Sequence record: MZ443780.1 | Length of the DNA stretch: 64,000 nucleotides | Direction: 5' to 3' (one strand) | In this document: positions 1 to 64,000 of the stretch, one piece after another | How the letters are laid out: each line of letters starts with the position of its first letter | How positions within the stretch are numbered: the stretch's first letter is position 1 | Program-made: the position numbers and the translations under genes | Notes under the pieces: generated by a model | What the model saw: only the letters and a program-made list of their open reading frames with translations | Database searches by the model: none | What the model was told of the DNA's origin: nothing

Positions 1-1458
1 CCAAAGATCAAAGAAGCGTACAGGACGGCCATGATGGGCCGTCTTGGCACTTCCCACTTTAGTTCGGAAGTCACTCGCAAAGCATTCCGCCGCATAACTA
101 AGCTGGTGGAAGTTAAGAGCGAAATAATTGAATGGGACGACTTGCTGGAAGACCCTAACCTGAGTGAAGAGTTCAGGGACAGTCTGCGGGAAGCAGAAGA
201 AACGCCAGCAAAGACCATGAAAGGGTTTGATAAGATCTTCGACAGTCTGGAGAAGTATCGCCAGCGTCGAGATATCATGAACATCGGTAAGATGATTGCC
301 AAAGACTTTGGCGAAGCTGACCCGGAAGAGTTCGACGAGCATGAGTATATGCAGGGGCTTGCTGATAAGCTCGGGCAAGCTCAACGCGGCACACGAACGA
401 CAGAGAAAGTCTGGACGTTTGGCGGCAAGAAGTCGAACGCAACCAAGTTGGCGAAGCAGGTAATCACCAACCCGAAAGAAGTGATGTACAAGACCGGCTT
501 CTCAAGCTACGACAAAAAGAACGGCGGTTGGCCGACGACTGGCGTAGTGTTGTTAGCTGGTTCAACGTCCGGCGGTAAGTCTGTGTTGTCAATGAACATC
601 GCAGATCGCATGGCGAAGATGAATGGCATTCACTGTCTCAAGGTCACTCTCGAAATGACCGCCGAGCAGGAAATGAAGCGTATGCTGTCCATGATCAGTG
701 GCATCGACTTCTGGAAGATCAAGCAAGGCAAACTCTCGCAGCGTGAGCAGAAAGAACTGCTGAAAGCCGCGAAGAAGTACGACAAGCTGATGAGCAAGTC
801 GAAGGGGCGTAACTCGTTCACTTCACCTGAGCGTGGCATGTCGATTGATGACGTTCTGTATATGTCGATTCCGTATGGCGTACACGTAACGTTCATCGAC
901 TACGTTGGTCTGCTTGAAGGTATCGACAACGACAACCAGTGGCGCGAACTGTCTACCGTTGTTCGTAAAGCTAAAGTACACGCGTCAGCAACAGGCCAGC
1001 TTGTTGTTATCCTGTGTCAGCTTGATGATCAGTCAGGTCGTATTCGTTACTCTGGAGGTATGCGTGAGCACGCCGACGTTGTGTGGGCATGGAACTACTC
1101 TGACCCTGAAATCCGTGAAGGCAAAATCATTCCTGTTCAGGTAATGAAAGCGCGTGACGGTGAACTGTTCGAAATGCCTCTGAAAGACGTGTTTGAGAAA
1201 ATGCGTGTCGAAGATGCAGATGAAGGTACAGAAGTTCCGAAGTCGAAGGCCATATCTGCTGATGATATGGAAGGCGGCAAAGATTCCTCGAAAAAGAAAT
1301 TCGGAAAAGGTAATTTCAAGAAGAAGGGAGATAAAATTGAGATTAAGAAGTCGCGTCGTGGCGCTGCTGCATTCCTTAACTCAGGGTCTGACAGTGACGA
1401 TGACGACGGCGATTTGCCGAAGAAAAAGAAAAAGCGCAAGTCCTATGACGTTGCGTAA
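1..1458 (+). CDS. dnaB: DnaB-like replicative helicase (5'-truncated by window edge)
   Basis: Walker A variant GSTSGGKS, H1a-like VTLEM, Walker B TFIDYVGLL, LCQL..RYSG..EHADVV; frame is open back to base 1; Lys/Asp-rich C-terminal tail. Confidence 0.85.
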   Translation, partial: PKIKEAYRTAMMGRLGTSHFSSEVTRKAFRRITKLVEVKSEIIEWDDLLEDPNLSEEFRDSLREAEETPAKTMKGFDKIFDSLEKYRQRRDIMNIGKMIAKDFGEADPEEFDEHEYMQGLADKLGQAQRGTRTTEKVWTFGGKKSNATKLAKQVITNPKEVMYKTGFSSYDKKNGGWPTTGVVLLAGSTSGGKSVLSMNIADRMAKMNGIHCLKVTLEMTAEQEMKRMLSMISGIDFWKIKQGKLSQREQKELLKAAKKYDKLMSKSKGRNSFTSPERGMSIDDVLYMSIPYGVHVTFIDYVGLLEGIDNDNQWRELSTVVRKAKVHASATGQLVVILCQLDDQSGRIRYSGGMREHADVVWAWNYSDPEIREGKIIPVQVMKARDGELFEMPLKDVFEKMRVEDADEGTEVPKSKAISADDMEGGKDSSKKKFGKGNFKKKGDKIEIKKSRRGAAAFLNSGSDSDDDDGDLPKKKKKRKSYDVA

Positions 1459-1467
1459 GGAGTCTTT

Positions 1468-1710
1468 GTGGACGATATCCAATGGCAAGTGTTTGACGAC
1501 GCTGCCCGTGACAACATAGACAAGGATTATGTCTATCACATTCGCACCAAGGAGGGTGCGGAGTACAGTGGTATGTATCCCAACTACGCTGGGTTCCACT
1601 GTCAGAATCCCGGAGAGCCTCGTCGTGTCGATATGAGTGACGTTACTCACTATGCGATACAGATGACGTTCGACGATCACGCAGACAAGTACGTGTTCAA
1701 ACGTGGCTAA
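1468..1710 (+). CDS. hypothetical protein (80 aa)
   Basis: GTG start with AAGGAG SD; packed between neighbours. Confidence 0.7.
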   Translation: MDDIQWQVFDDAARDNIDKDYVYHIRTKEGAEYSGMYPNYAGFHCQNPGEPRRVDMSDVTHYAIQMTFDDHADKYVFKRG

Positions 1711-2500
1711 CTACGAAGGCCCGTACGGACTTGTTGAGTCTGACGACATGGTTCCACGTTGGTCGTACCCTGTTAAGCATGGACAGATACGAGCAGTAGA
1801 AGCGTGGGAACTTAATAAGATGGACAACATCACTGCGCCTGTGCGCATGGTGCGGGACATTCATGCGATTCATAGTATACCTGTAGAGGAACCCGATGAC
1901 TTACTCGACCTCGACGAAGAAGCCGAAAAGATCTCAAAAACTGAATCCCGACTTCTTATCAAGCCTCGACTCAATGAAGTCCGTTCCCGTAAGTACAAAG
2001 ACCACATTGGTCCAGAGAACGTCTTCACAGTCGAAGGTGACGTAATCGACGGTGCGCTCGATAGCATAGACGAGTTTTCTTCAACGTTCCGCGAGCACCT
2101 GCTGCGTAATGTATTCAGTGCCGTACTCGGCTTTGACATTGCTGCTGGTGAAGTGGAAGCAATCTCGAAAGACTGCCTCAAAACAGATTTGGAGATTGAC
2201 AGCGAACTCGTCCCATACATTGAGCGCGTGGGTATTGCTAACATCATAGGTGTAATGCTCTCTAAGTCCGAATCAGTACCAGAAGCAGTGCGTAGTGACG
2301 TGCTGAAAGACTGGCTTATCAAATCGTTCGATGATGTGCGTAACGAGTATAGGACAAAGACAGGCGATAACAAATTGCGTGATCGCATTCGTCGTCTAAT
2401 GCACGGTAACGATGAGCTTGTCGCAAAAGGTACGGGCATAGGAACAGCCCGCGGATTTACTGAGTACAGGAAGAAACAGACCGAGAATGGCCAAGCCTAA
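1703..2500 (+). CDS. hypothetical protein upstream of large terminase
   Basis: 265-aa ORF overlapping both neighbours; no recognisable motif. Confidence 0.7.
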   Translation: MANYEGPYGLVESDDMVPRWSYPVKHGQIRAVEAWELNKMDNITAPVRMVRDIHAIHSIPVEEPDDLLDLDEEAEKISKTESRLLIKPRLNEVRSRKYKDHIGPENVFTVEGDVIDGALDSIDEFSSTFREHLLRNVFSAVLGFDIAAGEVEAISKDCLKTDLEIDSELVPYIERVGIANIIGVMLSKSESVPEAVRSDVLKDWLIKSFDDVRNEYRTKTGDNKLRDRIRRLMHGNDELVAKGTGIGTARGFTEYRKKQTENGQA

Positions 2501-5321
2501 AAAGGGCCCAGCATTCACTCTGCGTCCGAAACGAATAGCTGCGTTTGATGCGCTGCTTGGTGACGACGTTCGAGTGGAAGCCGCATCCGATGAGGAAGAC
2601 TTCTTATCGGATAATAGTTCGAGTGCGATTAACTTTCTCGAAAAGGGTGAGGTCAACATTGTTGATCTCGTCGAGGGTGCGTTAGAGCAACGTACAATCG
2701 TACCACGCGACTTGAAGTTTGATGACAGTTCAATGCCCAAGGCGAAACACTTCCTTGAGTGGTGTACGAGTCCTGACTTCTTAAAGTCTGACCCATATCT
2801 CGAACAGGCCCTTATCGGCCTTCGCTTATTCGGCGAGATTTGTGTACGCTGTAGTCCTAACTTGCAGTGGATGTACACAGAAAACCATGAGCCACAAGAA
2901 ACGACAGCCGCGATAGAGACACACTTACACCTACTCCACAACGGTGTGTGCCCTCATTGCGGCGCTCGTCGTTCTGAGATGATCAAAAACGGGGAAATGA
3001 ACTTCTACAACGAACTGGCAGTGAACGCCGGACAGCGTTGTGTGATAGCGTCAACACCTGTTCTTACATCTCGTGGTATCATGCCTATCGGTCACATGAT
3101 GATTGGTCATGACACGCCTGGGTTCCACAAGCCTCGTCGCCACTATAACGCGCACAATGGCCGTGAGATCAAGAACGTCAGTCAAGTCTATGTGTCCGAT
3201 GTTGCGCCTACGAAAGTCGTAATGCTCGCAAACGGTATGTGGGTTGAAGCAACCCATGAGCATCCGCTGCGAACCGAACACGGATTCAAGAAAGCTGCCA
3301 AGCTCGTTCCCGGTGACCGTATTGAAGTACGTTTAGGTACGAACTCGTGGGGCAAGATTCAACGCCCTGTCAGTATCTACGATGCTGGTCTGTCTACGCG
3401 TGAAGATGCGCTGCGCTACATCTCTGATCGTTCGTTGCCATTCGGCTCGACGATGCAGCAATATGTGTCTAACGATGACGATGCTCTGCAAATGGTTGCG
3501 TCTATCCTGCTTAACGCGGGTTATATGCCAAGCATTCTGCACGGGCCCGGCGATAAGAGCATTCTGTTTGACCTGACTCAACCTCCTCAGTGTCGTGCTG
3601 CACACATCGAAGTTATCACTGTCAATGATGGTGAAGCTCAGGTGACGTATGACCTACAGATGGAAGGCTTGCCGCAGTTTATTGCTGGCGGTATGCTGCA
3701 CCACAATAGCGGTAAGTCAGTCGTAGTAGCAATGATCTCGACCTACCTGACGCACAGATTGCTTATGTCTCAGTCGCCTACAGGCATCTTGAGTATCGAC
3801 AGCACAACAGTATTGCACGGTACGTTCGTCGCGCTGACTCAGAAGCAGGCGTCAGATACACTCTGGACTCCGTACTTCAATTACATCATGGGCAGTCCGT
3901 GGTTCCAAGCATATCACAATTTGATTCGCAAGCACGAACGCAAGTTCGGCATAGAGGTGATGAAGATTCGTGATACGTTCGTACTGTACGGACACAGGAA
4001 CTTCGTTATCTACCCAGCCGGTCCAGATGGTCGTATTCTTCGTGGTCGAACCCGTGTATTAGCGGTAATAGATGAAGTGGCGTACTTCGACAACGACGCC
4101 GCATCGAAGAAGATCAAAGTGAGTGCTGGTGCAGTATACGGTGCACTTGACCGTAGCCTCGCAACTGTACGAGCGAAAGAAAAGCGCCAGGTCGAAGCTG
4201 GCTATGATGAAGCGTTTACAGGTTACTTCTGCAACATTAGTAGCCCTGTACATGCGCGTGACAAGATCAACGAACTGCTTCGTATGTCTGTAGGCTCGAA
4301 GACGCTGCTTGGGATTCATGCTCCTACATGGAAGATGAACCCAGACATGCCGCGTAACTCTGAGTTCCTGCTTGAAGCGTTTCGTCGTGACCCTGTTGGT
4401 GCAGCCCGTGACTACGGAGCCGAAGCACCGTTGTCTGCTAACCCATTCATCACGCAGCCTACGTTTATCGCAGATGCTATTCGTGAGAAGGGTCGTTCGA
4501 TGTGTACCTACACGCATCACATCATTCGACACAAAGACGGGGAACGCCAGCGTTATGGCAGTCTCGTTAAAGCGGCAACGACAACCAAAGCGTCGATACT
4601 CGCAATTGATGCAGGCTTCTCGAACAACAGCTTTGCACTCGTAACAGGCTCACGCGGTGATGACGGCATTATCAGTGTCGATTGTCTCGTTGAGATCGTA
4701 CCGAAGCCGGGTATCCCTTTGAACTATACCCTCATCTTTGATGAACTGCTTATCCCGCTGTGTAAGGCACGTAACGTTCGCGTGATGCTCGCCGACCAGT
4801 GGCAGTCGCTCAAGCTGCTGCAAGATGCGAAACTGAAAGTGGATTCAATTGAGGAGTCTGACCAGTACAGCCTGAAATATCAGGACATGTGGACTGTTAA
4901 GACAATGTTCGAATCTACCCCTTCGAAGATCAGCTTGCCCCGCATGACCCACGCAGCGACAATTGCTGACACGTTGAAGTATGACGGTGATGAATATCCT
5001 CAGTGCTTTGAGAACAAACCAACAGAGCACTTGATAATGCAGCTCCAGACAGTGCAGGACACTGGGCGAAGCGTTATCAAGAACACAGGGGCAACCGATG
5101 ACCTGTGGCGAGCAATGGCACTCATGGTCTATGGCTTCGAGTGTGGTGAGTACGATGAGTATCTGACTAAAGCGGCAGAAGTAACGATGAATCGTGACCC
5201 GAATCGTCTTGGCCGTGTAGCGCATCGTCTGAACAAAGGCGTGGCGGGTTCTCTCAGCACATCGCTTACTGGTGGTCGCGTTCTTGGTAGTGCGCGTACT
5301 CGAATGATTGGCCGTAAATAA
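2487..5321 (+). CDS. terL: terminase large subunit, intein-containing
   Basis: After intein removal Walker A reads AGQRSGKS; Walker B VAVIDEVAYF; coupling motif NISSP; nuclease ILAIDAGFSNNSFA and C-terminal TDDLWRA. Confidence 0.88.
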   Translation: MAKPKKGPAFTLRPKRIAAFDALLGDDVRVEAASDEEDFLSDNSSSAINFLEKGEVNIVDLVEGALEQRTIVPRDLKFDDSSMPKAKHFLEWCTSPDFLKSDPYLEQALIGLRLFGEICVRCSPNLQWMYTENHEPQETTAAIETHLHLLHNGVCPHCGARRSEMIKNGEMNFYNELAVNAGQRCVIASTPVLTSRGIMPIGHMMIGHDTPGFHKPRRHYNAHNGREIKNVSQVYVSDVAPTKVVMLANGMWVEATHEHPLRTEHGFKKAAKLVPGDRIEVRLGTNSWGKIQRPVSIYDAGLSTREDALRYISDRSLPFGSTMQQYVSNDDDALQMVASILLNAGYMPSILHGPGDKSILFDLTQPPQCRAAHIEVITVNDGEAQVTYDLQMEGLPQFIAGGMLHHNSGKSVVVAMISTYLTHRLLMSQSPTGILSIDSTTVLHGTFVALTQKQASDTLWTPYFNYIMGSPWFQAYHNLIRKHERKFGIEVMKIRDTFVLYGHRNFVIYPAGPDGRILRGRTRVLAVIDEVAYFDNDAASKKIKVSAGAVYGALDRSLATVRAKEKRQVEAGYDEAFTGYFCNISSPVHARDKINELLRMSVGSKTLLGIHAPTWKMNPDMPRNSEFLLEAFRRDPVGAARDYGAEAPLSANPFITQPTFIADAIREKGRSMCTYTHHIIRHKDGERQRYGSLVKAATTTKASILAIDAGFSNNSFALVTGSRGDDGIISVDCLVEIVPKPGIPLNYTLIFDELLIPLCKARNVRVMLADQWQSLKLLQDAKLKVDSIEESDQYSLKYQDMWTVKTMFESTPSKISLPRMTHAATIADTLKYDGDEYPQCFENKPTEHLIMQLQTVQDTGRSVIKNTGATDDLWRAMALMVYGFECGEYDEYLTKAAEVTMNRDPNRLGRVAHRLNKGVAGSLSTSLTGGRVLGSARTRMIGRK
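3039..3707 (+). mobile_element. intein (223 aa) in TerL Walker A
   Basis: Starts CVIASTPVLT (block A); block B ATHEHPL; ends YDLQM...GGMLHHN followed by Ser+1; short central region, endonuclease degenerate or absent. Confidence 0.9.
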
Positions 5322-5326
5322 AAAGC

Positions 5327-5340
5327 TAATTTAGACGAGT
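5327..5340 (+). promoter_or_regulatory. candidate late promoter TAATTTAGACGAGT
   Basis: Identical 14-mer on - strand at 48590-48603; intergenic, just upstream of the Zn-ribbon/portal genes. Confidence 0.55.
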
Positions 5341-5363
5341 CAGTTAATACAAGGAACTAGATC

Positions 5364-5579
5364 ATGAGCAAGCATTATAACCCGCTTCTGACTTCAAACA
5401 CTGTAAAGTCAGAGTCGAAGGACTCACAGGTGGAAAGCACAAGCGGCGCGTTCGTTGTTGATAGCGCCAATGTCTGTCCTAAGTGCAGTTCTGCAACCGT
5501 GCCTACGCAATTGCTTTCTGGTGAAGGCGTAATGTTCTGCACCAGTTGCCGCGTGAGTCTCGCAATCCCTTTGAAGTGA
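5364..5579 (+). CDS. small Zn-ribbon protein
   Basis: CPKC-x14-CTSC; AAGGA SD. Confidence 0.7.
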   Translation: MSKHYNPLLTSNTVKSESKDSQVESTSGAFVVDSANVCPKCSSATVPTQLLSGEGVMFCTSCRVSLAIPLK

Positions 5580-5586
5580 GGTAACT

Positions 5587-7521
5587 ATGGGCGTTCAGGT
5601 AGGTCGTCGTCATCTTGGCGGCGCACAGCCAGAGCCTGCGAAAAAGAAAGAGAAATCTATCGGCGCAGCCTCTTTACCGCGCGAGATAGGCAAAGCAATC
5701 CGCAGTGAGAGTTCGAGGCGCAATCTTGACTTCGTATCTCAATCTGCGGGTGGCGCAGGAATGGCTGCCGGTAATATGCAAATTGGTACTGTCCCTCTTG
5801 ATATCGACTTAGAGCCGATGATGGAAGGTATGGACTATGATGCTGACGACCGACAGCTATTCAATGTCTACCGCGATATGTATCACTTCGACCCAATCTG
5901 CGGTTCTTACGTGGACTTGTTCTCAACGCTGCCATTCTCCGATGTGAGTTTCAGTGGCGCGAAAGACAGTGTGCTCGAACCGTATTACGAAGTGAATGAA
6001 CGTTTGTCACTGACGACCAGTATGCCGAACATCACTACCGATATTCAGGTTACTGGTGCGTTCGTCGGCAGTATGATCTACAACAAAGACCGCAAAAAGT
6101 TCATCGACTTGATGACGCACCGTTACGACAACATCGACGTAACGCCACTGCCGTTTATCAGTCAGGACCCTATGTTCGAGCTGCGCATTCCACAGTACGT
6201 TAAAACTGCCTTCGCAAAAGAAGGTAAGCGTATTGACGCGCTGAAAAAAGAGCTGGGCCCTGGGTTTGTCGATAAGCTAATGAACGACACGACGATGGAG
6301 CTTGACCCCATCGGCACGATCTACATTCCGCGTAAGACGTTCAGCTTTGGTGAAGGTATCTCGGTGTTACGCCGTGTGCTGCCAATCTGGTTGATCGAAA
6401 AGAACCTGTATCGAGGAACGTTGATTGAATCGGGTCGTCGTCAACGCGGTATCTTACACGCCCAGTTGGGTGATGGTGATCAGTGGGAACCGTCGCAAGA
6501 AGAAATGGACTTTATGACCGACCTTCTTCTGTCTGCGGATAGTGACCCGATTGGATCTATCATTACCACGCGCTTAGGCGTGAACATCAGTGAGTTCCGC
6601 CAAGGCGGTGACTTCTGGAAGATTACGGACATCTGGGACCAGACTGCTCAATTCAAAATGCGAGCTATGGGCATCAGTGAAGCGTTCCTCAGCGGCGAAG
6701 CGAACTATGACTCAGGCGCTGCTGGCCTGACGATTTTCGTCGAAGCGATGCGGGCGTTCCGTGATCATCTGACGCGTAAAGTCTACTATGAGAAGGTATT
6801 CCCTCTTATCAGTATGATGAATGGTCTGGCTGTTCAGCGTAACGGCAAGATCATTAAGAAGAACAACATGATGGAAGGTGGCTTGACCGAAATCATGTAC
6901 AAACTGAATGACGGTAGCAAACTGTTTATTCCGAATGTGCATTGGTCTAAGCAACTGCGACCTGATGTTGACCAAGCGATGATGGAAAACTTACGTGCGA
7001 TGACTGAGCTGGGTGTTCCGGTTCCATTACGTGCAATCGCTGCGGCTGGCGGGTACAACTTCGACCAGATTCTTATGGATCAGGATGAAGACCTCGCAAT
7101 GCGCCGTAAGCTGATGGCGTATCGCAAACGTATGGCAGAGATTGACGCTGAGTTCGCTCCTCCTGAACCTGGTGGTGGAGGCGGTGAAGACAGCTTTAGT
7201 TCTGTCAGTTCTATGTCTGCTGACCTCAAACGTCGCCGCAGACACATCGCTGGTATCGGCCTGTCTTCTGCTGTGCTCGGTGGCGAACAACGCAAGCTGC
7301 TCAATCGTGACTTCGGTGAACGTTCCGAAATCTACGAAATCGGTAAGACTGGTAAGAAGAAACACGTCTTCCGTCAGTCTGTCGCAAACAGCCGTGCGAA
7401 TGACGCTATCTGGAAAGCGGCGAAGAACTACGAAGCAAACAAAACGATGCCTCTTGATGACGGCAAGGTTTCCTTCAAGCCTACCGCGCAGGAGCTTCGT
7501 GCAATGTCGAGACTCCGTTAA
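5587..7521 (+). CDS. portal protein (probable)
   Basis: 644 aa downstream of TerL; YRDMYHFDPICGSYVDLF N-terminal helix and helical/coiled-coil C-terminal part typical of large-phage portals; GAGG SD. Confidence 0.65.
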   Translation: MGVQVGRRHLGGAQPEPAKKKEKSIGAASLPREIGKAIRSESSRRNLDFVSQSAGGAGMAAGNMQIGTVPLDIDLEPMMEGMDYDADDRQLFNVYRDMYHFDPICGSYVDLFSTLPFSDVSFSGAKDSVLEPYYEVNERLSLTTSMPNITTDIQVTGAFVGSMIYNKDRKKFIDLMTHRYDNIDVTPLPFISQDPMFELRIPQYVKTAFAKEGKRIDALKKELGPGFVDKLMNDTTMELDPIGTIYIPRKTFSFGEGISVLRRVLPIWLIEKNLYRGTLIESGRRQRGILHAQLGDGDQWEPSQEEMDFMTDLLLSADSDPIGSIITTRLGVNISEFRQGGDFWKITDIWDQTAQFKMRAMGISEAFLSGEANYDSGAAGLTIFVEAMRAFRDHLTRKVYYEKVFPLISMMNGLAVQRNGKIIKKNNMMEGGLTEIMYKLNDGSKLFIPNVHWSKQLRPDVDQAMMENLRAMTELGVPVPLRAIAAAGGYNFDQILMDQDEDLAMRRKLMAYRKRMAEIDAEFAPPEPGGGGGEDSFSSVSSMSADLKRRRRHIAGIGLSSAVLGGEQRKLLNRDFGERSEIYEIGKTGKKKHVFRQSVANSRANDAIWKAAKNYEANKTMPLDDGKVSFKPTAQELRAMSRLR

Positions 7522-7877
7522 TGTACAGCATGGCAACGTGTGCAATTGACGGTGAGGAAACGGTGGTTGTGTATCGCCACCCTATCTTCACTGACTACGG
7601 CTTAGGCTTGAAGATTAACCGCGGTGGCGACATGCCTCTTGTTGAATGTAGCATCGTTACAGGCAGCATTGATGGTGTGTCTAAGCTCGAACCAGTGACT
7701 GACCATACTGCACCACTCGAAGTGCAAGCATGGTGTTTTGCTGGTATGCTCTCTTTAAGGGACATGCGGGAATCTGTAAATATGCAGAGCCTATCATTAG
7801 ATGCTTTATTCCCGAATAACGGGGGCATCGTTTATTATCAAACCCAAACTCAGCAAAATCAGGAGAGTGCATCGTGA
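7521..7877 (+). CDS. hypothetical protein
   Basis: TAATG coupling to portal gene. Confidence 0.6.
   Translation: MYSMATCAIDGEETVVVYRHPIFTDYGLGLKINRGGDMPLVECSIVTGSIDGVSKLEPVTDHTAPLEVQAWCFAGMLSLRDMRESVNMQSLSLDALFPNNGGIVYYQTQTQQNQESAS
7771..7782 (+). promoter_or_regulatory. candidate phage promoter AATCTGTAAATA
   Basis: Exact copy of recurrent motif, ~90 nt upstream of 7874 gene, inside a CDS. Confidence 0.4.
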
Positions 7878-8260
7878 GTGGATTGTTCCCGCATCGCGTA
7901 ATTACCCAGAAAGAAGGCTTCGTGTTCATCGTTCAGCCCGCTGACGAAACGGATGCAGATGCCGTAGTTGCCGCAGAGCAAGTCGAAGAAGTTCTGGCCG
8001 AAGCGTGGCCGACTGCACCTTCTGAGCTGACTGTCGATGACGTCACTGACCCAGAAGAAGCAGAGCTGATCTTTGCTGACGTTGTGCAACTGCTGGAAGA
8101 AGCGAACCGCGAAGAAGCGAACCAGATCGTTATCACCAGCATCGTTATTGTTGGCGGTCTGGCCATCGTTAACTGTATGCTCACCGGCGAAGATATCGGT
8201 GACGACGAAGAAGACGAAGACGATGATTCCGTTGAAGCCGACGAAGAAGAGTTCGATTAA
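7874..8260 (+). CDS. highly acidic hypothetical protein
   Basis: AGGAG SD, GTG start; about one third Asp/Glu. Confidence 0.7.
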   Translation: MSGLFPHRVITQKEGFVFIVQPADETDADAVVAAEQVEEVLAEAWPTAPSELTVDDVTDPEEAELIFADVVQLLEEANREEANQIVITSIVIVGGLAIVNCMLTGEDIGDDEEDEDDDSVEADEEEFD

Positions 8261-8269
8261 CGTCTGTCG

Positions 8270-8289
8270 TGAGGACCTTCGGGTCCTCA
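8270..8289 (+). promoter_or_regulatory. C(UUCG)G hairpin overlapping SD and start codon of 8289 ORF
   Basis: TGAGGACC-TTCG-GGTCCTCA perfect 8-bp stem; no U-tract. Confidence 0.6.
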
Positions 8290-8423
8290 TGAATCTCACT
8301 GACAGCAATGTCGCATACGCAGCAAAGTTCCTTACGAACAAGACAGAAGACGAAGCCCGTGCTCTGCTTGCTGCACTCAAGAATGAGGAAGTGGAATCTC
8401 TGTATAACTTCTTGGTGGCGTAA
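8289..8423 (+). CDS. small hypothetical protein (44 aa, MNLTDSNVAY...)
   Basis: C-terminal part of track ORF 8073..8423; ATG at 8289 after GAGGA; TAATG coupling to next gene. Confidence 0.55.
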   Translation: MNLTDSNVAYAAKFLTNKTEDEARALLAALKNEEVESLYNFLVA

Positions 8424-8920
8424 TGGAAACAAATTCAGTGGGCGCAAGCCCTAATAACGAAAGGCATCGCATCTTCTACAAGCAGCCGAAACGAGTACCT
8501 CCCTTCGATACAGCTTTCGTCCGTTCATCTAATCGTGAAGGTCTGAAAGTTCTCCTATCGGCTGCTCCTGAACATTGTCAGATTATTTTGTTTACGGACG
8601 GTCCCGGCGCTGCTTACGCCATGAAACGCCTCTTTAAGCGCAACTTCAAACTTTGTTCACAAGCGTTACAACTTGACCTAAGGACTCTCACGTTCACGGG
8701 TCAGGTCGTTTTTCAGTTCGTTCGTGGTGGTGCAATGCTCGACCCACTTGCTCGCTACTTCTGTGCTGGTGACAGTTACCTGCATGAGCTTGCGCAGACA
8801 AACAAGGGCATCGAGTTCGAAACAGACACGATTGATATGTTCTGTTGCGGTATCGGGTTTCATCGTGCGTTACGTGAGCGTGGTCGAGGCCGTTCTCTCG
8901 TATTCGCGGAGGAACAATGA
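8423..8920 (+). CDS. hypothetical protein
   Basis: 165-aa ORF coupled to neighbours. Confidence 0.6.
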   Translation: METNSVGASPNNERHRIFYKQPKRVPPFDTAFVRSSNREGLKVLLSAAPEHCQIILFTDGPGAAYAMKRLFKRNFKLCSQALQLDLRTLTFTGQVVFQFVRGGAMLDPLARYFCAGDSYLHELAQTNKGIEFETDTIDMFCCGIGFHRALRERGRGRSLVFAEEQ

Positions 8921-9945
8921 GTAGATCGTTTGCCAGTATCGGAAAGAACTCCGCGCCTGGTTCTTTGCCAAAGATGAAGATCAAGTACGGCAAGAAGCCG
9001 ATGCTTCACGTTGTTGATGCGTCGAACTGGATGTGCCGTGCTTACTTCGCTACGCAGAAAAATCCCACGTATGCGAAAGACGGTACGCCTACTTACGGCC
9101 TTCGTCAATTCATGTACATGGTCAAAGACTTGATCGACATTGCTGCTAAGGACCCGAACGGTGCGTATCTCGCTTTCTGCTTTGACCCAAGCTCAAGCGA
9201 TACGTGGCGTTATCGAGCAATACAGCAATGGGCTGCTGAACACAAGAAGAAATACATTCGTCAGGTGTTCAAGAAGTCTAGCGACTACAAAGGCAACCGC
9301 GACCGTACTCAGACCGTAGAGCTTGGCCCGCAGATGACACTCGCCCGAGAGATTCTGCAAATGGCGGGTTACTATGTCGGCATTAAAAAGCCGTATGAGT
9401 GCGATGACCTTGTGGGTACGTTGAGCGACCGCTTCAAGCACGACTACCTGATCAAGCTGTATTCGCGTGACAAAGACTACGTGCAACTTGTTGACCACAA
9501 GAACGTTGAGCTTATCATGCAAGCGCAGTCGAATGCTGCTGAACGCCGATTCGATTACAAAACAGCAAAAGGTTTCTTCGGTGTTCCTGCCGACCGAGTT
9601 ATCGACATGCTTGCTCTTTGTGGTGACGGCGTGGATAACGTGCCTGGCATTCCGGGACTTGGTGAGAAGACCTCGATTGAGCTTATCAATAAGTGGGGTG
9701 GGGCGATTGGTATTCGTGACGCTCTGCTGAAAGGCAAACTCAAGTCGAACGCTGGCTGGGCTAAAGCACTCATGATGCAAGTACCAGCTATGGATATTGA
9801 ATTGCAAATGGAGCTTGTAACTATCGACCGCAACGTACCGTCGTTACCTCGTAACATCGAAGCGTTTGCACCGCGCAGACCAGACATAAAAGCGCTGAAA
9901 GCTGTTAAGAAGCGCCTGGCTCTGCCTCAACTATTACACGTCTAG
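8917..9945 (+). CDS. 5'-3' exonuclease / flap endonuclease (PolI N-terminal, T5 D15/T4 RNase H-like)
   Basis: VVDASN, ECDDLVGT, SRDKDYVQL, LCGDGVDNVPGIPGLGEKT helix-3-turn-helix motifs. Confidence 0.92.
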   Translation: MSRSFASIGKNSAPGSLPKMKIKYGKKPMLHVVDASNWMCRAYFATQKNPTYAKDGTPTYGLRQFMYMVKDLIDIAAKDPNGAYLAFCFDPSSSDTWRYRAIQQWAAEHKKKYIRQVFKKSSDYKGNRDRTQTVELGPQMTLAREILQMAGYYVGIKKPYECDDLVGTLSDRFKHDYLIKLYSRDKDYVQLVDHKNVELIMQAQSNAAERRFDYKTAKGFFGVPADRVIDMLALCGDGVDNVPGIPGLGEKTSIELINKWGGAIGIRDALLKGKLKSNAGWAKALMMQVPAMDIELQMELVTIDRNVPSLPRNIEAFAPRRPDIKALKAVKKRLALPQLLHV

Positions 9946-9956
9946 TAGAGGACAGC

Positions 9957-10499
9957 ATGACGGAAAAGATTACGCAGTTGGCAAAGTGGTTTGATGCGGC
10001 GAAAGTCGCATTCAAGATGGGGACAGTTAATCCAGACGGTGATGCTGCGTTGCTTCTGGCAATTCACAAACGTCTGATTAAAGAAGTCGAAGATGCTGGT
10101 GATGCAGAAACCAAAGCATTCGCTCAGACAAATCTGTCAGAGTTCATTTCGGACCTGCGCATAGAGCTGCGCATGTTCGACCTGATCTGCAGGCGCTTCA
10201 ACACTGACCTGTACCCTCAGATCAAAATCGGCGATGACGTCAAAATCTATATCGCGCTCATGGCTCAAACGCCGGGCAGTGCTGTAATGGCAATGACGTA
10301 CCTGTATCTTGCTCGCTGCTACACGCTGCAAGACATGATCTTAAACTTCCTCCCGAACGGCTTCCCGGCCTCAGATGCTCTCGGTCTTACGTGGAGCATT
10401 CAAAAAGGGAACAGTGATGCGTTCACCGGAAATCTGGTGGACGATATCGAAACTGTAAATAGCCTGTACAATAAGATGTATAGCTCAGGAGAGAAGTAA
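9957..10499 (+). CDS. hypothetical protein
   Basis: GAGGA SD; 180 aa. Confidence 0.7.
   Translation: MTEKITQLAKWFDAAKVAFKMGTVNPDGDAALLLAIHKRLIKEVEDAGDAETKAFAQTNLSEFISDLRIELRMFDLICRRFNTDLYPQIKIGDDVKIYIALMAQTPGSAVMAMTYLYLARCYTLQDMILNFLPNGFPASDALGLTWSIQKGNSDAFTGNLVDDIETVNSLYNKMYSSGEK
10452..10461 (+). promoter_or_regulatory. candidate promoter variant ACTGTAAATA
   Basis: 47 nt upstream of macrodomain gene start. Confidence 0.4.
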
Positions 10500-11086
10500 T
10501 GGATTTGTCTGCAATCGGTTACGCTTCGAAACAGTTCCGAGTAATCCCCGTTGAGAAGGGAAATCTCGTGACTGATTTTATTCAAGGTAAGTTCCGCGTT
10601 ATCGGTGTTGAGTGCAATGCCCGTGGTGCTTACGGTAGTCCTATCCAGCAGAGTATCGCACGGCGCTTCCCGGAAGTCATGCGCAAAGTCGAATCAGTTG
10701 ACTACGAGCATGAACTGACTATCGGTAAGACTCATCTTATTCGTGTTGGTACTCAACACCGCCGCAATCTGTTTGTTGCTAACATGCACATTGCTCGCGG
10801 TTTCGGTCTGGGCCTCAATCGCACTATGTCCGAAGGCCCGATCAACCGTTTCAGTGAGCAGCACCTGACGCGAGCGTTTGAACATCTGATTGAACAGTGT
10901 GATAAAGAGAACATCGCACTCGACCGTCAGATCGCTATTCAGCGCTTCTATGGTGGACTCGGCGGAGTTTCGTGGGAAGAAGTATGTGTAGTCCTTGATG
11001 CTATCTGTGAAAAGCACAAGTTCAACATGTACGCGTACCTACCACGTAACTACAATTCTAACTACGTGCGTGGTAGCGCGAACTAA
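10499..11086 (+). CDS. macrodomain protein (Poa1p/TARG1/T4 Tk.4-like), divergent
   Basis: KGNL..., VECNARGAYGSPIQQSIARRFP, VANM, IAIQRFYGGLGGVSWEEV match the macro-fold pattern GDL/CN..G.MG.GIA/P.IG.GLGG..W. Confidence 0.7.
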   Translation: MDLSAIGYASKQFRVIPVEKGNLVTDFIQGKFRVIGVECNARGAYGSPIQQSIARRFPEVMRKVESVDYEHELTIGKTHLIRVGTQHRRNLFVANMHIARGFGLGLNRTMSEGPINRFSEQHLTRAFEHLIEQCDKENIALDRQIAIQRFYGGLGGVSWEEVCVVLDAICEKHKFNMYAYLPRNYNSNYVRGSAN

Positions 11087-11098
11087 CTCTGGGGTGTA

Positions 11099-11443
11099 TT
11101 GATGAATACAATACGCGGATTTGATTGGCTCTTTTACGGAGATGGAACCGATAGCGGCCAACACTCAATTTTAAGTATCGTCGTTGAACAAGCGGCGAAA
11201 TCAATACAGGTGGAAGTAGAACAAGGAAGTGCCGTGCCTGTAATTCAAGCGATTCAGGAAAACGAAGTCCTGTACGCGCAGACGGACGAAGGGCTTTATC
11301 GCGTTCGTTACAGTTGTTCGTTCCGTGGTCTTGACCCGAACTTCTTCCCGCAAGACAAAACGACATTCCGTTTGAAGCTCATCTCGTTTGAGTTTCTTCC
11401 GGGAGTTACTACGCACGATAAGCTGTTGGAGTACGTGCCATGA
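11099..11443 (+). CDS. hypothetical protein
   Basis: 114-aa ORF in operon. Confidence 0.6.
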   Translation: MMNTIRGFDWLFYGDGTDSGQHSILSIVVEQAAKSIQVEVEQGSAVPVIQAIQENEVLYAQTDEGLYRVRYSCSFRGLDPNFFPQDKTTFRLKLISFEFLPGVTTHDKLLEYVP

Positions 11444-12201
11444 TTACTGTGCAGAAAATTGAAGCCCGTTTAAAAAGACTGGACTATACTCGCCCCTCAC
11501 CTAGTCGTGAGATGCTTGAGGGACTTATGAAAGATGGACGCACTCGCATTCTTAGCAAATCAGCTTCGAGTGACCTGTGCAAAGACTCGATGGAATACTT
11601 CGAGTTCTGCCTTTCGCAAGTCGGCTCTTTCTGTACTGCGTCGTACAATGCTGTGGAGATTGGTCTGTCTCTCAACATTCAACCGATTTATATCGCTGCT
11701 GCTATTCACCTGTACGGTAGCGATTGGCAGTTCCGTTTCCTTGAGCTTAAACGTTTCGGTCTGCTTGCTCGTGGTGATTACTCTGTGTGGAAGTCTGCTG
11801 ACGCATGGTTCGGCCTGGGTGAATGTCGTCGTCGCTTAGTACGTGCTGGTGTGACGAACGAAATCTCCAGCGGTCAGTCTGAGCTTCGCATGGCAGTACG
11901 CAAAGGTGAGCTGGACAAGATTCGTGAGATTGCCAAGAAGTTTCCGCATCGCATGATGTCCATTCTCGACGTGAAGCGTGACCCACTGTATAACGATCCT
12001 CGTATTGCGGCATCACGTAAAGCGCGTGAGAAAGCAAAGGCAGAAGCTGCTGCTGCCGGTAAGAAGCTGGCTGAACCTCGTTCGTACTCTGACCTGAGCG
12101 CTGTGTTCAACGGAGCAATCGCGCCTCGTAATACTGATCGTGGGTTTAGCGATTCGTCAGAAACTCGCGGTACGGTGAACGGTCGTCGTTTTCGTGTCTG
12201 A
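11440..12201 (+). CDS. hypothetical protein
   Basis: 253-aa ORF, ATGA overlap. Confidence 0.65.
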   Translation: MITVQKIEARLKRLDYTRPSPSREMLEGLMKDGRTRILSKSASSDLCKDSMEYFEFCLSQVGSFCTASYNAVEIGLSLNIQPIYIAAAIHLYGSDWQFRFLELKRFGLLARGDYSVWKSADAWFGLGECRRRLVRAGVTNEISSGQSELRMAVRKGELDKIREIAKKFPHRMMSILDVKRDPLYNDPRIAASRKAREKAKAEAAAAGKKLAEPRSYSDLSAVFNGAIAPRNTDRGFSDSSETRGTVNGRRFRV

Positions 12202-12251
12202 TAACTGCGAACGGTAATTTCTGCTGTCAAAACAAATAACGGAAACCTCCA

Positions 12252-13022
12252 ATGAGCAACATTGATAATACAATGCCTGAGGGCAAGTGGGAGTTCAACG
12301 AGCCTGTTGCTGCTGTGTTTGATAACATGCTGCAAAACTCAATCCCGTCGTATGGCCGTATGCGCGACTTGACCTATCGTCTGGGTCGTCAGTTCGTCAC
12401 GCCCGGTACTGCTATCGTTGACCTCGGAGCTTCTCTGGGTCGTGCTATTGAGCCGTTCTGCAAAGAGTTCGGCGAGTACATCTACGTTCACGCTGCTGAC
12501 CGTCCTGAGCCAGATCGTGAAATCGGTAACATGTACTGCTGCTACGAAGTCGCTCCTGCGATGCTTGAACGCCTGCGTGAAAACGAAGTGCTGAAAGCGG
12601 CCAAAGCGAAAATCAGTAGCGAATCGCTGGTGGACGTTGACACGTTCCGCTTCGACGAACAGGTTGAGTGCTCGCTCATTCTGTCTGTACTCACTCTCCA
12701 GTTCACGCCGATTGAACATCGTCAACACGTCCTTGAGAAAGTCTATGACTCTCTTGCAAAAGGCGGTGCGTTCATTCTCGTTGAGAAGGTTCTCGGTGAC
12801 GACAACTTCCTCGACCGTCTGCTGGTGGACACGTACTATCACATGAAAGGCGACAACGGCTACACGCAAGAATCTATTGCTTGTAAGCGTAAGTCACTCG
12901 AAGGTGTTCTGGTACCTGTCAAAGCTGCATGGAACGAAGAACTGCTGCGCAAAGCGGGTTTCAACCGTGTAGAATGTTTCTACCGCGATCTCAACTTCGC
13001 CGGATGGATCGCAATTAAGTAA
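12252..13022 (+). CDS. cmoA: carboxy-S-adenosyl-L-methionine synthase (CmoA family)
   Basis: Full-length similarity to E. coli CmoA as recalled: W.F.E.VA.VF..M...S.P.Y, VDLGASLG, TLQF, GGAFIL.EK, K..NGY....I..KR..LE.V (Arg corresponding to the Cx-SAM-binding Arg retained), L.KAGF....F...NF. Confidence 0.88.
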   Translation: MSNIDNTMPEGKWEFNEPVAAVFDNMLQNSIPSYGRMRDLTYRLGRQFVTPGTAIVDLGASLGRAIEPFCKEFGEYIYVHAADRPEPDREIGNMYCCYEVAPAMLERLRENEVLKAAKAKISSESLVDVDTFRFDEQVECSLILSVLTLQFTPIEHRQHVLEKVYDSLAKGGAFILVEKVLGDDNFLDRLLVDTYYHMKGDNGYTQESIACKRKSLEGVLVPVKAAWNEELLRKAGFNRVECFYRDLNFAGWIAIK

Positions 13023-13032
13023 GGGAAGTAGC

Positions 13033-14295
13033 ATGAAAGTAAACGGGCGTATCTTAGCAATCGTACCGCACAAGACTCTGGCTGATCGCACGAAGTCTGG
13101 TGTTGGTGCTTACATCGACGGACTCGAAGCGTATGGTTTCTGCGACTTCATCACTGACGGTGAGAACAGTTCCGTAACCAAGAGCTTGTGGTTTAACTAC
13201 GGTGATACCACGCTGAGTGACGGTTATAAAGTGGGGCACATTCAAAGTGAACTGCTTGCTGCTCTTGAGCGTCATCCGTATCGTGCAATCATTTGCAGCA
13301 CATACGAAGCGATTGAGGCTGCTGTCGGTCTGGGCTTGCCAAAGATTATGCCCGTTTACTATCGTTCGCATAACAGCTTCCTGTTGACGCAAGATCTCAA
13401 TGGTCTCGGTGCTGAGAAGATTCACCGTGCTCTACTGCAAGCTGGCGTAACTGGTCTGCGTGTGTTAGCGAACTGTGATTCAACTGCAAACAATCTGGCA
13501 TCACGTTATCCTGTTGCTGCGTCTGTCGCGTACAACTCGTTCAACGTGCCTGACTACAATCCACCAGCAAAGCGCAAGCCGACGCTGTTGATTATCTGTC
13601 GCTACGAAAAGGTTAAGCGCCCTGCGTTTGCTGCTCGTATCGCTGCTGCATCTGGTCTGCCTGTTCGTGTGATGACAGGCAGTGATCGCCAAGTTAAAAG
13701 CTGGCAGAAAGAACTGACCGATGCCGGTGTCAAAGACCATACAGTCGTTAGCGGTATCAGTGGCAAAGAGAAACTTGAGTTCATCGGCGCTTGTACCGTG
13801 GCTCTCTCCTGCGCTGAAATCGAATCGTTCGCTAACGGTGTGCGTGAGTCTGTACCGTACTGCCCAACGTTCATCGTGCAAACATCGAAGTTCGACTGGG
13901 CGAAAGATTACACACGCTTCTGCTCTCTGGACAAACACATCCACGTTCGCACTGTTGACCGTGTGACAGAGCAGGAAGTCACTGAGCTGGGTAATGAGAT
14001 TGCTTACTGGGCTACTACTCGCTACCTGAACAATGCTCAACGTAAAGACTTGATGACCAAGTGGGTTGCTCAAGTCGATAAGGGCTGGGCTGACTTTATG
14101 AAGAATGCCGTTGTTGCTGATGACGGCAAGCCCATGAAAACTGACCTGTCGAAAGAACTCGAACAAAAAGGCGTAGTAGACTGGTCAGAAGTACCTGCGC
14201 TTATGCGTACTGTAAAAGCATTACACAAATGCCATGCTCGTATGGGCCTGACATTCGATGGCACCAAAATCAAAACTAAAGGAAGAAAGAAATGA
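13033..14295 (+). CDS. GT-B (GT4-like) glycosyltransferase
   Basis: ICRYEKVKR (cf. GRL..EKG) and ALSCAEIESFANGVRES (cf. PS..EGFG....EA). Confidence 0.65.
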   Translation: MKVNGRILAIVPHKTLADRTKSGVGAYIDGLEAYGFCDFITDGENSSVTKSLWFNYGDTTLSDGYKVGHIQSELLAALERHPYRAIICSTYEAIEAAVGLGLPKIMPVYYRSHNSFLLTQDLNGLGAEKIHRALLQAGVTGLRVLANCDSTANNLASRYPVAASVAYNSFNVPDYNPPAKRKPTLLIICRYEKVKRPAFAARIAAASGLPVRVMTGSDRQVKSWQKELTDAGVKDHTVVSGISGKEKLEFIGACTVALSCAEIESFANGVRESVPYCPTFIVQTSKFDWAKDYTRFCSLDKHIHVRTVDRVTEQEVTELGNEIAYWATTRYLNNAQRKDLMTKWVAQVDKGWADFMKNAVVADDGKPMKTDLSKELEQKGVVDWSEVPALMRTVKALHKCHARMGLTFDGTKIKTKGRKK

Positions 14296-15326
14296 GCGTG
14301 ATTGGTGATATCTATAACATTCCTCAACCGTATGCGATGTACTGCGGCAATGCCAAAACCAAAGCAATGGCAAAGATTACTGCCGGTATGGTTGAGTGGG
14401 CTCCTGAGAAGGTATGTTGTGTAGTCGAAGACGCTGAACGTTTGTTCGCTGACGTACCGTGTGTTGAAGTGCGCGATCTCGATAAGACCGACGCTGAAAC
14501 TCTGGTTATCGGCTTTGCGCCATTTGGCGGTCAGATTAACGATGACATTGATCGCGTTGTCTGCGAAGCATTAAAGCGCGGTCTGAACGTTGCTGCTGCT
14601 CTGCACGTCAAACTGGCAGACAATCCTAAATACTTCGCGCTCGCTCGTGAGCACGGTGTATCACTGTATGACTTCCGTCATCACCCTGAGCAATATCCTC
14701 TGGGCACTGGTATTCGTCGTGACGGTATTCGCGTTCTGACTGTTGGCACCGACTGCTCCTGCGGTAAGAAATTCACTGCGCTCGCTCTGACCAAGAAGCT
14801 GACCGAGATGAGTCAGAAAGCTGTGTTCTGTGCTACAGGCCAGACAGGCTTCTTGATTAGCGGGCGTGGCATCAACAACGACACTGTGGTTGCTGACTTC
14901 CTTGCTGGTGCTGCTGAGTGGCTTTCACCTGATGACAAAGACGCAATCTATTTGATTGAAGGTCAAGGCGCTATTCGTCACCCTGCGTATACTGGTGGCA
15001 GCATGAGTCTGATTGCTGGCTCGCAACCTGATGCGCTCGTTATGTGTCACACTGTTGGCCGTAACGTCATGATGGGCACTGAGCGCGAGATCAGTATCAC
15101 GGACGAAATCTCTGCTAACCTTGCAGCGGCTGCGATGCACGACTGGTACCCTCGCGTTGTTGGTATCAGTATCAACTTCTGCGAGTCTGGTATGGACAAA
15201 GAACAGCGCAAGAAATATCTGGCGACTATTGAGCGTAACATCGGTTATGTAGCGTTTGATCCGCAAGAAGGCGGCGAAGCGTTTGACCGTGTTGCTACTA
15301 CCATCGCGTTGCTGTCGCGCCCATGA
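14292..15326 (+). CDS. DUF1611-family P-loop protein (DgcN-like)
   Basis: LVIGFAPFGG, G.NVAAALH, VLTVGTDCSCGKKFT, ATGQTG, DTVVADFLAGAAE, IEGQGAIRHPAY, GSQPDALVMCH. Confidence 0.88.
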   Translation: MSVIGDIYNIPQPYAMYCGNAKTKAMAKITAGMVEWAPEKVCCVVEDAERLFADVPCVEVRDLDKTDAETLVIGFAPFGGQINDDIDRVVCEALKRGLNVAAALHVKLADNPKYFALAREHGVSLYDFRHHPEQYPLGTGIRRDGIRVLTVGTDCSCGKKFTALALTKKLTEMSQKAVFCATGQTGFLISGRGINNDTVVADFLAGAAEWLSPDDKDAIYLIEGQGAIRHPAYTGGSMSLIAGSQPDALVMCHTVGRNVMMGTEREISITDEISANLAAAAMHDWYPRVVGISINFCESGMDKEQRKKYLATIERNIGYVAFDPQEGGEAFDRVATTIALLSRP

Positions 15327-16258
15327 TAGTCCTAATAGACAACGCTGCGTTAGCGAGTAATGCAGCGTATTTAAAATCACTCGCACCGACCATGATTCCA
15401 GTTGTGAAAGGTAATTTCTATGGGCATGGTTTAGATTGCGTGACAGCGTTCGCGTCTGACTTTGACGTGCTTGCAGTGCATAACGTCCGAGAGGCATTGA
15501 CGCTGCGTGAGCTTGGGCTTGACCACACGCTGCTGATTCTCGGTGGTACTGACGCGCGTATGTGGAATATAGTTCCGGTATTGAATGCAGCGCAAGCCTC
15601 AACGTATGAAGGCCAGTATGCTGTGTTTGCTGATTGGGGCTGTCGTCGTATCAATGTCAGCCCTGGCCAACTTACCAGTCGCCCAGCTCTCGTTCTCATT
15701 CACTCTGAGGACTACCGTCAGCCTGTGTCTGCGCACACTGCTAACGAGATTGCTGTGCGTTACAACATGCCGCGCTCTCGATTGTCTGTAGGCTCAAGCA
15801 TGAATGCGCTTACACCAGACGCGCCGAAGTTGATGCCGCGTGTTGGTATGGCACTTACCGGTTATAGCAGTGATGAAACTGTTAACGGTAATTTGATCGT
15901 AGCGAAGACAGTGCTTGCTCGCATCTGCGATAAGCTGGATGCTGGTCGAGTATTTGGTTACGGTGCATTAGTGCCTAACAGCGCACACATGTTCCTGTAT
16001 TCGATTGATGTGGGTTATTACGATAACTTATATCAGTCAGAGAACAACACGCCTGTGCATTGCCCTAATGTGCCACACGCTAAGGTCACGTTGCTTACTG
16101 GCGTTGCGCGATCAATCAGCATGAACCATGCCTTCGTATTGTCAGATACTGAGCTACCGTTCGACTCTGAAATTGAATTGCTCGGACCGAACGTTCGCGC
16201 AGATTATCTGGCCAAACTTCACGGAACAACAACTGCGAATATTTTAAGGCTGGGTTAA
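15323..16258 (+). CDS. alr: PLP-dependent alanine-racemase-like enzyme
   Basis: PLP lysine motif VVKGNFYGHG, EALTLRELG, PRVGMALTG, catalytic Tyr in FGYG, VGYYD, SISMN; shortened barrel. Confidence 0.75.
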   Translation: MIVLIDNAALASNAAYLKSLAPTMIPVVKGNFYGHGLDCVTAFASDFDVLAVHNVREALTLRELGLDHTLLILGGTDARMWNIVPVLNAAQASTYEGQYAVFADWGCRRINVSPGQLTSRPALVLIHSEDYRQPVSAHTANEIAVRYNMPRSRLSVGSSMNALTPDAPKLMPRVGMALTGYSSDETVNGNLIVAKTVLARICDKLDAGRVFGYGALVPNSAHMFLYSIDVGYYDNLYQSENNTPVHCPNVPHAKVTLLTGVARSISMNHAFVLSDTELPFDSEIELLGPNVRADYLAKLHGTTTANILRLG

Positions 16259-16260
16259 TC

Positions 16261-17130
16261 ATGGCTAAACACGTTTTGCGTAAGCTGTTTGAACAGCACG
16301 TTAAGCAAGAGGTTAAAGCGGACAAAGTTGCAGTGCTGCTGTCCAGCGGCCTTGACGGACTTGTCAGTGCTCTTGCTGCCCACGACTTAGGAAAGAAGGT
16401 ACATGCCTTTACTTTCCAGATGGGTGACAACGAAAGTTTTGACAGCAAACACGCACGTAAAGTAGCAGAGAAGATGGGCTGGGAGTTCACGCTTGTGAAA
16501 GTTCCTACGTCCGACACTGCTATCGCTCAGGGCTGGCGCACACTTCACGCCAAGTATCGCTGTATCAAAAAGCGTGACTACGAGTGTGCTTACCCTATGG
16601 TGTATTGCTACAAGGCAATCAAAGAAGCAGGTTACAAGTACGTTCTCAGCGGCCTTGTTGCTGACGCTTACTTCTGCTTTGCGCGTAATACCCACATCGC
16701 AAAAATCAGCGGCCCGCATAGCGTACTCGAAAAGTTCGACGAGTATCGCAAAGAGTATTGGGCGCCGTGGTTCAAGAACGGTAAGAAGTCTCTCGGCGTT
16801 GACGGCTATAATCCAAGTGGTATGCTGCAACACGAAATGCTGTGCGACACTTTCGGCCTGACTCACGTTAACCCGTGGCTGTTGAAAAAAGTCCATGACT
16901 ACTTCATCGGTCGTTCGTGGCAAGAACTAAATCAACCCAAGCAGAAAATGCCAATAACAGAAGCCTGGGCTGATCACATCGCTGTGGTAGGGCATCGTCC
17001 TCACCGTGGCTATCAAACAGAAGCTGGAGTACCTGCGTACTTCGAACGCTTACTGGATAATCCTGAGATCAACTTCAACGGTCGCAAGCGTGTTATGGAC
17101 CTTGCGCGTGATTGGTCAACGAGGACTTAA
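16261..17130 (+). CDS. asparagine-synthetase-like ATP-dependent amide ligase lacking glutaminase domain (CmoY-like)
   Basis: PP-loop VAVLLSSGLDG, HAFTF, VLSGLVADAYF (cf. SGEGADELF), NPWL..., K..ITEAW; only 289 aa. Confidence 0.75.
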   Translation: MAKHVLRKLFEQHVKQEVKADKVAVLLSSGLDGLVSALAAHDLGKKVHAFTFQMGDNESFDSKHARKVAEKMGWEFTLVKVPTSDTAIAQGWRTLHAKYRCIKKRDYECAYPMVYCYKAIKEAGYKYVLSGLVADAYFCFARNTHIAKISGPHSVLEKFDEYRKEYWAPWFKNGKKSLGVDGYNPSGMLQHEMLCDTFGLTHVNPWLLKKVHDYFIGRSWQELNQPKQKMPITEAWADHIAVVGHRPHRGYQTEAGVPAYFERLLDNPEINFNGRKRVMDLARDWSTRT

Positions 17131-17131
17131 T

Positions 17132-17752
17132 ATGTTAGTACACATCATTGACGGAAGCGTAGGCGGTAACTATGTATTCCATAATCTGCAAGAGGCTGGC
17201 ATCAACGCGCGTGTTCATGCTCCTAGTGATCCACGTCGCCGCGCAGTAGCAGCAACCTATCCTTCGCTGTCTATGGGATTTACTCCCGAAGAGATTGAGA
17301 AGCATATCGGTAATGTGCTTGGCACGTATCGCGGTCTGTTCTTGATTAGCAGCTATGTTGGTTCGCTGGTGGCTCGCAGTATGATTGACCAGTGTGGTCA
17401 GAGTCATAACATCATCTACTGCGATGATCTCAAGTGCGGGTCTACGCCTGTCGTTGCTTCCTCGATTTCTGTAAATGTCTATCAGAAGCAACGACAACTC
17501 GGACGCATTGCAGGTCGAATCAAACACTTCGACTTCGACCATGAGTTCATTGTAGCTGACAAGGCTGTGCGTTTTGCAGCAGGGTCAGAATTTGATGAGC
17601 ATGGTGCGCGTGAAGAACTGGACGACACGCCCAAGTTCTTATCGAGTCCGTCAATGATTGTTGCTGCACACAAACTCGGTGTGAAGCGCAACGTGTATCA
17701 CAACTACGCTGGTCTGGTGCAAGAGTTCCTTGAAAAGCGCCAGCAGCAATAA
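17132..17752 (+). CDS. degenerate Asp/Glu-racemase-fold-like protein
   Basis: Start re-assigned to ATG 17132 after GAGGA; IIDGSVGG resembles MurI FDSGVGG; catalytic-Cys positions appear to be Ser (LISSY, LSSPS). Confidence 0.35.
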   Translation: MLVHIIDGSVGGNYVFHNLQEAGINARVHAPSDPRRRAVAATYPSLSMGFTPEEIEKHIGNVLGTYRGLFLISSYVGSLVARSMIDQCGQSHNIIYCDDLKCGSTPVVASSISVNVYQKQRQLGRIAGRIKHFDFDHEFIVADKAVRFAAGSEFDEHGAREELDDTPKFLSSPSMIVAAHKLGVKRNVYHNYAGLVQEFLEKRQQQ

Positions 17753-17764
17753 CGCGAGGGTACG

Positions 17765-18028
17765 ATGATCAATCGCTTTCAGTTAAAACGAGTTCCAGTG
17801 ATTGAAGCATGTCAGTGGAACGGCGAGAACATTGATGAGATGAATCAATTTCTCAACGGTAGCGGTTACGTTGTAGGTCGCTATGTTCAGATTGGTGTTA
17901 CAGACCAATTCGGTAAGCCGACTCTTGCAAACGTATCAGTCGGCAACTATGCAGTGAAACACGAAGACGGTAAGTTCGACGCAATCACCGCATCAGAATT
18001 GATGGACCTTTACGTACTGGCGGATTGA
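17765..18028 (+). CDS. hypothetical phage protein
   Basis: IEACQWNGEN motif common in small phage proteins; GAGG SD. Confidence 0.7.
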   Translation: MINRFQLKRVPVIEACQWNGENIDEMNQFLNGSGYVVGRYVQIGVTDQFGKPTLANVSVGNYAVKHEDGKFDAITASELMDLYVLAD

Positions 18029-18035
18029 GGAACAA

Positions 18036-18491
18036 ATGAACCTGTTTTCTATTCTAAAGCAGCAAGTGAAGAAAGCGCTGTCGACCGAAGCTAACCACGA
18101 ACCAGAAATACGTGCGCAGTTCGACTGGCGTTACGCTCTTGAGATCAAAGGGCAGATGTACATTGTAGGCAAGACGGGCGCTAACACCTGCTTCTATATT
18201 GAGCCAGGTACTACCGAGCCTGTTGGTTGTTATCCAGATGCGCTTCTGGAGAAGATTGATCAGTGGGGTGGCAGCAAGTATGTTTCGTTTGCTATCTACT
18301 TCAAACACTTCGATAGCCCTGTCGCTGAGAATATCAAGACAGAAGAACAAGCGCTGAAAGGTAAGCCGAAGACATTTAAGAAAGGTTACTTCATCTGCGG
18401 TGTGACACCGAAAGGCAAGCGTATCAAACTGTATCGCTTGCAGCAAGGTCTCAGCGGTATGCAGTGGGTTGCCGTCGAACCTAAAAAGTAA
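18036..18491 (+). CDS. hypothetical protein
   Basis: GAGGA SD; 151 aa. Confidence 0.7.
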   Translation: MNLFSILKQQVKKALSTEANHEPEIRAQFDWRYALEIKGQMYIVGKTGANTCFYIEPGTTEPVGCYPDALLEKIDQWGGSKYVSFAIYFKHFDSPVAENIKTEEQALKGKPKTFKKGYFICGVTPKGKRIKLYRLQQGLSGMQWVAVEPKK

Positions 18492-18519
18492 TCACGGTCT
18501 GTCCGTGTGAGGAGCAAGT

Positions 18520-18813
18520 ATGATTAGCGACATTACAGTTGGCCACATCTATAAGTCACCAAGCAATAAACCTTTTATTGTTGACTGCATTGCTGCGCAC
18601 GGACAGGATTGCTCATTGCCTATGGTTGTCTATCGTAATCTTGAAGCTACGTTTGACAAACCTGCTGATAGCATTTGGGTAATCCCTGAATCGTTGTTTG
18701 TGATGCAGTTCTCTGAGTACGAATCAGGAGAGCACCATGAGCACAACGAGCTTGTATCATCATCTGGAGTCAAGGGGATTTTCTCCTTCTTTCTATCACT
18801 GTTGGCTAAGTGA
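18520..18813 (+). CDS. DUF1653-like small beta-barrel protein
   Basis: G.IYK......F.V..IA.H......MVVY..L......WV.P...F pattern. Confidence 0.65.
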   Translation: MISDITVGHIYKSPSNKPFIVDCIAAHGQDCSLPMVVYRNLEATFDKPADSIWVIPESLFVMQFSEYESGEHHEHNELVSSSGVKGIFSFFLSLLAK

Positions 18814-19253
18814 TACGCAAATGACTGTGCCGCTGTTTGGCTTTGACAGAGCTATGCGCGGCCTACAGGTCTACACACCAAATGCACCTAAGCATGACGC
18901 TAACCCGAAAGCCTGTCGTTACTTCACGCGAGCATTCGGTGGCAAGCAGTTGGTGTGGGGATCAGAAATTAAACCTGAACGGGTCGACCGTATTCTTAAC
19001 TGAGTCTGTGTTCAAGGCATGTGCGCTACATCGTCTTGGACTCAACGCTTGGTCCGTTCTTGGTTCAGATGTTAATCTACATCTCTATCGTCAGTTGCGT
19101 CTTCTTGGTCTGCGTTTCGTTTGTCTTGGTGACAACGATGCTGCTGGTGAAAAGTTCAGTCAGACATTCGGACTAGGCACGACGAGCAAAGACCTCGATG
19201 AGATGACAGACGAAGAACTTCGCGATCTAACTCTACCATTCTTGAGGAAGTGA
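18737..19253 (+). pseudogene. Toprim (primase-like) protein split by a +1 frameshift near 18966-18968
   Basis: ORF 18737..19003 joined to the frame of 18837..19253 gives ...LVWGSE/LNLNGSTVFLTESVFKAC...LGDNDAAG, i.e. the Toprim TE and DND motifs. Confidence 0.7.
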
Positions 19254-19254
19254 A

Positions 19255-19707
19255 ATGCCAAACGTAACCGAACAGGCGCGCCAACATAAAGTTGAAGTGC
19301 GCATCTTAGGTGCTGTGGGTAGCGGCAAGTCTGCTGTCTATTCAAAGATTGTTGCTGCCCTGACTAACAGTGGCGCGACTGTCAAACACGCAGACGAGAA
19401 AGCGTGGACGATGTTGAAGAATGCTGGTGAAGTTGACCAGTCTTCTGAAACGCTCTACACTTTCAGCCCGGAAGTGACTATCGAAGAAGTTTGCGTTCGC
19501 GCCAACACCGATATGTCGAACAACAAGATCATGCAGTTCTTCGCCTACGCACATCTGCCGCCGCATCTGCAAAAGGTGAGCAAGCCATTCGCTCTGCTGG
19601 CGCAAGAGATGGACCAGTATCTGCCTGACGGTGCTGAGAAAGCTGCGGGTCTGCGTAAACTTCTCGAAGCTAAAGACTGCGCCGTTCGCGCACTCGTAGC
19701 TAAGTAA
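19255..19707 (+). CDS. two-domain protein: N-terminal P-loop-like motif, C-terminal helical hairpin resembling Acb2/Tad1 family
   Basis: GAVGSGKS; C-terminal FFAYAHLPPHLQ...P.GAEKAAGLRKLLEAKDCAVRA. Confidence 0.5.
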   Translation: MPNVTEQARQHKVEVRILGAVGSGKSAVYSKIVAALTNSGATVKHADEKAWTMLKNAGEVDQSSETLYTFSPEVTIEEVCVRANTDMSNNKIMQFFAYAHLPPHLQKVSKPFALLAQEMDQYLPDGAEKAAGLRKLLEAKDCAVRALVAK

Positions 19708-19719
19708 CATGGAGCAATC

Positions 19720-20100
19720 ATGCCTAACTTTATTCGTCCACCAGCTTTCATCAAATCGGTTCCTACTATGTCAACGGTCGATGCAACCGATTTCATAGCA
19801 AGTGGTTCTCCTGTGAACCACGTAGTCAATCTGGATGCTGTACAGGCGCTCCACCGCGAACAGATTAGCGCGGGGCACATCGAGCCCTTCTCTAAGTCTA
19901 TAGGTCTGCACCCTGCCGACCCTCTGCCTGAAAACGATCACGTAAGCGTACCTTCATTGGCCTTCTTCCTTGAAGGCGGCGAGTGTGAAATCTGGTACTT
20001 CTGTGGTCCAGAGCTTCCACTTGTCGAGTGGACGAAGCTGCGTGATAAAGTCGAACAGGCTGTATTTGAAAACGCGTACCATCACGACACAGAGTTCTGA
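19720..20100 (+). CDS. hypothetical protein
   Basis: GGAG SD; 126 aa. Confidence 0.65.
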   Translation: MPNFIRPPAFIKSVPTMSTVDATDFIASGSPVNHVVNLDAVQALHREQISAGHIEPFSKSIGLHPADPLPENDHVSVPSLAFFLEGGECEIWYFCGPELPLVEWTKLRDKVEQAVFENAYHHDTEF

Positions 20101-20123
20101 TAACCTGACCAGAGGAGGCAATC

Positions 20124-20150
20124 ATGAACGATTGGTTCTACGACTGGTAA
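20124..20150 (+). CDS. putative 8-aa micropeptide MNDWFYDW
   Basis: AGAGGAGG SD 5 nt before ATG, tandem TAA TAA stops, followed by terminator. Confidence 0.45.
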   Translation: MNDWFYDW

Positions 20151-20154
20151 TAAC

Positions 20155-20180
20155 AAAGGGTGGCTTCGGCTGCCCTTTTC
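20155..20180 (+). terminator. intrinsic terminator
   Basis: AAAGGGTGGC-TTCG-GCTGCCCTTT followed by TC. Confidence 0.75.
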
Positions 20181-20301
20181 TGATCTTAGACGACTAAAAC
20201 ATGCCTATAGGGATAGCGAATAACCGTGCGTAAAGCGTATAAAACCATGTGTAGACAGCGCAGAAACACCACCTTTTTCTTGAGCAGTGTCAAGCGCTTA
20301 A

Positions 20302-20313
20302 AATCTGTAAATA
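20302..20313 (+). promoter_or_regulatory. candidate phage promoter AATCTGTAAATA
   Basis: Exact motif copy, intergenic, ~40 nt upstream of RHH gene. Confidence 0.6.
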
Positions 20314-20352
20314 AGCATCAGATACCAATAACGATTCTTGAAAAGGATAAAA

Positions 20353-20754
20353 ATGAGACCCGAGACCATCGCACGAACGTATAGAGTCCCAAGCCAGACT
20401 TTGGAGACAGTTCACAATATCTGCGAACGCCAAGGCGTAAGATTATCTGACATTGTTCGACGCTATGCCCAATTCGTCGTGCGTACTCGCGGTGAGTTTC
20501 TGCGTTCGGCTCCTCGGCCAGAATCGTCCCAGCTCAACGTGCGTATGCCTTTTGATTTAGCACATTCGTTTAGTCTTGTGTGCAAACAATCTGGCTCTGG
20601 TACCAACACAACTGTGACCAGTTTCCTGAATGAGATCGTTCAACTCAATCGTATTCCTGAGGAACTTCTGCAAGAGTCGGCAGAAGATGTGCGTGAGTAT
20701 ATCCGCAAAGAACGTGCTCGCCTCGATACACTGGAGGCCCAACTCGGAAAATAA
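20353..20754 (+). CDS. tandem ribbon-helix-helix DNA-binding protein
   Basis: Two RHH-like units (TYRVPSQT...CERQGVRLSDIVR; LNVRMPFDL...CKQSG...VTSFL); AAGGA SD favours ATG 20353. Confidence 0.6.
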   Translation: MRPETIARTYRVPSQTLETVHNICERQGVRLSDIVRRYAQFVVRTRGEFLRSAPRPESSQLNVRMPFDLAHSFSLVCKQSGSGTNTTVTSFLNEIVQLNRIPEELLQESAEDVREYIRKERARLDTLEAQLGK

Positions 20755-20755
20755 A

Positions 20756-21598
20756 ATGACAGTAATCAGCCCCATTCGTTATCAGGGCAATAAGCGTAGC
20801 CTTATCCCTCTTATTCTTGAAAACACACCTGATGTGAAAGACTGCCCGCGTATGGTCGATGTGTTTGGCGGTAGTGCCACCGTGTGCGCGAACATGCCTC
20901 AGAAGTTTCGCGTCTACAACGAGCTTAGTCCTCAGGTGTATGAGATCGTTAAGATGCTTGTCGAGCAAGACCCGAAGAAAACATTGGGTCAAGTCAAGCG
21001 TCTGGTAAAGCACTGGTGCCTGACAAACAGCAACGAAGCGAACTATGACGCGTTTCGAACTGTCGTCCAGAAGAAGCGTACTCCCATACTTCACTACGTT
21101 GCGCACAGACACGCACACTCGAACATGCTGCGCTTTAACCAGCAGGGTGTGTACAACGTAGGCTTCGGCGATCGTGGTCTGATTGGAAAGTTCGAGGAGC
21201 TTGAGCATGAGCTTACGACATTCCACCAGCACATGCAGGGTGTTCACCTGACGAACATGAAGTACGGTAAGTTGTTGGGTAGATTAGGCAATCAACTGGA
21301 TTGCAATACGTTCTGCTACTTCGACCCACCGTATCTGGCAAGTGGCGCGATGCAGTACGGCAAGTGGACTGAATCAAACGAACGTAACCTGCTTGCTACG
21401 CTTGAACAACTCAATCGCTTAGGCGTACCGTGGATGTTGAGCAACGTTACAGAGCACAGGCATTTCTCGAACGACCTGTTAAAGCGTTGGCTAAAGAAAC
21501 ACGCGACGACCGTGCTCTACCCGAACAAAAGCTATGCGATGAACAACGGCCAGAGTGGCTCGCATGGTACTGTTGAAATTCTGGCAATGAACTACTGA
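20756..21598 (+). CDS. dam: D12-class N6-adenine DNA methyltransferase (Dam-like)
   Basis: RYQGNKRSL, VDVFGGSATV, YFDPPY, WMLSN motifs. Confidence 0.9.
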   Translation: MTVISPIRYQGNKRSLIPLILENTPDVKDCPRMVDVFGGSATVCANMPQKFRVYNELSPQVYEIVKMLVEQDPKKTLGQVKRLVKHWCLTNSNEANYDAFRTVVQKKRTPILHYVAHRHAHSNMLRFNQQGVYNVGFGDRGLIGKFEELEHELTTFHQHMQGVHLTNMKYGKLLGRLGNQLDCNTFCYFDPPYLASGAMQYGKWTESNERNLLATLEQLNRLGVPWMLSNVTEHRHFSNDLLKRWLKKHATTVLYPNKSYAMNNGQSGSHGTVEILAMNY

Positions 21599-21605
21599 GG
21601 CTTCT

Positions 21606-21911
21606 ATGACTATGCGCACAAACCAAAAACTGATCTTCGTGTTAAAAGCACTGACTCGTAAACTGGAAGAGGTCAATGCTCTCGCGTGGTCAATTTCGAA
21701 AGATCCCAGAGATACGTGCGGCGCTATTGATATGTCCGCAATTTCTGACTACTCAGACGAAGGTCTGATCAAAGAAATTGAAATGCGCGCCAATCAAATC
21801 GAAGAACGCAAACGCTACATTGCCGGTCTGCATGGCGGTGCTGATGGTCACTGCCGCGTTGCCAATAGACAAGCAGACGAGCTGTACCAGAAATACTGCG
21901 GCAAACGCTAA
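21606..21911 (+). CDS. hypothetical protein
   Basis: GAGG SD; 101 aa. Confidence 0.65.
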   Translation: MTMRTNQKLIFVLKALTRKLEEVNALAWSISKDPRDTCGAIDMSAISDYSDEGLIKEIEMRANQIEERKRYIAGLHGGADGHCRVANRQADELYQKYCGKR

Positions 21912-21920
21912 TCTGTAAAA
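21912..21920 (+). promoter_or_regulatory. candidate promoter variant TCTGTAAAA
   Basis: Intergenic, 51 nt upstream of 21963 start. Confidence 0.45.
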
Positions 21921-21962
21921 CAACACTGAACCACTTATTTGACTACACATTAAGGATATACG

Positions 21963-22547
21963 ATGAAAGAGTTCCTGTCTAAATATTTCGATCTGGGTGA
22001 GTATGACCGTTGGCCTGTTATCGGCATGTTCATTCCGATGTTTATCGGTCTGTTCACTGATCATCTGGTGTCTGTTGAAAATCAGCTTTACGTCACGGTG
22101 CTGTTTATCGCGTTTCTCGTTGTGTGCGTTTGGCAAGATGCACGTAATCTGAAAGAAGCTGGCTTCGATCATCCGTCACGCGGCTGGGTGCTGCTTATCC
22201 CTGTGTATCTTTTCCGCCGCGACCACGTAACAAAGAAAAAGAACCATCGCATCTTCCTCGCGTGGATGTTGTTGTTCTGTGTCTCTGTTGCAAACGGCGT
22301 CTGGGCAATGAACAAAGACCAGAACTATGCTGTCGAGCAAGACGTGTGCTCTGTGCTTGATACGCTTGACTCTCTCAAAGAGAACAACGTGACCTGCGTT
22401 CGTGCGTACAACATGGAAGAACAATACGACGGCTACTGGAAGGGTAGTGCGCACCTGTCAAACAACCGTGACGTAAACGTAAGCGCTGACTACAACAAGT
22501 ATCAAGGTCAGGTGTACGTTCAAATTCATAGTCTGCTGGTGGAGTAA
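21963..22547 (+). CDS. membrane protein (about 4 TM helices plus periplasmic C-terminal domain)
   Basis: Hydrophobic segments; GWVLLIPVYLFRR. Confidence 0.7.
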   Translation: MKEFLSKYFDLGEYDRWPVIGMFIPMFIGLFTDHLVSVENQLYVTVLFIAFLVVCVWQDARNLKEAGFDHPSRGWVLLIPVYLFRRDHVTKKKNHRIFLAWMLLFCVSVANGVWAMNKDQNYAVEQDVCSVLDTLDSLKENNVTCVRAYNMEEQYDGYWKGSAHLSNNRDVNVSADYNKYQGQVYVQIHSLLVE

Positions 22548-22549
22548 TC

Positions 22550-23248
22550 ATGGAACAGAACATGCAAGACATGCCTGTGCATATCATCAACGGCTTCCAG
22601 TTCAACAAGAAATCTGCTGCGCTGTTTGGCTACGCGCTCGACCTTGTTCGTCTTGGCGCAGAGATTGATGAATCGTTCTGGATCGATCACATTCGTCCGC
22701 AAGACGAGAAAGCAGATCTGATGCACACGATCTCAATCTCAGGTCCTGTCATTCGTCATCGTGAATTTGACCTCTTCGATTCGCTTGATAAGTGCCGCCG
22801 CAACGCACACATCATTCTCGAAGGTCTGATTGACGGTATGAGCACTATCTGCTCCGAGCTGGAAACAGCGTTCCTTGCAGAAGACGGTCCGTCCCTTCAT
22901 ATCTGCAAGTCAAACCAGAACATGTTCCGTAACGAAACGCTGCAATACTTGACGCGACCTGCGGAAGAACAGGACATTCTCTTGTGTGCTGCCGGACGTA
23001 GACAAGCTGCCCAGCTGTACGACACTGAATCTGTGTTGTTGGCTATTCGTGGTATTGAGTCAAGCTGGCAGTACGTGTGGAACGGCGAGTGGCGGGCACT
23101 GCTTGCGTCAGACGAAGAAACGCGTAGCACTCACTTCCGTCGTTGGTATTACAACCATGTGCTGACAATCCATCGTCTGCGTCATGCCCTATCGTGCCAC
23201 CTGTACACGGTCTATCCTGAACATTTTAACAGAGGTAAGAATGCGTAA
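22550..23248 (+). CDS. hypothetical protein
   Basis: GGAG SD; 232 aa. Confidence 0.7.
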   Translation: MEQNMQDMPVHIINGFQFNKKSAALFGYALDLVRLGAEIDESFWIDHIRPQDEKADLMHTISISGPVIRHREFDLFDSLDKCRRNAHIILEGLIDGMSTICSELETAFLAEDGPSLHICKSNQNMFRNETLQYLTRPAEEQDILLCAAGRRQAAQLYDTESVLLAIRGIESSWQYVWNGEWRALLASDEETRSTHFRRWYYNHVLTIHRLRHALSCHLYTVYPEHFNRGKNA

Positions 23249-23579
23249 GATCAGAGCGTTGTTGAAAATGCGTCATCTGGAACAATTGCGTGATCGTTTC
23301 GAAGATGGTCCGCTGTTTGATATCATCTACTTCGATGGTCAGGCAACCGATGCGCCTCAGTACGTCCGCGAAGTTGTGTGCGACAAGCTGTTCCCTAACA
23401 GCATCGACGAATCTATCGTTGGCGGTTACGACTATCTGGTGCTGGGAGTTCGCGATCAGGACGTGGATATCGAACTCAAGCCGGGTGACTATGTTGTGTT
23501 CCGTGACGACAATAGCTTCGTCACCCTTCGTGGTTTTGATAAAGCAGAGGTGGCTGGTGGAAAACTCGTCCTTCACTGA
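23241..23579 (+). CDS. hypothetical protein
   Basis: GAGG SD before ATG 23241. Confidence 0.65.
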   Translation: MRKIRALLKMRHLEQLRDRFEDGPLFDIIYFDGQATDAPQYVREVVCDKLFPNSIDESIVGGYDYLVLGVRDQDVDIELKPGDYVVFRDDNSFVTLRGFDKAEVAGGKLVLH

Positions 23580-24036
23580 GTTGCGTGAGCGTCTGGTTAA
23601 GGCGCTCGATATGTCTATCGTAAGTGACGGTCCATCTGCCTGTTACGTCGATGCTATAGGCAAACCAATGGGTCTGGTTAGTCACTGGCGTCCTGAATCA
23701 GCAGAGAACATTCTGCTTGTGATCGAGCGTTACGGTCTGCATGTAGAGCGTATCGTAGCACCTTACCATAAGCCTCGTCCCGGCGAAGAAGATAAGATTG
23801 TGTGGCAGTTCAACGTATGGTCGCGCAATCCAATTTATCGCACACTGTCTCAGGATTACGGACGTAGACTGGAACATGGTCCTCGTGTCGTTGGTCCTGA
23901 TTTGACTACTGCCGTGTTTACGTGGGCGGTACTTCGTGCAGAGCGTGTCAAGCAACTACGCGAGTGTAAAGTAGACGCGAACCTCTACCACTTTGGTGCG
24001 CTGCGGGAGAAGGTATATGTATCACCAGCTCAGTGA
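23557..24036 (+). CDS. hypothetical protein
   Basis: GAGG SD before GTG 23557; part of track ORF 23290..24036. Confidence 0.6.
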   Translation: MENSSFTELRERLVKALDMSIVSDGPSACYVDAIGKPMGLVSHWRPESAENILLVIERYGLHVERIVAPYHKPRPGEEDKIVWQFNVWSRNPIYRTLSQDYGRRLEHGPRVVGPDLTTAVFTWAVLRAERVKQLRECKVDANLYHFGALREKVYVSPAQ

Positions 24037-24427
24037 CGGCGCGTCTGACGATGAAGTTCGTAAGTATTACGAGCAGATTCACAAGGACGCAGAAGCAATC
24101 ATGCAGCAGGTGTGGGCGCTTCGTGGTTGGACTATTCGCTGGGAGTGGCACAACGGCATTTGCGATGACTGTGAATTTATTTTCGATGAAACAGGCAAAT
24201 GCCGTGGCACTAAGTCTGATGCCATACCTCAGCAGGTGGGGATAGCTGACCGCATCGACGCGCTAAAGCTGTCTGTTTCGCACACCAAGAAATCTGTAAA
24301 GATAACTAACAAACATGCTGAAAAGCCAGTTGAAGGAAAAGGTCGTAATGTGCGCCTTGCTTATCTCGACTGGTTGCTCAGTGTTGAAAAGCAGAAAGCT
24401 GAGGAGAGAAAGTGCGCTGCAACTTAA
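24017..24427 (+). CDS. hypothetical protein
   Basis: AAGG SD before ATG 24017. Confidence 0.6.
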   Translation: MYHQLSDGASDDEVRKYYEQIHKDAEAIMQQVWALRGWTIRWEWHNGICDDCEFIFDETGKCRGTKSDAIPQQVGIADRIDALKLSVSHTKKSVKITNKHAEKPVEGKGRNVRLAYLDWLLSVEKQKAEERKCAAT

Positions 24428-24933
24428 CTGAACTACCAATCAAGCTCGAACAGGCCGAGTTTATTATGGCAAGCGTCTTTGCGCTCGCTGGTGCTTCTAA
24501 ATCGAAACGCCGTGCGACTGCTGCGATGCTGGTGCACTTTCACAAAGGCTTCCCCACTATTATCAGTAGTGGCGTGAACGGTACGATGCCTGGTGAGAGC
24601 AACGTCATGGAGAACGCTGACCTGACGCTCTCGCTTGACACTGTTATTCACGCAGAAGCGAACTGCCTGAATCGCATGGAAGAGTACAACATGTGGTCGG
24701 ACGATCAGGACATTTTGTTCTGCACCGATTCGCCGTGTCCAAACTGTCTGGCGTATCTTGAAGCGGAAGGCGTTAAGACGATTGTGTACGCGCGAGAGTA
24801 TCGCCTGACCGATCATCTGGATGCGTCTGATATCAAGATGTTCTGTCTCGATATGGATAGCGTTATTCAGCGTATGCAACACAGCATCGACCGCAGCAAA
24901 GAAGTGATTGCAACAACCCCAGCGTCTAATTAA
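24412..24933 (+). CDS. dCMP deaminase
   Basis: SSGVNGT, IHAEANC, TDSPCPNC zinc-binding deaminase motifs. Confidence 0.88.
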   Translation: MRCNLTELPIKLEQAEFIMASVFALAGASKSKRRATAAMLVHFHKGFPTIISSGVNGTMPGESNVMENADLTLSLDTVIHAEANCLNRMEEYNMWSDDQDILFCTDSPCPNCLAYLEAEGVKTIVYAREYRLTDHLDASDIKMFCLDMDSVIQRMQHSIDRSKEVIATTPASN

Positions 24934-25762
24934 GACCAATAGCAGAGAGGCTCTCAACGTGGAAAAGAATCAGCATTACAATACGGCTATACCGTCGGAT
25001 GATCAAGTACGTCAGGTCTTAGACCAAGAGGACCGCATCTTCGTTGATGCTATGCGTGAGATTGAAAATGCGCGTCGTCGTAATCTGGATCGTCTGGCCG
25101 AGATGATTGCTTCTGATCCCAAGTTGAGAGCCAAGCTGGAAGCGACTCAGCGCAACAAGTTCCAACCAAAATTGGACCTGTCTTCGCTTGAGGAGATTGC
25201 TGCTAGGACGCATACTGGTCGTGTGAGATCTGATCGTAGTAATATCGAACATGTCTCACCTACGTTTCGTCACACGTCAGGCAAAACTCGCGGTGTCATT
25301 CAACGCGTACCGTTTATGGCAGACAATATCCCGCGTGACGGTCATATCAAAGTTGACGTAGCTCCTGGGAAGCGTGTTCTGCAAACTGATATTCATCTTG
25401 GTGATTCCAAAACAGAGGATTTATCTATGGCAATGGTAGCTGCTGCCTACGGACTGAGTGGCGAACAGCTTGGCGTTATTCCTGCTGTATCTGGTGGCGG
25501 TCAGTCTGTACCAGATCCGCGTCTGTCTTATATCGACGAAGCCCCTTTCGTTCCGAATCACATGGCGCAGCATTATCTACAGACCGCTAAAGGTCCTGTG
25601 TGTCCAGTAGGTCCTAGCCCTTCAGGCAGAGCGCTGCGTGTTGAGAAACTGCAGGGTTGGTCTGCTGCTCGCCGTGACCGCGCTGCCACTTCTGCGCCAG
25701 TGCGTAAGAAGCTCCGTGATCGTACACGCGCCCAGAAGCAAGCGCGCCGTAAACAACGCTGA
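24908..25762 (+). CDS. hypothetical protein with basic C-terminus
   Basis: 284-aa ORF; ends RKKLRDRTRAQKQARRKQR; exact start uncertain. Confidence 0.65.
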   Translation: MQQPQRLIKTNSREALNVEKNQHYNTAIPSDDQVRQVLDQEDRIFVDAMREIENARRRNLDRLAEMIASDPKLRAKLEATQRNKFQPKLDLSSLEEIAARTHTGRVRSDRSNIEHVSPTFRHTSGKTRGVIQRVPFMADNIPRDGHIKVDVAPGKRVLQTDIHLGDSKTEDLSMAMVAAAYGLSGEQLGVIPAVSGGGQSVPDPRLSYIDEAPFVPNHMAQHYLQTAKGPVCPVGPSPSGRALRVEKLQGWSAARRDRAATSAPVRKKLRDRTRAQKQARRKQR

Positions 25763-25772
25763 GGTAACAGCA

Positions 25773-26261
25773 ATGTCTGATTTTAATAAGTTCAAAGATG
25801 GTTTCCTTCGTTCGGTGGGTATCGACCCAAAGCGTCTTGACCTGCCGGAAGATCCTGAGGGTGCTGAAATCTTTAACAGCCTGAATGCGCAAGACCAGCG
25901 CAAAGTCAAAGTTGGTCTTGCGCTGCTGCATCTGCAAGTTCCTGATGAAGTTCGTTATGAGTTGCTGACGAACCATCTCGATGAAACCGAGCGTCTGGTA
26001 TCTACCGCGTTTGAAGATCTGACTGCCTCGCTTGTGAACAAGCTGTCGCAAGCGGGTGATGCGGAAACCAAATCGACACTCGGTAGTGTTCGTCTGGCTA
26101 TGCTGATGAACATTCTGGGTTTTGATGACGCTACTCTCACTGGCGTCCTTACCGATCCAATTCTCGCTCGTCGCGCCAGCCTTGTTGCTGTGACGTGCAT
26201 GAATGAGATGGGTCAGAAAATCCAACAAATGTACGACGAGAAAAGCAATGAGCCAACCTGA
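25773..26261 (+). CDS. hypothetical protein
   Basis: GAGG SD before ATG 25773. Confidence 0.7.
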   Translation: MSDFNKFKDGFLRSVGIDPKRLDLPEDPEGAEIFNSLNAQDQRKVKVGLALLHLQVPDEVRYELLTNHLDETERLVSTAFEDLTASLVNKLSQAGDAETKSTLGSVRLAMLMNILGFDDATLTGVLTDPILARRASLVAVTCMNEMGQKIQQMYDEKSNEPT

Positions 26262-26406
26262 AAATCCTTTAGCGAAATTCTTCGATGAATCTGCATCTAT
26301 CCCTGGTCTGGACGAAGCCCAAGAGCGCGTTGAAACAATGCGTGATGGTGGCGGTGAAGTTGTAGAAGCATCTGATGAATGCGAAGGCGGCGGCTGCAAG
26401 ATCTAA
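26248..26406 (+). CDS. 52-aa acidic peptide ending in an RNR-alpha-like CxxxxC tail
   Basis: Ends DECEGGGCKI; followed by terminator. Confidence 0.6.
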   Translation: MSQPENPLAKFFDESASIPGLDEAQERVETMRDGGGEVVEASDECEGGGCKI

Positions 26407-26409
26407 CTC

Positions 26410-26436
26410 ATGGGGCCTAGTGCCCCATTTTTGTTT
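26410..26436 (+). terminator. intrinsic terminator
   Basis: ATGGGGC-CTAGT-GCCCCAT followed by TTTTGTTTT. Confidence 0.75.
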
Positions 26437-26444
26437 TGGGGAAC

Positions 26445-26975
26445 ATGATGCAAACAGCATATCGGTGTAAGCACTGTAAGTATGTCCACATTGGCAAAGT
26501 CAGTAGCTGTGACTGTCAGGGCAGCAAGCGATTCGAATACACGTTGGTGCAAATCATCGACGTGCCAGAAGCTGAGGAGCAGATTCCTCAGTTCAAAGAT
26601 CTCAAACACTCTCGTGCCCAGCGTTACGTGAACGTGAAAGACGGTACGTATGGCAACGGCATTTACGAGCTGCGCGAGAAGCGTGAGGGTGAGCGTTACT
26701 GGTGGACGCATCTAGGCACGATGCAGAGCGGGCTTGATAGCACTGATGCCAGCTACAAAATGTGCGAAGACAACCGCAAGGCAAATGTTGTTCTGGCTGC
26801 TGCCGGGCCTGTTATGCTCGAAGCGCTCTACATGTGCTATCAGTATTTCAATCTCAAACGTGAGGTGCAAGGCAGTTCAATCAAGAACGATAGCCGTATC
26901 TCAATCATCGCAGACGCTATTCGTCAGGGCACGGACTTGTCTGTGTTTGACACACTTCAACATCCAAAGGAGTAA
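26445..26975 (+). CDS. hypothetical protein with N-terminal Cys cluster
   Basis: CKHC...CDC; 176 aa. Confidence 0.6.
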   Translation: MMQTAYRCKHCKYVHIGKVSSCDCQGSKRFEYTLVQIIDVPEAEEQIPQFKDLKHSRAQRYVNVKDGTYGNGIYELREKREGERYWWTHLGTMQSGLDSTDASYKMCEDNRKANVVLAAAGPVMLEALYMCYQYFNLKREVQGSSIKNDSRISIIADAIRQGTDLSVFDTLQHPKE

Positions 26976-26977
26976 CA

Positions 26978-27574
26978 ATGACAACGCGAGCGAAAAACAT
27001 GCTGGACGAAATACGCATGAAACTTAGTAAGTGCCGACATGAGTACCGCAGACAAGAAGCTGCTGATCGTGTGCTCAAGCACGATGCAATACGCGGCGGT
27101 CAGGTGTGGACAAACATCAAAAACAATGCGCCATACCAAGTGTTGTTCCTGACTAACCTGTACAACGACGGTCACATTCAGGTTGTGTATTCTCAGCATT
27201 GGGCATACATCTACTCCATGCCTGTTGAAGACTTCTTCGAACAGTTCACACAAAATCTGAACATCGACAACACCTTGGCCAGTGCGCACGATGACCTGAT
27301 GGCTATGGCGACCAACATGCGTGGGAGCACTCGCTTACGCTTACCGCAAGAAGGTGAACGCTGGACGCGTGTTGACCGCATACCAGACGGCTTCGATGAA
27401 AATCGTATGCCTGTATACCGCCCGCAGTCTGTTACCGTTGTGGTTGAAGGCATCGTCGAGCAAAGTCCTGCGCATCCATTCGTTCTGTTTAAAGAAGGCG
27501 GCGAGCGCAAGGTCCTGAACATGTATATGTTCCTAAACTTCTACAGCCCTGAAGGTGAAAACAATGTTGCTTGA
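26978..27574 (+). CDS. protein with DUF1653-like repeat domains
   Basis: GQVWTNIK...YQVLFLTN...VVYS...S.P...F and PQEGERW second unit; AAGGAG SD. Confidence 0.6.
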   Translation: MTTRAKNMLDEIRMKLSKCRHEYRRQEAADRVLKHDAIRGGQVWTNIKNNAPYQVLFLTNLYNDGHIQVVYSQHWAYIYSMPVEDFFEQFTQNLNIDNTLASAHDDLMAMATNMRGSTRLRLPQEGERWTRVDRIPDGFDENRMPVYRPQSVTVVVEGIVEQSPAHPFVLFKEGGERKVLNMYMFLNFYSPEGENNVA

Positions 27575-28199
27575 TGCGCTAAAGGCACTGCCGTTGCTTG
27601 TACTGTGTTATATCGCGTGGAACTGGTTGATTGCTCGTCGTGACCGTGACCGTCAACTTATCAAAGCGCAAGAGCATTATGATCGCGGTCACCTTGATCG
27701 CGGTAACGTCTGGATTCATTTAAAGACAGGTCGTCCGTATACCGTTCTCGGTCTGACTAATACTGGCACGTCGAAAGCTGGCTGGGAAATCAACGTCATC
27801 TATACGAATGACTTCAAGCAGATCTATAACAGGCCGTTCAGTGAGTTCTGCCATAAGTTCACGCACGTTAGTCGCGGTTCTAATGAAGAACACTTCACTT
27901 TGACGCTGATGGGTTTGCAGATGGAAGCTAACACTCGTCTTCTTATTCCACAAGAAGGTGAGATTTGGTTTGAGGGCACCATACACGCGACACCTCCAGA
28001 GCTGGTGGAACGTGGCCACGCACCGCAAGTAGTCAGTCAACGCCGTGCGCATATCGACATGGTGCTTGGTGTAGGTGAAGCCCACCCAGTAGTCGTGTAT
28101 ACTGTAAATGACAAGCAGACAGCAATGCTGCTCTCGCAGTTCATTTTCATCTATCGCAAAGAGGTGTCCTTCGATGGAACAACCAGCTCTTGTGTTTAA
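27555..28199 (+). CDS. membrane-anchored paralog with DUF1653-like domains
   Basis: N-terminal TM; GNVWIHLKTGRPYTVLGLTN...VIY...RPFSEF; PQEGEIW. Confidence 0.6.
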   Translation: MKTMLLDALKALPLLVLCYIAWNWLIARRDRDRQLIKAQEHYDRGHLDRGNVWIHLKTGRPYTVLGLTNTGTSKAGWEINVIYTNDFKQIYNRPFSEFCHKFTHVSRGSNEEHFTLTLMGLQMEANTRLLIPQEGEIWFEGTIHATPPELVERGHAPQVVSQRRAHIDMVLGVGEAHPVVVYTVNDKQTAMLLSQFIFIYRKEVSFDGTTSSCV

Positions 28200-28521
28200 A
28201 TACGTGATGTTCGTTCGTACTCGTAACAAAGAGCGTACGGACGGCGTTCACCTGCCAGTGATCTTCCCTACCCATATCATGCACTCTGATATGGGCGATG
28301 TGATGCGCGGTTACGGTATGCAGAATGGCTATCGTGACAACTACTACCACCAGCGTGTCGAACCAATCTCTGCTGGCTTCATTAACTTGCGGACGCTTCA
28401 ATGCTTTGGTGAGTCTGAATCTCTGGAACTCAAATCACGTCCAGAAGACAGTCAGATAATTGCCGAGTACATGAAGACTCAGGGCAAGGGTGCAGAAGCT
28501 CCACCGGAGGAAGACGAGTGA
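28174..28521 (+). CDS. hypothetical protein
   Basis: GAGGT SD before ATG 28174. Confidence 0.65.
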   Translation: MEQPALVFKYVMFVRTRNKERTDGVHLPVIFPTHIMHSDMGDVMRGYGMQNGYRDNYYHQRVEPISAGFINLRTLQCFGESESLELKSRPEDSQIIAEYMKTQGKGAEAPPEEDE

Positions 28522-28859
28522 TGGAAACGCTCTTAGCATTTTGGAACAGCCCGTTCTGGAGCAGCCCTGCATCTGCGTTCGTCGTACCTGTTGTGGTAAT
28601 CAGCTACTTCATCTTCACCGAATGGCGTGAGCGCCGCATCTTCCGTATGTCACGCAAAGCATTCGCAGACGGCTGGGGCCCGAAGAAGAATACGCGCTTT
28701 CGTCATAAGTGGTTTCCATTTTTGACGTGTCGCGTTGACTTCTATTCAAACAGTCCAAATGACGCGTTCGTGCCGACTGTATTCGTTCAACGGAATAGCG
28801 GGCGTTATGTGGAAATACCCGCTGGAATCCTACGCTATCGCTGGAAAGAAATCCAATGA
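28518..28859 (+). CDS. hypothetical membrane-anchored protein
   Basis: GGAGG SD; TM segment AFVVPVVVISYFIF. Confidence 0.6.
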   Translation: MMETLLAFWNSPFWSSPASAFVVPVVVISYFIFTEWRERRIFRMSRKAFADGWGPKKNTRFRHKWFPFLTCRVDFYSNSPNDAFVPTVFVQRNSGRYVEIPAGILRYRWKEIQ

Positions 28860-29197
28860 CTACACCAGTAATTCGCTTTGACGAACAGACACGTCAACTG
28901 CTGGCAAAGATCTTCGGCATACATAAGCCGTTCTTTGTTGTGCGTCGTGATACGATCATCTCAGGTGGTGACTTGGGCTTTCGTGTGTATCTGTCGAATG
29001 GCACCAACACTGTTACCGTTCCTCGCGTTAAAGGCCTTGACTTGGGCGACAAGCTCTATCTCGGTGATGACGAGGAAGTTTATGAGTGGCATCCTCATAT
29101 AGGCTGCACGTATATGGCCATTGGCGATAATCAGCCAGAAGCACTCGCATTTGGTCTTCATCCAATCGTTTTTCACAAAGACAGTCGGAACTCTTAA
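28856..29197 (+). CDS. hypothetical protein
   Basis: ATGA overlap; 113 aa. Confidence 0.6.
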   Translation: MTTPVIRFDEQTRQLLAKIFGIHKPFFVVRRDTIISGGDLGFRVYLSNGTNTVTVPRVKGLDLGDKLYLGDDEEVYEWHPHIGCTYMAIGDNQPEALAFGLHPIVFHKDSRNS

Positions 29198-30300
29198 TGG
29201 CAAAGCAAACTCTTGATCTACGCGATCCTAATCAGTACGAACTCTATTCCCTGCATTGTGTTGACGAGCAATACATCAATCTGGGCAACGCTATCATCTC
29301 TCAGGGTACTGATGAGTCAGACCCAGGCCGTACAGAAGATACGTGGCGCACCATTATCGGCTGTGGCTTCCAGTTGTCAAACACGCTGATCGCTTTCCCT
29401 GCGTTAGTCAGTGCTCGTAAGAACTGGCTGGCAGCAGTCGATGAGATGTGCTGGATGTCTCGCGGCGAAACGAATATCAGCTCGCTCAATTCCAAAATCT
29501 GGAATGAGTGGGCAGATGAAGACGGCGAGTGCGGCCCTATCTACGGTCTGATGTGGCGCATGTGGCCTGATATCAAAACGTTCCCGACTATTGAGTCGAT
29601 GAAAGAGCGTCAGATCAGCGATGCAGAAATCGAGCGCATCTCGAAAGAGATCAATCGCATGAAAGCTGCCGGGTACACTGAAACGCAAATGGCTGACGGT
29701 CGTGTGTGCTACGAAGGTACAGTTGACCAGTTCGCTGATGCGCTGCGTCAGGTAATGGCCCGCAGTCGTTCTCGTCGTATTCGCGTTCAGGCGTACAACC
29801 CGTCCTATCTGCACATGCAGGGTCTGCCTCCGTGCCACACCGAGTTCGAGTTCAACGTAACCAAGCCGACGCTGTATGAAATCGCTCAGATGGAAGCGCG
29901 TCAAATGGCACCGGCAGAAGATTCGTTGCACATCGTTGTGACCATGAGATCGAACGATGTGCTCTTGGGCAGGCCATTTAACATCATCGGCTACAGCGCC
30001 ATGCACCAGATGATTGCCAAGTGGGCTGGCTTGAACGTCGGCAGCTTTACGCTCAACACTACCAACACGCACCTGTACACGCATCACTTTGAAGCGTTTG
30101 AAAAGCAGCGTGAGCAGTGGGCAGTTCTCGCAGACAACATTAAGCGCACTGGCGAACCTGTTGTCTATCCTATGCTGGAAATCAGCGACGACATTCTCGG
30201 TCTGACGCCGGAAGAGTTGCTGGACAACGCGAACGCAGAGTGGTTCCAGCTTCTCGATTACGCACCATCACCAGCGGTCAAAGGACGTGTGACGAAATGA
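29197..30300 (+). CDS. thyA: thymidylate synthase
   Basis: IWNEWA, GPIYG..WR, SRR, LPPCH, MRSNDV.LG.PFNI, NTHLY. Confidence 0.93.
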   Translation: MAKQTLDLRDPNQYELYSLHCVDEQYINLGNAIISQGTDESDPGRTEDTWRTIIGCGFQLSNTLIAFPALVSARKNWLAAVDEMCWMSRGETNISSLNSKIWNEWADEDGECGPIYGLMWRMWPDIKTFPTIESMKERQISDAEIERISKEINRMKAAGYTETQMADGRVCYEGTVDQFADALRQVMARSRSRRIRVQAYNPSYLHMQGLPPCHTEFEFNVTKPTLYEIAQMEARQMAPAEDSLHIVVTMRSNDVLLGRPFNIIGYSAMHQMIAKWAGLNVGSFTLNTTNTHLYTHHFEAFEKQREQWAVLADNIKRTGEPVVYPMLEISDDILGLTPEELLDNANAEWFQLLDYAPSPAVKGRVTK

Positions 30301-30959
30301 TTGACAATAACTTCCTGCTGATTAAACGTATCAGCGCTTTCCTGTACCTTGGTTATGCAGAGAAAGAGCTGTACATCCCGCGCCGTGGCGTAGAAACGTT
30401 TGACGTGCTTATCCCTAATCCTAAAGGTCTGGCCGAAGAAGGTCCTATCCTGACGATGCGAGCACGTTGCATCTATCATCTGCCGCACAACTGCTTCCTG
30501 ATTCAACGTGTCGATGACGGTCGCTCTGGTTCGTATGAGCACCCATCATTGATGAAGTCGCACTGCCAGAAAAACGAAGGCGTGTTCCAGAGGTCAGAGC
30601 ACGGTCGTGAGCAGTCTGCCGTTAACCTGATACTGAACGAACTGCGCGATGCAGAAACTGATCATCCTACGTGGCCGGAAGAATGTATTCACGCTGCATC
30701 CATCGTTGTTGAAGAAGCGGGTGAGTTGCTTCGTGACTGCGCTACGTTTGAAGAAAACGGCGATATGCGTCTGATTGAAAACATGGGGATTGAAGCTGTG
30801 CAGACAGGCGCAATGGCAGTTCGTTTCCTCAAGAATCTGCCGCGCAGCCAGAAGCGCACAATCCCACACAATGCCCTGCGTTCTATTCTCGATTCCGGGA
30901 TGACACAGGAACAGCAACTGATTGAGTTGCGCCGCCTTGTAGAAAATGGAGTAAGCTAA
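30297..30959 (+). CDS. protein with C-terminal MazG-like NTP pyrophosphohydrolase domain
   Basis: WP...IHAASIVVEEAGEL...EAVQTGAMAVRFL. Confidence 0.6.
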   Translation: MIDNNFLLIKRISAFLYLGYAEKELYIPRRGVETFDVLIPNPKGLAEEGPILTMRARCIYHLPHNCFLIQRVDDGRSGSYEHPSLMKSHCQKNEGVFQRSEHGREQSAVNLILNELRDAETDHPTWPEECIHAASIVVEEAGELLRDCATFEENGDMRLIENMGIEAVQTGAMAVRFLKNLPRSQKRTIPHNALRSILDSGMTQEQQLIELRRLVENGVS

Positions 30960-31849
30960 TGAAGCTATTAGGCTATGCTGCTTGTGGCGGCACACCCTTT
31001 CGTATTCTGCGTGTGCAGGACTATGGTAAGCTGACTGACGGTACGCACGAACGTCTTGACCTGTTCGGTTGTATCTTCACTAACGTAGACGTGTCGCACG
31101 ACATTGATACGAATCTGGCGTATCTGTCTTTACCCACAGCTAATGACTGGCGTGTTAATCTGACCAATCCAATGTTCACCAAAGAGTACATGGACTGGTT
31201 CAACGGTTACTCACCTACAATCGAAGTCATGCTTGACGCACACAAGCTGAAAGCACTCCTGCCTAACATCACGCAAGAGTTTGACCAGTTCGTTGACTGG
31301 CTGAAAGTGCAGATAGCGAAGATGCCGACGCTTGAAGTCTCGTTTAAGAACGACACTCTTACGGCGGTTGCGACCGGTAATAAGTACGACATTTGGATGC
31401 TGTACAAACACTACCTGATGGTTGACGGCAATCTGATTGTGACACGCAATCCTGAAGGTGATGTTATCTTCCACGATGCTCACATCTCTGAAAAAGGTAC
31501 CAAGCATTGGTTGCTTGAGCACAACAAAGAGATGATGCGCCTCGCAGCAGAAAATGATCTGCTAGCTGCATACATCACTTTCGGTGCGGTGCGCGGACAC
31601 CCTCAGTATCAGTACACGTTTGTAACGCGTGAAGGTGACTACATGCACCGGCCAGTAGATGAAGCAGAGTTCACGCACATCGCTATTCGCGGTCAAATGC
31701 CTGTCGTGTTGTTTAAAGATGAGGGCGCTAACCTGAATCTTACTGTCAACATCGATCAGCACTTCCCGCAGAAGTATCTCGACTTCACGCGTACTGCGCA
31801 TCCAGTCATCGGCTACAACCATGCACTGAACCTGATTCGCTTCATCTGA
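30959..31849 (+). CDS. hypothetical protein
   Basis: 296-aa ORF, TAATG coupling. Confidence 0.7.
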   Translation: MKLLGYAACGGTPFRILRVQDYGKLTDGTHERLDLFGCIFTNVDVSHDIDTNLAYLSLPTANDWRVNLTNPMFTKEYMDWFNGYSPTIEVMLDAHKLKALLPNITQEFDQFVDWLKVQIAKMPTLEVSFKNDTLTAVATGNKYDIWMLYKHYLMVDGNLIVTRNPEGDVIFHDAHISEKGTKHWLLEHNKEMMRLAAENDLLAAYITFGAVRGHPQYQYTFVTREGDYMHRPVDEAEFTHIAIRGQMPVVLFKDEGANLNLTVNIDQHFPQKYLDFTRTAHPVIGYNHALNLIRFI

Positions 31850-31864
31850 CCGGCTGCCGTCTCC

Positions 31865-31877
31865 TGTCAGTAATTTA
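31865..31877 (+). promoter_or_regulatory. candidate late promoter TGTCAGTAATTTA
   Basis: Identical 13-mer on - strand at 57898-57910; intergenic. Confidence 0.5.
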
Positions 31878-31899
31878 ACTTTCTAACAGGAGACTTGCC

Positions 31900-32235
31900 A
31901 TGAAATACGATCCGAAGAAAGACTACAAACCATTTCAGTATCTGGGTGCGCCTAAAGCTCCAACGAGCGGGTACTTAGGCAGTACAGTGTATGTCGTAGA
32001 GAACGATGTTAACATCGGAAGTGATGAATGCGAGTTCGTATTCACTGTAGCTCAGATGAATGAGATGGATAGAGGTACTGTTACGTTCCGTGCTAAAGAC
32101 TCGGGCGGAGGTATCACGATAAAGAAATGCTCGGTCTCAGGTCTGAAAATGGTAATTAAGCTGGACAGACGCGTCATACAGTTTGGCAAAGTTCAGGTCG
32201 AATGGCAGACAACGCCCCGACATTATTACTACTGA
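31900..32235 (+). CDS. hypothetical protein (possible beta-rich structural protein)
   Basis: AGGAG SD; 111 aa. Confidence 0.65.
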   Translation: MKYDPKKDYKPFQYLGAPKAPTSGYLGSTVYVVENDVNIGSDECEFVFTVAQMNEMDRGTVTFRAKDSGGGITIKKCSVSGLKMVIKLDRRVIQFGKVQVEWQTTPRHYYY

Positions 32236-32236
32236 A

Positions 32237-32245
32237 TCTGTAAAG
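32237..32245 (+). promoter_or_regulatory. candidate promoter variant TCTGTAAAG
   Basis: Intergenic, 42 nt upstream of ParB-N gene start. Confidence 0.45.
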
Positions 32246-32278
32246 ACAGAGAAAGAGCAACCGATAAGAGATACGATA

Positions 32279-32983
32279 ATGGCAAAAACTGCTACCAAAA
32301 CAAAGGACGGAAAAAAGAAAGGCGAGTTGAAGTTTGATCTGAAAAAACTCAATTCAGTCTCTCAGCTCAAGGGCGCAGAGTACAACCCGCGCTTCATTAC
32401 TGACAGTCGCTTGAAAGCTCTCGAAGGTTCTCTCGGGAGTTTCGGTGATCTGTCTGGTATCGTGTTCAACAACAACATCAAGTCTGGTGTGTTGATCTCA
32501 GGCCACCAGCGTCTGAAATCAATCGACGGTTGGAAAACTCGCATCGAGATTCAGCCGACGACTGACAAGCACGGTACTATCGGTCTGGGCTACATTCATG
32601 CAACGCATCCGAAGAAAGCTGATCGTGTTATCAGCATTCCTCTGCGTGTCGTGAACTGGACTGATAAGAAAGCTGAGTACGCAGCGAACATCGCAGCGAA
32701 CGCCCACGGCGGTGAGTTCGATAACAAGAAGCTCGCCAAGCTGGTTGAGAAACTCGATCTGAATACGATCAAGCCTCAGCTGCTGGGTCTCGACCCGCTT
32801 GAGATTCGTGGTCTGCAAGCCAAGATCAAGATTCAGGCGAACGTCGAAGATACGAAACGTGCTGGCAAGACTACTGGCCAGATGAACGGCAGCACCGGTA
32901 AGTTTAATGAGTACAACCCTGATGATGTGGGTGACACTCTGAACTGCACCTGCCCGCGTTGTGGATTTAAGTTCGAGGGATAA
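32279..32983 (+). CDS. ParB-N-terminal (ParB/Srx-like) domain protein with C-terminal Zn ribbon
   Basis: LK.AEYNPR, G....IVFN, LISGHQRL, NIAAN..GGEFD...L..L; CTCPRCG. Confidence 0.8.
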   Translation: MAKTATKTKDGKKKGELKFDLKKLNSVSQLKGAEYNPRFITDSRLKALEGSLGSFGDLSGIVFNNNIKSGVLISGHQRLKSIDGWKTRIEIQPTTDKHGTIGLGYIHATHPKKADRVISIPLRVVNWTDKKAEYAANIAANAHGGEFDNKKLAKLVEKLDLNTIKPQLLGLDPLEIRGLQAKIKIQANVEDTKRAGKTTGQMNGSTGKFNEYNPDDVGDTLNCTCPRCGFKFEG

Positions 32984-32984
32984 T

Positions 32985-35114
32985 ATGATCATCAAGCCGC
33001 CAACCATGAAGGAAATCAACAAGCTGGCTAAACCCTGGCGTGGTATGAGTTTCTTCGCAGGTTGCGGTGGGTCTTCGACCGGTCACAAGATGGCCGGTAT
33101 CGACATTCTGTTGAGCAACGAGTTTATTGACTCTGCGCGTGAGTCGTATGAAGCAAACCACCCGACAACCAAAGTGCTGCCTCATGATATCCGTCGCTTA
33201 GACCCAAGCAAGCTGTTGCGCTACTGCGGTCTTGCTAAGGGTGAGCTGGATTTGCTTGATGGTAGTCCTCCGTGCTTTACCGAAGACACAATCATCCACA
33301 CTGCTGACGGCATGAAGTTCATTTCTGATATGCACGTCAACGATCTGGCAATGACGAGCGTTGGTGAATACTTTCCTGTGTACGACACTATGGTTCGTCC
33401 GTATGTCGGTACGATGCACAAGATTGAAACGATGCTCGGTAGCAACAAAGCAACGCCAGAGCACCCGTTCTTTGTTCGTCGCTCTCAGGCAGACGGTAGC
33501 TACTCTGAGCCGTTCTGGTGTGATGCGAAAGACGTGCAAGAAGGTGACTTGCTCGGTACGCCGCGCACTACCCCTGACATGGGGATTGACGTGTATCAGG
33601 CTCAGATTGATCAGTTGCCTAAGTTAGTAGCGGACTGGGTGACTTACCCTGAGTTCTGGTGGATGATTGGTCACTGGTGTGATCGTGGCACAATCGAAAC
33701 AGTTAACGGTGTTGACGTCATCTGCTTCGAGTCGCACTCAAGCCTTGAGAACGCGATGATCGAGCAGGCGTTTGATGCGCTTAAAATCAGTAGCCTGAAT
33801 CGTATCGACACGACAACGGCGCAGCGCAAAACATTCCGCACTGTTATCGAAGCAGAGCTGGTGCAGTTCCTGCGTCGATTCGTCAGTCAGGAGCAGAACA
33901 AGTTTTCTCGTCGTCTGCCTGCAATCGTGTTCCATTTGTCAAACGAGTTGAAGCAACAATTCATTCTCGGTTGTGCGGGGCATGACTACGTGACTGCTAT
34001 GGGCACAAGCCTTGCTATCACATCTGATAGTCGCCGCTTCCTGATTGAGCTGAACTACCTGTGTGCGTCTGCTTTCAATCGTCCGCTGTTTGACGGTCTT
34101 ATCTGGGCAGACGTTAACTTCGGTAGTGCGTTAACGCCGCGTGAGCGTAACAGTTCACGAGCGCATATCGGCTTCCTGTTCCTGCAGGATGAAGCGCTGT
34201 TCATGCACGAGTTCTCCGATGAAGACCCGCATCTCTGGGTTGAAGTGATTGAGAACCTCGCGTATCAGGCGACCTGTGACGTGTATAACTTCTCTGTGCA
34301 GACAGACGAGACATACGTTGCAAATAGCATGGTCGTTCACAACTGCAAAGGCTTCTCTACTGCTGGTGTGAAAGAAGAAGGCTGGGGCAAAGAAGTTAAA
34401 TACAGCGACAACAAGTATCAGCAGGTTGATGACCTGTTCGATCAGTATTGCCGTATGCTTCAAGGCATGGAGCCAAAAGTGTTCACTGCGGAAAACGTCA
34501 GCGGCTTAATCAAGGGTACCTCTAAAGGGTACTTTGTCGAAATCATGAAGCACTTCGACAGATTAGGTTATTATGTTCGTGCTCCGATGTTGAATGCTTG
34601 CTGGCTGGGTGTACCGCAATCGCGTGAACGTATCATCTTCATGGGTGTGCGTAAAGACGTTGCCCACGCACTCGGATATAAGTCTGCTCAGACCGCTGTG
34701 CCTGATGTTATCCCGTGCGAGACGCAAGCGTTTCTCGGCGATGCGTTGCCGCACATCATGCGATACAAAACAACGCAGCGTGACCTGATCAAATATCTGC
34801 CTGCCGTTAACGGTCCGATGCCTACGATTACTGCTGCTGATGCGATTGCGTATGAGACTGCGCGATTCTCGTCTGCTGGCTTTATCGAAGACAACAAAGG
34901 TCATCGCCGTAAGCTGACCATTGACGAACTCAAAGTTATCTCTGGACTGCCGTCTGACTATAAGCTGATGGGTGAGTTTGAAGAACAATGGGAACGTCTT
35001 GGTCGTATCTGTGTGCCAGCAATGACACACGCTGCATCTAAGGCTTTCATCGAGCACATTCTTCTGCCGTATGCGAAGAAGCGTAAGAAGAAGCCCGGCG
35101 ATATCTTTAAGTAA
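32985..35114 (+). CDS. C5-cytosine DNA transferase (Dcm fold), intein-containing, probable carboxymethyltransferase (CmoX-like)
   Basis: Motif I SFFAGCGG, II NEF, IV GSPP|CKGFS, VI AENVSGL, VIII QSRERIIF, IX RKLTIDELK, X LGRICVP (Arg in place of Asn); GAGG SD before ATG 32985. Confidence 0.85.
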   Translation: MIIKPPTMKEINKLAKPWRGMSFFAGCGGSSTGHKMAGIDILLSNEFIDSARESYEANHPTTKVLPHDIRRLDPSKLLRYCGLAKGELDLLDGSPPCFTEDTIIHTADGMKFISDMHVNDLAMTSVGEYFPVYDTMVRPYVGTMHKIETMLGSNKATPEHPFFVRRSQADGSYSEPFWCDAKDVQEGDLLGTPRTTPDMGIDVYQAQIDQLPKLVADWVTYPEFWWMIGHWCDRGTIETVNGVDVICFESHSSLENAMIEQAFDALKISSLNRIDTTTAQRKTFRTVIEAELVQFLRRFVSQEQNKFSRRLPAIVFHLSNELKQQFILGCAGHDYVTAMGTSLAITSDSRRFLIELNYLCASAFNRPLFDGLIWADVNFGSALTPRERNSSRAHIGFLFLQDEALFMHEFSDEDPHLWVEVIENLAYQATCDVYNFSVQTDETYVANSMVVHNCKGFSTAGVKEEGWGKEVKYSDNKYQQVDDLFDQYCRMLQGMEPKVFTAENVSGLIKGTSKGYFVEIMKHFDRLGYYVRAPMLNACWLGVPQSRERIIFMGVRKDVAHALGYKSAQTAVPDVIPCETQAFLGDALPHIMRYKTTQRDLIKYLPAVNGPMPTITAADAIAYETARFSSAGFIEDNKGHRRKLTIDELKVISGLPSDYKLMGEFEEQWERLGRICVPAMTHAASKAFIEHILLPYAKKRKKKPGDIFK
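33273..34343 (+). mobile_element. intein (357 aa) with degenerate LAGLIDADG-like region in catalytic PC motif
   Basis: Starts CFTEDT; block B ATPEHPF; WMIGHWCDRG and FILGCAGHD remnants; ends VYNFSV...YVANSMVVHN followed by Cys+1. Confidence 0.92.
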
Positions 35115-35123
35115 GGGCGCGTT

Positions 35124-35225
35124 ATGTTCTGGGCTGGCTTAGGCTTAGGTGTCGTTTTAGGCGTAGTGCTGTGCATCGGCATTGCGTGGTATTACCTCAG
35201 AGACTTTGCAGTGTTCAAGTCTTAA
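35124..35225 (+). CDS. 33-aa single-TM membrane peptide
   Basis: MFWAGLGLGVVLGVVLCIGIAWYYLRDFAVFKS, read manually; AAGGG upstream; absent from ORF track. Confidence 0.55.
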   Translation: MFWAGLGLGVVLGVVLCIGIAWYYLRDFAVFKS

Positions 35226-35258
35226 TAACCGTGGACAAGGACGTCCGGAGAATTTCAA

Positions 35259-35825
35259 ATGTCATATACAATCACTCGTGGTGCAATGATCGCTTTCGTC
35301 CAGAACGGTCAGTTGCAATGTCGCAGCATCAAAGTAAAAGCGTCTGGTATTCAAGACGTCTATATCTACAACAAGCTGGCCGGATTACAGGCGCTTCTCA
35401 ACACGAAGATCTTCACGCAGGGTCCGTCCGGCGCTGACGTTCTTCCTACCGATGAATACATCAAGGCTACCCATTGTCTCTACACTGACCTGGGCATTCT
35501 GAAACGTCTGGAGCGCATGTTCTCCGATGAAGACGTGACGATTCGTATCATCGACAAACAGCGTGATACGCCGCTTTCAGTTGCGTCTGTGTTCTGGATT
35601 GATCGCAAAGACACGATTGCCTGTCAGGTACTTGAGACTGACAAGAAAGAGCACAACAGAAAGACTATCCTCATTACCGAGGCGGTCGATGTTAAGTACC
35701 CAGGCAACCCAACTGTCCTGCGCTATGATGCGGACGAGCAGTGCGTCTACGACACTGACCTGTGCAACAACGTCTACACGCTGCACGGTTGGAACGAAAC
35801 AGTTACCCACTCAGCGGATAAGTAA
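35259..35825 (+). CDS. hypothetical protein
   Basis: GGAG SD; 188 aa. Confidence 0.7.
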   Translation: MSYTITRGAMIAFVQNGQLQCRSIKVKASGIQDVYIYNKLAGLQALLNTKIFTQGPSGADVLPTDEYIKATHCLYTDLGILKRLERMFSDEDVTIRIIDKQRDTPLSVASVFWIDRKDTIACQVLETDKKEHNRKTILITEAVDVKYPGNPTVLRYDADEQCVYDTDLCNNVYTLHGWNETVTHSADK

Positions 35826-35826
35826 C

Positions 35827-35994
35827 ATGATACGCTACCCGATAATCTTCTTCGCTACATGGATTCTGGTAGCGTACTCGTTATCTACAGTGGAAGTATC
35901 TCCTGAATGGTGCGAGCGCATTGGCATAGTATGCGCCGCTGTCTTCACGCATTTTGAAATGAAGTGGCAACGTTTTATTAAGGATCGTGGCTAA
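35827..35994 (+). CDS. small membrane protein (55 aa)
   Basis: Two hydrophobic segments; fills gap between neighbours. Confidence 0.55.
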   Translation: MIRYPIIFFATWILVAYSLSTVEVSPEWCERIGIVCAAVFTHFEMKWQRFIKDRG

Positions 35995-36404
35995 TGAGCA
36001 AGCGCCAAGAAGCAATTGGTATTCTGAAAGAGTTTGGCTTTGAGCACCATCGTGGTTTTATTCGTTTCGTTCGCGGTGAGTATCTGTCTTCGTTCCAGTT
36101 CCATCTGGACGAGATACGCGAAGTGACTGTGGCACAGGGTGAAGGTGTCAACAAAGCAGACGGAAGCATCGTTACCGTATGTCGCGTTAACATTGATTTG
36201 ATTGGCGGTGGCGTTGCCTACTCAGTACCGATGCACCCTGAACGTGATAAAAGAAACTACGAGCGCCTTTCTGCCGCTCTCTTGTTGTTGCGTGATTCAG
36301 CTTGTGGTCTGCCTTACGCAGATTATCACGTCCGTCTTGTTGATACAAAGTTTTACACCAACCCGCCAGTTGTTGACTGGCCTGTTGAAACTCCCGCCAA
36401 GTAA
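35994..36404 (+). CDS. hypothetical protein
   Basis: TAATG coupling; 136 aa. Confidence 0.65.
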   Translation: MSKRQEAIGILKEFGFEHHRGFIRFVRGEYLSSFQFHLDEIREVTVAQGEGVNKADGSIVTVCRVNIDLIGGGVAYSVPMHPERDKRNYERLSAALLLLRDSACGLPYADYHVRLVDTKFYTNPPVVDWPVETPAK

Positions 36405-36462
36405 TTGGCATTCGGTGTGTAGCGTAAACTCGACTACACCCTCTACCTAAAAGGTATGTACT

Positions 36463-37377
36463 ATGACTAAGCAACATGTGTCTTATAGCAGCGCGTTCGC
36501 AATCGGTGAGAGTGCTATTCTGGTTCTCGATAGCTTTGGGCAGAACAAAGTTCCGTACGGCGTGATCGAAGGTGTGATGTTCTACGGACGTCAGCGTCTG
36601 TACCGTGTGTCGTTGTTCGTTAACGAAGGTACGGAGGCATCACCAGAAGCGTTCCTGCATCAGGGTCGTCCTGTTGACGGTTTCATTGCGCAGGACTTGA
36701 AGCCGATTCTTGACCGTCAGTATGTTGATCATATCGGGCACGTTGGTAAGTTCGAGCGCACTGATTGTGCCTCCATGGGTGACGCGAGCTTTATCCCAGG
36801 TCAGCTTGTAGAAGTCGATATCGACCTTGAAAGCGAAGGCGAACAGGATAAGTTCAACATCCCTGTAGTCGTTACTGGTGTGACTTACGTTGAAGGTAAA
36901 GTGTTGTACGAAGTGAGCATTCAACGTGCCTATTACAATGACGGTCGTGTTAATGGCGGTCGTCTGGTGCGTGACACTCTGAGCAACATCGACAGCATTT
37001 ACCTGAAACCTGTAGGCGGTTGGCCAGAGACTGTGCTCGACGAAGAAAAGGGTGACGCCACTCTTACAGTCAAAGGCAACGGTACTATCGCTATCGACTG
37101 CGATGCGGAGCTGACTATCACTGCTAAATCGATCAGCATTGAACCAGCTACGCAGACCAACATGCCAATCTCAAACGATCTGTTTGATGCGGCTTATGAA
37201 GCGCACCTGTTGGGTATTTTCTGCGGCGATAACAACAAGCAAGCGGCTCGTAACTTCCTTGGGCAGTACATCCGTGAACAGGACAAACGCCTGGAAAACT
37301 TCCGTGCTCTTGGCTCTGTTAGCGGTCGTGTTTCTGGCCTGACTGAGAACCAGAGCGCTGAACCTCGTTCTAAGTAA
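36463..37377 (+). CDS. hypothetical protein with two SH3-like repeats
   Basis: FAIGE.A.L...G.I.GV.F...Q.LY.V and F.PGQ.V.V...V.V.GV.Y...K.LY.V units. Confidence 0.65.
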   Translation: MTKQHVSYSSAFAIGESAILVLDSFGQNKVPYGVIEGVMFYGRQRLYRVSLFVNEGTEASPEAFLHQGRPVDGFIAQDLKPILDRQYVDHIGHVGKFERTDCASMGDASFIPGQLVEVDIDLESEGEQDKFNIPVVVTGVTYVEGKVLYEVSIQRAYYNDGRVNGGRLVRDTLSNIDSIYLKPVGGWPETVLDEEKGDATLTVKGNGTIAIDCDAELTITAKSISIEPATQTNMPISNDLFDAAYEAHLLGIFCGDNNKQAARNFLGQYIREQDKRLENFRALGSVSGRVSGLTENQSAEPRSK

Positions 37378-37383
37378 CTAAAT

Positions 37384-37409
37384 ATGGGTGACTTCGGTCG
37401 CCCATTTTT
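37384..37409 (+). terminator. intrinsic terminator
   Basis: ATGGGTGAC-TTCG-GTCGCCCAT followed by TTTT. Confidence 0.8.
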
Positions 37410-37417
37410 GTATCTAA

Positions 37418-37429
37418 ATTCTGTAAATA
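37418..37429 (+). promoter_or_regulatory. candidate phage promoter ATTCTGTAAATA
   Basis: Directly after terminator, ~30 nt before next start. Confidence 0.6.
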
Positions 37430-37458
37430 TCTGACACACAAACAAAGAGAGTACCGAT

Positions 37459-38112
37459 ATGAATCTTGAGCACGTACAACTGGCAACGGCTGCTGTAGTC
37501 AATCTCGTCAATGAGATGAAAAGCGAAGCAGAGAAGAATGGCTTTGCAGTATCTGACAAGGAAGATGGAGTTCGTATCGTCTTCCCTGGCTTTAATGGCG
37601 GTCAGACCTATAACTTCCTGAATCTGTCACGCATGGCTCTTATCTCAGTGGTAACGAAGTGTCCGTTCATAATCAAAACAGATGAGCGCTACGGACCAAT
37701 GATGATACCCGAAGTTGATCTCAGCAAATACGATGGCGAATTCCCTTCGACGAGAACAATGTTCAGCACAGTCAACAAGGAACTACGTGAGTTCCTGTCG
37801 GCGCAAGGTGATCTCGAACCCTCGCACATCTTCTGGGTACAACCTGAGCCTCCACATATAAACGCCACAGAAGAAGAACGTCATCACTTTGCGGTATTGA
37901 GTAACGTGTATGAGAACGGGCGTTTCCGCAATCTAACCACTACACTCTATCACTTCTCGTACATCTACCTGACGGATAACGTCAAGTATAAAGTGTTTGA
38001 GCATCCAGAGCGCGGCCAGTACGTTGACTTGCACGAAGACTCAGATAAAGCGTACGGCGAGTTGTGCTGGGAAGTGTTTACTCGCGTTAAGAACGAACTG
38101 CGTCCAGCGTAA
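37459..38112 (+). CDS. hypothetical protein
   Basis: 217 aa. Confidence 0.7.
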   Translation: MNLEHVQLATAAVVNLVNEMKSEAEKNGFAVSDKEDGVRIVFPGFNGGQTYNFLNLSRMALISVVTKCPFIIKTDERYGPMMIPEVDLSKYDGEFPSTRTMFSTVNKELREFLSAQGDLEPSHIFWVQPEPPHINATEEERHHFAVLSNVYENGRFRNLTTTLYHFSYIYLTDNVKYKVFEHPERGQYVDLHEDSDKAYGELCWEVFTRVKNELRPA

Positions 38113-38118
38113 GTTGAG

Positions 38119-38472
38119 GTGACCGTGGAACAACATAAGCCTGTAGTCAAACAGATGGTCGATTACGTCACGAAGCGTATAAACGAAAACGCGACTGATG
38201 GACTCGATATCAGCGAAGATGCGTGGCGTAGTCATGCACGAGATATCGTTAACGGTGTAATGCGCGCCTTTAACGATAAACCTGAGAGTGGTGTGCGTGT
38301 TGTGTGCGACGAATCAAATAACCCGCAATACAACATCGACAACAACATTCTGACCATTGATGTTATCATCACAGGTCAACCGCTGCGTAAACTCATTCTC
38401 GGAGAAGAAGATGATCAAAAGACTATTAGCGTGGTTTGCTCGCTCGAAGACCCAGCCAAAGAAAACCTTTGA
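38119..38472 (+). CDS. stand-alone tail-sheath C-terminal-domain-like protein
   Basis: RVVCDESNNP..IDNNILTIDVII resembles gp18-type sheath C-terminus; true start may be GTG 38125. Confidence 0.6.
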   Translation: MTVEQHKPVVKQMVDYVTKRINENATDGLDISEDAWRSHARDIVNGVMRAFNDKPESGVRVVCDESNNPQYNIDNNILTIDVIITGQPLRKLILGEEDDQKTISVVCSLEDPAKENL

Positions 38473-38890
38473 AGAAAAGCTGGACGATGTTGCGGGAGTG
38501 AAGCACGATAACTCTTTAGCCGCTGAGATTCGTCGTCACGATGAACAGCTACGTCGAGCGCTGCATCCAGGGTATCAACCGATTCGTAGGGAAGATGATC
38601 CAAAGGTAGTAGACTTCCCTACACGGCGTTATCAGACGCAACGAAGTGCTGATCGACCTAAGCCGTTGAATCGTGGCATGACGGTCAATCAACATGCGTC
38701 CAGTCGAGCAGCAACAGACGATCTGGCAATGGCAATGATGATGCGCCAGACGTTCGTAGCACCATCACCGATTGTCTCTTACGACGATGACTGCCGCAAT
38801 ACTCATCACACGCCTAGTCATGGTGGTTACGATAGCCCGTCTGATGGTGGCGGTTCAAGCGACGGCGGTGGAGGAGGTTCATGTGATTAA
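38411..38890 (+). CDS. hypothetical protein with Gly/Ser-rich C-terminus
   Basis: GGAG SD before ATG 38411; ends DSPSDGGGSSDGGGGGSCD. Confidence 0.65.
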   Translation: MIKRLLAWFARSKTQPKKTFEEKLDDVAGVKHDNSLAAEIRRHDEQLRRALHPGYQPIRREDDPKVVDFPTRRYQTQRSADRPKPLNRGMTVNQHASSRAATDDLAMAMMMRQTFVAPSPIVSYDDDCRNTHHTPSHGGYDSPSDGGGSSDGGGGGSCD

Positions 38891-39224
38891 ACGTCTAGCA
38901 AACTGGATAGGCTTGATGCTTATCTCTGACAAGAACAAGCGCAAGCTCCGTCAACACGAAGCGATGATGCGCGCCTGCACTGACGTGTACGACTGGTGTG
39001 GCGCAGACTTACCGCAAACAGCAGAAGCAGTTGAGTATGTGCGTACTCGCGCTCTCGGTTATGAGAATCGCTTGAACATACACAACGGTAAGATCATGAC
39101 GCCATACGAATGTCACACTGGTATCAGTGACTGGCGTGATGCGATGCGCCGTAAGTACCGCGAACTACCTGAACTTGATTTCGACGGCAAAGACTTCAAG
39201 GTCAAGTCAGTATCTGTAAACTGA
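38883..39224 (+). CDS. hypothetical protein
   Basis: GGAGG SD before GTG 38883. Confidence 0.6.
   Translation: MIKRLANWIGLMLISDKNKRKLRQHEAMMRACTDVYDWCGADLPQTAEAVEYVRTRALGYENRLNIHNGKIMTPYECHTGISDWRDAMRRKYRELPELDFDGKDFKVKSVSVN
39213..39221 (+). promoter_or_regulatory. candidate promoter variant TCTGTAAAC
   Basis: 41 nt upstream of 39254 start. Confidence 0.4.
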
Positions 39225-39253
39225 TCGCACGAACAACATATACCGAGAAAAAT

Positions 39254-39739
39254 ATGGAAAAGAAACAGAAGCAGCCCAAGAACGATAATCCAAACATCGT
39301 TGTCTTGGACATTGAAATGTATCGCACACTTGTGGGTTACGCTAAGTGCGGTGAAGCAGATTGCGGTGAAGGTTTCTTTGGGAAAACAATGCGGGATATC
39401 GAAAAACACGCACGGCACTTCAATGTGCATCTACGCCCGCAGTTCGAGCAGCAGCAAAAGAACGAGCGCATGGCGAAAGCAGAACGCCGTCGTCTGGTGA
39501 AGAAAGCTCGTCGTCTAAGTTCGCAGCGTGAGCCTGTGCGTTTCCTCGTTGACCACCAGCACAAGGTAATCTACCCTATCGTCATTATCGGCGTAGCGTC
39601 TGACAATCAACTGCGCTTGAAGTATCACGCGCTGTCAGACGGCTGGGAATCATACGCTATGGTTGATCGCATCTTCGAAACACCAGAAGAGTTGCCTCAG
39701 TCGTATCGCGTGATGAAAGAAGGGGAGAAGTGCGAATGA
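39254..39739 (+). CDS. hypothetical protein
   Basis: 161 aa. Confidence 0.65.
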   Translation: MEKKQKQPKNDNPNIVVLDIEMYRTLVGYAKCGEADCGEGFFGKTMRDIEKHARHFNVHLRPQFEQQQKNERMAKAERRRLVKKARRLSSQREPVRFLVDHQHKVIYPIVIIGVASDNQLRLKYHALSDGWESYAMVDRIFETPEELPQSYRVMKEGEKCE

Positions 39740-40134
39740 AAGCTCTTTCTATCCGTCAACCGTGGGCGTGGCTGATCGTTCAAGGCCACAAGAAGATTGA
39801 GAACCGTACGTGGGACACAAAGAAGCGCGGACGTTTCCTCATTCATGCAAGCTCGAAGCGACCGAGTGATGACGACATGGAAGCAGCGCTAGCTATCTGC
39901 ACCAAGCTGGGTATTGCTCTGCCGCATAAAGCAGACTTTACTCTCGGTGCTATCGTTGGCTACGCTTCGCTGTGTGGCACTGTCACTCAGTCTGACGACC
40001 CATTTTTCTTCGGGCCTGTAGGGTTGCAGTTGAAAGACTGTCACGCAGTTGAGCCTATTCGTTTCAAAGGCGCTCTCAGTTTCTTCAACACGCCGTACTG
40101 CGTCAACAACGGAAAGGTGGTACACTCACGGTGA
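39736..40134 (+). CDS. ASCH-domain protein
   Basis: MKALSIRQPWAWLIV.G.K.IENR.W....RG..LIHAS. Confidence 0.9.
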   Translation: MKALSIRQPWAWLIVQGHKKIENRTWDTKKRGRFLIHASSKRPSDDDMEAALAICTKLGIALPHKADFTLGAIVGYASLCGTVTQSDDPFFFGPVGLQLKDCHAVEPIRFKGALSFFNTPYCVNNGKVVHSR

Positions 40135-40346
40135 GACCCATACTGGTTGTACATAATGGTAAAGTTCTGCCTGCACAACTGGTTAATGAAGATCGCAATG
40201 ACGTGTATTTCGTGCGGCAGATTGTAGTCCGTGGATTCTCAGTCTTCACGACGGGTATATGTCCAGTTGCCTACGTCGTGTTTCTCTACGGCTACTCTCC
40301 AACGAAAGATGATTACGATGTTGTGAGCGCTATGCGTGGCAGATAA
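40131..40346 (+). CDS. hypothetical protein
   Basis: GTGA overlap; 71 aa; followed by terminator. Confidence 0.55.
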   Translation: MRPILVVHNGKVLPAQLVNEDRNDVYFVRQIVVRGFSVFTTGICPVAYVVFLYGYSPTKDDYDVVSAMRGR

Positions 40347-40348
40347 AC

Positions 40349-40376
40349 AAAGGGTGGCCTAATGGTCGCCCTTTTT
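40349..40376 (+). terminator. intrinsic terminator
   Basis: AAAGGGTGGCC-TAAT-GGTCGCCCTTT followed by TT. Confidence 0.75.
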
Positions 40377-40404
40377 GTGTTTTACTTTCGAAACGAGGAA
40401 CATC

Positions 40405-40809
40405 ATGCTACCGTTTGCACCTAAGACGCGTGTAGTCAGTATGCGCAATGGAAACAAAGACTATGACGTGCGCATCGACCGTGAGACTAAGTGGGGCAAC
40501 AAGTTCTACATGAAGCGGGAGACAGTCGCAGAACGCAACCGAGTGTGCGACGAACATGAGGAAGATTTGTGGAAGAAGATACTCAGTGGTGAGATTCTAT
40601 TGAGGCATTTGCTTGAACTGTACGGTAAACGGTTGGGTTGTTGGTGCAGCCCTAAGCGTTGTCATGGTGACGCGTTGGTCAGAGCAGCAGAATGGGCGTA
40701 TCAGCTAAACTGTAAATATGAACGTATCAAACGTACATACAGGAAACGCCGTCGTGCAGCAGCTAAAGCCAATCGTCAAAAAGACAGGAAGAAAGTTTCT
40801 CGCAAGTAG
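40405..40809 (+). CDS. DUF4326 domain protein
   Basis: IDR.TKWGN.F, L.GK.LGCWC.PK.CHGD.L. Confidence 0.85.
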   Translation: MLPFAPKTRVVSMRNGNKDYDVRIDRETKWGNKFYMKRETVAERNRVCDEHEEDLWKKILSGEILLRHLLELYGKRLGCWCSPKRCHGDALVRAAEWAYQLNCKYERIKRTYRKRRRAAAKANRQKDRKKVSRK

Positions 40810-40816
40810 TCCCTCA

Positions 40817-41308
40817 ATGCGGGCCATGAATTGGGAAGTATATGTCAGCCCATGCAGTGGCCTTGCTTATGGACAGTTTGCAGTCGCGTGGGGTGCAGCA
40901 CATCTCGTCATCCACACGCTCGATGCCACAGAGCAGATTCGCCATAACTGCGACCAGCTCTACATCGACAAGCTAACGTTAATCATCGACTGCCTGAACG
41001 AGTTCATTGATCTGCTGGGTACGACAAATACTGGTCGTCGTCGTGAGTGGTTGAACCCGATAGAGACAGGCGCTACAGGCAGCGTAGCCTACTGCTACTC
41101 AGTGGCCGAGAAAGAGTCCACCGTGTATTTCGAGCTTGGCTCATGCACGGACAAGATTCGCTTCTACCCTGCAATGACAGGCCGTAATAAACTGCGCAAT
41201 CTCAAAACCAGTATGGAGAGACTGCGCGTAGAGCTTGCTAACCACAGACAAGCCATGCTTGATACCATGAGCATAGTCAACGAAACACGGTCTATGCTGA
41301 ATCTGTAA
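40817..41308 (+). CDS. hypothetical protein
   Basis: Part of track ORF 40718..41308; start uncertain. Confidence 0.55.
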   Translation: MRAMNWEVYVSPCSGLAYGQFAVAWGAAHLVIHTLDATEQIRHNCDQLYIDKLTLIIDCLNEFIDLLGTTNTGRRREWLNPIETGATGSVAYCYSVAEKESTVYFELGSCTDKIRFYPAMTGRNKLRNLKTSMERLRVELANHRQAMLDTMSIVNETRSMLNL

Positions 41309-41311
41309 ATA
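41300..41311 (+). promoter_or_regulatory. candidate phage promoter AATCTGTAAATA
   Basis: Exact copy overlapping the Asn-Leu-stop of the upstream gene. Confidence 0.6.
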
Positions 41312-41349
41312 TAGCGTAAGATCACTATACCTAGAATAAGGACCATATT

Positions 41350-41676
41350 ATGGCAATGACTGAATTGCAGTTTGCACTATCCATGTTTTCTCAGAAGTGT
41401 TCTGAGGCAGCCGTGCTTGCTAATGAGGCCCAACAGTTTGGCCTTGGTCATTTTGACAATAGCGGCAAGCCTGTTGTAGATCGTCTCCTGAGCATCATGC
41501 GTGATATTGACGCGGCTCAGTATCTGGTTGAAGAAAAAGCGCAGGCGTTTGAGTACGTGCCTGATGTGCTTCGCTCTCTGGACCGTACCGACGAATTGAA
41601 AGCACTCATGGAACAGGCCAAAGATAATGGTCAAGTGCTCCGTGAAGACGAAGAAGATGAAGACGAGGACGAATAA
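41350..41676 (+). CDS. hypothetical protein with acidic tail
   Basis: AAGGA SD; 108 aa. Confidence 0.7.
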   Translation: MAMTELQFALSMFSQKCSEAAVLANEAQQFGLGHFDNSGKPVVDRLLSIMRDIDAAQYLVEEKAQAFEYVPDVLRSLDRTDELKALMEQAKDNGQVLREDEEDEDEDE

Positions 41677-41678
41677 TA

Positions 41679-42194
41679 ATGAGTTACTCTTTCGTTGTTG
41701 AGTGGAATATCCGACTCAAGGCAGATACGCCTAAAGAAGTTATCAGCATGTTGAAGCAGTGGCACAATAACCCGCACGGCTTTGACGATTTTCTGCATCT
41801 GGGCATTGACGTAAGTGCAGCGTTGGGTTGTCGTGACAGCGAAGGCTTCGCTAGCGTTGTTCCTGACAGAAACTTCATTCACGGTTCCGGTGTAGTTACC
41901 TGCATTCGCACCTGCTCAAACTTCTCGCGCCGCTCTCAAGGTACAGACCGTCTTGTTGGTTTCATCAACTGGCTTGAGCCGTATATCGACCATCGTGATG
42001 ACGTTATCGGTATCATGCGAGGCGAAGACGATCTGTATAACATTCATGATGACCGCGTGAACATGTGGTCCGATGAACCACAAACGCCTACCGAAACCTA
42101 CTACGAAATTCGCGTAGTCAACAACCATGCCCAGATCAAATACGTGCGTGGTGATCTCTATAACCTCTACCCGTGGGTACAACATGCTTACTAA
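41679..42194 (+). CDS. hypothetical protein
   Basis: 171 aa. Confidence 0.65.
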   Translation: MSYSFVVEWNIRLKADTPKEVISMLKQWHNNPHGFDDFLHLGIDVSAALGCRDSEGFASVVPDRNFIHGSGVVTCIRTCSNFSRRSQGTDRLVGFINWLEPYIDHRDDVIGIMRGEDDLYNIHDDRVNMWSDEPQTPTETYYEIRVVNNHAQIKYVRGDLYNLYPWVQHAY

Positions 42195-42858
42195 CATTGC
42201 ACGTCTTGTCGCTACACAAGCTCATCACGGCCAAGTACGCAAGTACACTAACGAGCCTTACATCAATCACCCGCTGCGTGTTGCACATTGGTTGTCGCAA
42301 TTTAACGTGGGTGAACTGATCGAAGCTGGCGCTATCTGTCACGATGTTATCGAAGACACAGGCGTTACGCACGGTACGTTGGAACTGACTGTCGGCACTC
42401 AGGTTGCTGATCTGGTACTTGAAGTAACCAACAACGAATACCCTGAATGTACGCCGCGCGTTGAGAAGTTCTGGGGCAACGTCGTCAAACTGCTGCAAGC
42501 CAGCCATCAGGCACAAACGCTGAAATGCGGCGACTGCTACGACAACTGCAAAGACGTGTATGAGCTGGACCCGTCGTATGCTGCGCGTTACATCGCAGAG
42601 AAGTTCTTCATGATCCGCATGTTCACTCGCGCTCAGGGTGACGTTCGTGCCGCAGTGCTGCAACTACTGTCCGATATCTATAATAAAATGTCTGACGGTC
42701 ATCGCATCTACTGTCTGGAGTACATGCAGCGTCTGGAACGCGAATGCCCGGACAGCCTGTTAATCCACTTCCACAACGCACTGGCGGAAGCCCAGAACTA
42801 CAACGGCTACACTCTGCGCATCGGTGATAATCATGGAACTGAAACTGCCGCCGTTTAA
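42184..42858 (+). CDS. HD-domain hydrolase (RelA/SpoT-hydrolase / Mesh1-like)
   Basis: A..AH.GQ.RK...EPY..HP..V, CHDVIEDT, G..VA.LV..VT, K..D..DN. Confidence 0.85.
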   Translation: MLTNIARLVATQAHHGQVRKYTNEPYINHPLRVAHWLSQFNVGELIEAGAICHDVIEDTGVTHGTLELTVGTQVADLVLEVTNNEYPECTPRVEKFWGNVVKLLQASHQAQTLKCGDCYDNCKDVYELDPSYAARYIAEKFFMIRMFTRAQGDVRAAVLQLLSDIYNKMSDGHRIYCLEYMQRLERECPDSLLIHFHNALAEAQNYNGYTLRIGDNHGTETAAV

Positions 42859-43207
42859 AACTCGTAGCGTGTTGGTTGAGAATATGGAAATCAAAAACAA
42901 ACACGCTAATGCAGTTTTGACTGTCAGTGAAACAAGCTGGTGGGGCTTTCGCAAACGTCATCTGCGAGTGAGGATGAAGTGTGATAAAATCACTCGAAAA
43001 GAGCCTGAGTGGTTCGCACTTGTTGAGTGGACTGACGGCTTTATTTACATGCCTATCTGCGACGATCATGAAGTCCTGACAGTAGCAACCAATACACTAC
43101 GCGATATGCGCAACATGAACATGACACACTTTGATCAGTTGCTTGCGCATCGCCTTACTATTCACATGAGGAAGAATCATGGCCGCCTTATCTCTGCACC
43201 TGTTTGA
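42833..43207 (+). CDS. hypothetical protein
   Basis: Part of track ORF 42824..43207. Confidence 0.55.
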   Translation: MELKLPPFKTRSVLVENMEIKNKHANAVLTVSETSWWGFRKRHLRVRMKCDKITRKEPEWFALVEWTDGFIYMPICDDHEVLTVATNTLRDMRNMNMTHFDQLLAHRLTIHMRKNHGRLISAPV

Positions 43208-43562
43208 GAACGTAGTGAACGAGCAAGAGTTTGCTGAACGCCGCTTTCATAAAAGCATTATGCTGATGAAAAGCGCTACGCCGAATAGCGTGTGCGTCAA
43301 AGAAGCCGTACCACAGACTTTCGCCGTGTACGAAGTGGGTGATACCCGCACGTATGCTGCAACTGTCGGTACGCACCTGCCTGAGCATTTGCAGCAAGCA
43401 ATGAACCTTGAGCCAGTGCGTGTGTGGCAATTGGTTCGTCGTGGTGACGATGTATTCTTTGTAGGCGAAAGCTCCGAAGCAATCGTTGCTGAAAACGTTG
43501 TACCTGCTGAGATTCTTGTTGAGGGAGGCCAAGATGCAGAGCGTTGCTGGGCAGCCCGTTGA
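43179..43562 (+). CDS. hypothetical protein
   Basis: GAGGA SD; 127 aa. Confidence 0.6.
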   Translation: MAALSLHLFENVVNEQEFAERRFHKSIMLMKSATPNSVCVKEAVPQTFAVYEVGDTRTYAATVGTHLPEHLQQAMNLEPVRVWQLVRRGDDVFFVGESSEAIVAENVVPAEILVEGGQDAERCWAAR

Positions 43563-44214
43563 GTTAACCGCTAAAGACGTTGAAGCATATTGGAGGGGAC
43601 GTGCCTACATTGAAGCTGCGCGACTTGCGCACGAAAGCCATGAAGACCCTACGGCGCACACTCTCAGTCATGCAGAGATCGCTCCGTTTTTAGATCAGGG
43701 TAATGCGATCATCGAACCGCTGCGTGAACAGCATGAGCAACAACAGGCGGATGCTCAGTTCGAGCACTCTCTGCCTGATGCTGTCTTCGAAGAGGGCAAC
43801 ACGCTTGAGCCGCGTTTCGTTATCTTGCTTGCGCTTATGCTTGACAGTGAGAAGCAGGTTGGCGGTAAGACGCTGCGAGCTATGGCTGATATCTCTGCCT
43901 ATGCGCGTGACAAAAAGATCGTGTTAGTGCTTAACGGTCATGATACAGAGCTGGCGCGTCACCTTGCGCGTGAGTCAGGCTACGAAGTGAAAGAGTCTGG
44001 TCTGATTGAAGCTACGCAGGCTATCAGTGCAAAGATGCTGCGGAGAGAACAACTCACAGGCTTCTTCGAACTCGATACGCCTCGTGTGCGTAAAGAGCCT
44101 GACCCTAATCTGAAAGCTGTACGTCAGTCGCACAATCGTGTAGGCAGACATTCAGGCCACCAGCGTTTTAACGCGAAGCCTCAACGCCAGAACTTCAAAG
44201 GTCGCGGTCGTTGA
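43534..44214 (+). CDS. hypothetical protein with basic C-terminus
   Basis: GGAGG SD before ATG 43534. Confidence 0.7.
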   Translation: MQSVAGQPVELTAKDVEAYWRGRAYIEAARLAHESHEDPTAHTLSHAEIAPFLDQGNAIIEPLREQHEQQQADAQFEHSLPDAVFEEGNTLEPRFVILLALMLDSEKQVGGKTLRAMADISAYARDKKIVLVLNGHDTELARHLARESGYEVKESGLIEATQAISAKMLRREQLTGFFELDTPRVRKEPDPNLKAVRQSHNRVGRHSGHQRFNAKPQRQNFKGRGR

Positions 44215-44408
44215 GCAAGTCACCATCTCTACCGCAGTCTCCACTCGATGCGGTATCAACGCGCACAAGAGTTTTTCTTGATGTGCTGAATAATGAACGT
44301 ACACCAGCAGGTGAATGTATCAGCCGTGTTGTGGATGCGGAACTTGCTCAGGGGAATGGCCATGAGTATAAAAGACTGGTTGATACGGACGGAGACAATC
44401 GTCCATGA
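44211..44408 (+). CDS. hypothetical protein (65 aa)
   Basis: TTG start; fills gap; weak support. Confidence 0.35.
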   Translation: MSKSPSLPQSPLDAVSTRTRVFLDVLNNERTPAGECISRVVDAELAQGNGHEYKRLVDTDGDNRP

Positions 44409-44718
44409 GATGATTGTTAATGTCGAAGACGGTACAGCGGTAGGCTCAGTGGAAACTGTTTACTACGGACCTAAGCGTACCGGAGGCAATCGCATTCACG
44501 GCAGAAATCAGTCCTGTATGTGCCACGATATCTACCGTCGTCATTTGACGTGGGCGGATGTTAATGGCATGGACGATCTCTTGCCTAAAGACAACACTGC
44601 GAAGTCATTGAGCCGTAGACTACGCACTGAACTCAACAAACTCGTTGCAGAAGGTAAAGTAAATGGCGAGTCCATTATCAGAGATGCAAATAGGCAGCCC
44701 ACTGCCGAACACGAGTGA
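44356..44718 (+). CDS. hypothetical protein
   Basis: Part of track ORF 44293..44718; start uncertain. Confidence 0.5.
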   Translation: MAMSIKDWLIRTETIVHEMIVNVEDGTAVGSVETVYYGPKRTGGNRIHGRNQSCMCHDIYRRHLTWADVNGMDDLLPKDNTAKSLSRRLRTELNKLVAEGKVNGESIIRDANRQPTAEHE

Positions 44719-45388
44719 TCTGATCTTCAAACAGATACTCGAAGGTAACATCGAGATTCTCGATACAGTCCAAGAGCTACACGAACGCAGTCAGATAAAC
44801 ATGCGTAACGTTGAGTCGCTTGGGCTGGTTGCACTTAACGGTAGTTGGTGCTATACGCCTAAGTATTTGCACGAAAACAAACACGCTATCTCATACATGC
44901 TCGGTCATGTTCTGCTTGGTCCGACGCTGAACTACACCACTCTCCTGACCGAGATGACTCAGCGTGTAGAGAACGAGATGTACTACGGCCCGTTGCGTCA
45001 ACTGCGCACGTTCCTGATCAATCACGATACAGTGTCCGGCAAAACTGATTTGCGTATGCCTGACGAATGGACAATTGACTTCGATGAAAGCCTGACAGTG
45101 GCAGACTTCATGGGTGTCGTTGAAGCCTATGTGCGTGAACCGCAACGTCAGGCAATCTCGTCGTTTGTGTACGAGCACTTCTACGCAAATGGTCTGAATG
45201 ACAAAAACGGTGCTGCGCGTTTCGCATTCATCGGCGGTCAGATGGTATTCGTTGCGCCTGACAGTTTTGCGCCTGGTGTTAACTACAAATACAACATGAC
45301 GCGAATCATACGCTTCATCTCACGTCCGTGGAATCACGGTCTTGACCAGAAGAATCTTCGCGCCTATCGCAGTCTCGTAAATCTGTAA
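44663..45388 (+). CDS. hypothetical protein
   Basis: 241 aa. Confidence 0.65.
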   Translation: MASPLSEMQIGSPLPNTSDLIFKQILEGNIEILDTVQELHERSQINMRNVESLGLVALNGSWCYTPKYLHENKHAISYMLGHVLLGPTLNYTTLLTEMTQRVENEMYYGPLRQLRTFLINHDTVSGKTDLRMPDEWTIDFDESLTVADFMGVVEAYVREPQRQAISSFVYEHFYANGLNDKNGAARFAFIGGQMVFVAPDSFAPGVNYKYNMTRIIRFISRPWNHGLDQKNLRAYRSLVNL

Positions 45389-45391
45389 ATA
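45380..45391 (+). promoter_or_regulatory. candidate phage promoter AATCTGTAAATA
   Basis: Exact copy overlapping the Asn-Leu-stop of the upstream gene. Confidence 0.6.
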
Positions 45392-45442
45392 CTGACTGCT
45401 AAAGTTAACTGTCTCTAACTTCTCGATAGAAAGGAAAAAGTA

Positions 45443-46141
45443 ATGGTATCTAAAGTTCGTAAAGGCGGTGCTAGCGGTGATACGCTTCCTGCTGCGGGTA
45501 AACGTGTGACTGCTCCCGTTTATAATGGCGCTGTTGCTTCGTCTGTTCCTGCTCCGGAACTGCGTACAGCCGTACCATGCAAAGGCCAATCGCTGGCGGG
45601 TGCTCTGTATAGCCGCATCGACTCACTGCACTACGCCGTATCTTCTCTAACCGATACGCTTACCCGCATGGGCGTATACTCTGCGCCACCGGCAGCAGAA
45701 GACAAAAACAAAGAAGGCGCTGGTCAGCACGAAAACATTCTTCGTATTCTGAACGAAGATCTGAACTACGCTACCACACGCGCCGGTCAGCTTCTGATTG
45801 CGTCCATTTATGATCGTGAAGATCCAACGGACGATGAAGAAGGCGAAGACGCAGATAAGCAACCAAGCGGTCCTATCCTGCGCACTGCATACGGTCGCTC
45901 CATCTACAACGACTGCGAAGCACTGATCGAACGTCTGCTGATTATTCAGCGTAACGCAAACGACGTGGGCGCCTCGTTCGTAGGTGAAGGTCCCGAATCA
46001 ATCTCGCGTGGCTCGCGTGTGACGGATAGCGTTCACGCGTGTGTTAGCAATCTGGCAGATCACGTCGAAGACACTATCGGCGTTCTGCATCGCATCAACG
46101 CGGACCTGGCCGCAAACATCCTGGGAGAAACTGAGCAATGA
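45443..46141 (+). CDS. hypothetical helical protein
   Basis: AAGGA SD; 232 aa. Confidence 0.7.
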   Translation: MVSKVRKGGASGDTLPAAGKRVTAPVYNGAVASSVPAPELRTAVPCKGQSLAGALYSRIDSLHYAVSSLTDTLTRMGVYSAPPAAEDKNKEGAGQHENILRILNEDLNYATTRAGQLLIASIYDREDPTDDEEGEDADKQPSGPILRTAYGRSIYNDCEALIERLLIIQRNANDVGASFVGEGPESISRGSRVTDSVHACVSNLADHVEDTIGVLHRINADLAANILGETEQ

Positions 46142-47133
46142 TCGACTTTACCGCTGTCAAATTTGACGATGAGCGCCAGCCGTATATTGTAGAGCGTGGC
46201 GCTAAGGGCAAGTTCACTCGTCGTTACCTGGACGATGGTGAACAGCAAGCCCACAAAGAGTGGGAAGATGAACGCGTCCGTAAGCTGAACGCACAGGCAG
46301 TTGCGCCTGCACGTGGCCAGACCAAATCGTTCCAACACGCTGACACTATTGGTACTGACCGTAGTGCAGCACGTATCGCTTCTTACCGCGGTTTCCATGA
46401 AGGCGCAACAGGTGTTGCTGGAGGCTGTGCTGGCGGTCCAATTGGCGGTGAGCCTTCTGCGATTCCACCGTCAATAGAAAGTAACGAAGACCAAACTGAA
46501 ATCCCTATCGGCCAGCGCGTAGCTCGTCGCTCTGTTAACCTGATGGATAGCGTTGCGCATCTGACCAATGCTCTGTATGAGTTCGGTGCTATCGACAACT
46601 CATGTCCGGCAGATTTACGCGCACGTATCATGGATCGCTTCTCCGGCGAGTGCATCTCTGATCGTGATAATGTTATTCGTGCAGAAGACGAGCTGGAAGA
46701 ACCGTACTTCTACATCGAAGGCCTGTCGCAGTACCTGTGCAATGCGTACACGCAGTCACGTACTCAGGCGCCGTTAAAAGTTGTCGGCTATCACGCAGCA
46801 CCGATGATCGTTCTGGCGCAGTACCTGATGGGCCTGCTGTTCCCTGAAGGCGATATGGCACGTCGTGCTCAGTCTGGCGACATGCTTGGTCGCGGTGATG
46901 AAAACGTGTATAGCTTGGCACTCGACCTGCTGACCGTATACAACAACATTCAGGCTGACCTGAGTCATGCCGGTAACACGCTGCTGGGCGTAACACCAGA
47001 AGAGATTGGTGAAATCACCGTAACGATCTCTGACCTGTCTCAGCTTGACGTTGTTCACTGCGTTGACGAGATGCTGGAATATCTGACCCGACGTATCGAC
47101 GGTCTGACTGAACTGCTTAACGAACGTCTGTAA
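46138..47133 (+). CDS. hypothetical helical protein, probable paralog of upstream gene
   Basis: 331 aa; ATGA overlap. Confidence 0.7.
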   Translation: MIDFTAVKFDDERQPYIVERGAKGKFTRRYLDDGEQQAHKEWEDERVRKLNAQAVAPARGQTKSFQHADTIGTDRSAARIASYRGFHEGATGVAGGCAGGPIGGEPSAIPPSIESNEDQTEIPIGQRVARRSVNLMDSVAHLTNALYEFGAIDNSCPADLRARIMDRFSGECISDRDNVIRAEDELEEPYFYIEGLSQYLCNAYTQSRTQAPLKVVGYHAAPMIVLAQYLMGLLFPEGDMARRAQSGDMLGRGDENVYSLALDLLTVYNNIQADLSHAGNTLLGVTPEEIGEITVTISDLSQLDVVHCVDEMLEYLTRRIDGLTELLNERL

Positions 47134-47152
47134 AATTTGCCGTAGAAACGAC

Positions 47153-47189
47153 AAAAGGGCGACTCTCAATTACGAGGGCCGCCCTTTTT
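47153..47189. terminator. bidirectional intrinsic terminator between convergent gene blocks
   Basis: AAAAGGGCGACTCTC-AATTAC-GAGGGCCGCCCTTTTT. Confidence 0.75.
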
Positions 47190-47191
47190 AT

Positions 47192-47656
47192 TTACAACGC
47201 CAGTCCTATTCCGATTGCCGCTGCAATGCGTGTTAACCACAACTGAAAATCTGCTGACTTCTGATCTTCAATACGTGCTTTACGCTCTGCTGCAAGATCA
47301 TCAGAAAGTCCATTAGCCCTCACCTCTTCGGCTTGAGCCAAACGCAATAGCTTGTTGCGTTCATCAATAGTCAGATTAAGCACATCGAGTAACTTGTTTC
47401 GTTCTTCGGTGCGCTCTTTCCCTGCCTGATAAAGATTTATCAGATCAACCATCCCCTTGTTATCGAGCACAGCTACCTTCTTGTCGTCTACTACTTTGAC
47501 AACAACACTAGGCTTAGCAGGAACGCTTTCCTTCTGCCACTCAACATGATTAATCTGCTGAATGTCCTGCATGGTTGTTTTCTTTTGTGCGTCGATGCTC
47601 GACAAGGAGCTGCAACCACAGACGAGCAAACACAGGAGTAACGTGATTATTTTCAT
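47192..47656 (-). CDS. lipoprotein spanin (o-spanin/u-spanin-like)
   Basis: Signal peptide with lipobox-like LVCG-C-S, coiled-coil body, hydrophobic C-terminus LWLTRIAAAIGIGLAL. Confidence 0.6.
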   Translation of the reverse strand: MKIITLLLCLLVCGCSSLSSIDAQKKTTMQDIQQINHVEWQKESVPAKPSVVVKVVDDKKVAVLDNKGMVDLINLYQAGKERTEERNKLLDVLNLTIDERNKLLRLAQAEEVRANGLSDDLAAERKARIEDQKSADFQLWLTRIAAAIGIGLAL

Positions 47657-47955
47657 AGCTTATTATACCTGTCTACCAGCTCATCCATGCTGTCATCTAC
47701 GGACGGAGGCTTAACATCAGTCTCAGGCTTCCGCGTGTTCAGGTCTTTCACCGCCTCGTTGACAGTCTTGCTGTCTTGGACTTGGTTCTCGATTGCTGCT
47801 TCACGCGTATTCTCAGCGGCTTTCTGCTCACCTGTAACGGTCGATGGGCTAGTCTTAGGACGACGGAACAACAACGCCGCTACTACCAACACAACAACAG
47901 ATGCGAAAACCTTCCAGTATTTTCTAAACAACTCAATAGCCTTTGACATAATCAC
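47653..47955 (-). CDS. i-spanin-like type II membrane protein
   Basis: N-terminal TM (VFASVVVLVVAALLF) plus coiled-coil; overlaps the lipoprotein gene. Confidence 0.55.
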   Translation of the reverse strand: MIMSKAIELFRKYWKVFASVVVLVVAALLFRRPKTSPSTVTGEQKAAENTREAAIENQVQDSKTVNEAVKDLNTRKPETDVKPPSVDDSMDELVDRYNKL

Positions 47956-47964
47956 GCACTCCCG

Positions 47965-48273
47965 CTATTCGGCTTTGTCGTCAGCCTGCTTCTGCGCTTT
48001 GGTCGTCTGCAAGTTGACGAGATTCTCAACCGTGAATGCCAAAGAGAAGTAGGTTAAATGATCGGTCTGACCGTTCATCAGTAAACCGATGAACATACCG
48101 GTAGACACGAACACTGCGGCTATGGACGAGATTGGATTCAGCGTCCAATACTCTTTCCAGTTCAGGCCTTCTCGCTTAGTCTTGACTACATAGTTCATCA
48201 AGACGCCGCCAACGTATGAAAGAAAGAAGGCTACGATTTGAATCGTTGGCATTTGTGATAATACATCACCCAT
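47965..48273 (-). CDS. holin-like membrane protein
   Basis: 102 aa, 2-3 TM segments, charged C-terminus, adjacent to spanins. Confidence 0.5.
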   Translation of the reverse strand: MGDVLSQMPTIQIVAFFLSYVGGVLMNYVVKTKREGLNWKEYWTLNPISSIAAVFVSTGMFIGLLMNGQTDHLTYFSLAFTVENLVNLQTTKAQKQADDKAE

Positions 48274-48293
48274 GTTAATACTCCCTATTAGAC

Positions 48294-48323
48294 AAAAGAA
48301 AAGGGAGAGCCGAAGCCCTCCCT
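48294..48323 (-). terminator. intrinsic terminator
   Basis: On - strand AGGGAGGGC-TTCG-GCTCTCCCT followed by TTTCTTTT. Confidence 0.75.
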
Positions 48324-48328
48324 ATAGA

Positions 48329-48568
48329 TCAAAGCTGTTCAGCGGTAATCTGCCCAGCTTGATACAGTTCCCGTTTGCGCGTTTTCCACGATGAGGAAAG
48401 TTCAGAGAAGAACTCTCTCAGGCGGTCATCGTCCAGTTCAAACGGTTGTGCCACGCCATACTTCTCGCACATTGCTTCGTATGCGGTCACGTATTCCTGT
48501 TGAAGGAATGACTTCTCAGCGCTAACGCTAACGTACTGCTGCGCTGTCAGAGCTACAGATACTTGCAT
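48329..48568 (-). CDS. hypothetical protein (79 aa)
   Basis: GAGGA SD. Confidence 0.7.
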   Translation of the reverse strand: MQVSVALTAQQYVSVSAEKSFLQQEYVTAYEAMCEKYGVAQPFELDDDRLREFFSELSSSWKTRKRELYQAGQITAEQL

Positions 48569-48589
48569 GATACCATCCTCTTATTTTGT

Positions 48590-48603
48590 ACTCGTCTAAA
48601 TTA
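48590..48603 (-). promoter_or_regulatory. candidate late promoter TAATTTAGACGAGT
   Basis: Identical to 5327-5340. Confidence 0.55.
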
Positions 48604-49203
48604 TCAAACGAATTTCAAAACAAGGTCGTTGATAATCACTGCTTTCGACTGGTCAGTAGGGGTGCTGCTATTCGCATACACCTTGCCGCCTTTCAGTCTG
48701 AGGTCTGCGTTCGAGTTCTCATCCCCAACAGAACATATTGCGAGGAACGCACAGCCTGCATCGTTGGTGCCTGTCTGCAAGTTGAGCGTATTCGAATATG
48801 CGCAAGCGACGATACACCAAGTAGGCGTAGCGTCTTTGAGGAAGTAACTCGAACGATAGTCAGTGTTACCAGCAGCGGCCTTCATGTTCATAGCAGACGC
48901 AAGAAGCACAGGCACGTTGTTCGCATTGAGCGTCATCGCAGCCTTGTTACCTGCCACACCGCCAACGTAATCAGCAGCGTGGGCATTAAGCAACGGAGAG
49001 ATACGCGTGTACAATGCGTTACCACCAGCAAGCTGGGTAGCTTCGGCAAGCAGTGCCTGAACTTCTGCTTTAGTCGGCATCGTACCTGTATAGAACAGGA
49101 TTGAGTTCGCAACAGTAGTGTAGTTCGTAGGAATAGCCGCAGACACCAAGCTGCTGAATGCGTTACGCATCATTGCGTTCGCAGTAGAGGGAAGCATTTT
49201 CAT
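48604..49203 (-). CDS. virion fibre/structural paralog, short class
   Basis: ILFYTGTMPT, PTWCI, SVGDENSNADLRL family motifs; GGAGG SD before ATG 49203. Confidence 0.65.
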   Translation of the reverse strand: MKMLPSTANAMMRNAFSSLVSAAIPTNYTTVANSILFYTGTMPTKAEVQALLAEATQLAGGNALYTRISPLLNAHAADYVGGVAGNKAAMTLNANNVPVLLASAMNMKAAAGNTDYRSSYFLKDATPTWCIVACAYSNTLNLQTGTNDAGCAFLAICSVGDENSNADLRLKGGKVYANSSTPTDQSKAVIINDLVLKFV

Positions 49204-49204
49204 A

Positions 49205-50113
49205 TCACACACCCTCCAGGATGTTATCCACGATACGAACGGTAAAATCAGAAGTAGCCATCTGACCGTACTGACCGATAGACGATACGCCGAGCACAAG
49301 GTCAGTGCCAACATCAAGCACAAGCCCGTAGTAATCGTCCTGCACCTGACTGAGATATTGAGCAGTACCGGAAGGAATGCTCAGAGTCAGAGGCACAAGC
49401 ACAACATGCGTGAATGCGGCTGTGACGAAATCGCTCGCTCGTTCTGCATAAGGCGTGAATGCCAACTGGTTATTGGTAGACGTACCGTTCATGCTCAGTC
49501 GGAGCTTACGCGCAGTGATATCCACATCGTTGATGCCAGTGACAACAGTGATGCGTGTCCACACTAACGTTGTAGGGTCCTGATACTCAAGGCGAATGTT
49601 GCCTGTATTGATAGGCGTAGCATTCGGCACGAAGAACGAACGAAAACGCAGGGTGCGTCCATAGTCGTACTCGACGATATCATTCGCATCATAAGATGGA
49701 GCGACACCAGTAGTGATATCAGAACAGGCTGCTAAGTTCGCCAGTACCTGCTGAGGAGTTTTGCTCCAACCGGGTGACGGGATATAGCGAGAGTATTCAG
49801 GGTAGACAGCAAACGTTGCAACAGCCTGTTTGTTCGTAGCATCGAATGCCATGCGGCCCTGACCGTACCCGCCAATCGGCATCAGACTGCGAACGCGAGA
49901 ATACAGACGGCAGAGAATACCGTTCGCATCAGCAGTCTGGTTCTGGTACTTGAGTTCAACAGCGCAGCGAGAAGTCGCAATCAAGTCAGTGAGTGACTTG
50001 GGCACGTTCGCGCTACTACCGTTGCGGAAGAACGCTGCCCAGCCGCTTGAGTTTGTCGTAGTACCGGCAGTCTGTAGCAATTGATACAGCGCTTGCTTTT
50101 CAGAGACTAACAT
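49205..50113 (-). CDS. virion fibre/structural paralog, long class with discoidin-like insert
   Basis: VEYDYGRT...LEYQD..W...TARKLRL; C-terminal LDVGTDLVL. Confidence 0.6.
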   Translation of the reverse strand: MLVSEKQALYQLLQTAGTTTNSSGWAAFFRNGSSANVPKSLTDLIATSRCAVELKYQNQTADANGILCRLYSRVRSLMPIGGYGQGRMAFDATNKQAVATFAVYPEYSRYIPSPGWSKTPQQVLANLAACSDITTGVAPSYDANDIVEYDYGRTLRFRSFFVPNATPINTGNIRLEYQDPTTLVWTRITVVTGINDVDITARKLRLSMNGTSTNNQLAFTPYAERASDFVTAAFTHVVLVPLTLSIPSGTAQYLSQVQDDYYGLVLDVGTDLVLGVSSIGQYGQMATSDFTVRIVDNILEGV

Positions 50114-50122
50114 AATGCCTCC

Positions 50123-50656
50123 TTAGAGTTTGATACGCATATCAGCTACACGTACAGGCTGACCAGCAGTAACAGTACCACCGAGAATACGCAGGTCGGC
50201 AGTTGAGTTCTCATCACCGACAGTACCTGTCATGAGTGCATAACAGTTAGTGCCAGCAACGAAGTTTGTCCACGAATCACCGGCAGAAGCAACAGAAGTC
50301 ACACGCATCAGGAACCACGTTGGCGTACCGCTTGTTGCGATAGTCATCGTGTTCGGCTGGCTGCTGAACGGCAGGTTGATGATGTTGTTATCGTAGTCCA
50401 TGTTCGGTACAAACGAAGACAGTGTGGCATCACCGAGGAAGTTCGATTGCGTTGCAAATGAGGAGAGAGCAGCAGCGGACCACGTGAACATCGTGTTGGT
50501 CGTAGACAGCATCGCTTGTAACTGATCATCAGTCGGTGGCGTACCGGAGAACAGAGCGATATGCACGGTGTTTGCAGAGGCAGCAGACCCTGGGACTAAG
50601 CGCCAGTTGAGTGCAATCATTGCTTGCAGCGAGTTAAAGGCTTTAGAAACGCGCAT
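50123..50656 (-). CDS. virion fibre/structural paralog, short class
   Basis: HIALFSGTPPT, PTWFLMR, GTVGDENSTADLRILGG. Confidence 0.7.
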   Translation of the reverse strand: MRVSKAFNSLQAMIALNWRLVPGSAASANTVHIALFSGTPPTDDQLQAMLSTTNTMFTWSAAALSSFATQSNFLGDATLSSFVPNMDYDNNIINLPFSSQPNTMTIATSGTPTWFLMRVTSVASAGDSWTNFVAGTNCYALMTGTVGDENSTADLRILGGTVTAGQPVRVADMRIKL

Positions 50657-50657
50657 C

Positions 50658-51722
50658 TTAGTATACCTCCAGCACGACAGGTTTAAAGGTCACATTGAAC
50701 GAGCCTACAGCTTGTTCCTGTCCAGGGTACACAGTTGCGTCATTCAACACAAGGTCAAAGCTAGCAGACTGTTTCAGATCGTCTGTAACTGTCAGGCCGT
50801 AGTGCGGGAAGATGCGGCCGTAAGACTGCGCGACAAGACCTGTAGAGATTGCAGTTGCGTTGTAGCTTGTACCCCACAGCAGAGGAAACATAACTGCATG
50901 TTGGATTTTGCCCAACGTACGCGGTGCAGTACCAGCAGCGTACTCGCCGTAGAAGTGCAGCGCATAAGTACCGATACCCAGAGGGAATGGGTTCGCTACA
51001 GCTTTAGACACGATACGGAAGCGACGACCCTGAACAGTAGACGGCAATTGATAGAACTTCTCAGTAGCTACTGAGGTTTGGAACAGGTTCGTTTGCAGGT
51101 TGGTCACGTCTACCCACGAGCTACCCTGCTGCACTTGCAGGAAAGGTAAGTTTGCAGCGGTGTTAGCAAACAGGTTGTTCCCTGCAGTTGTGAGAGTGAT
51201 GCCCGCCAGAGAGTTAATAACGACCTCCGCACCGAAGTCATACTCAGCCAGAGTCCATGTACCGTCTGCGTTCGCTTGTTTTACCACAGGCACAGATGCG
51301 TTCGTTGAAGGACTAGCGCACGGTTGCAGCGTAGCACTTGAAGTCGAAGCAACACGGTGCATCAGGATAGTAGCGTACAGCATGTCCAGTTGCAGACCGA
51401 AGATAGACAGGTTAGCTGCTACGTCTTGATACACAGTGCTGTAGGAAGCGAACGTCACTTTAGGCAGAACGCGTTTACCACGGAAGCCTTGTGCAGTAGT
51501 CCATGCCGGAGCAGGAGAGACCTGATAGTTAGGTGCTACAGCCGGTTGAATTTGCTGTAGACTTGCACCAAGAGGCTGCTGCGTACACATACGACCTGAC
51601 ACCATGTTGTTCAGCAGAGTCTGAATGTCGTAGTTAACAGGGTTAGGAAGATTCCCTTCCATAAAGGCACCGTACATAATGACCGGCGTGTTCTGATAGA
51701 TAGGTAGGATTTTCATATACAT
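50658..51722 (-). CDS. virion fibre paralog, long class with F5/8-type-C (discoidin)-like domain
   Basis: AEYDFGAE...LQVQQG..WVDV...LP..VQGRRFRIV...LHFYG. Confidence 0.65.
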   Translation of the reverse strand: MYMKILPIYQNTPVIMYGAFMEGNLPNPVNYDIQTLLNNMVSGRMCTQQPLGASLQQIQPAVAPNYQVSPAPAWTTAQGFRGKRVLPKVTFASYSTVYQDVAANLSIFGLQLDMLYATILMHRVASTSSATLQPCASPSTNASVPVVKQANADGTWTLAEYDFGAEVVINSLAGITLTTAGNNLFANTAANLPFLQVQQGSSWVDVTNLQTNLFQTSVATEKFYQLPSTVQGRRFRIVSKAVANPFPLGIGTYALHFYGEYAAGTAPRTLGKIQHAVMFPLLWGTSYNATAISTGLVAQSYGRIFPHYGLTVTDDLKQSASFDLVLNDATVYPGQEQAVGSFNVTFKPVVLEVY

Positions 51723-51782
51723 GCCCTTGGTTTAAAGACAGTTCAAATTAATGACGTGGCAGCCGAAGCCACCACGTGTGTC

Positions 51783-52307
51783 TTACAGTTGAATGGTAAG
51801 ATCGAGGAAGCGATATGCTTGACCTGTCTTAATCGTACCACCGATGAACTGTAGTTCTGCGTCAGACCCTTGAGCACCGACACTGCCGATCCAGAACGGA
51901 CCAGTAAGGCTTGCGCTGTAGCTGAACCCTGCCCAGTTGTTTGATGCGTTAGCCGGAAGAATACGCGCAACATAGAACGTAGGTGTACCGTCAGCAGCAC
52001 CAACCAACGTAGCGGCCTGCCCAGAAAGAGGCAACGTGACTGTACGAGCAGTGACGTTCACTACTGGAGTGATTGCAGCAGACGCCAACACACCAAGGAA
52101 GTCTGTAGACGTCAAGCCAAGATTAGCTGCCACCGTACTCCATGTAAGCAGACTGTTAACAGCACCTGGAGCCATGAGATCAAGTGCTTTACTGATCTTA
52201 GGAGCAGTGCCTTTGAACAGAGCAATGTGCAACGTGTTAGCAGCCAGAGCAGTTGCAGGGAATGCAGCGTTCATCTGGGCAAGAGAGATACCTTTGTTGC
52301 TAATCAT
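51783..52307 (-). CDS. virion fibre/structural paralog, short class
   Basis: HIALFKGTAP, PTFYVAR, GSVGAQGSDAELQFIGG. Confidence 0.7.
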   Translation of the reverse strand: MISNKGISLAQMNAAFPATALAANTLHIALFKGTAPKISKALDLMAPGAVNSLLTWSTVAANLGLTSTDFLGVLASAAITPVVNVTARTVTLPLSGQAATLVGAADGTPTFYVARILPANASNNWAGFSYSASLTGPFWIGSVGAQGSDAELQFIGGTIKTGQAYRFLDLTIQL

Positions 52308-53380
52308 ACGCCCCTCCCTACGAGTGCATCTTGCTTAATGCGGAACGTTGGCACAGGCGCTTCACCTAACGCAATGCTGTATGTCGTATCTGGCATCACG
52401 ATATCGTTGCTTGCAGCGAGCTTGAGATCGTCAGTGACGGTCAGATGTGTCATACCGAAGTAACGTCCGGCAACCGTTGCTTCTGCGGCAGGCCAGTTGA
52501 AGTGCCACTGGGTGCTGTTAGCATAACTACTGTTTGCCATGAGTGTAAGCAGAGACATGTGCTTGTACTTGCCCAACGTGCGAGGCTTCGTTCCTGTGTA
52601 GTTGCCATAGAACTGCAAGCTAAACGGATAGTGGCCTGTAGTAGACCACGGCCATGCGGTAGTCTTGTTCACCAGACGCCACTTCTGCGCTTTGATAGAC
52701 ACAGGCAGGTTGTACGCTACTGGTGACCAGTTGGTGGTTGTGCGGACGTTCGTGTAACAGTCAACTGCATCAACCCACTGACCATCAACATAGGCCTGCA
52801 GGAAAGTATTCGCAGTGCCGAGCACCATCAGGCTACTTACCGTAGAACCGATAGATACGCCCACCAGCCCTTTGAGTTCCATCTCAGCGCCGAAGTCATA
52901 TTCAGCAATCAACCAGTTGCCAGCTTCTGTCAGGTTGTACTGAGGACTCAGGTACAGACTGGTATTGATGGAGAACTGAGTCTGAATAGTCCCCATCTTA
53001 TGTGCGAGAATAGTTGTAGCTACGCTCTCATTGTATTTGCCGACAGTTGCAGCGAAACGGTTATCAAGTGCAGGCAGTCGTACTTTAGGAACGACGCGCG
53101 ACAACGCACTGATAGCAGCACCATATCCAAGCGAACCACTGAACTCAACCCACGCAGGATAGAAGTTGGTGCAGAGGAACGTTGACGCAGTTACGGGCTG
53201 ATACCGCCAGCTAAACGGTGCAGTAGACATAAATGTTTTCTGAAACAGACGCATAGCGATAGCGTCATTGAACGTGCTATGAATGCCACGCTCGCCATTT
53301 GCTGGCACGTCTGTATCATACAGCAGACCGAGCGCAAACACCGACGCTACGTTTGCGGCTTGATACGGAAAGAGTTCCAT
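52304..53380 (-). CDS. virion fibre paralog, long class with discoidin-like domain
   Basis: AEYDFGAE...LQAYVDGQWVD...LP..IKAQKWRLV...LQFYG; close paralog of 50658..51722. Confidence 0.65.
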   Translation of the reverse strand: MELFPYQAANVASVFALGLLYDTDVPANGERGIHSTFNDAIAMRLFQKTFMSTAPFSWRYQPVTASTFLCTNFYPAWVEFSGSLGYGAAISALSRVVPKVRLPALDNRFAATVGKYNESVATTILAHKMGTIQTQFSINTSLYLSPQYNLTEAGNWLIAEYDFGAEMELKGLVGVSIGSTVSSLMVLGTANTFLQAYVDGQWVDAVDCYTNVRTTTNWSPVAYNLPVSIKAQKWRLVNKTTAWPWSTTGHYPFSLQFYGNYTGTKPRTLGKYKHMSLLTLMANSSYANSTQWHFNWPAAEATVAGRYFGMTHLTVTDDLKLAASNDIVMPDTTYSIALGEAPVPTFRIKQDALVGRGV

Positions 53381-53389
53381 AGAGCGTCC

Positions 53390-53971
53390 TTAGCTGAATG
53401 AGATGTTGTTGATGTTGACAGTACCATTCAGGTTGAATGTACCGTCACCGTTGTCAGTCAAAGGTACACCCATGCTGATCAAGTCTTGTGGCGTGAACTC
53501 AAACACCGTAGTTGTAGACACAGTTCCAGCGGCGTATGCAGAAGTGCTGTTACTGACTAACAGGTACATGCGATTGAATGCTTTCGCGTAGCTGAAACGT
53601 CCGAGCAGACCGTTCAGGTCGAGAGTACGCTTGTCGCCACCAACGTTGATAACACGCACAGTACCAGACGAAATGAACGATGCGTCCATGACACAGTTAG
53701 GCAAATTCGCTGCGAGATATGTACGCAACGAAGTGAGACTGAACAGAGCTTGTGACTGGTTTGTCCAAACGCTGTCTGGGATTGTGTCGCCCGTAGAGAA
53801 CACGATAGCAGCAGAAGGTTCAGCCGATATAGGAACGCCACCAGATTGATAGGCACCAGCTTGGTTGTATGCAGTAAACGCACTCGGTACCCAGGGCATA
53901 TCCACGGTAATAGATGCAGTAGAACTAAGCGAGTCACCACGCATGTTGAGCATTGCTTTAGAGATATACAT
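53390..53971 (-). CDS. virion fibre/structural paralog, short class (divergent)
   Basis: Thr/Ser/Asn-rich, IVFSTGDTIP; alternating position in array. Confidence 0.55.
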   Translation of the reverse strand: MYISKAMLNMRGDSLSSTASITVDMPWVPSAFTAYNQAGAYQSGGVPISAEPSAAIVFSTGDTIPDSVWTNQSQALFSLTSLRTYLAANLPNCVMDASFISSGTVRVINVGGDKRTLDLNGLLGRFSYAKAFNRMYLLVSNSTSAYAAGTVSTTTVFEFTPQDLISMGVPLTDNGDGTFNLNGTVNINNISFS

Positions 53972-54873
53972 CAGCTACTCCTTTGCGTGAAGCGAAGTTT
54001 AGGGCAGTACATCAGCGTCTTCTGGTTAGGAATAACCTGATCGACTAACTTGAACGGACCCTGATTGCCGACAGCACCAGCAGTGAACATGATCTCGTCA
54101 CTGTAGTTAATGTCGCCATGAGTGAACGTGTTGCAGTGCGCAAGAGCAGCCCACGTAGGTGAAGTAACTGCCGTAGCACTAGGCACATCTACAGAACTAA
54201 GCAGCACACGCATAGCAGACTGCGCGGACGTGCTGGTAGACTTGTAACGATAGCGCTTAGAAGCACGAGGCGCACTTAGCACTAGGCAGGTTGTGTCGCC
54301 TGCAATAGCTGTAGCACTACCGAGTTGATATTCGGTTAGACCGTCATCAGACAGAGCCACCAGCTGGAACGCATCACCAACTGTATTGTTGAATTTGATA
54401 TGCGTTACGGTAACTGCCGTGTCGAACTCGAAGTCTATATCAGTGCCCAGATTACGCGGAGCAGGAACGTAGCCAGTACCTGCACCCATAATCAGTGTGA
54501 TGCTACGATCAGTAAAACCTGAACGAGTGATACGATGAGGCACAAGTTGAGATACCACAAGAGCAGCAGTGCCAATGGTCCCATAGTACGATACCCCTTT
54601 AGGGATGTACTGAGATTGAAGGGCAAGTGCAATCACGTTGCCGTTTTCAATTCCAGTAATAGGGTTTCGCACGATACCGATAGACTGATTGTACATATCA
54701 GCAAGTGACTTATTGTTGAAGGCTGCTTCGAAGCCCTCTTTTGAGGTAGGCAGTTTGCCGCTAAACGCAAAAATATTCCACCCGGCACCTACATTGGGGT
54801 CTTGCAGGAGAGTGTTATTTGTGTTTGTGCCAACAACTGCCTGAGCCATGTTACGTGTGTTAATGATTTTCAT
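53971..54873 (-). CDS. virion fibre paralog, long class
   Basis: IFAFSGKLPT, DFEFDTAV...RASKRYRY, PTWAAL, GAVG. Confidence 0.6.
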   Translation of the reverse strand: MKIINTRNMAQAVVGTNTNNTLLQDPNVGAGWNIFAFSGKLPTSKEGFEAAFNNKSLADMYNQSIGIVRNPITGIENGNVIALALQSQYIPKGVSYYGTIGTAALVVSQLVPHRITRSGFTDRSITLIMGAGTGYVPAPRNLGTDIDFEFDTAVTVTHIKFNNTVGDAFQLVALSDDGLTEYQLGSATAIAGDTTCLVLSAPRASKRYRYKSTSTSAQSAMRVLLSSVDVPSATAVTSPTWAALAHCNTFTHGDINYSDEIMFTAGAVGNQGPFKLVDQVIPNQKTLMYCPKLRFTQRSS

Positions 54874-55328
54874 TAGCTCACCACCGGTGCAACAGATTTG
54901 TTATTCGCTTTCGTGTCGGACAGGTCAAGCTGAGGAACAGACACGCGGAACACGATGTTATCGAACAGCGGTTCAATCGTCTGGTCAGTAACGAAAGAGC
55001 CTGTAGCGATTGGAACATCAATACGAGACTTCCCAGGGTTCGACGCAAAGTTGCGTGGTGTGAACTTGGACTGAACCTGATTCACACCTGCAGGAACAAG
55101 CACAATGCTGTCTGAACTGCTCACCTGCTGATTGAGAATCTGCGACCAGCGATACGCCTGAATAGCAAGCGTTACCGTATCTGCGACACGCTCTGCTGGG
55201 TGCAGTGCGGCCTTCTCATTCGTCATAGGCTTTGACGGTTGTGAGTTCGTACTGATCTCAATCTGAGACATAACGAACACGAAGTCAGCAAAGAGATCTG
55301 GATCATACGCAATGACAGGTACAAACAT
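54873..55328 (-). CDS. putative virion structural protein
   Basis: 151 aa within array; GGAG SD. Confidence 0.55.
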   Translation of the reverse strand: MFVPVIAYDPDLFADFVFVMSQIEISTNSQPSKPMTNEKAALHPAERVADTVTLAIQAYRWSQILNQQVSSSDSIVLVPAGVNQVQSKFTPRNFASNPGKSRIDVPIATGSFVTDQTIEPLFDNIVFRVSVPQLDLSDTKANNKSVAPVVS

Positions 55329-55329
55329 G

Positions 55330-56418
55330 TTATGCTCCTTGTCTCACGCTGTAGCGGTTGATGATTGGCGTGAATGCAGCGTTACCACCTCCGTAGCCAC
55401 CTTGAACCATAACGTTAGTCGCTACAGGCTTCTGCAACGCATACGTGAACTGATCCACCTGAGTACCGTTCAAGAACACAGTGTGCGTGTTGGTCGTTGC
55501 GTCATACACATATTTGATGTGGACAACACTACCAGACCAGAGCGCAGAGTACGGAGAAATTGAGCGCGTGACTTTAGCAGGCGCGGTTCCACCGTTAACG
55601 TTATTCCAGATGAGCAGACCACGTTCGTTAGAACGGTCGAAAGCAATGACCATTCGGTTAGACGCAGCACCGCCGATATTGAGCAGACACCATTCAGCGT
55701 AATCAGAGTTACCTGACTGGTGATAGTCACACTCGATTGTGAATGACTTGCTGCAATCAAAGGCAGTTGGCGTTGAAGTCGTGCAGATACCGTTAGTGCC
55801 TAGGTCGATGCCGCTACCATCAGCAGCAACTTTCAACGCGCCTGACGTAGTGTATGCGTTGCCAATGTAATCGGTAAACGCGCCAGTGTTGAAGCTACCT
55901 GTGTCGAACGCTATCGTTTCGTTACCAGCAAGCCATGTCACGCCAGCAGTCTCAGTCCAGAAGCTCGACAGGCTAATGTTGAACGCAAGAATGGTGATTT
56001 GCGTCTTATAGCCGTTCGGGTCATACTTGATATTCAAGTCAGGATAGAGCAGCGTAACGTCAGTGCCTACAGTCAGACACACAGGCAGAATGCCACCGAG
56101 AATCAAATGGGTTGGCACACCTTCGGCTGTAGCAGTAAGCAGACAGTCAGAGACAGCGATCTTAGTGCGGTCGATTGTGCGCACACAGTTGGTGCCTTTC
56201 GCAAGCACGGTACAAATGCCTGTAGATGCAGCGAGCGCCGCGTCGAATACATAGCCTGCACCTGTCTGCGTCTGATAGTTCAGGCACTTGTTGATATCAG
56301 CTTCGGTAAAACCGGCATTCAACTTGACCAGATAGCAGGACTTATCGTCTGCTGTAGCCTGAGCGAACAAACGAGTCAACTGAGGTACAACAGAGTTTGC
56401 GAATAACTTATAGTTCAT
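55330..56418 (-). CDS. virion fibre paralog with C-terminal ConA/LamG-like lectin domain
   Basis: N-terminal family unit (PTHLI, LTVGTDV); SFTIEC...LLNIG...HIKYVYD..T..VFLNG; GAGG SD before ATG 56418. Confidence 0.65.
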   Translation of the reverse strand: MNYKLFANSVVPQLTRLFAQATADDKSCYLVKLNAGFTEADINKCLNYQTQTGAGYVFDAALAASTGICTVLAKGTNCVRTIDRTKIAVSDCLLTATAEGVPTHLILGGILPVCLTVGTDVTLLYPDLNIKYDPNGYKTQITILAFNISLSSFWTETAGVTWLAGNETIAFDTGSFNTGAFTDYIGNAYTTSGALKVAADGSGIDLGTNGICTTSTPTAFDCSKSFTIECDYHQSGNSDYAEWCLLNIGGAASNRMVIAFDRSNERGLLIWNNVNGGTAPAKVTRSISPYSALWSGSVVHIKYVYDATTNTHTVFLNGTQVDQFTYALQKPVATNVMVQGGYGGGNAAFTPIINRYSVRQGA

Positions 56419-56419
56419 G

Positions 56420-57376
56420 TCATACCTCGGTAGATAGACGGAGCTGGGCGACAGATGCGAACTCACCAGGACCGAGTGATGTGCTTAACAACTCGATAGG
56501 CTTGCCGCTACCAATAGCACCAACTTCACATGCGAAGTAAGTAGGCACGTAGCTGCCGTTTGCCAGAGCACCATAGTTCGTGTCTTGAATGACAACGATA
56601 GCACTCTTAATCGACTTGTACGCTGCGGTGCGACCTACATCCGATGCAGTCACAGGCAGAACGCGACGAGTACCTGACGTCTGAATGAAACGATAACGGT
56701 TCGACTGAGGGATAGACGTGGCAATCACGTTACCTTCTTGGTTAGCAGCAATCGACCAAGCGACAGCAGTACCAACTGTACCAGAGCCATCAATAGGAGC
56801 AATCGTGCCCGCCGCGGCGGTTGATATGTCACCCACATCAGACAGCACTGCGTCAATCGTAACAGCGAAGTCATACGTCAGGTCAGTAGTAGACAGATGA
56901 ATGCCGGGCATCAGTGCATCGTGAGGCACACCTGCATAGTCCCATGGTCTGAACCCAGCAGGACCAATGCCCCACAGAGCTTTGTTACCTGCATCGTTGC
57001 TGGTGTTGTACGCTGTCTGAATCTGAACAGCAGCAACACCGTTATAGCCTACAGGACGCGCTTTCGAAGGATAGTGAATTGTAGCACCGTTCTTGATCTC
57101 GTACACATGACCAGAACGAGCTTTCCACCCTTCTTGCTGGTCCATCAGAGGCAGCAGACCTTCTGTAGTTGGACGCAACACAAGGCGCGTAGCAGCAACA
57201 GCGTTGTCATACAGGTTACGCATGTCGAGCAGATGCTGGGAGAAGTTACCTTGATCGGCAATCTCCGTATCGAAGAAGAACACGTTAACAGTCTGACCGT
57301 TAGCCGCATTCGATGCCCAGCCAGTGCCTAAGTTAAGCACACTGAAAGGCAGTAGGTTGTGACCTAAGATGCGCAT
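56420..57376 (-). CDS. virion fibre paralog, long class
   Basis: VNVFFFD, TYDFAVTI, PTYFACEVGAIGSG. Confidence 0.6.
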   Translation of the reverse strand: MRILGHNLLPFSVLNLGTGWASNAANGQTVNVFFFDTEIADQGNFSQHLLDMRNLYDNAVAATRLVLRPTTEGLLPLMDQQEGWKARSGHVYEIKNGATIHYPSKARPVGYNGVAAVQIQTAYNTSNDAGNKALWGIGPAGFRPWDYAGVPHDALMPGIHLSTTDLTYDFAVTIDAVLSDVGDISTAAAGTIAPIDGSGTVGTAVAWSIAANQEGNVIATSIPQSNRYRFIQTSGTRRVLPVTASDVGRTAAYKSIKSAIVVIQDTNYGALANGSYVPTYFACEVGAIGSGKPIELLSTSLGPGEFASVAQLRLSTEV

Positions 57377-57873
57377 TAGAACTCCTTAGAATCTTTGACG
57401 ACTGTAGCGAGGAATTTACCGTTGCGCAGATTCGCTGCGGACAGAATCAAGTCAGCACCAGAGCCAGCAGCACCGATAGTCAGAATCAGGAAGCCGCCGT
57501 AAGGTGTGCTTGCAATGTCCTTGTTAAACACAATAACATTGTATGCTGTCAGCAAGTCAGAGATAGTCCCGGCAAAAGTACCAGACAGAGTTGCGCTCAG
57601 TCGGAACTTATACTTGTTATCTTGACCGTGAATCCAGCGCACAGGGTTAACAGTAACAGAAGTCAGGTCGAGCACCGCAGTAGCACCGATAGCTGTTTGC
57701 ACTGTAGTGCCGTCGGCAACAACAATGTTAGCAGGGTCAGGCACTTTAGCGAGGCAGATAGTCTTCTGCATATTCGAGAGGCCGTACTTCAACGGCGGAT
57801 CAGAAGCAGGACGTTTACCTGCATCAGGGATCGTAATGCCGTTGGCGACCAGAGGGAATGAAACTATTTCCAT
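57376..57873 (-). CDS. virion fibre paralog, short class
   Basis: LTIGAAGSGADLIL C-terminal family motif; GGAG SD. Confidence 0.6.
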   Translation of the reverse strand: MEIVSFPLVANGITIPDAGKRPASDPPLKYGLSNMQKTICLAKVPDPANIVVADGTTVQTAIGATAVLDLTSVTVNPVRWIHGQDNKYKFRLSATLSGTFAGTISDLLTAYNVIVFNKDIASTPYGGFLILTIGAAGSGADLILSAANLRNGKFLATVVKDSKEF

Positions 57874-57897
57874 TTTAGATCTCCAGTTAACTCGCTA

Positions 57898-57910
57898 TAA
57901 ATTACTGACA
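57898..57910 (-). promoter_or_regulatory. candidate late promoter TGTCAGTAATTTA
   Basis: Identical to 31865-31877; intergenic. Confidence 0.5.
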
Positions 57911-57929
57911 ACAAAGGTTCGTGTAGGAC

Positions 57930-58982
57930 TTAACACCTAAAGGAGCGCTCGATCGCCAGAGGTGTGTAGTCTCTCAATGCAGCTACAGGTTTCTCATTTG
58001 GCAGAATCGCTGAGGCTACATCAAAATCAATTCCCGCTTTAGCCACCAGCACATAGACTGGAGCGCCATAAGCAAACGCGATAGGCATTGCTCCCCATGT
58101 GATAGAGTATGCGGGAGTATCTTCATGAGTACCTTGTCCATAGTACGCAAGATTTTCATTCGCAGGGGCTGTCCCATAGGAACCGGGAGAGTATGATGTT
58201 GTATACGACCAACCTCCACCCGAAAAGTACGTCGTACCGTAAACAACAGATCTATACGGCTGAAATAGACGAGGTGCTCGCGCGAAAGAGTATGCACCAT
58301 GGTTATAAGGTTGATTGGCTGTTATGCCTGGTAATGACTGAGATGCAGTAACAAGGACTGCTGTATCTGCAACTCTGTCCATTGAGTTCACGCCTATATT
58401 TTGCAGATAGGACGTTGTGTTTCTTGACCAATAACCGATACCGCTGCCACCACCGCCATAGATCGTCCCTGACTCTGAGAGCGTTGTATTTGCGTTGGCC
58501 GAGGGTGTCGTATACAAAGACACACTGTAGCTGGTGTTATCAAACGACGGTAGTACCATATCAGAGTATGCAGGCACTGTAGGATTGCTTGTGCCTAACG
58601 TATCAAGCAGACTACCAGAACCATTGAGTGCACCGCCACCTGTATCATCTTTTCCTATGGCATAGTATCGACAGAACAGGTTGAACGCAGTTGTGTTGCG
58701 ACTTTGGTTGGTCTGATCGAATGTAGACTCCTTTCTCACATTCGGAACATAGTTGTAGAACAACTTATTACCAGACCAACCAGCTCCTCTAACACACAGC
58801 ATATTCTTATCTGCATCAACTGAGGCACAGAAAGAGAGTGACGTGTTTATCTTGTCCCACATGTCAGAGAACGAAGACTTGTCAGTTGGTTTTGGTGTGC
58901 TATCAGAAAACAGAAACATGCGCTTTCTGGCTATCTCAACTTTCTTCTCCAACAGCTGGGCACCGTTTGAAACAAAAAGCAT
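57930..58982 (-). CDS. virion fibre paralog, long class
   Basis: RMFLFSDSTPKP; Ser/Thr/Tyr/Gly-rich middle; C-terminal AKAGIDF. Confidence 0.6.
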   Translation of the reverse strand: MLFVSNGAQLLEKKVEIARKRMFLFSDSTPKPTDKSSFSDMWDKINTSLSFCASVDADKNMLCVRGAGWSGNKLFYNYVPNVRKESTFDQTNQSRNTTAFNLFCRYYAIGKDDTGGGALNGSGSLLDTLGTSNPTVPAYSDMVLPSFDNTSYSVSLYTTPSANANTTLSESGTIYGGGGSGIGYWSRNTTSYLQNIGVNSMDRVADTAVLVTASQSLPGITANQPYNHGAYSFARAPRLFQPYRSVVYGTTYFSGGGWSYTTSYSPGSYGTAPANENLAYYGQGTHEDTPAYSITWGAMPIAFAYGAPVYVLVAKAGIDFDVASAILPNEKPVAALRDYTPLAIERSFRC

Positions 58983-58991
58983 AATGCGTCC

Positions 58992-60029
58992 TTACATCAG
59001 ATACAGCGTCTTAGAACCAAATGGCAGTTCAGATTCGATGTTCAGCACAGCAACATCACCAGTGGCCGCGGGTGCGGTCTGTATAATGTCTTGGCCAATC
59101 TTGGCACGAAGCATATATCCTTGTCCGTTACATTTAAACATCATCATGCACGAAGACAAGGTTACGTCAGGGGTATTCGATTTACCTGTAACAGCTACTC
59201 GCATGTTGAAGGCGGCTGCGGCAGTTCTGTCATAACCGCTAACGCCATTTGACGTTGTAGGCACATCCAACGAAGTGAATTGATTGAGGCCGTTAGCGCT
59301 GTATCGTTTACCTACAGGACGCACGAACACTATGTGGTCAGCAGCTAACGATTGTGCTTGCATATCCTGCATGGGCGTAGCAGTTGTTGAGATGAGAACA
59401 TAAGATTGCGTGACAGTTTCCTGTAGCGTACTCAGGTTCATCGACGCGTTCATATAGCCTGCATCGTAGCCACTGTATGTTCCCCAGAAAGGGTCAGTGC
59501 TACGCGCATACTGATTGCCCGCTTTTGAGCTATATGTCTCTATGGAAGCAGACTGTCTAAGGCCATTAGGGAAAACGAGCATCGACTGCGATGGCCAGTA
59601 GTAACCAGACTCGCATGTGTCTTTGCTAGGACCGTTCCAACCGTTGAACACAGGGTTACCGTTAGACCACTGTTGGCCGTTGCCTACAGCCGAGTCGTAG
59701 ACACAGAAGTAACGCTCTGCTGTAGCTTTTGGCGTCTGAGCCGTAGTGTAACTGTTATGCACAGCACTCACGCCAGAAATCAAGTTAGCACTACGCGCAG
59801 GGTAGAAGTAGTTATCTTTGATGCCACTCATAGGACTGAGTGTGATAGACTGAGCGTTTGTGTCTGCGCTGTTTCCCCAAGCCCTGACTTTTGGTATCTT
59901 TGATAGGTAGTGTGCTTCGTCCAGATGTGCGTCTGACAAATCCGCCTGATCGTCAAAGTACATGGCACGATGCAGTGCCAGCGTAGCGATGTTGTTTGCT
60001 TTCTTGTTGTGGTACGTTGCAAAGAGCAT
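58992..60029 (-). CDS. virion fibre paralog, long class
   Basis: AGGAGG SD before ATG 60029; RAMYFDD; C-terminal AKIGQDI. Confidence 0.6.
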   Translation of the reverse strand: MLFATYHNKKANNIATLALHRAMYFDDQADLSDAHLDEAHYLSKIPKVRAWGNSADTNAQSITLSPMSGIKDNYFYPARSANLISGVSAVHNSYTTAQTPKATAERYFCVYDSAVGNGQQWSNGNPVFNGWNGPSKDTCESGYYWPSQSMLVFPNGLRQSASIETYSSKAGNQYARSTDPFWGTYSGYDAGYMNASMNLSTLQETVTQSYVLISTTATPMQDMQAQSLAADHIVFVRPVGKRYSANGLNQFTSLDVPTTSNGVSGYDRTAAAAFNMRVAVTGKSNTPDVTLSSCMMMFKCNGQGYMLRAKIGQDIIQTAPAATGDVAVLNIESELPFGSKTLYLM

Positions 60030-60052
60030 CGTAACCTCCTTATAAATAGGTA

Positions 60053-60982
60053 TCACAGAGCAAACTGGTTACGAGCGTACAGGGAGAACTCTTTCACTGA
60101 GGTAACTGTAGCATTCGTACCAGCCAGAGTGTTTCCGTGTGCGAAGTCTCCATCAGCACTCGAAAGAACGACAGCGCGAAGTGTTGGCCCCTCGTCAACT
60201 ACAAGCAAACCCTTAGTCAACTTGATTGCAGACTCAACGCCACCACTGAAAGCGAAATCACTGGACACAGCATTAGCATACGTTGACGTGTCGCTACGCG
60301 TTGGCGTCGTAATTCGGTTCTGACCGCTGATTAGAAACGAGGGTGACCATTTGAACGCAACAGCCGTACCATTCGTATAGGTAGGTGCGAATATGTTTGT
60401 ACTGTTATCGTCGTTGTAGGCCCAAGATGCAATAGTGGAAGTGGCCTCCGTTGAACCAGAAGGAGTAAACTCTCGGTGCCAATGCGTCCATGCTGCTGCA
60501 TACTGGAGACTCTGTTTAGAGGCTTGCGAGGTGAGTTTCGGGAATGTCATTGTCGTGTTAGTGAATGCGTAAGCACCAACATAAGCAGGACGTACCCATA
60601 TAGGACCTTCACGTTCACCAGCAGCACCTTGAGGGAATGGTATAGAGTTCTCAAGGAAATCAATCTCCGTGCGAGGATTCAGGCCACGCCCCGGATGCAA
60701 CATTGTCTGTATGAAACGCTTATCCGTAGTGAAGTCTGGATCTTCGGACAGGAATGATATCCGCGCAAAGTGAACTCGTTGTGTGCCACCAGCAACACCG
60801 GCCACAGCACCCATCATGCGGTGAGTAACAAGAGTGCTGCCTGACTGAGACTTCACAGTTGCGCGTGTGCTTCTTATCGTATTTTTGAGCGCTGCCATTG
60901 AAGCGAAGTTCAAAGGTGTGGCATCGTCGTAAAAATAGAGAAGTTTTCTTAGGTCTTGTTGTGCAGGGAATATGTATTGCAC
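60053..60982 (-). CDS. virion fibre paralog, long class
   Basis: KLLYFYDDATP; GGAG SD, GTG start. Confidence 0.6.
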   Translation of the reverse strand: MQYIFPAQQDLRKLLYFYDDATPLNFASMAALKNTIRSTRATVKSQSGSTLVTHRMMGAVAGVAGGTQRVHFARISFLSEDPDFTTDKRFIQTMLHPGRGLNPRTEIDFLENSIPFPQGAAGEREGPIWVRPAYVGAYAFTNTTMTFPKLTSQASKQSLQYAAAWTHWHREFTPSGSTEATSTIASWAYNDDNSTNIFAPTYTNGTAVAFKWSPSFLISGQNRITTPTRSDTSTYANAVSSDFAFSGGVESAIKLTKGLLVVDEGPTLRAVVLSSADGDFAHGNTLAGTNATVTSVKEFSLYARNQFAL

Positions 60983-61001
60983 TATCCATCTCCCAGAAGG
61001 T

Positions 61002-61031
61002 AAAAAGGCCCGTACCGTTAAGATACAGGCC
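61002..61031 (-). terminator. intrinsic terminator
   Basis: On - strand GGCCTGTATC-TTAAC-GGTACGGGCC followed by TTTTT. Confidence 0.65.
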
Positions 61032-61037
61032 AGAGGG

Positions 61038-61619
61038 CTACACCAACAGACGACCTGCGATGGTGATCGCTACACCGTTAAGTGTTGTGTCAGCAGTGTC
61101 AGGCGCAACTACACGCAACTGGTCGCCAGCAACAAGAATGATCTCTTGATCCTGATACGCAGCAAGCGGTGTAAACACACCAGTCTTCGAGCCAGCACCA
61201 AACGTCACAGTACCAAGCTGAATAACTGCCTGGGTTGCTGAGTCGTATGCACTGATCTTAAACGCAGCCGCAGCAGTAGCCGCAATGTCAGCGTTGGCCA
61301 TAGAGCCGCCGAAGTTTTTGATGATTGCAGTTGTGCGAACAGACAGGTAACGAGCGATCTCCTGACCACCAGCATAACGCTTGAGCACACTCATGCCTAC
61401 ATCATAGGGATTTACAGACTGCAACTGATTAACCCACTTGGCACGTACTTGACTGTAGACGTACAGGCCAGGTTGGTTAGCACCAGCTACAGCAGTCAGG
61501 TTCCATACGCGACCGTTGCTTGGGTTAGATGGAAAGGTAGGCCCAGATGAGTTTGGATCTCCCGGTGCGCGTGTAATCTGCGCCTGTTCGCCCGCTAATT
61601 GAATACCAAAAGCGTACAT
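61038..61619 (-). CDS. putative tail-fibre/collar-associated protein
   Basis: FPSNPSNG.VW..., Ig-like C-terminal part; AGGAG SD. Confidence 0.55.
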   Translation of the reverse strand: MYAFGIQLAGEQAQITRAPGDPNSSGPTFPSNPSNGRVWNLTAVAGANQPGLYVYSQVRAKWVNQLQSVNPYDVGMSVLKRYAGGQEIARYLSVRTTAIIKNFGGSMANADIAATAAAAFKISAYDSATQAVIQLGTVTFGAGSKTGVFTPLAAYQDQEIILVAGDQLRVVAPDTADTTLNGVAITIAGRLLV

Positions 61620-61630
61620 TGTTTATCTCC

Positions 61631-61849
61631 TTAGGCGATTCGCGCTTCGCCCGTAACTGCATACGGGAAGACGATTTTTACCGTGTTGTTATCAACGATG
61701 ATAACGTCAAGAGGTAGCACTTGATGGAGTTTACCATCAGGCATATTCACGCACGTTGTCACAGCAACTGGACGCCCGAAGTTGTGTGTAATCGTCCATT
61801 CAGATGCTGGCGTTTCTTGCTTGTAGCTACGCCCCATTGAATAGTTCAT
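61631..61849 (-). CDS. 72-aa single 'W.I.HN.G..P' beta domain protein
   Basis: WTITHNFGRPV...DNNTVKIVF; GAGGA SD before ATG 61849. Confidence 0.65.
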   Translation of the reverse strand: MNYSMGRSYKQETPASEWTITHNFGRPVAVTTCVNMPDGKLHQVLPLDVIIVDNNTVKIVFPYAVTGEARIA

Positions 61850-61856
61850 AAGTTCC

Positions 61857-62762
61857 TCACATATCGAAGATGTATTGTGACTGAATACTGGATGATAGAG
61901 CGGCAGTACCGTAACCATCAAGCACAGGCGTCACATGCGCTAAGTCGCTCTCTGCAACCAATGCAATGAGCAACGTGCTTTTCTCATTGACGAAAGCAGC
62001 CATTCCCCATGTAGGAGCAGACACGCCTGGAGTACCACCAGTGATAGGATGATACAAGTTTTGTGTGCCCCAGTAGATAGAGAAGAAAGTGCCGCCTGAG
62101 TTGTTGAAGTTGATATTCCTATATGTGACTGCGTACTGCAACCTGTTAGCTGGGATGCCGTTGGCACCCATAACAATGTTACCGTTGCTCGACCATGAAT
62201 ACGAAGGACCAGCGACGTTAGTGAACGAGTCCAATGTCTCGGGGTACACAAATACACCCATATTGGTTGTATACATGTTGTTGCCCTGCTGACCGTTAAG
62301 CTGCCCGTTAGCAAGAATATTCAGTGTGCGGTCAACACCGTATGCAGCTCTCGCTTGCGGTACACTCTCACCAGACGGCACAGTAATCATACCGAGAGTA
62401 TCACTCAGATTGAGAGCAAACTGACGTTCCATGTATCGGTAGCTGGGCATGGTAGGTTGGTTCACAGGAGCAAGTGTTCCTGATACCGTACCGTTATTGC
62501 TGGCATACGTATGGCTGACCAAACGAGTGTGTAACCAGCGGCGTGTACCATCAGCACTGACACCGGCTGCAGGGTTAAGCGGAATCTCTCCGTTTGTCGG
62601 ATAGTCTCTGGCGCTCGTCACAGATTTTTCAGCACACAACTTAACGAACCCGTTCCATGTCAAAGTGCCCATGTCTGGCTTAGGCGTGGACGCTTCGAAC
62701 AGGAACAGGCTTCGTTCTATCATATGCTTTTGAGCGGTACGTTTTGACGGCACAAAAAGCAT
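61857..62762 (-). CDS. virion fibre paralog, long class
   Basis: RSLFLFEASTPKP; PTWGMAAF. Confidence 0.6.
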   Translation of the reverse strand: MLFVPSKRTAQKHMIERSLFLFEASTPKPDMGTLTWNGFVKLCAEKSVTSARDYPTNGEIPLNPAAGVSADGTRRWLHTRLVSHTYASNNGTVSGTLAPVNQPTMPSYRYMERQFALNLSDTLGMITVPSGESVPQARAAYGVDRTLNILANGQLNGQQGNNMYTTNMGVFVYPETLDSFTNVAGPSYSWSSNGNIVMGANGIPANRLQYAVTYRNINFNNSGGTFFSIYWGTQNLYHPITGGTPGVSAPTWGMAAFVNEKSTLLIALVAESDLAHVTPVLDGYGTAALSSSIQSQYIFDM

Positions 62763-62774
62763 ATGCCACCTACC

Positions 62775-63371
62775 TTAGTACAGAATGACAGTACCAGACT
62801 GCGCACTATCAAACGTGATGGTGAGCTGGCTGTTGCTGTCATGTACGATTGACTTAGGTTGAACCTCTTCCGTACCCTGATAGATGCGCACCGCTGGGTG
62901 ATAGCCGAGGTTGTGAGTAACAACCCACACAGCTTCATCAGTGAATGATGTGGTGAACGCTACGGTAGGAGTAGGCAGACCGCTTTCGATACCAGACAGA
63001 AGCACAGCAGTACCGGCAACGGGTTCAGGGAACAGCACGATAGTCGTGTTTGCATCCTGAGCTTTGATGGAGGAAGGCTGAACCACTTCGCCATTTTCGT
63101 CGTAGCACTGCACGATAGGCGTAGCAGTATTCATGTTGTGGGCAATTTCCCAGCGAGATGACGCAGATGCCTGAGCATAACGGTACATCGTCATTTGCTG
63201 CGTCAGTGGCACCCAGATAGGCAGAGTTTCGAACTCAACACAGAACATAAGACGCTTGTCCATGAAGATTGCCATGCCGGGCTGCGGGTTCTCAGGCCAG
63301 TCAGTTACTTCTGCGAACTTAAAGTTCTTGATTGAGCCGAACGCTAAGTCTAAGCTCCCGATGACTTTCAT
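62775..63371 (-). CDS. fibre-associated protein with two 'W.I.HN' domains
   Basis: WEIAHNMN..P and WVVTHNLGYHP repeats; AGGAG SD before ATG 63371. Confidence 0.65.
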   Translation of the reverse strand: MKVIGSLDLAFGSIKNFKFAEVTDWPENPQPGMAIFMDKRLMFCVEFETLPIWVPLTQQMTMYRYAQASASSRWEIAHNMNTATPIVQCYDENGEVVQPSSIKAQDANTTIVLFPEPVAGTAVLLSGIESGLPTPTVAFTTSFTDEAVWVVTHNLGYHPAVRIYQGTEEVQPKSIVHDSNSQLTITFDSAQSGTVILY

Positions 63372-63390
63372 AAATCTTCTCCTGAAAGGT

Positions 63391-63418
63391 AAAAAGGGCA
63401 GGCAGATGCCCACCCTTT
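63391..63418 (-). terminator. intrinsic terminator
   Basis: On - strand AAAGGGTGGGC-ATCT-GCCTGCCCTTT followed by TT. Confidence 0.65.
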
Positions 63419-63439
63419 ATTTTATGCTACTGAGTCGAA

Positions 63440-64000
63440 TTACGCTTCTGGTTCAACGTAGGCGTTAGTACCAGTCACGAAAGCAATTGCGACTTTCTTA
63501 GCAGTAGTCAGCTCAACGCGCAGGCTGTTTGCGTCGATGAACACGATCTCATCAGGAATGATCTGATAGCCGGTGTCGTCAACAACAGTAACGGTACCGT
63601 ACTTCACGCCAGCGTTGTGGGTGAAGGTATGCGCTGTAGCAGCAACATCACCGCTAGCGGTTTTGTCGTACTGATACAGTTTAGCAGCGGCACCACCAGC
63701 AGAAGCTGCGATAGCGTCGTCAACGTATTTCTTGGACGGAACGCTGGTATCTGTCAGCGGGTCGGTACCAGTCAGGGTCAGCGCTTCGACAGAACCACCA
63801 GTCGCGTCGATGAAGCCACCAGCAGTTTTAACCGCAGCAACGTCAACAGCGATTTTGCTATTGGTAGTGTCTTGTTTCAGGCCATCACCCAGAGCGGCCG
63901 CAGCAATCTGAGTGTAGCCAACGCCACCATCAGCAATCGCCAGACCGTCTACAGAACGTGCCAGAGTTGCACCGTCCAGTTTAACGCGAGTAGAACCGGC
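63440..64000 (-). CDS. C-terminal part of a fibre protein (start lies beyond window)
   Basis: Manually translated open frame AGSTRVKLDG...SKKYVDDAI...FTHNAGVKY...VEPEA*; KKYVD fibre motif plus THN domain. Confidence 0.75.
   Translation of the reverse strand, partial: AGSTRVKLDGATLARSVDGLAIADGGVGYTQIAAAALGDGLKQDTTNSKIAVDVAAVKTAGGFIDATGGSVEALTLTGTDPLTDTSVPSKKYVDDAIAASAGGAAAKLYQYDKTASGDVAATAHTFTHNAGVKYGTVTVVDDTGYQIIPDEIVFIDANSLRVELTTAKKVAIAFVTGTNAYVEPEA

Follow-up and report, generated by a model that had tools for sequence, protein, structure and literature searches.

Does the open reading frame at 32985..35114 of the window encode an ordinary cytosine C5-methyltransferase, or an enzyme that moves a carboxymethyl group to cytosine? 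The window, meaning the whole stretch of DNA that was analyzed, comprised the first 64 kb of Erwinia phage pEa_SNUABM_40, a 267-kb jumbo myovirus whose host is an enterobacterial plant pathogen. A preliminary description made from the DNA letters had proposed that the link between this gene and a phage carboxy-SAM synthase would be missed by automated annotation, and the source record indeed carries the gene as a 'hypothetical protein'. The reading that we favor, and consider likely, is that the frame encodes a DNA cytosine C5-carboxymethyltransferase of the CmoX family that would be spliced from an 80-kDa precursor, would use carboxy-SAM (Cx-SAM) from the phage CmoA, and would make a product that is probably amidated. 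The enzyme class is already described, CmoX having been published in December 2025. New are an intein conserved at one site across five phage genera, a split locus in which cmoX lies far from cmoA and cmoY, and a variable cassette between cmoA and cmoY with ligase type swapped among sister phages. The features are collected in Table 1.

Table 1. Features of the pEa_SNUABM_40 window that bear on the CmoX gene.
Feature	Position	Strand	Evidence
CmoA homolog, predicted carboxy-SAM synthase, 256 aa	12252..13022	+	TIGR00740; 4GEK
Probable GT-B (GT4-like) glycosyltransferase (weak evidence), 420 aa	13033..14295	+	Relatives; family profile
DUF1611/DgcN-like protein, 344 aa	14292..15326	+	Pfam DUF1611 (3e-51) and DUF1611_N
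Short alanine-racemase-like protein, 311 aa, PLP-lysine motif VVKGNFYGHG kept	15323..16258	+	Pfam Ala_racemase_N (4.3e-14); PDB alignment
CmoY-like ATP-dependent amide ligase, 289 aa, asparagine-synthetase ATP-binding domain without glutaminase domain	16261..17130	+	Pfam Asn_synthase (6.9e-16)
ParB-like protein, 234 aa, C-terminal CxxC…CPRC zinc-ribbon-like tail	32279..32983	+	PHROG 620 ParB-like (3.1e-32)
CmoX precursor gene, 709 aa, 80.2 kDa, C5-cytosine methyltransferase-family extein plus intein	32985..35114	+	ORF and translation; Pfam
N-extein, aa 1-96, motifs I-III and first half of motif IV (…DLLDGSPP)	32985..33272	+	Aligned to 8YF3 residues 22-97
Class-1 intein, 357 aa, 40.8 kDa, precursor aa 97-453, from CFTEDT to VVHN	33273..34343	+	Pfam; conservation; fold; empty-site relatives
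LAGLIDADG-fold domain inserted within the HINT splicing domain (roughly intein aa 100-300)	about 33570-34172	+	Predicted fold
C-extein, aa 454-709, starting with the catalytic Cys, second half of motif IV to motif X and target-recognition region	34344..35111	+	Codon read HNCK; 8YF3 alignment
Motif-X Arg674 of the precursor (extein Arg317), codon CGT; Asn in ordinary C5-methyltransferases	35004..35006	+	Aligns with SpCmoX R350

An intein at the catalytic cysteine

The CmoX frame was preceded by a GAGGGA Shine-Dalgarno-like box 5 nt ahead of its ATG, began 1 nt beyond the ParB-like gene's stop codon, and ended in TAA. Pfam assigned the 709-aa protein to DNA_methylase (PF00145, 5.8e-38) in two stretches and to Intein_splicing. 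The intein separated Pro96 from the catalytic Cys in motif IV; the codons across its two junctions read PCF (33270-33278) and HNCK (34338-34349), and the catalytic Cys (TGC, 34344-34346) is the same residue as the +1 nucleophile of the intein. Once spliced, motif IV would read GSPPCKGFS, much as in the intein-less relatives from PaBG (GSPPCKSFS) and P0002 (GSPPCKGFS). The extein length computed from the intein boundaries was 352 aa, as claimed beforehand.

That the intein is real, as the preliminary description had it, is borne out by its profile score, its splicing residues, its common insertion site and its intein-like fold. On its own it scored 37.3 bits against Pfam Intein_splicing (PF14890; cut-off 35.8). 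Across 22 sequences C1, T61/H64 (block B, TPEH) and H356-N357 were invariant, and the +1 Cys was nearly so (90% or more). The empty site was defined by intein-less relatives such as P0001 (70% identity, on the syntenic contig L011) and PaBG, and the insertion site was the same in five phage genera. With an AF2 model of the intein (pLDDT 86.7), the top Foldseek matches were TliVMA, PhoVMA, PI-SceI and PI-PfuI (1e-15 to 1e-12), while I-SceI and I-DmoI matched at ~1e-5. Like PI-SceI, TliVMA/PhoVMA and PI-PfuI, the CmoX intein combined a HINT domain with an inserted LAGLIDADG-fold domain, carried Cys1, TxxH, His-Asn and the +1 Cys, and interrupted a conserved catalytic motif of its host protein; it differed from them in sequence, sharing only 10-16% identity.

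The middle domain matched no Pfam family and was assigned from its predicted fold. The candidate LAGLIDADG acids (intein D137 and D238) were not conserved in Y3, Yoloswag and SNUABM_5, so homing endonuclease activity of the intein is doubtful. Outside the methyltransferase family, a search of other proteins for the intein gave just two marginal matches (E 9e-5 and 7e-4) and no donor lineage, and none of the literature searched described an intein placed at the catalytic cysteine of a DNA-modification enzyme.

Because the intein splits motif IV at the catalytic Cys, the unspliced precursor would be catalytically incompetent. The gene might then be a decaying copy whose intein no longer splices, leaving the precursor inactive and the phage DNA unmodified by CmoX. 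Besides the split motif, the variable acidic residues would fit such decay, as would the middle domain, which evolved fastest (29-30% identity in Yoloswag and SNUABM_5 vs 75-81% for the extein). However, the 709-aa frame was open in all relatives (five genera, 20 protein clusters), the splicing residues were retained as described above, and dN/dS vs AD1 came to 0.076 (extein), 0.11 (HINT domain) and 0.165 (middle domain). Loss of endonuclease activity, moreover, leaves intein splicing unaffected. We regard decay as highly improbable; the conservation of the intein suggests that it would be competent to splice.

The motif-X arginine and the match to SpCmoX

All motifs of a C5-methyltransferase had been claimed for the protein, and FxGxGG, E46, D68, SPPC, ENV and QxRxR (QSRER in the extein) were found invariant in 112 aligned relatives. 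A codon read likewise confirmed that motif X is QWERLGRICVP, with the Arg codon exactly where it had been placed. The R317 column held Asn in motif X of DNMT1 by sequence alignment, and the position is that of N304 in HhaI. Whereas SPPC was present in 112/112 of the closest relatives, Arg occupied the motif-X column in 107/112. The pEa_SNUABM_40 protein fell inside an all-Arg clade (support 100/99), and the Asn or Met variants formed three small nested tip clades. Since Arg predominates in the closest relatives and marks this well-supported clade, the sequence comparison indicates that it is not a chance substitution. The residues after the Arg were unusual, reading R-I-C-V-P vs R-A/S-V-P-P, with Ile at its position in ~5/112 relatives and Cys in 3/112. 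The 6-kb contig of one Asn-type relative (P0110, contig L012), which is too short to count, contained no CmoA, ParB or ligase, in keeping with the CmoX reading.

The best PDB sequence match of the extein was 8YF3, SpCmoX with Cx-SAM (E 1e-58), and the runner-up was M.HaeIII (9e-19). In the phmmer alignment to 8YF3, R317 fell on R350, C97 on C98, and F24/E46/F47/D68 on F25/E47/F48/D69, these last four being cofactor contacts conserved in the N-extein. Foldseek with the AF2 extein model (pLDDT 93.9) also placed 8YF3 first (2.2e-28; TM 0.74/0.78), ahead of M.HhaI (4e-20), with M.HaeIII likewise among the matches.

SpCmoX, from Synechococcus phage S-B43, is a Cx-SAM-dependent DNA cytosine C5-carboxymethyltransferase (Yang et al., Nat Commun 2025, December; PMC12783734). 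In the 8YF3 crystal structure its Arg350 contacts the carboxymethyl group of Cx-SAM; the wild-type enzyme accepts Cx-SAM only and not SAM, and R350N is inactive (PMC12783734). The preliminary description had stated that a cyanophage CmoX binds the carboxylate through an Arg and had drawn a parallel with M.MpeI N374K; the published work agrees on both counts, equating the SpCmoX Arg with the engineered Lys (PMC12783734), and R317 lies in the same alignment column. In M.MpeI N374K, too, a positive residue in place of the motif-X Asn is accompanied by the use of Cx-SAM (as cited in PMC12783734). That enzyme is, however, engineered, carries Lys rather than Arg, is CpG-specific and is only distantly related to the extein (PDB 4DKJ, E 2e-6, residues 87-213). 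Yang et al. surveyed 5,615 CmoX candidates selected by SPPC and Arg filters; their paper and its supplements make no mention of Erwinia, Dickeya, PaBG or inteins (PMC12783734).

Fold, SPPC motif, cofactor-contact residues and the Arg aligned with R350 were common to the Erwinia phage enzyme and SpCmoX, and the S-B43 genome likewise encodes CmoA and a CmoY-type ligase. Identity was nevertheless ~29% over the aligned model (Foldseek), with the S-B05 protein, a close relative of SpCmoX, 39% identical to the extein, and the Erwinia phage enzyme alone of the two carries the 357-aa intein at the catalytic Cys. Since the target-recognition region (about extein 211-271) did not align, the GC target motif of SpCmoX, a property of that enzyme and not necessarily of the family, is not transferable. 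Word statistics against a Markov expectation revealed clear depletion only for CTAG and CCWGG and did not indicate a target motif.

CmoA, the ligase and the cassette between them

A phage-encoded CmoA had been proposed ~20 kb upstream of the CmoX gene, and a homolog was found there, at the head of the block listed in Table 1. It matched TIGR00740 at 1.1e-41 (143 bits, short of the 193 needed for an equivalog) and PRK15451 at 109 (cut-off 285), and aligned full-length to E. coli CmoA 4GEK (1.1e-29). Identity was 41% to the CmoA of PaBG and 31% to that of cyanophage S-B05. Its R213 aligned with residue 213 of the 4GEK chain, which we take to be R199 of E. coli CmoA by our own count, assuming a 14-residue tag. 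The role of that residue is said to have been described by Kim et al. in 2013.

CmoA and CmoX were present in an identical set of 48 Erwinia and 2 Dickeya phage records, and PaBG, cyanophages and TurkishDelight had both as well. Contiguous clusters in the order ParB-CmoX-CmoA-(DUF1611)-ligase were found in PaBG and in metagenomic contig L014. In the Pseudomonas jumbo phage PaBG the cluster (PaBG_00176-00180) comprised genes for a ParB-like protein, a C5-MTase, a 'tRNA (cmo5U34)-methyltransferase', a hypothetical protein and an asparagine synthase. Its CmoX was 48% identical to that of pEa_SNUABM_40, with SPPC and GR motifs, but lacked the intein. PaBG also differed in having a ligase of another type, 25% identical to the pEa_SNUABM_40 ligase and 43% to that of pEa_SNUABM_35, and in having no DUF1611, glycosyltransferase-like or racemase-like genes. 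The ParB-like gene was located upstream of CmoX in PaBG and in contigs L011, L013 and L014; PHROGs alone names the pEa_SNUABM_40 protein ParB, and a Pfam search of it, even at E 0.05, found no ParB domain. Neighbors with a ParB domain (ParBc) have been noted in the CmoX family (PMC12783734), and methyltransferase, asparagine synthase, ParB-like repressor and C5-MTase genes have been reported as common to AD1 and Y3 and absent from phage JA11 (PMC6143709).

This co-occurrence bears on whether the protein could be an ordinary SAM-dependent 5-methylcytosine methyltransferase, its Arg a tolerated lineage variant and the CmoA used for something else, such as supplying tRNA cmo5U or depleting SAM to counter defenses. 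Apart from the Asn, the canonical C5-MTase motifs are intact, cmoA is 20 kb off rather than adjacent, and it has been suggested that phage CmoA might deplete SAM as a side role (PMC12783734). Yet SpCmoX with the same Arg refuses SAM (PMC12783734), the Arg is kept by nearly all close relatives, CmoA and CmoX strictly co-occur across phage records, in PaBG, L014 and the cyanophages they are encoded contiguously, and no CmoB homolog came to notice in the window. An enzyme making 5-methylcytosine is thus very unlikely, and carboxymethyl transfer remains the reading that we prefer.

The CmoY-like ligase, 16 kb from the CmoX gene, formed one co-directional block with cmoA; in the cyanophage the partner genes are adjacent to cmoX, and the extra genes that separate cmoA from cmoY in pEa_SNUABM_40 are a further difference. 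The ligase was 34% identical over nearly its full length (E 3e-54) to the ligase of the S-B05 CmoA-CmoY-CmoX cluster. SpCmoY, too, is without an amidase domain, and a PDB sequence search with the Erwinia phage ligase matched no solved structure. Sister phages whose CmoA proteins were 91-92% identical had ligases that shared only 26% identity, and the number of genes between the two ranged from zero to three. In pEa_SNUABM_35 cmoA and the ligase stood without extra genes, AD1 had DUF1611 in addition, and pEa_SNUABM_7 had both DUF1611 and the 420-aa protein.

In pEa_SNUABM_40 there were three such intervening genes. The 420-aa protein itself had no family match in domain and PHROG searches. Three of its seven relatives matched Glycos_transf_1 (best 7.8e-6), and its family profile matched a PDB glucosyltransferase (E 0.008), with E264…E272, an EX7E-like motif, invariant. 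The DUF1611 protein matched PDB 7XRJ at 5e-62 and NF041892 (DgcN) at 9.5e-92, the latter below cut-off. Among 50,697 phage records its gene was present in only 34, all Erwinia/Dickeya jumbo phages, always just after cmoA; in contig L014 it lay between CmoA and CmoY.

The preliminary description had called the enzyme the likely writer of 5-carboxymethylcytosine (5cxmC). The top rank of 8YF3 by sequence and fold, the Arg column and the CmoA homolog support this; the CmoY-like ligase and the accessory genes beside cmoA had been overlooked. Because of these genes, and because S-B43 virion DNA yielded only the glycine amide and not 5cxmC (PMC12783734), 5cxmC is here probably an intermediate and the final base an amide derivative. 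Were 5cxmC instead the final mark, the ligase-like gene and the cassette would act off DNA, for example in small-molecule or cell-wall D-amino-acid metabolism; the distance between ligase and CmoX would suit this, and DgcN and alanine racemase are normally enzymes of amino-acid metabolism. Against it stand the resemblance of the ligase to that of the cyanophage cluster (in S-B43 the counterpart enzyme turns all 5cxmC into the glycine amide), its co-directional block with cmoA, the confinement of DUF1611 among phages to the cmoA-ligase block, and contig L014, in which the DUF1611 gene between CmoA and ligase is next to CmoX. We judge 5cxmC as the final mark to be unlikely and continue with the amidated product.

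Proposed pathway and significance

Protein splicing would yield a 39.5-kDa enzyme from the two exteins, with an SPPC active site whose Cys, having been the +1 nucleophile in splicing, would go on to attack C6. The phage CmoA would turn SAM and prephenate into carboxy-SAM, extein Arg317, in place of the motif-X Asn, would bind the carboxylate of the cofactor, and a carboxymethyl rather than a methyl group would be moved to C5 of cytosine in phage DNA. The CmoY-like ligase would then probably adenylate the 5cxmC carboxylate and amidate it with an amine that may be provided, or modified further, by the products of the glycosyltransferase-like, DgcN-like and racemase-like genes. The likely role would be protection of phage DNA from host nucleases, by analogy with the SpCmoX product, which blocks HhaI.

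A possible, if tentative, extension is that the cmoA-cmoY block is a swappable 'hypermodification cassette', in which the DgcN/DUF1611-like acyltransferase, PLP racemase-like and glycosyltransferase-like proteins together with the ligase might build an undescribed amide of 5-carboxymethylcytosine, such as a D-amino-acid or an N-acylated and/or glycosylated adduct, and in which an intein whose splice nucleophile is the catalytic cysteine might gate production of the writer.

So far, CmoX chemistry has been demonstrated for a single cyanophage. By the present analysis, about 50 Erwinia/Dickeya jumbo phages of five genera, all cultured and sequenced, carry the full CmoA/CmoX/CmoY system; at present these genes bear the labels 'hypothetical protein' or 'tRNA methyltransferase'. 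These phages are easy to grow, which makes a direct mass-spectrometry search for 5cxmC-derived bases possible, and the variation in ligase type and accessory genes (DUF1611, glycosyltransferase-like, racemase-like) provides a natural panel for the amines attached and for the roles of the accessory enzymes. A DNA-modification enzyme with an intein at its catalytic cysteine is, in addition, an unusual host. Modifications of this kind affect restriction digestion, sequencing and host-defense evasion of phages developed against fire blight.

The Probable CmoX Extein and its Motif-X Arginine

The CmoX gene starts at an ATG preceded by a GAGGGA box, one base past the stop codon of the upstream ParB-like gene. 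Its motif X reads EQWERLGRICVP, with the Arg codon (CGT) at 35004-35006. The reading frame, the 352-aa extein and this codon were all given exactly in the preliminary description, as judged by translation and codon reads.

Features of the window discussed in the text
Feature	Coordinates	Strand	Annotation
DnaB-like helicase and 5'-3' exonuclease (FEN-like)	31-1458 and 8917-9945		
CmoA homologue	12252-13022		TIGR00740 (1.1e-41), under the equivalog cut-off
420-aa protein, first cassette gene			Probably a GT-B (GT4-like) glycosyltransferase; evidence weak
DUF1611/DgcN-like protein, cassette gene	14292-15326		
Short alanine-racemase-like protein, cassette gene			PLP-lysine motif retained
CmoY-like ligase	16261-17130		Asparagine-synthetase-like, without glutaminase domain; 289 aa
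D12-class (Dam-like) N6-adenine DNA methyltransferase	20630-21598		Pfam (6.4e-23)
Thymidylate-synthase homologue	29197-30300		367 aa; passes the TIGR03284 cut-off
ParB-like gene, directly upstream of CmoX	32279-32983		PHROG 620 (3.1e-32)
CmoX precursor ORF	32985-35114	+	709 aa; Pfam C-5 cytosine methylase in two stretches (5.8e-38) and intein splicing domain

Among all PDB sequences, the top match of the extein was 8YF3 (E = 1e-58), the structure of Synechococcus phage S-B43 SpCmoX with bound carboxy-SAM (Cx-SAM), followed by M.HaeIII (9e-19). In the 8YF3 sequence alignment, extein R317 and C97 aligned with SpCmoX R350 and C98, and F24, E46, F47, and D68 aligned with F25, E47, F48, and D69. 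Alignment with DNMT1 placed the canonical Asn in the column of R317. An AlphaFold2 model of the extein using 109 homologues (mean pLDDT 93.9) likewise had 8YF3 as its best structural match (E = 2.2e-28; TM 0.74/0.78), with M.HhaI and M.HaeIII behind. Wild-type SpCmoX uses Cx-SAM only, its R350N variant is dead, and its Arg mirrors the engineered M.MpeI N374K (PMC12783734), in agreement with the points made in the preliminary description on M.MpeI and on a natural cyanophage CmoX Arg. By every computable criterion, the extein is very likely a member of the CmoX family, which was defined in December 2025 (PMC12783734), and would thus not be a new enzyme class. The target-recognition regions of SpCmoX and the window enzyme do not align, and the GC specificity of SpCmoX is therefore not transferable.

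SPPC, ENV, and QxRxR were invariant in the 112 closest intein-less relatives of the extein (112/112), and the motif-X column contained Arg in 107, Asn in four, and Met in one. A maximum-likelihood tree placed the window extein inside a nine-member, all-Arg clade (support 100/99). The Asn and Met forms made up three small tip clades nested within the Arg forms and, judged from this nesting, Arg is the ancestral state of the group at this column. The I-C-V following the Arg is atypical, as A/S-V-P prevails in the group, and is common to the window protein and its nearest relatives, the metagenomic P0001 and P0002.

An Intein at the Catalytic Cysteine

The intein proposed in the preliminary description was recovered as a Pfam intein splicing domain and a 357-aa insert between Pro96 and Cys. 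Insert limits (nt 33273-34343) were set by DLLDGSPP/CFTEDT…MVVHN/CKGFSTAG, and the insert alone cleared the Pfam Intein_splicing threshold (37.3 vs. 35.8 bits). With the insert taken out, 352 aa remain and motif IV reads GSPPCKGFS, matching the intein-less relatives from Pseudomonas jumbo phage PaBG (GSPPCKSFS) and P0002 (GSPPCKGFS). Because the intein parts Pro96 from the catalytic Cys, the precursor lacks an intact motif IV, and active CmoX would arise from it by splicing.

The intein was found at the identical site in phages of Alexandravirus, Snuvirus, Sasquatchvirus (Y3), Yoloswagvirus, and Rivsvirus. It also occurred in 20 protein clusters of a large database, all ~700-aa methyltransferases; outside this methyltransferase family, that search returned two marginal matches only. 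Cys1, Thr61/His64 (TPEH), and His356-Asn357 were invariant in 22 intein sequences, and the +1 Cys was present in 90% or more. No description of an intein at a catalytic Cys conserved through five genera was found in the literature searched.

The predicted intein structure (pLDDT 86.7) matched the endonuclease-containing inteins TliVMA, PhoVMA, PI-SceI, and PI-PfuI (1e-15 to 1e-12), and its middle part matched the LAGLIDADG enzymes I-SceI and I-DmoI (~1e-5). Each of the two LAGLIDADG-like helices should end in an acidic residue, but these residues were not conserved, making endonuclease activity doubtful. The middle domain diverged fastest, with 29-30% identity in Yoloswag and SNUABM_5 vs. 75-81% for the extein. 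In the comparison with Dickeya phage AD1, dN/dS rose from 0.076 in the extein to 0.11 in the HINT domain and 0.165 in the middle domain, indicating purifying selection on all three parts. Two metagenomic CmoX relatives, P0006 (602 aa) and P0038 (506 aa), carried shorter inteins at the identical SPP/C site, one of them mini-intein-sized; either this site held inteins of varied length or the endonuclease domain was lost.

Partner Genes and Genome Setting

The window matched bases 1-64000 of pEa_SNUABM_40 (MZ443780, 267 kb) at 100%; this Alexandravirus is a jumbo myovirus infecting Erwinia amylovora. Nearly all genes in the first 47 kb were on the + strand. The CmoX gene is labelled "hypothetical protein" in the deposited record and its AD1 orthologue "putative DNA-cytosine methyltransferase." The DnaB-like helicase and FEN-like exonuclease place the modification genes in a replication/nucleotide-metabolism module. 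The thymidylate-synthase homologue is ~100 aa above the usual length; on L011, a metagenomic contig with an intein-less relative, a ThyA-like gene lies upstream of ParB-CmoX, there adjoining a dCMP deaminase. The D12-class enzyme would be a second DNA-modification enzyme in this phage. CCWGG was strongly depleted across the whole window (CCAGG, 12 observed vs. 45 expected; CCTGG, 25 vs. 67; Markov expectation), as was CTAG (0.23), while GCGC and GGCC were not. The CCWGG depletion suggests restriction-site avoidance at Dcm/EcoRII-type sites, which C5 modification may not cover.

The CmoA homologue expected upstream was confirmed: its alignment with E. coli CmoA (4GEK, 1.1e-29) spanned the full length, and it was 41% identical to a PaBG gene annotated "tRNA (cmo5U34)-methyltransferase." Across almost all of its length, the CmoY-like ligase shared 34% identity (3e-54) with the ligase from the CmoA-ligase-CmoX cluster of cyanophage S-B05. 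The CmoX of that cluster was the same as 8YF3 in the stretches that the alignments showed. A ParB-like gene was likewise upstream of CmoX in PaBG and three metagenomic contigs, and ParB-domain association has been reported for the CmoX family (PMC12783734). The ParB-like protein had no Pfam match and was recognised only by PHROGs. Its C-terminus is a zinc-ribbon-like tail (CTCPRCGFKF), kept in the L011 homologue.

Using tblastn, CmoX and CmoA were each found in 48 Erwinia and two Dickeya phage records; in these phages, cmoA was always at ~12-13 kb and cmoX at ~28-34 kb. Elsewhere the cmo genes were adjacent: ParB-CmoX-CmoA-x-ligase in PaBG, ParB-CmoX-x-CmoA-DUF1611-ligase on metagenomic contig L014, and CmoA-ligase-CmoX in S-B05. 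In an independent 2018 comparison, precisely this set (a methyltransferase, an asparagine synthase, a ParB-like "repressor," and a C5-MTase) was common to AD1 and Y3 and absent from their relative JA11 (PMC6143709). The dispersed arrangement was without description in the literature searched.

The Accessory Cassette and a Proposed Pathway

The cassette between cmoA and the ligase comprises three genes (13033-16258), whose number in sister phages ranged from zero to three: pEa_SNUABM_35 had none, AD1 DUF1611 alone, and pEa_SNUABM_7 the 420-aa protein and DUF1611. Within a single genus, the ligase locus carried one or the other of two non-orthologous types. The ligases of the window, AD1, and SNUABM_7 were mutually 82-87% identical, whereas the pEa_SNUABM_35 ligase (L007:5422-6285) was 26% identical to the window ligase and 43% to that of PaBG. 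Despite this divergence, the Alexandravirus CmoA sequences of AD1 and pEa_SNUABM_35 were 91-92% identical to the window CmoA. Among 50,697 phage records, DUF1611 homologues occurred only in 34 Erwinia/Dickeya jumbo phages, always just after cmoA; the unrelated 262-kb metagenomic phage contig L014 also had DUF1611 (L014:12469-13482) between CmoA and ligase. This distribution, with the cassette and ligase variation, speaks for DUF1611 as part of the pathway and for final adducts that vary from one sister phage to another. In some CmoA/X/Y systems, DUF1611 thus looks like a component that had gone unrecognised. An accessory cassette with ligase-type swapping was not described in the literature searched.

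By homology to the enzymes of PMC12783734, four steps may be proposed: Cx-SAM synthesis, splicing, transfer, and amidation. CmoA would convert SAM and prephenate to Cx-SAM, and the 80-kDa precursor would splice to a 39.5-kDa CmoX. Cys97 would then attack the target cytosine at C6, and C5 would receive the carboxymethyl group from Cx-SAM, with Arg317 holding that group. Finally, the CmoY-like ligase would adenylate the new carboxylate and couple an amine. In S-B43, SpCmoY turns 5-carboxymethylcytosine (5cxmC) into a glycine amide, and virion DNA shows the amide only (PMC12783734). Homology supports CmoX as the 5cxmC writer that had been proposed; by the same analogy, 5cxmC is probably an intermediate en route to an amide adduct and not the final product. 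The main value of the finding is a culturable phage panel for dissecting 5cxmC-derived hypermodifications, together with the intein.

Follow-up and report, generated by a model that had tools for sequence, protein, structure and literature searches.

Garland proteins of phages are dimers that have the gp8/gp105 fold (PMC10811340, PMC12796354). In phages 812 and A511, dimers of the gp105-type fold form beads-on-a-string chains (PMC13433997, PMC10811340). The fold of phi812 gp118 begins with an N-terminal helix, which is followed by strands (PMC13433997). T4 gp8, also a dimer, has the same fold as gp105 and the garland proteins (PMC10811340, PMC13433997). Phage Milano encodes two garland paralogues, gp125 and gp127, which may form homo- or heterodimers (PMC10811340). 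Lectin domains of the discoidin and Laminin-G3 types occur on the fibers of jumbo phages (PMC7824862).

The window analyzed here covers the first 64 kb of MZ443780.1, the sequence record for Erwinia phage pEa_SNUABM_40 (Alexandravirus), a jumbo phage that infects the fire-blight bacterium. Eighteen genes, pEaSNUABM40_00079–00096 (gp79 to gp96), run head-to-tail through nt 48604–62762; all of them, and all features located below, are on the minus strand. The array forms the distal end of a single long block of structural genes on the minus strand, downstream of same-strand genes for baseplate, tail fiber and "virion structural protein" products. In Y3 the order of the block is capsid, sheath, tube, VgrG, baseplate, tail fibers, "virion protein", the array, and small membrane/lipoprotein genes. 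The neighboring gp98 and gp103–105 match virion-structural and tail fiber PHROGs, and gp75–78 form a lysis-like cassette adjoining the array. Y3, AD1 and JA11 carry the array; PaBG lacks its superfamily, family A below. With a probability of roughly 0.55, we read the array as coding for baseplate-arm or garland subunits that bear lectin domains, in a set that has been expanded and diversified; such subunits belong to a peripheral baseplate/tail fiber network.

The annotation of all 18 products as hypothetical and the adjoining lysis-like cassette would also suit a non-structural role in the late block, with secreted or intracellular late proteins such as lectins released at lysis or modifiers of the host surface. 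That role is improbable. The array is embedded among tail fiber genes, the fold match described below is a baseplate-periphery protein, and no signal peptides were seen in the array proteins when the sequences were read by eye. The array products are expected to be present in the virion.

Iterative HMM searches join nine genes, gp79, gp80, gp81, gp82, gp83, gp84, gp86, gp89 and gp90, in family A. Recovery of this nine-gene superfamily from a gp82 seed recruited 0 of 633 decoys and controls. The HMM link between short and long members is weak (E 1e-5 to 1e-4) and is gone at a threshold of 1e-5, and direct profile-profile comparison of the short and long families shows no link. BLASTP within the array detects only the pairs gp82–gp84, gp81–gp83 and gp79–gp81. 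Gp85, as a probable member, and gp88 would join family A solely through structural matches of their orthologues to a model of gp81. An earlier note on this DNA had counted about 16 paralogues. The count stands for the nine genes united by HMM and for gp85 and gp88 by structure, but gp91–93 constitute a separate family, and gp87, gp94 and gp95 lie outside. The array probably carries about a dozen (at least eleven) copies, now diverged, of one small building block of the tail end, and half of these copies have a domain of sugar-binding type.

The three motifs that had been ascribed to the genes in common, an N-terminal I.LF.G..P strand, a PT(W/F/H) strand and a C-terminal (S/T)VG...DL.L motif, hold up in the short family; in their strict forms, however, they are confined to gp79, gp81 and gp83, with the C-terminal one also in gp90. 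The only columns conserved at 90% or more in the 65-sequence short-family alignment are G38 and P41 of the N-terminal motif and G147 of the VG motif. In the gp81 model the motifs sit on strands E31–36, E114–120, E137–148 and E155–157. A loosened N-terminal motif occurs in 10 of the 18 array genes, where shuffles give 2.4 and a set of 75 control ORFs gives 2; PT[WFHY] in the C-terminal part occurs in 8 of the 18, where shuffles give 1.0 and the control set gives 3. These counts are inflated because the patterns were relaxed after the sequences were seen.

The alternation of long and short genes described for the first eight is exact, with products of 300, 193, 358, 174, 352, 177, 302 and 199 residues in transcription order. 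Gp82 (352 residues, nt 50658–51716, phrog_22190) is the partner of gp81 (177 residues, nt 50123–50656), and gp80 (302 residues, nt 49205–50113), joined by HMM iteration from gp82, is the partner of gp79 (199 residues, nt 48604–49203, phrog_17152). Gp79 follows gp80 after a gap of 1 nt, and gp83 (174 residues, nt 51783–52307) overlaps the end of gp84 (358 residues, nt 52304–53380) by 4 nt in all nine phages that have the pair. Short genes of the 79/81/83 type come directly after a long partner in 32 of 32 cases from 12 phages, with a spacing of −4 to +1 nt, and the gene after each pair is at least 9 nt away. The types of the two partners match in all cases except the three most distant. The ranking of similarity by BLASTP and hhalign is also parallel, 81–83, then 79–81, then 79–83 among the short proteins, and 82–84, 80–82, 80–84 among the long ones (BLASTP E 6e-26 for gp83 with gp81 and 1e-32 for gp82 with gp84; hhalign 99.6% for gp79 with gp81 and 94.5% for gp80 with gp82 over residues 145–301). 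Since the short gene always directly follows its matching long gene in the 12 phages, the sequences point to duplicated, translationally coupled two-gene units, and the two products of each adjacent pair probably form a heterodimer.

A single large gap interrupts the paired genes, that between gp83 and gp82; it contains a stem-loop at nt 51754–51777, found in a scan for terminator-like structures (−21.6 kcal/mol, folding-energy z −3.2). Its tail has too few T residues for a typical intrinsic terminator. The gap measures 66–71 nt in the eight relatives having both pairs.

Fiber-plus-chaperone gene pairs are common in phages, and the tight coupling of long and short genes in 12 phages would also fit a short protein that helps the long protein encoded just upstream to assemble, as a chaperone or adaptor and not as its stoichiometric partner, and that may be absent from the particle. 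Three observations make this very unlikely. The short and long cores are homologous, which is not the rule for fiber chaperones; the short protein finds its best structural match in a virion component; and the short gp90 is placed differently relative to the long genes.

In the AF2 model of gp81 (pLDDT 93.8, pTM 0.87), strands follow an N-terminal helix; the relatives of gp81 fall into 73 clusters, nearly all of about 160–210 residues. In Foldseek the best PDB match of the model is 9rkv_A, a small chain from a tail fiber entry of phage 7-7-1 (E 1.2e-4, probability 1.0, TM 0.51 on the query and 0.62 on the target). Judged from chain length alone, 9rkv_A is most likely the 7-7-1 garland protein. 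Weak second-tier matches are the phi812 arm-segment/baseplate chains 9fko_A and 9euf_b and A511 gp105 (6hhk), with E 0.03–0.05, probability 0.25–0.63 and TM of about 0.3. The 65-sequence short-family profile has no significant match among PDB sequences (the best, at E 0.59, is an antibody chain), and sequence similarity to the garland proteins is undetectable in this comparison.

Gp85 (193 residues, nt 53390–53971) has no link to the array family by HMM or hhalign. In BFVD the gp81 model matches a 186-residue Yoloswag protein (E 1.1e-3) and a 197-residue JA13 protein (E 1.2e-2), which from their lengths and neighboring accession numbers would be gp85 orthologues; the family A fold is thus probable for gp85. 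Gp90 (165 residues, nt 57376–57873), the most conserved member, had four orthologues recruited together by HMM (E 6e-6 to 8e-5) and aligns with gp81 at 61.5% in hhalign. The short members gp79, gp81, gp83 and gp90, and probably gp85, are the bare core.

The long gp84 was modeled with pLDDT 86.0 and pTM 0.89. The model has 65 PDB matches at E ≤ 1e-3, and each of the best 50 contains a module of the discoidin, F5/8 type C or galactose-binding kind; the top one is 5y4m (E 2.3e-5), and the galactose-binding module of a bacterial sialidase is also found. The core of gp84 is left with no PDB match of its own because these best 50 listed matches are all discoidin domains. The predicted discoidin-like beta-sandwich covers about residues 150–262 (nt 52595–52933, bounds approximate), with strands E156–176, E192–198, E201–207, E221–238 and E253–261. 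It lies between N- and C-terminal core strands, so that in the model gp84 does show the proposed variable insert flanked by conserved termini. Gp84 of the window has no Pfam match to F5_F8_type_C (PF00754). Its JA11 orthologue matches at residues 146–241 (E 5e-5, 23.9 bits, below the cut-off of 28.2), and two NCTB paralogues do so below threshold at E 0.03 and 0.19; the matches fall in the same place in all three proteins. The profile of gp82 and gp84 has no significant match among PDB sequences, and gp82 and gp80 share, by sequence, the region corresponding to the gp84 discoidin domain.

Gp86 (300 residues, nt 53971–54873) was recruited from both a short seed and the gp82 seed, and gp89 (318 residues, nt 56420–57376), which is well conserved, was found in both HMM iterations; the two align at 94% in hhalign. 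Conservation of gp86 is 0.86–0.93 in its N-terminal part and about 0.57 in the middle. Gp88 (362 residues, nt 55330–56418) combines a conserved N-terminal domain with a variable, putatively lectin-like C-terminal one. The gp81 model matches a 339-residue JA13 protein and a 351-residue Yoloswag protein (E 4e-3 and 2e-2, TM on the query about 0.5), which we read as orthologues of gp88. Residues 1–150 of gp88 are conserved at about 0.9, versus 0.55–0.70 for the rest, and the homologue in a Yersinia phage has only 150 residues. A putative concanavalin-like region at residues 208–349 (nt 55372–55797) matches Laminin_G_3 (PF13385) weakly, at E 6e-4 and 20.4 bits against a cut-off of 27.6. JA11_080 also matches Laminin_G_3 below threshold (residues 403–515, E 1e-3, 19.7 bits). 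The conserved-scaffold, variable-payload design that the earlier note had seen in the array is thereby borne out: the short proteins are bare core, gp84 carries a discoidin domain, and in gp86 and gp88 the core is conserved at 0.86–0.93, versus 0.55–0.70 for the variable parts.

A second family, B, is hypervariable and consists of gp91 to gp93 and probably gp96; only weak motif evidence links it to family A. HMM iteration joins gp91 (350 residues, nt 57930–58982), a variable cassette, with gp92 (345 residues, nt 58992–60029; hhalign to gp91 93.6%) and gp93 (309 residues, nt 60053–60982; 89.9%), the most divergent of them. Gp91 has no Pfam or PDB sequence match and a mean conservation of 0.51, and the family B profile has no significant match among PDB sequences. 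Gp92 is missing from two of the six relatives compared, and gp93 reaches only 23–29% identity with the best of its relatives from other Alexandraviruses. Gp96 (301 residues, nt 61857–62762) is reached by the family B HMM below threshold (E 0.003–0.005); over the 37 residues aligned at its N terminus it shares 35% identity with gp91. It is missing from three of six relatives, and in Y3 a gp93-like gene occupies its slot.

The small gp87 (151 residues, nt 54873–55328) has its own PHROG and no HMM, hhalign or structural link to the array families. Gp94 (193 residues, nt 61038–61619, phrog_22757) is a conserved fiber-like protein with a weak tail fiber PHROG match, and its homologues are kept in PaBG and metagenomic relatives. 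Gp95 (72 residues, nt 61631–61849) is one copy of a module of about 60 residues that hhalign and PHROG matches also place in gp97, gp98 and gp103 (hhalign 94.8% to gp97 and 90% to gp98).

Among Alexandraviruses most array genes are 55–89% identical, and gp91–93 and gp96 fall to as low as 23%. Gp89 (85–91%) and gp90 (92–96%), together with the flanking structural genes gp94 and gp97–99, keep 82–96% identity. Gp91–93 and gp96, which are the fastest-changing part and lie upstream, are candidates for specificity-determining tips.

The analysis shows the families, the two modeled folds, the pair unit, the position in the tail fiber module and the pattern of variability; the mechanism given here is a proposal. 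Long members would be the same core plus a sugar-binding-type domain, inserted as a discoidin in gp84 and placed C-terminally as a concanavalin-like domain, from a weak match, in gp88. By analogy with phages 812 and A511, an extended strand of a scaffold protein would thread the long/short dimers into arms, a garland or fibers at the tail end; a 1511-residue tail protein encoded beside the wedge gene is our guess for this scaffold. The lectin-type domains would face outward and give weak, multivalent binding to polysaccharide of the host surface. The array products would dimerize, form chains and bind sugar, and together they probably make up fibers or a peripheral, sticky network on the tail.

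Y3, AD1 and the JA phages have been described as hairy (PMC6143709, PMC13282480). The carriage of the array by hairy Y3, AD1 and JA11 raises the idea that its products are self-polymerizing subunits of Y3-type tail hairs, with the conserved terminal strands complementing from subunit to subunit. For the Y3 hairs a 2026 review gives morphology only and names no gene products (PMC13282480), and the hair gene products of CBB are unknown (PMC5259590), which leaves room for such a role. Strand complementation, which the earlier note had proposed to look for, does occur in the closest solved relatives, whose beads-on-a-string chains are made via added strands; recombinant A511 gp105 even chains through its own tag (PMC10811340), and the twelve genes gp79–gp90 could provide many different beads. 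In the solved systems, however, it is a separate scaffold protein that supplies the connecting strand, and the chains are at the baseplate, not along the sheath (PMC13433997). Hairy CBB gives no tblastn match to gp81, and its hairs of about 119 nm (PMC5259590) would need many repeats of a bead, whereas the array genes are single-copy and all different. Other fiber candidates, gp98, gp103–105 and a 959-residue protein, adjoin the array. A hair role is therefore rather unlikely.

The resemblance to pilins or curli that had been suggested is not upheld. Neither is among the best 50 listed structural matches of gp81, no pilin or curlin Pfam match was found in the array, and the array shows no sign of the incomplete Ig fold or amyloid repeats of those proteins. 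The known relatives of the fold are threaded by a separate scaffold chain and not by donor strands of their own, and what chaperone-usher pilins and curli have in common with the array proteins is no more than the notion that a complementing strand links the subunits. T4 gp8 has 334 residues and by its length would count as a "long" version of this fold, but its relation to the array is second-hand, because it is not among the best 50 listed matches of either the gp81 or the gp84 model. The garland proteins 7-7-1 gp014 and Milano gp125/gp127 resemble the array in being small proteins encoded among receptor-binding genes. They have about 125–140 residues with no extra domain, in contrast to array cores of 165–199 residues and lectin-type domains on half the array members, and garland systems have one or two genes against at least eleven. 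Phi812 gp118 is like the gp81 model in its N-terminal helix and subsequent strands. Phage 812 gp118 and A511 gp105 are each the product of one gene, form homodimers, serve phages of Gram-positive hosts and have a known threading scaffold. The six dimers of the phage 812 arm and the six adjacent pairs among the twelve genes gp79–gp90 agree by numerical coincidence only. Because the known systems have one or two genes and homodimers, long/short heterodimers would have no direct precedent, Milano gp125/gp127 being a possible one. The discoidin domain of gp84, unlike that of known discoidin-bearing adhesive proteins, would be inserted within a connector-type core.

The window corresponds to bases 1-64000 of the 267-kb genome of Erwinia phage pEa_SNUABM_40 (MZ443780.1), an Alexandravirus, with 100% identity across the array. 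The interval 48604-62762 holds 18 annotated minus-strand genes, gp79 to gp96, each labelled "hypothetical", and the block recurs in about 50 deposited genomes. The annotation bears out exactly the gene sizes and the long-then-short order that the earlier note gave for the eight genes from gp86 to gp79. In Y3, a relative with better annotation, the order on the array strand is major capsid protein, sheath, tube, VgrG, baseplate wedge, tail fibres, ILEI-domain protein, tail fibre, "putative virion protein", the array, and then small membrane and lipoprotein genes. In pEa_SNUABM_40 a 1511-aa "tail protein" directly follows the baseplate wedge gene, and the upstream neighbours of the array, gp98 and gp103-105, match virion-structural and tail-fibre PHROGs. 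The gene order in Y3 and the upstream PHROG matches therefore put the array at the edge of the structural gene block, on the side where the tail-fibre genes lie.

A distinct module of some 60 aa occurs in gp95, twice in gp97, and at the C-termini of gp98 and gp103 (61631-61849 and 62775-63371 in the window; 22837-24459 and 26987-27811 in record L001). The module is kept as far as PaBG. The "HNH endonuclease" label on the PHROG of gp103 looks like a mislabel of a fibre protein. The gp98 gene begins within the window, at 63440, and residues 209-377 of its product share about 33% identity with a "virion protein" from PBS1 and AR9, jumbo phages that bind flagella. Directly downstream of the array, four small genes (47192-48568, minus strand) resemble a cassette for lysis. 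Gp75 combines a lipobox with a membrane helix at its C-terminus, is unimolecular-spanin-like, and matches the PHROG "lipoprotein"; gp76 has a membrane helix at its N-terminus and gp77 has several. Of the five larger intergenic gaps in the block, four contain strong stem-loops on the minus strand (z -2.4 to -3.2), at 63393-63418, 61007-61031, 51754-51777 and 48302-48323. A T-run follows three of them, and the one at 51754-51777 has a tail poor in T; no stem-loop lies in the 56-nt gap at 57874-57929. The stem-loops may be transcript boundaries for gp97-94, gp93-83 and gp82-78.

The earlier note described three motifs as common to the array: I.LF.G..P near the N-terminus, PT(W/F/H), and (S/T)VG...DL.L near the C-terminus. 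The strict forms occur only in the short proteins gp79, 81 and 83, except that gp90 also has the strict C-terminal motif. Loosened forms are enriched across the array relative to shuffles and to 75 other ORFs of the window. The patterns were loosened after the sequences had been viewed, so the enrichment is suggestive only. In an alignment of 65 short-family sequences only G38, P41 and G147 reach at least 90% conservation, all within these motifs.

About 16 paralogues had been proposed. PHROGs divides the array among many families, and all-against-all BLASTP links only gp82 with gp84, gp81 with gp83, and gp79 with gp81. The array was collected from 12 phages belonging to six or more genera (Alexandraviruses, AD1, Y3, JA11, Yoloswag, Yersinia phage fHe-Yen9-02 and NCTB). 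Iterative HMM searches of this set from a short seed and from gp82 both converge on gp79, 80, 81, 82, 83, 84, 86, 89 and 90 (family A). In a run over 912 sequences, among them reversed as well as shuffled decoys and ORFs of the window unrelated to the array, the gp82 seed recovered the same nine genes and zero decoys, the best decoy having E ~0.01 against an inclusion threshold of 1e-4; the short seed stopped at gp79, 81, 83 and 90. Tightening the threshold to 1e-5 loses the bridging links, and these local E-values relate to databases of 279-912 sequences. As judged from these searches, family A is a real superfamily with weak deep links. Gp91, 92 and 93 form a separate second family by HMM (family B), with gp96 just under threshold, and gp85, 87, 88 and 94 have no sequence partner in the array. 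Nine of the proposed paralogues are united in this way, which upholds the earlier number only in part; gp95 belongs to the other module. The orthologues of gp90 (57376-57873, minus strand), which the HMM places in the short family, are labelled "putative membrane protein" in Y3, AD1 and JA11; no membrane helix is seen in them.

More distant comparisons of sequence added little. Profile comparison of shallow orthologue alignments gave only three small families, and deeper orthologue sets did little better. With deep alignments, nothing significant was found between the short family and the gp84 family, the short family and family B, or the gp84 family and family B. Local alignment is defeated here by split domains. 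Two further HMMs, one for each end of family A (70-75 residues), matched family B and gp88 at the correct places but below significance. In sequence searches of Pfam, NCBIfam and the PDB, no array protein had a match above threshold.

An exhaustive profile search with gp79/81/83 collected 73 clusters, nearly all of 160-210 aa, and the gp81 structure predicted with those sequences has a pLDDT of 93.8. The three motifs map to strands E31-36, E114-120, E137-148 and E155-157 of this model. In the PDB a single chain matches the model with E below 0.001: 9rkv_A, 139 residues long, from the 7-7-1 "tail fibers" entry (E 1.2e-4, TM 0.51/0.62). Weaker matches come next, to arm-segment and baseplate chains of phi812 and to A511 gp105, at E 0.03-0.05. 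The 7-7-1 paper assigns to this entry a long fibre with domains described up to residue 587, a short fibre whose description extends to residue 298, and the small garland protein gp014 (PMC12796354). From chain size alone, 9rkv_A is most likely gp014; no sequence match confirms its molecule name. Garland proteins were reported in the Milano paper to have the T4 gp8 / A511 gp105 fold and to form dimers, apparently in beads-on-a-string filaments (PMC10811340), and in phage 812 a scaffold strand threads such dimers into chains, on an arm that bears the receptor-binding proteins (PMC13433997). The likeness to pilin or curli subunits suggested earlier is not borne out by the structural matches of gp81, none of the top 50 listed being of that kind. 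In BFVD the gp81 model matches Yoloswag 186-aa and JA13 197-aa proteins, read as gp85 orthologues, and JA13 339-aa and Yoloswag 351-aa proteins, read as gp88 orthologues, both identities resting on lengths and neighbouring accessions; many 110-140 aa proteins of uncultured phages match as well.

Among the long members, gp84 carries an additional domain. The gp84 model (pLDDT 86, pTM 0.89) has 65 PDB matches at E<=1e-3, and the best 50 of the 65 all hold discoidin or galactose-binding modules. The matches include CASPR2, neuropilin b1, DDR2, factor VIII C2, lactadherin C2 and a sialidase galactose-binding module. In agreement with this model, Pfam F5_F8_type_C appears below threshold at the same place in three relatives. 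By our reading of the models, the sandwich spans approximately residues 150-262 of gp84 and is flanked by N- and C-terminal strands in the order of the gp81 elements. Gp88 has a conserved N-terminal domain and a variable C-terminal part with a weak Laminin_G_3 match, and its homologue in the Yersinia phage consists of the 150-aa core only. Gp88 (55330-56418, minus strand) also contains ten cysteines, well above the content of its neighbours.

In all 12 phages and in every case, a short gene of the 79/81/83 type directly follows a long gene of the 80/82/84 type, at -4 to +1 nt, and the gene downstream of the short member is at least 9 nt away. The types match (83 after 84, 81 after 82, 79 after 80) except in the three most distant cases, and the paralogue similarity rankings run parallel in the short and long sets. 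Phages with fewer copies lack whole pairs: JA11 and Yoloswag have two, and of the three in the Yersinia phage one lies elsewhere. In a metagenomic relative the gene lengths alternate as 447, 174, 429, 180 and 586 aa. Judged from gene order and similarity, the pair is a two-gene unit that was duplicated and retained together. This fits a heterodimer without proving one.

Among the Alexandraviruses most array genes are 55-89% identical, gp89, 90, 94 and 97-99 are 82-96% identical, and gp91-93 and gp96 are 23-80% identical, with gp96 present or absent. The core is conserved in gp86 and gp88; variation falls in the middle of the former and in the C-terminal part of the latter. Identity is mosaic: gp91 is nearest to SNUABM_28, whose gp83 and gp84 are the most distant. 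For the family B region such patterns suggest cassette exchange. The family B genes between gp90 and gp94 (57930-60982, with gp96 at 61857-62762) number one to four among close relatives (records L002-L007), and AD1 has a single truncated copy of 164 aa. In PaBG (record L017, 19078-33656) the array slot, after homologues of gp98, 97, 95 and 94, is filled by proteins 588-1030 aa long that bear adhesin or fibrinogen-like annotations, with zero matches to the family A or family B HMMs.

The earlier note proposed that these proteins may build the hairs of Y3/Dickeya-type jumbo phages. Hairs have been described on Y3, AD1, the JA phages and Lu11, and also on CBB, which is unrelated (PMC6143709, PMC13282480, PMC5259590). 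The CBB hairs have no gene product assigned (PMC5259590), a 2026 review names none for Y3 (PMC13282480), and the AD1 paper contains no mass spectrometry (PMC6143709). It is possible that the array proteins are the hairs, as the Y3, AD1 and JA groups are both hairy and array-bearing. However, the solved relatives of the fold sit at the baseplate and not along the sheath, other fibre proteins adjoin the array, and hairy CBB has no tblastn match to gp81; Lu11 is absent among the tblastn matches listed. The baseplate location, the neighbouring fibre proteins and the missing CBB match therefore rank the hairs below a network at the baseplate rim. A more elaborate version, in which gp79-gp90 form six distinct long/short heterodimers threaded in fixed order by a scaffold strand into lectin-studded hetero-polymeric fibres, these being the hairs of jumbo phages of the Y3, AD1 and JA types and the variable gp91-93/gp96 cassettes their exchangeable tips, seems to us improbable.

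The two folds, the families, the pairs, their position and their variability are the firm part of the picture. In the baseplate-rim network that we favor, the array products would be virion components at the baseplate periphery. Each long/short pair would form a dimer, and the dimers would be strung by an extended strand of a scaffold; the most obvious scaffold candidate is the 1511-aa protein encoded next to the wedge. Multivalent attachment to surface polysaccharide would come from the discoidin and concanavalin-like domains, turned outward, and the family B cassettes may supply fast-changing specificity. A fold, or a likely fold, is now assigned to 11 of the 18 "hypothetical" genes. The array thereby offers named candidates with confident models for peripheral tail structures in jumbo phages of plant pathogens, and the composition of the hairs becomes a question for particle proteomics and cryo-EM.

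In the solved systems each phage encodes its arm-segment or garland proteins with one or two genes, and these proteins lack additional domains. The present array has at least 11 members, has acquired lectin-type domains, and consists in part of co-duplicated gene pairs.
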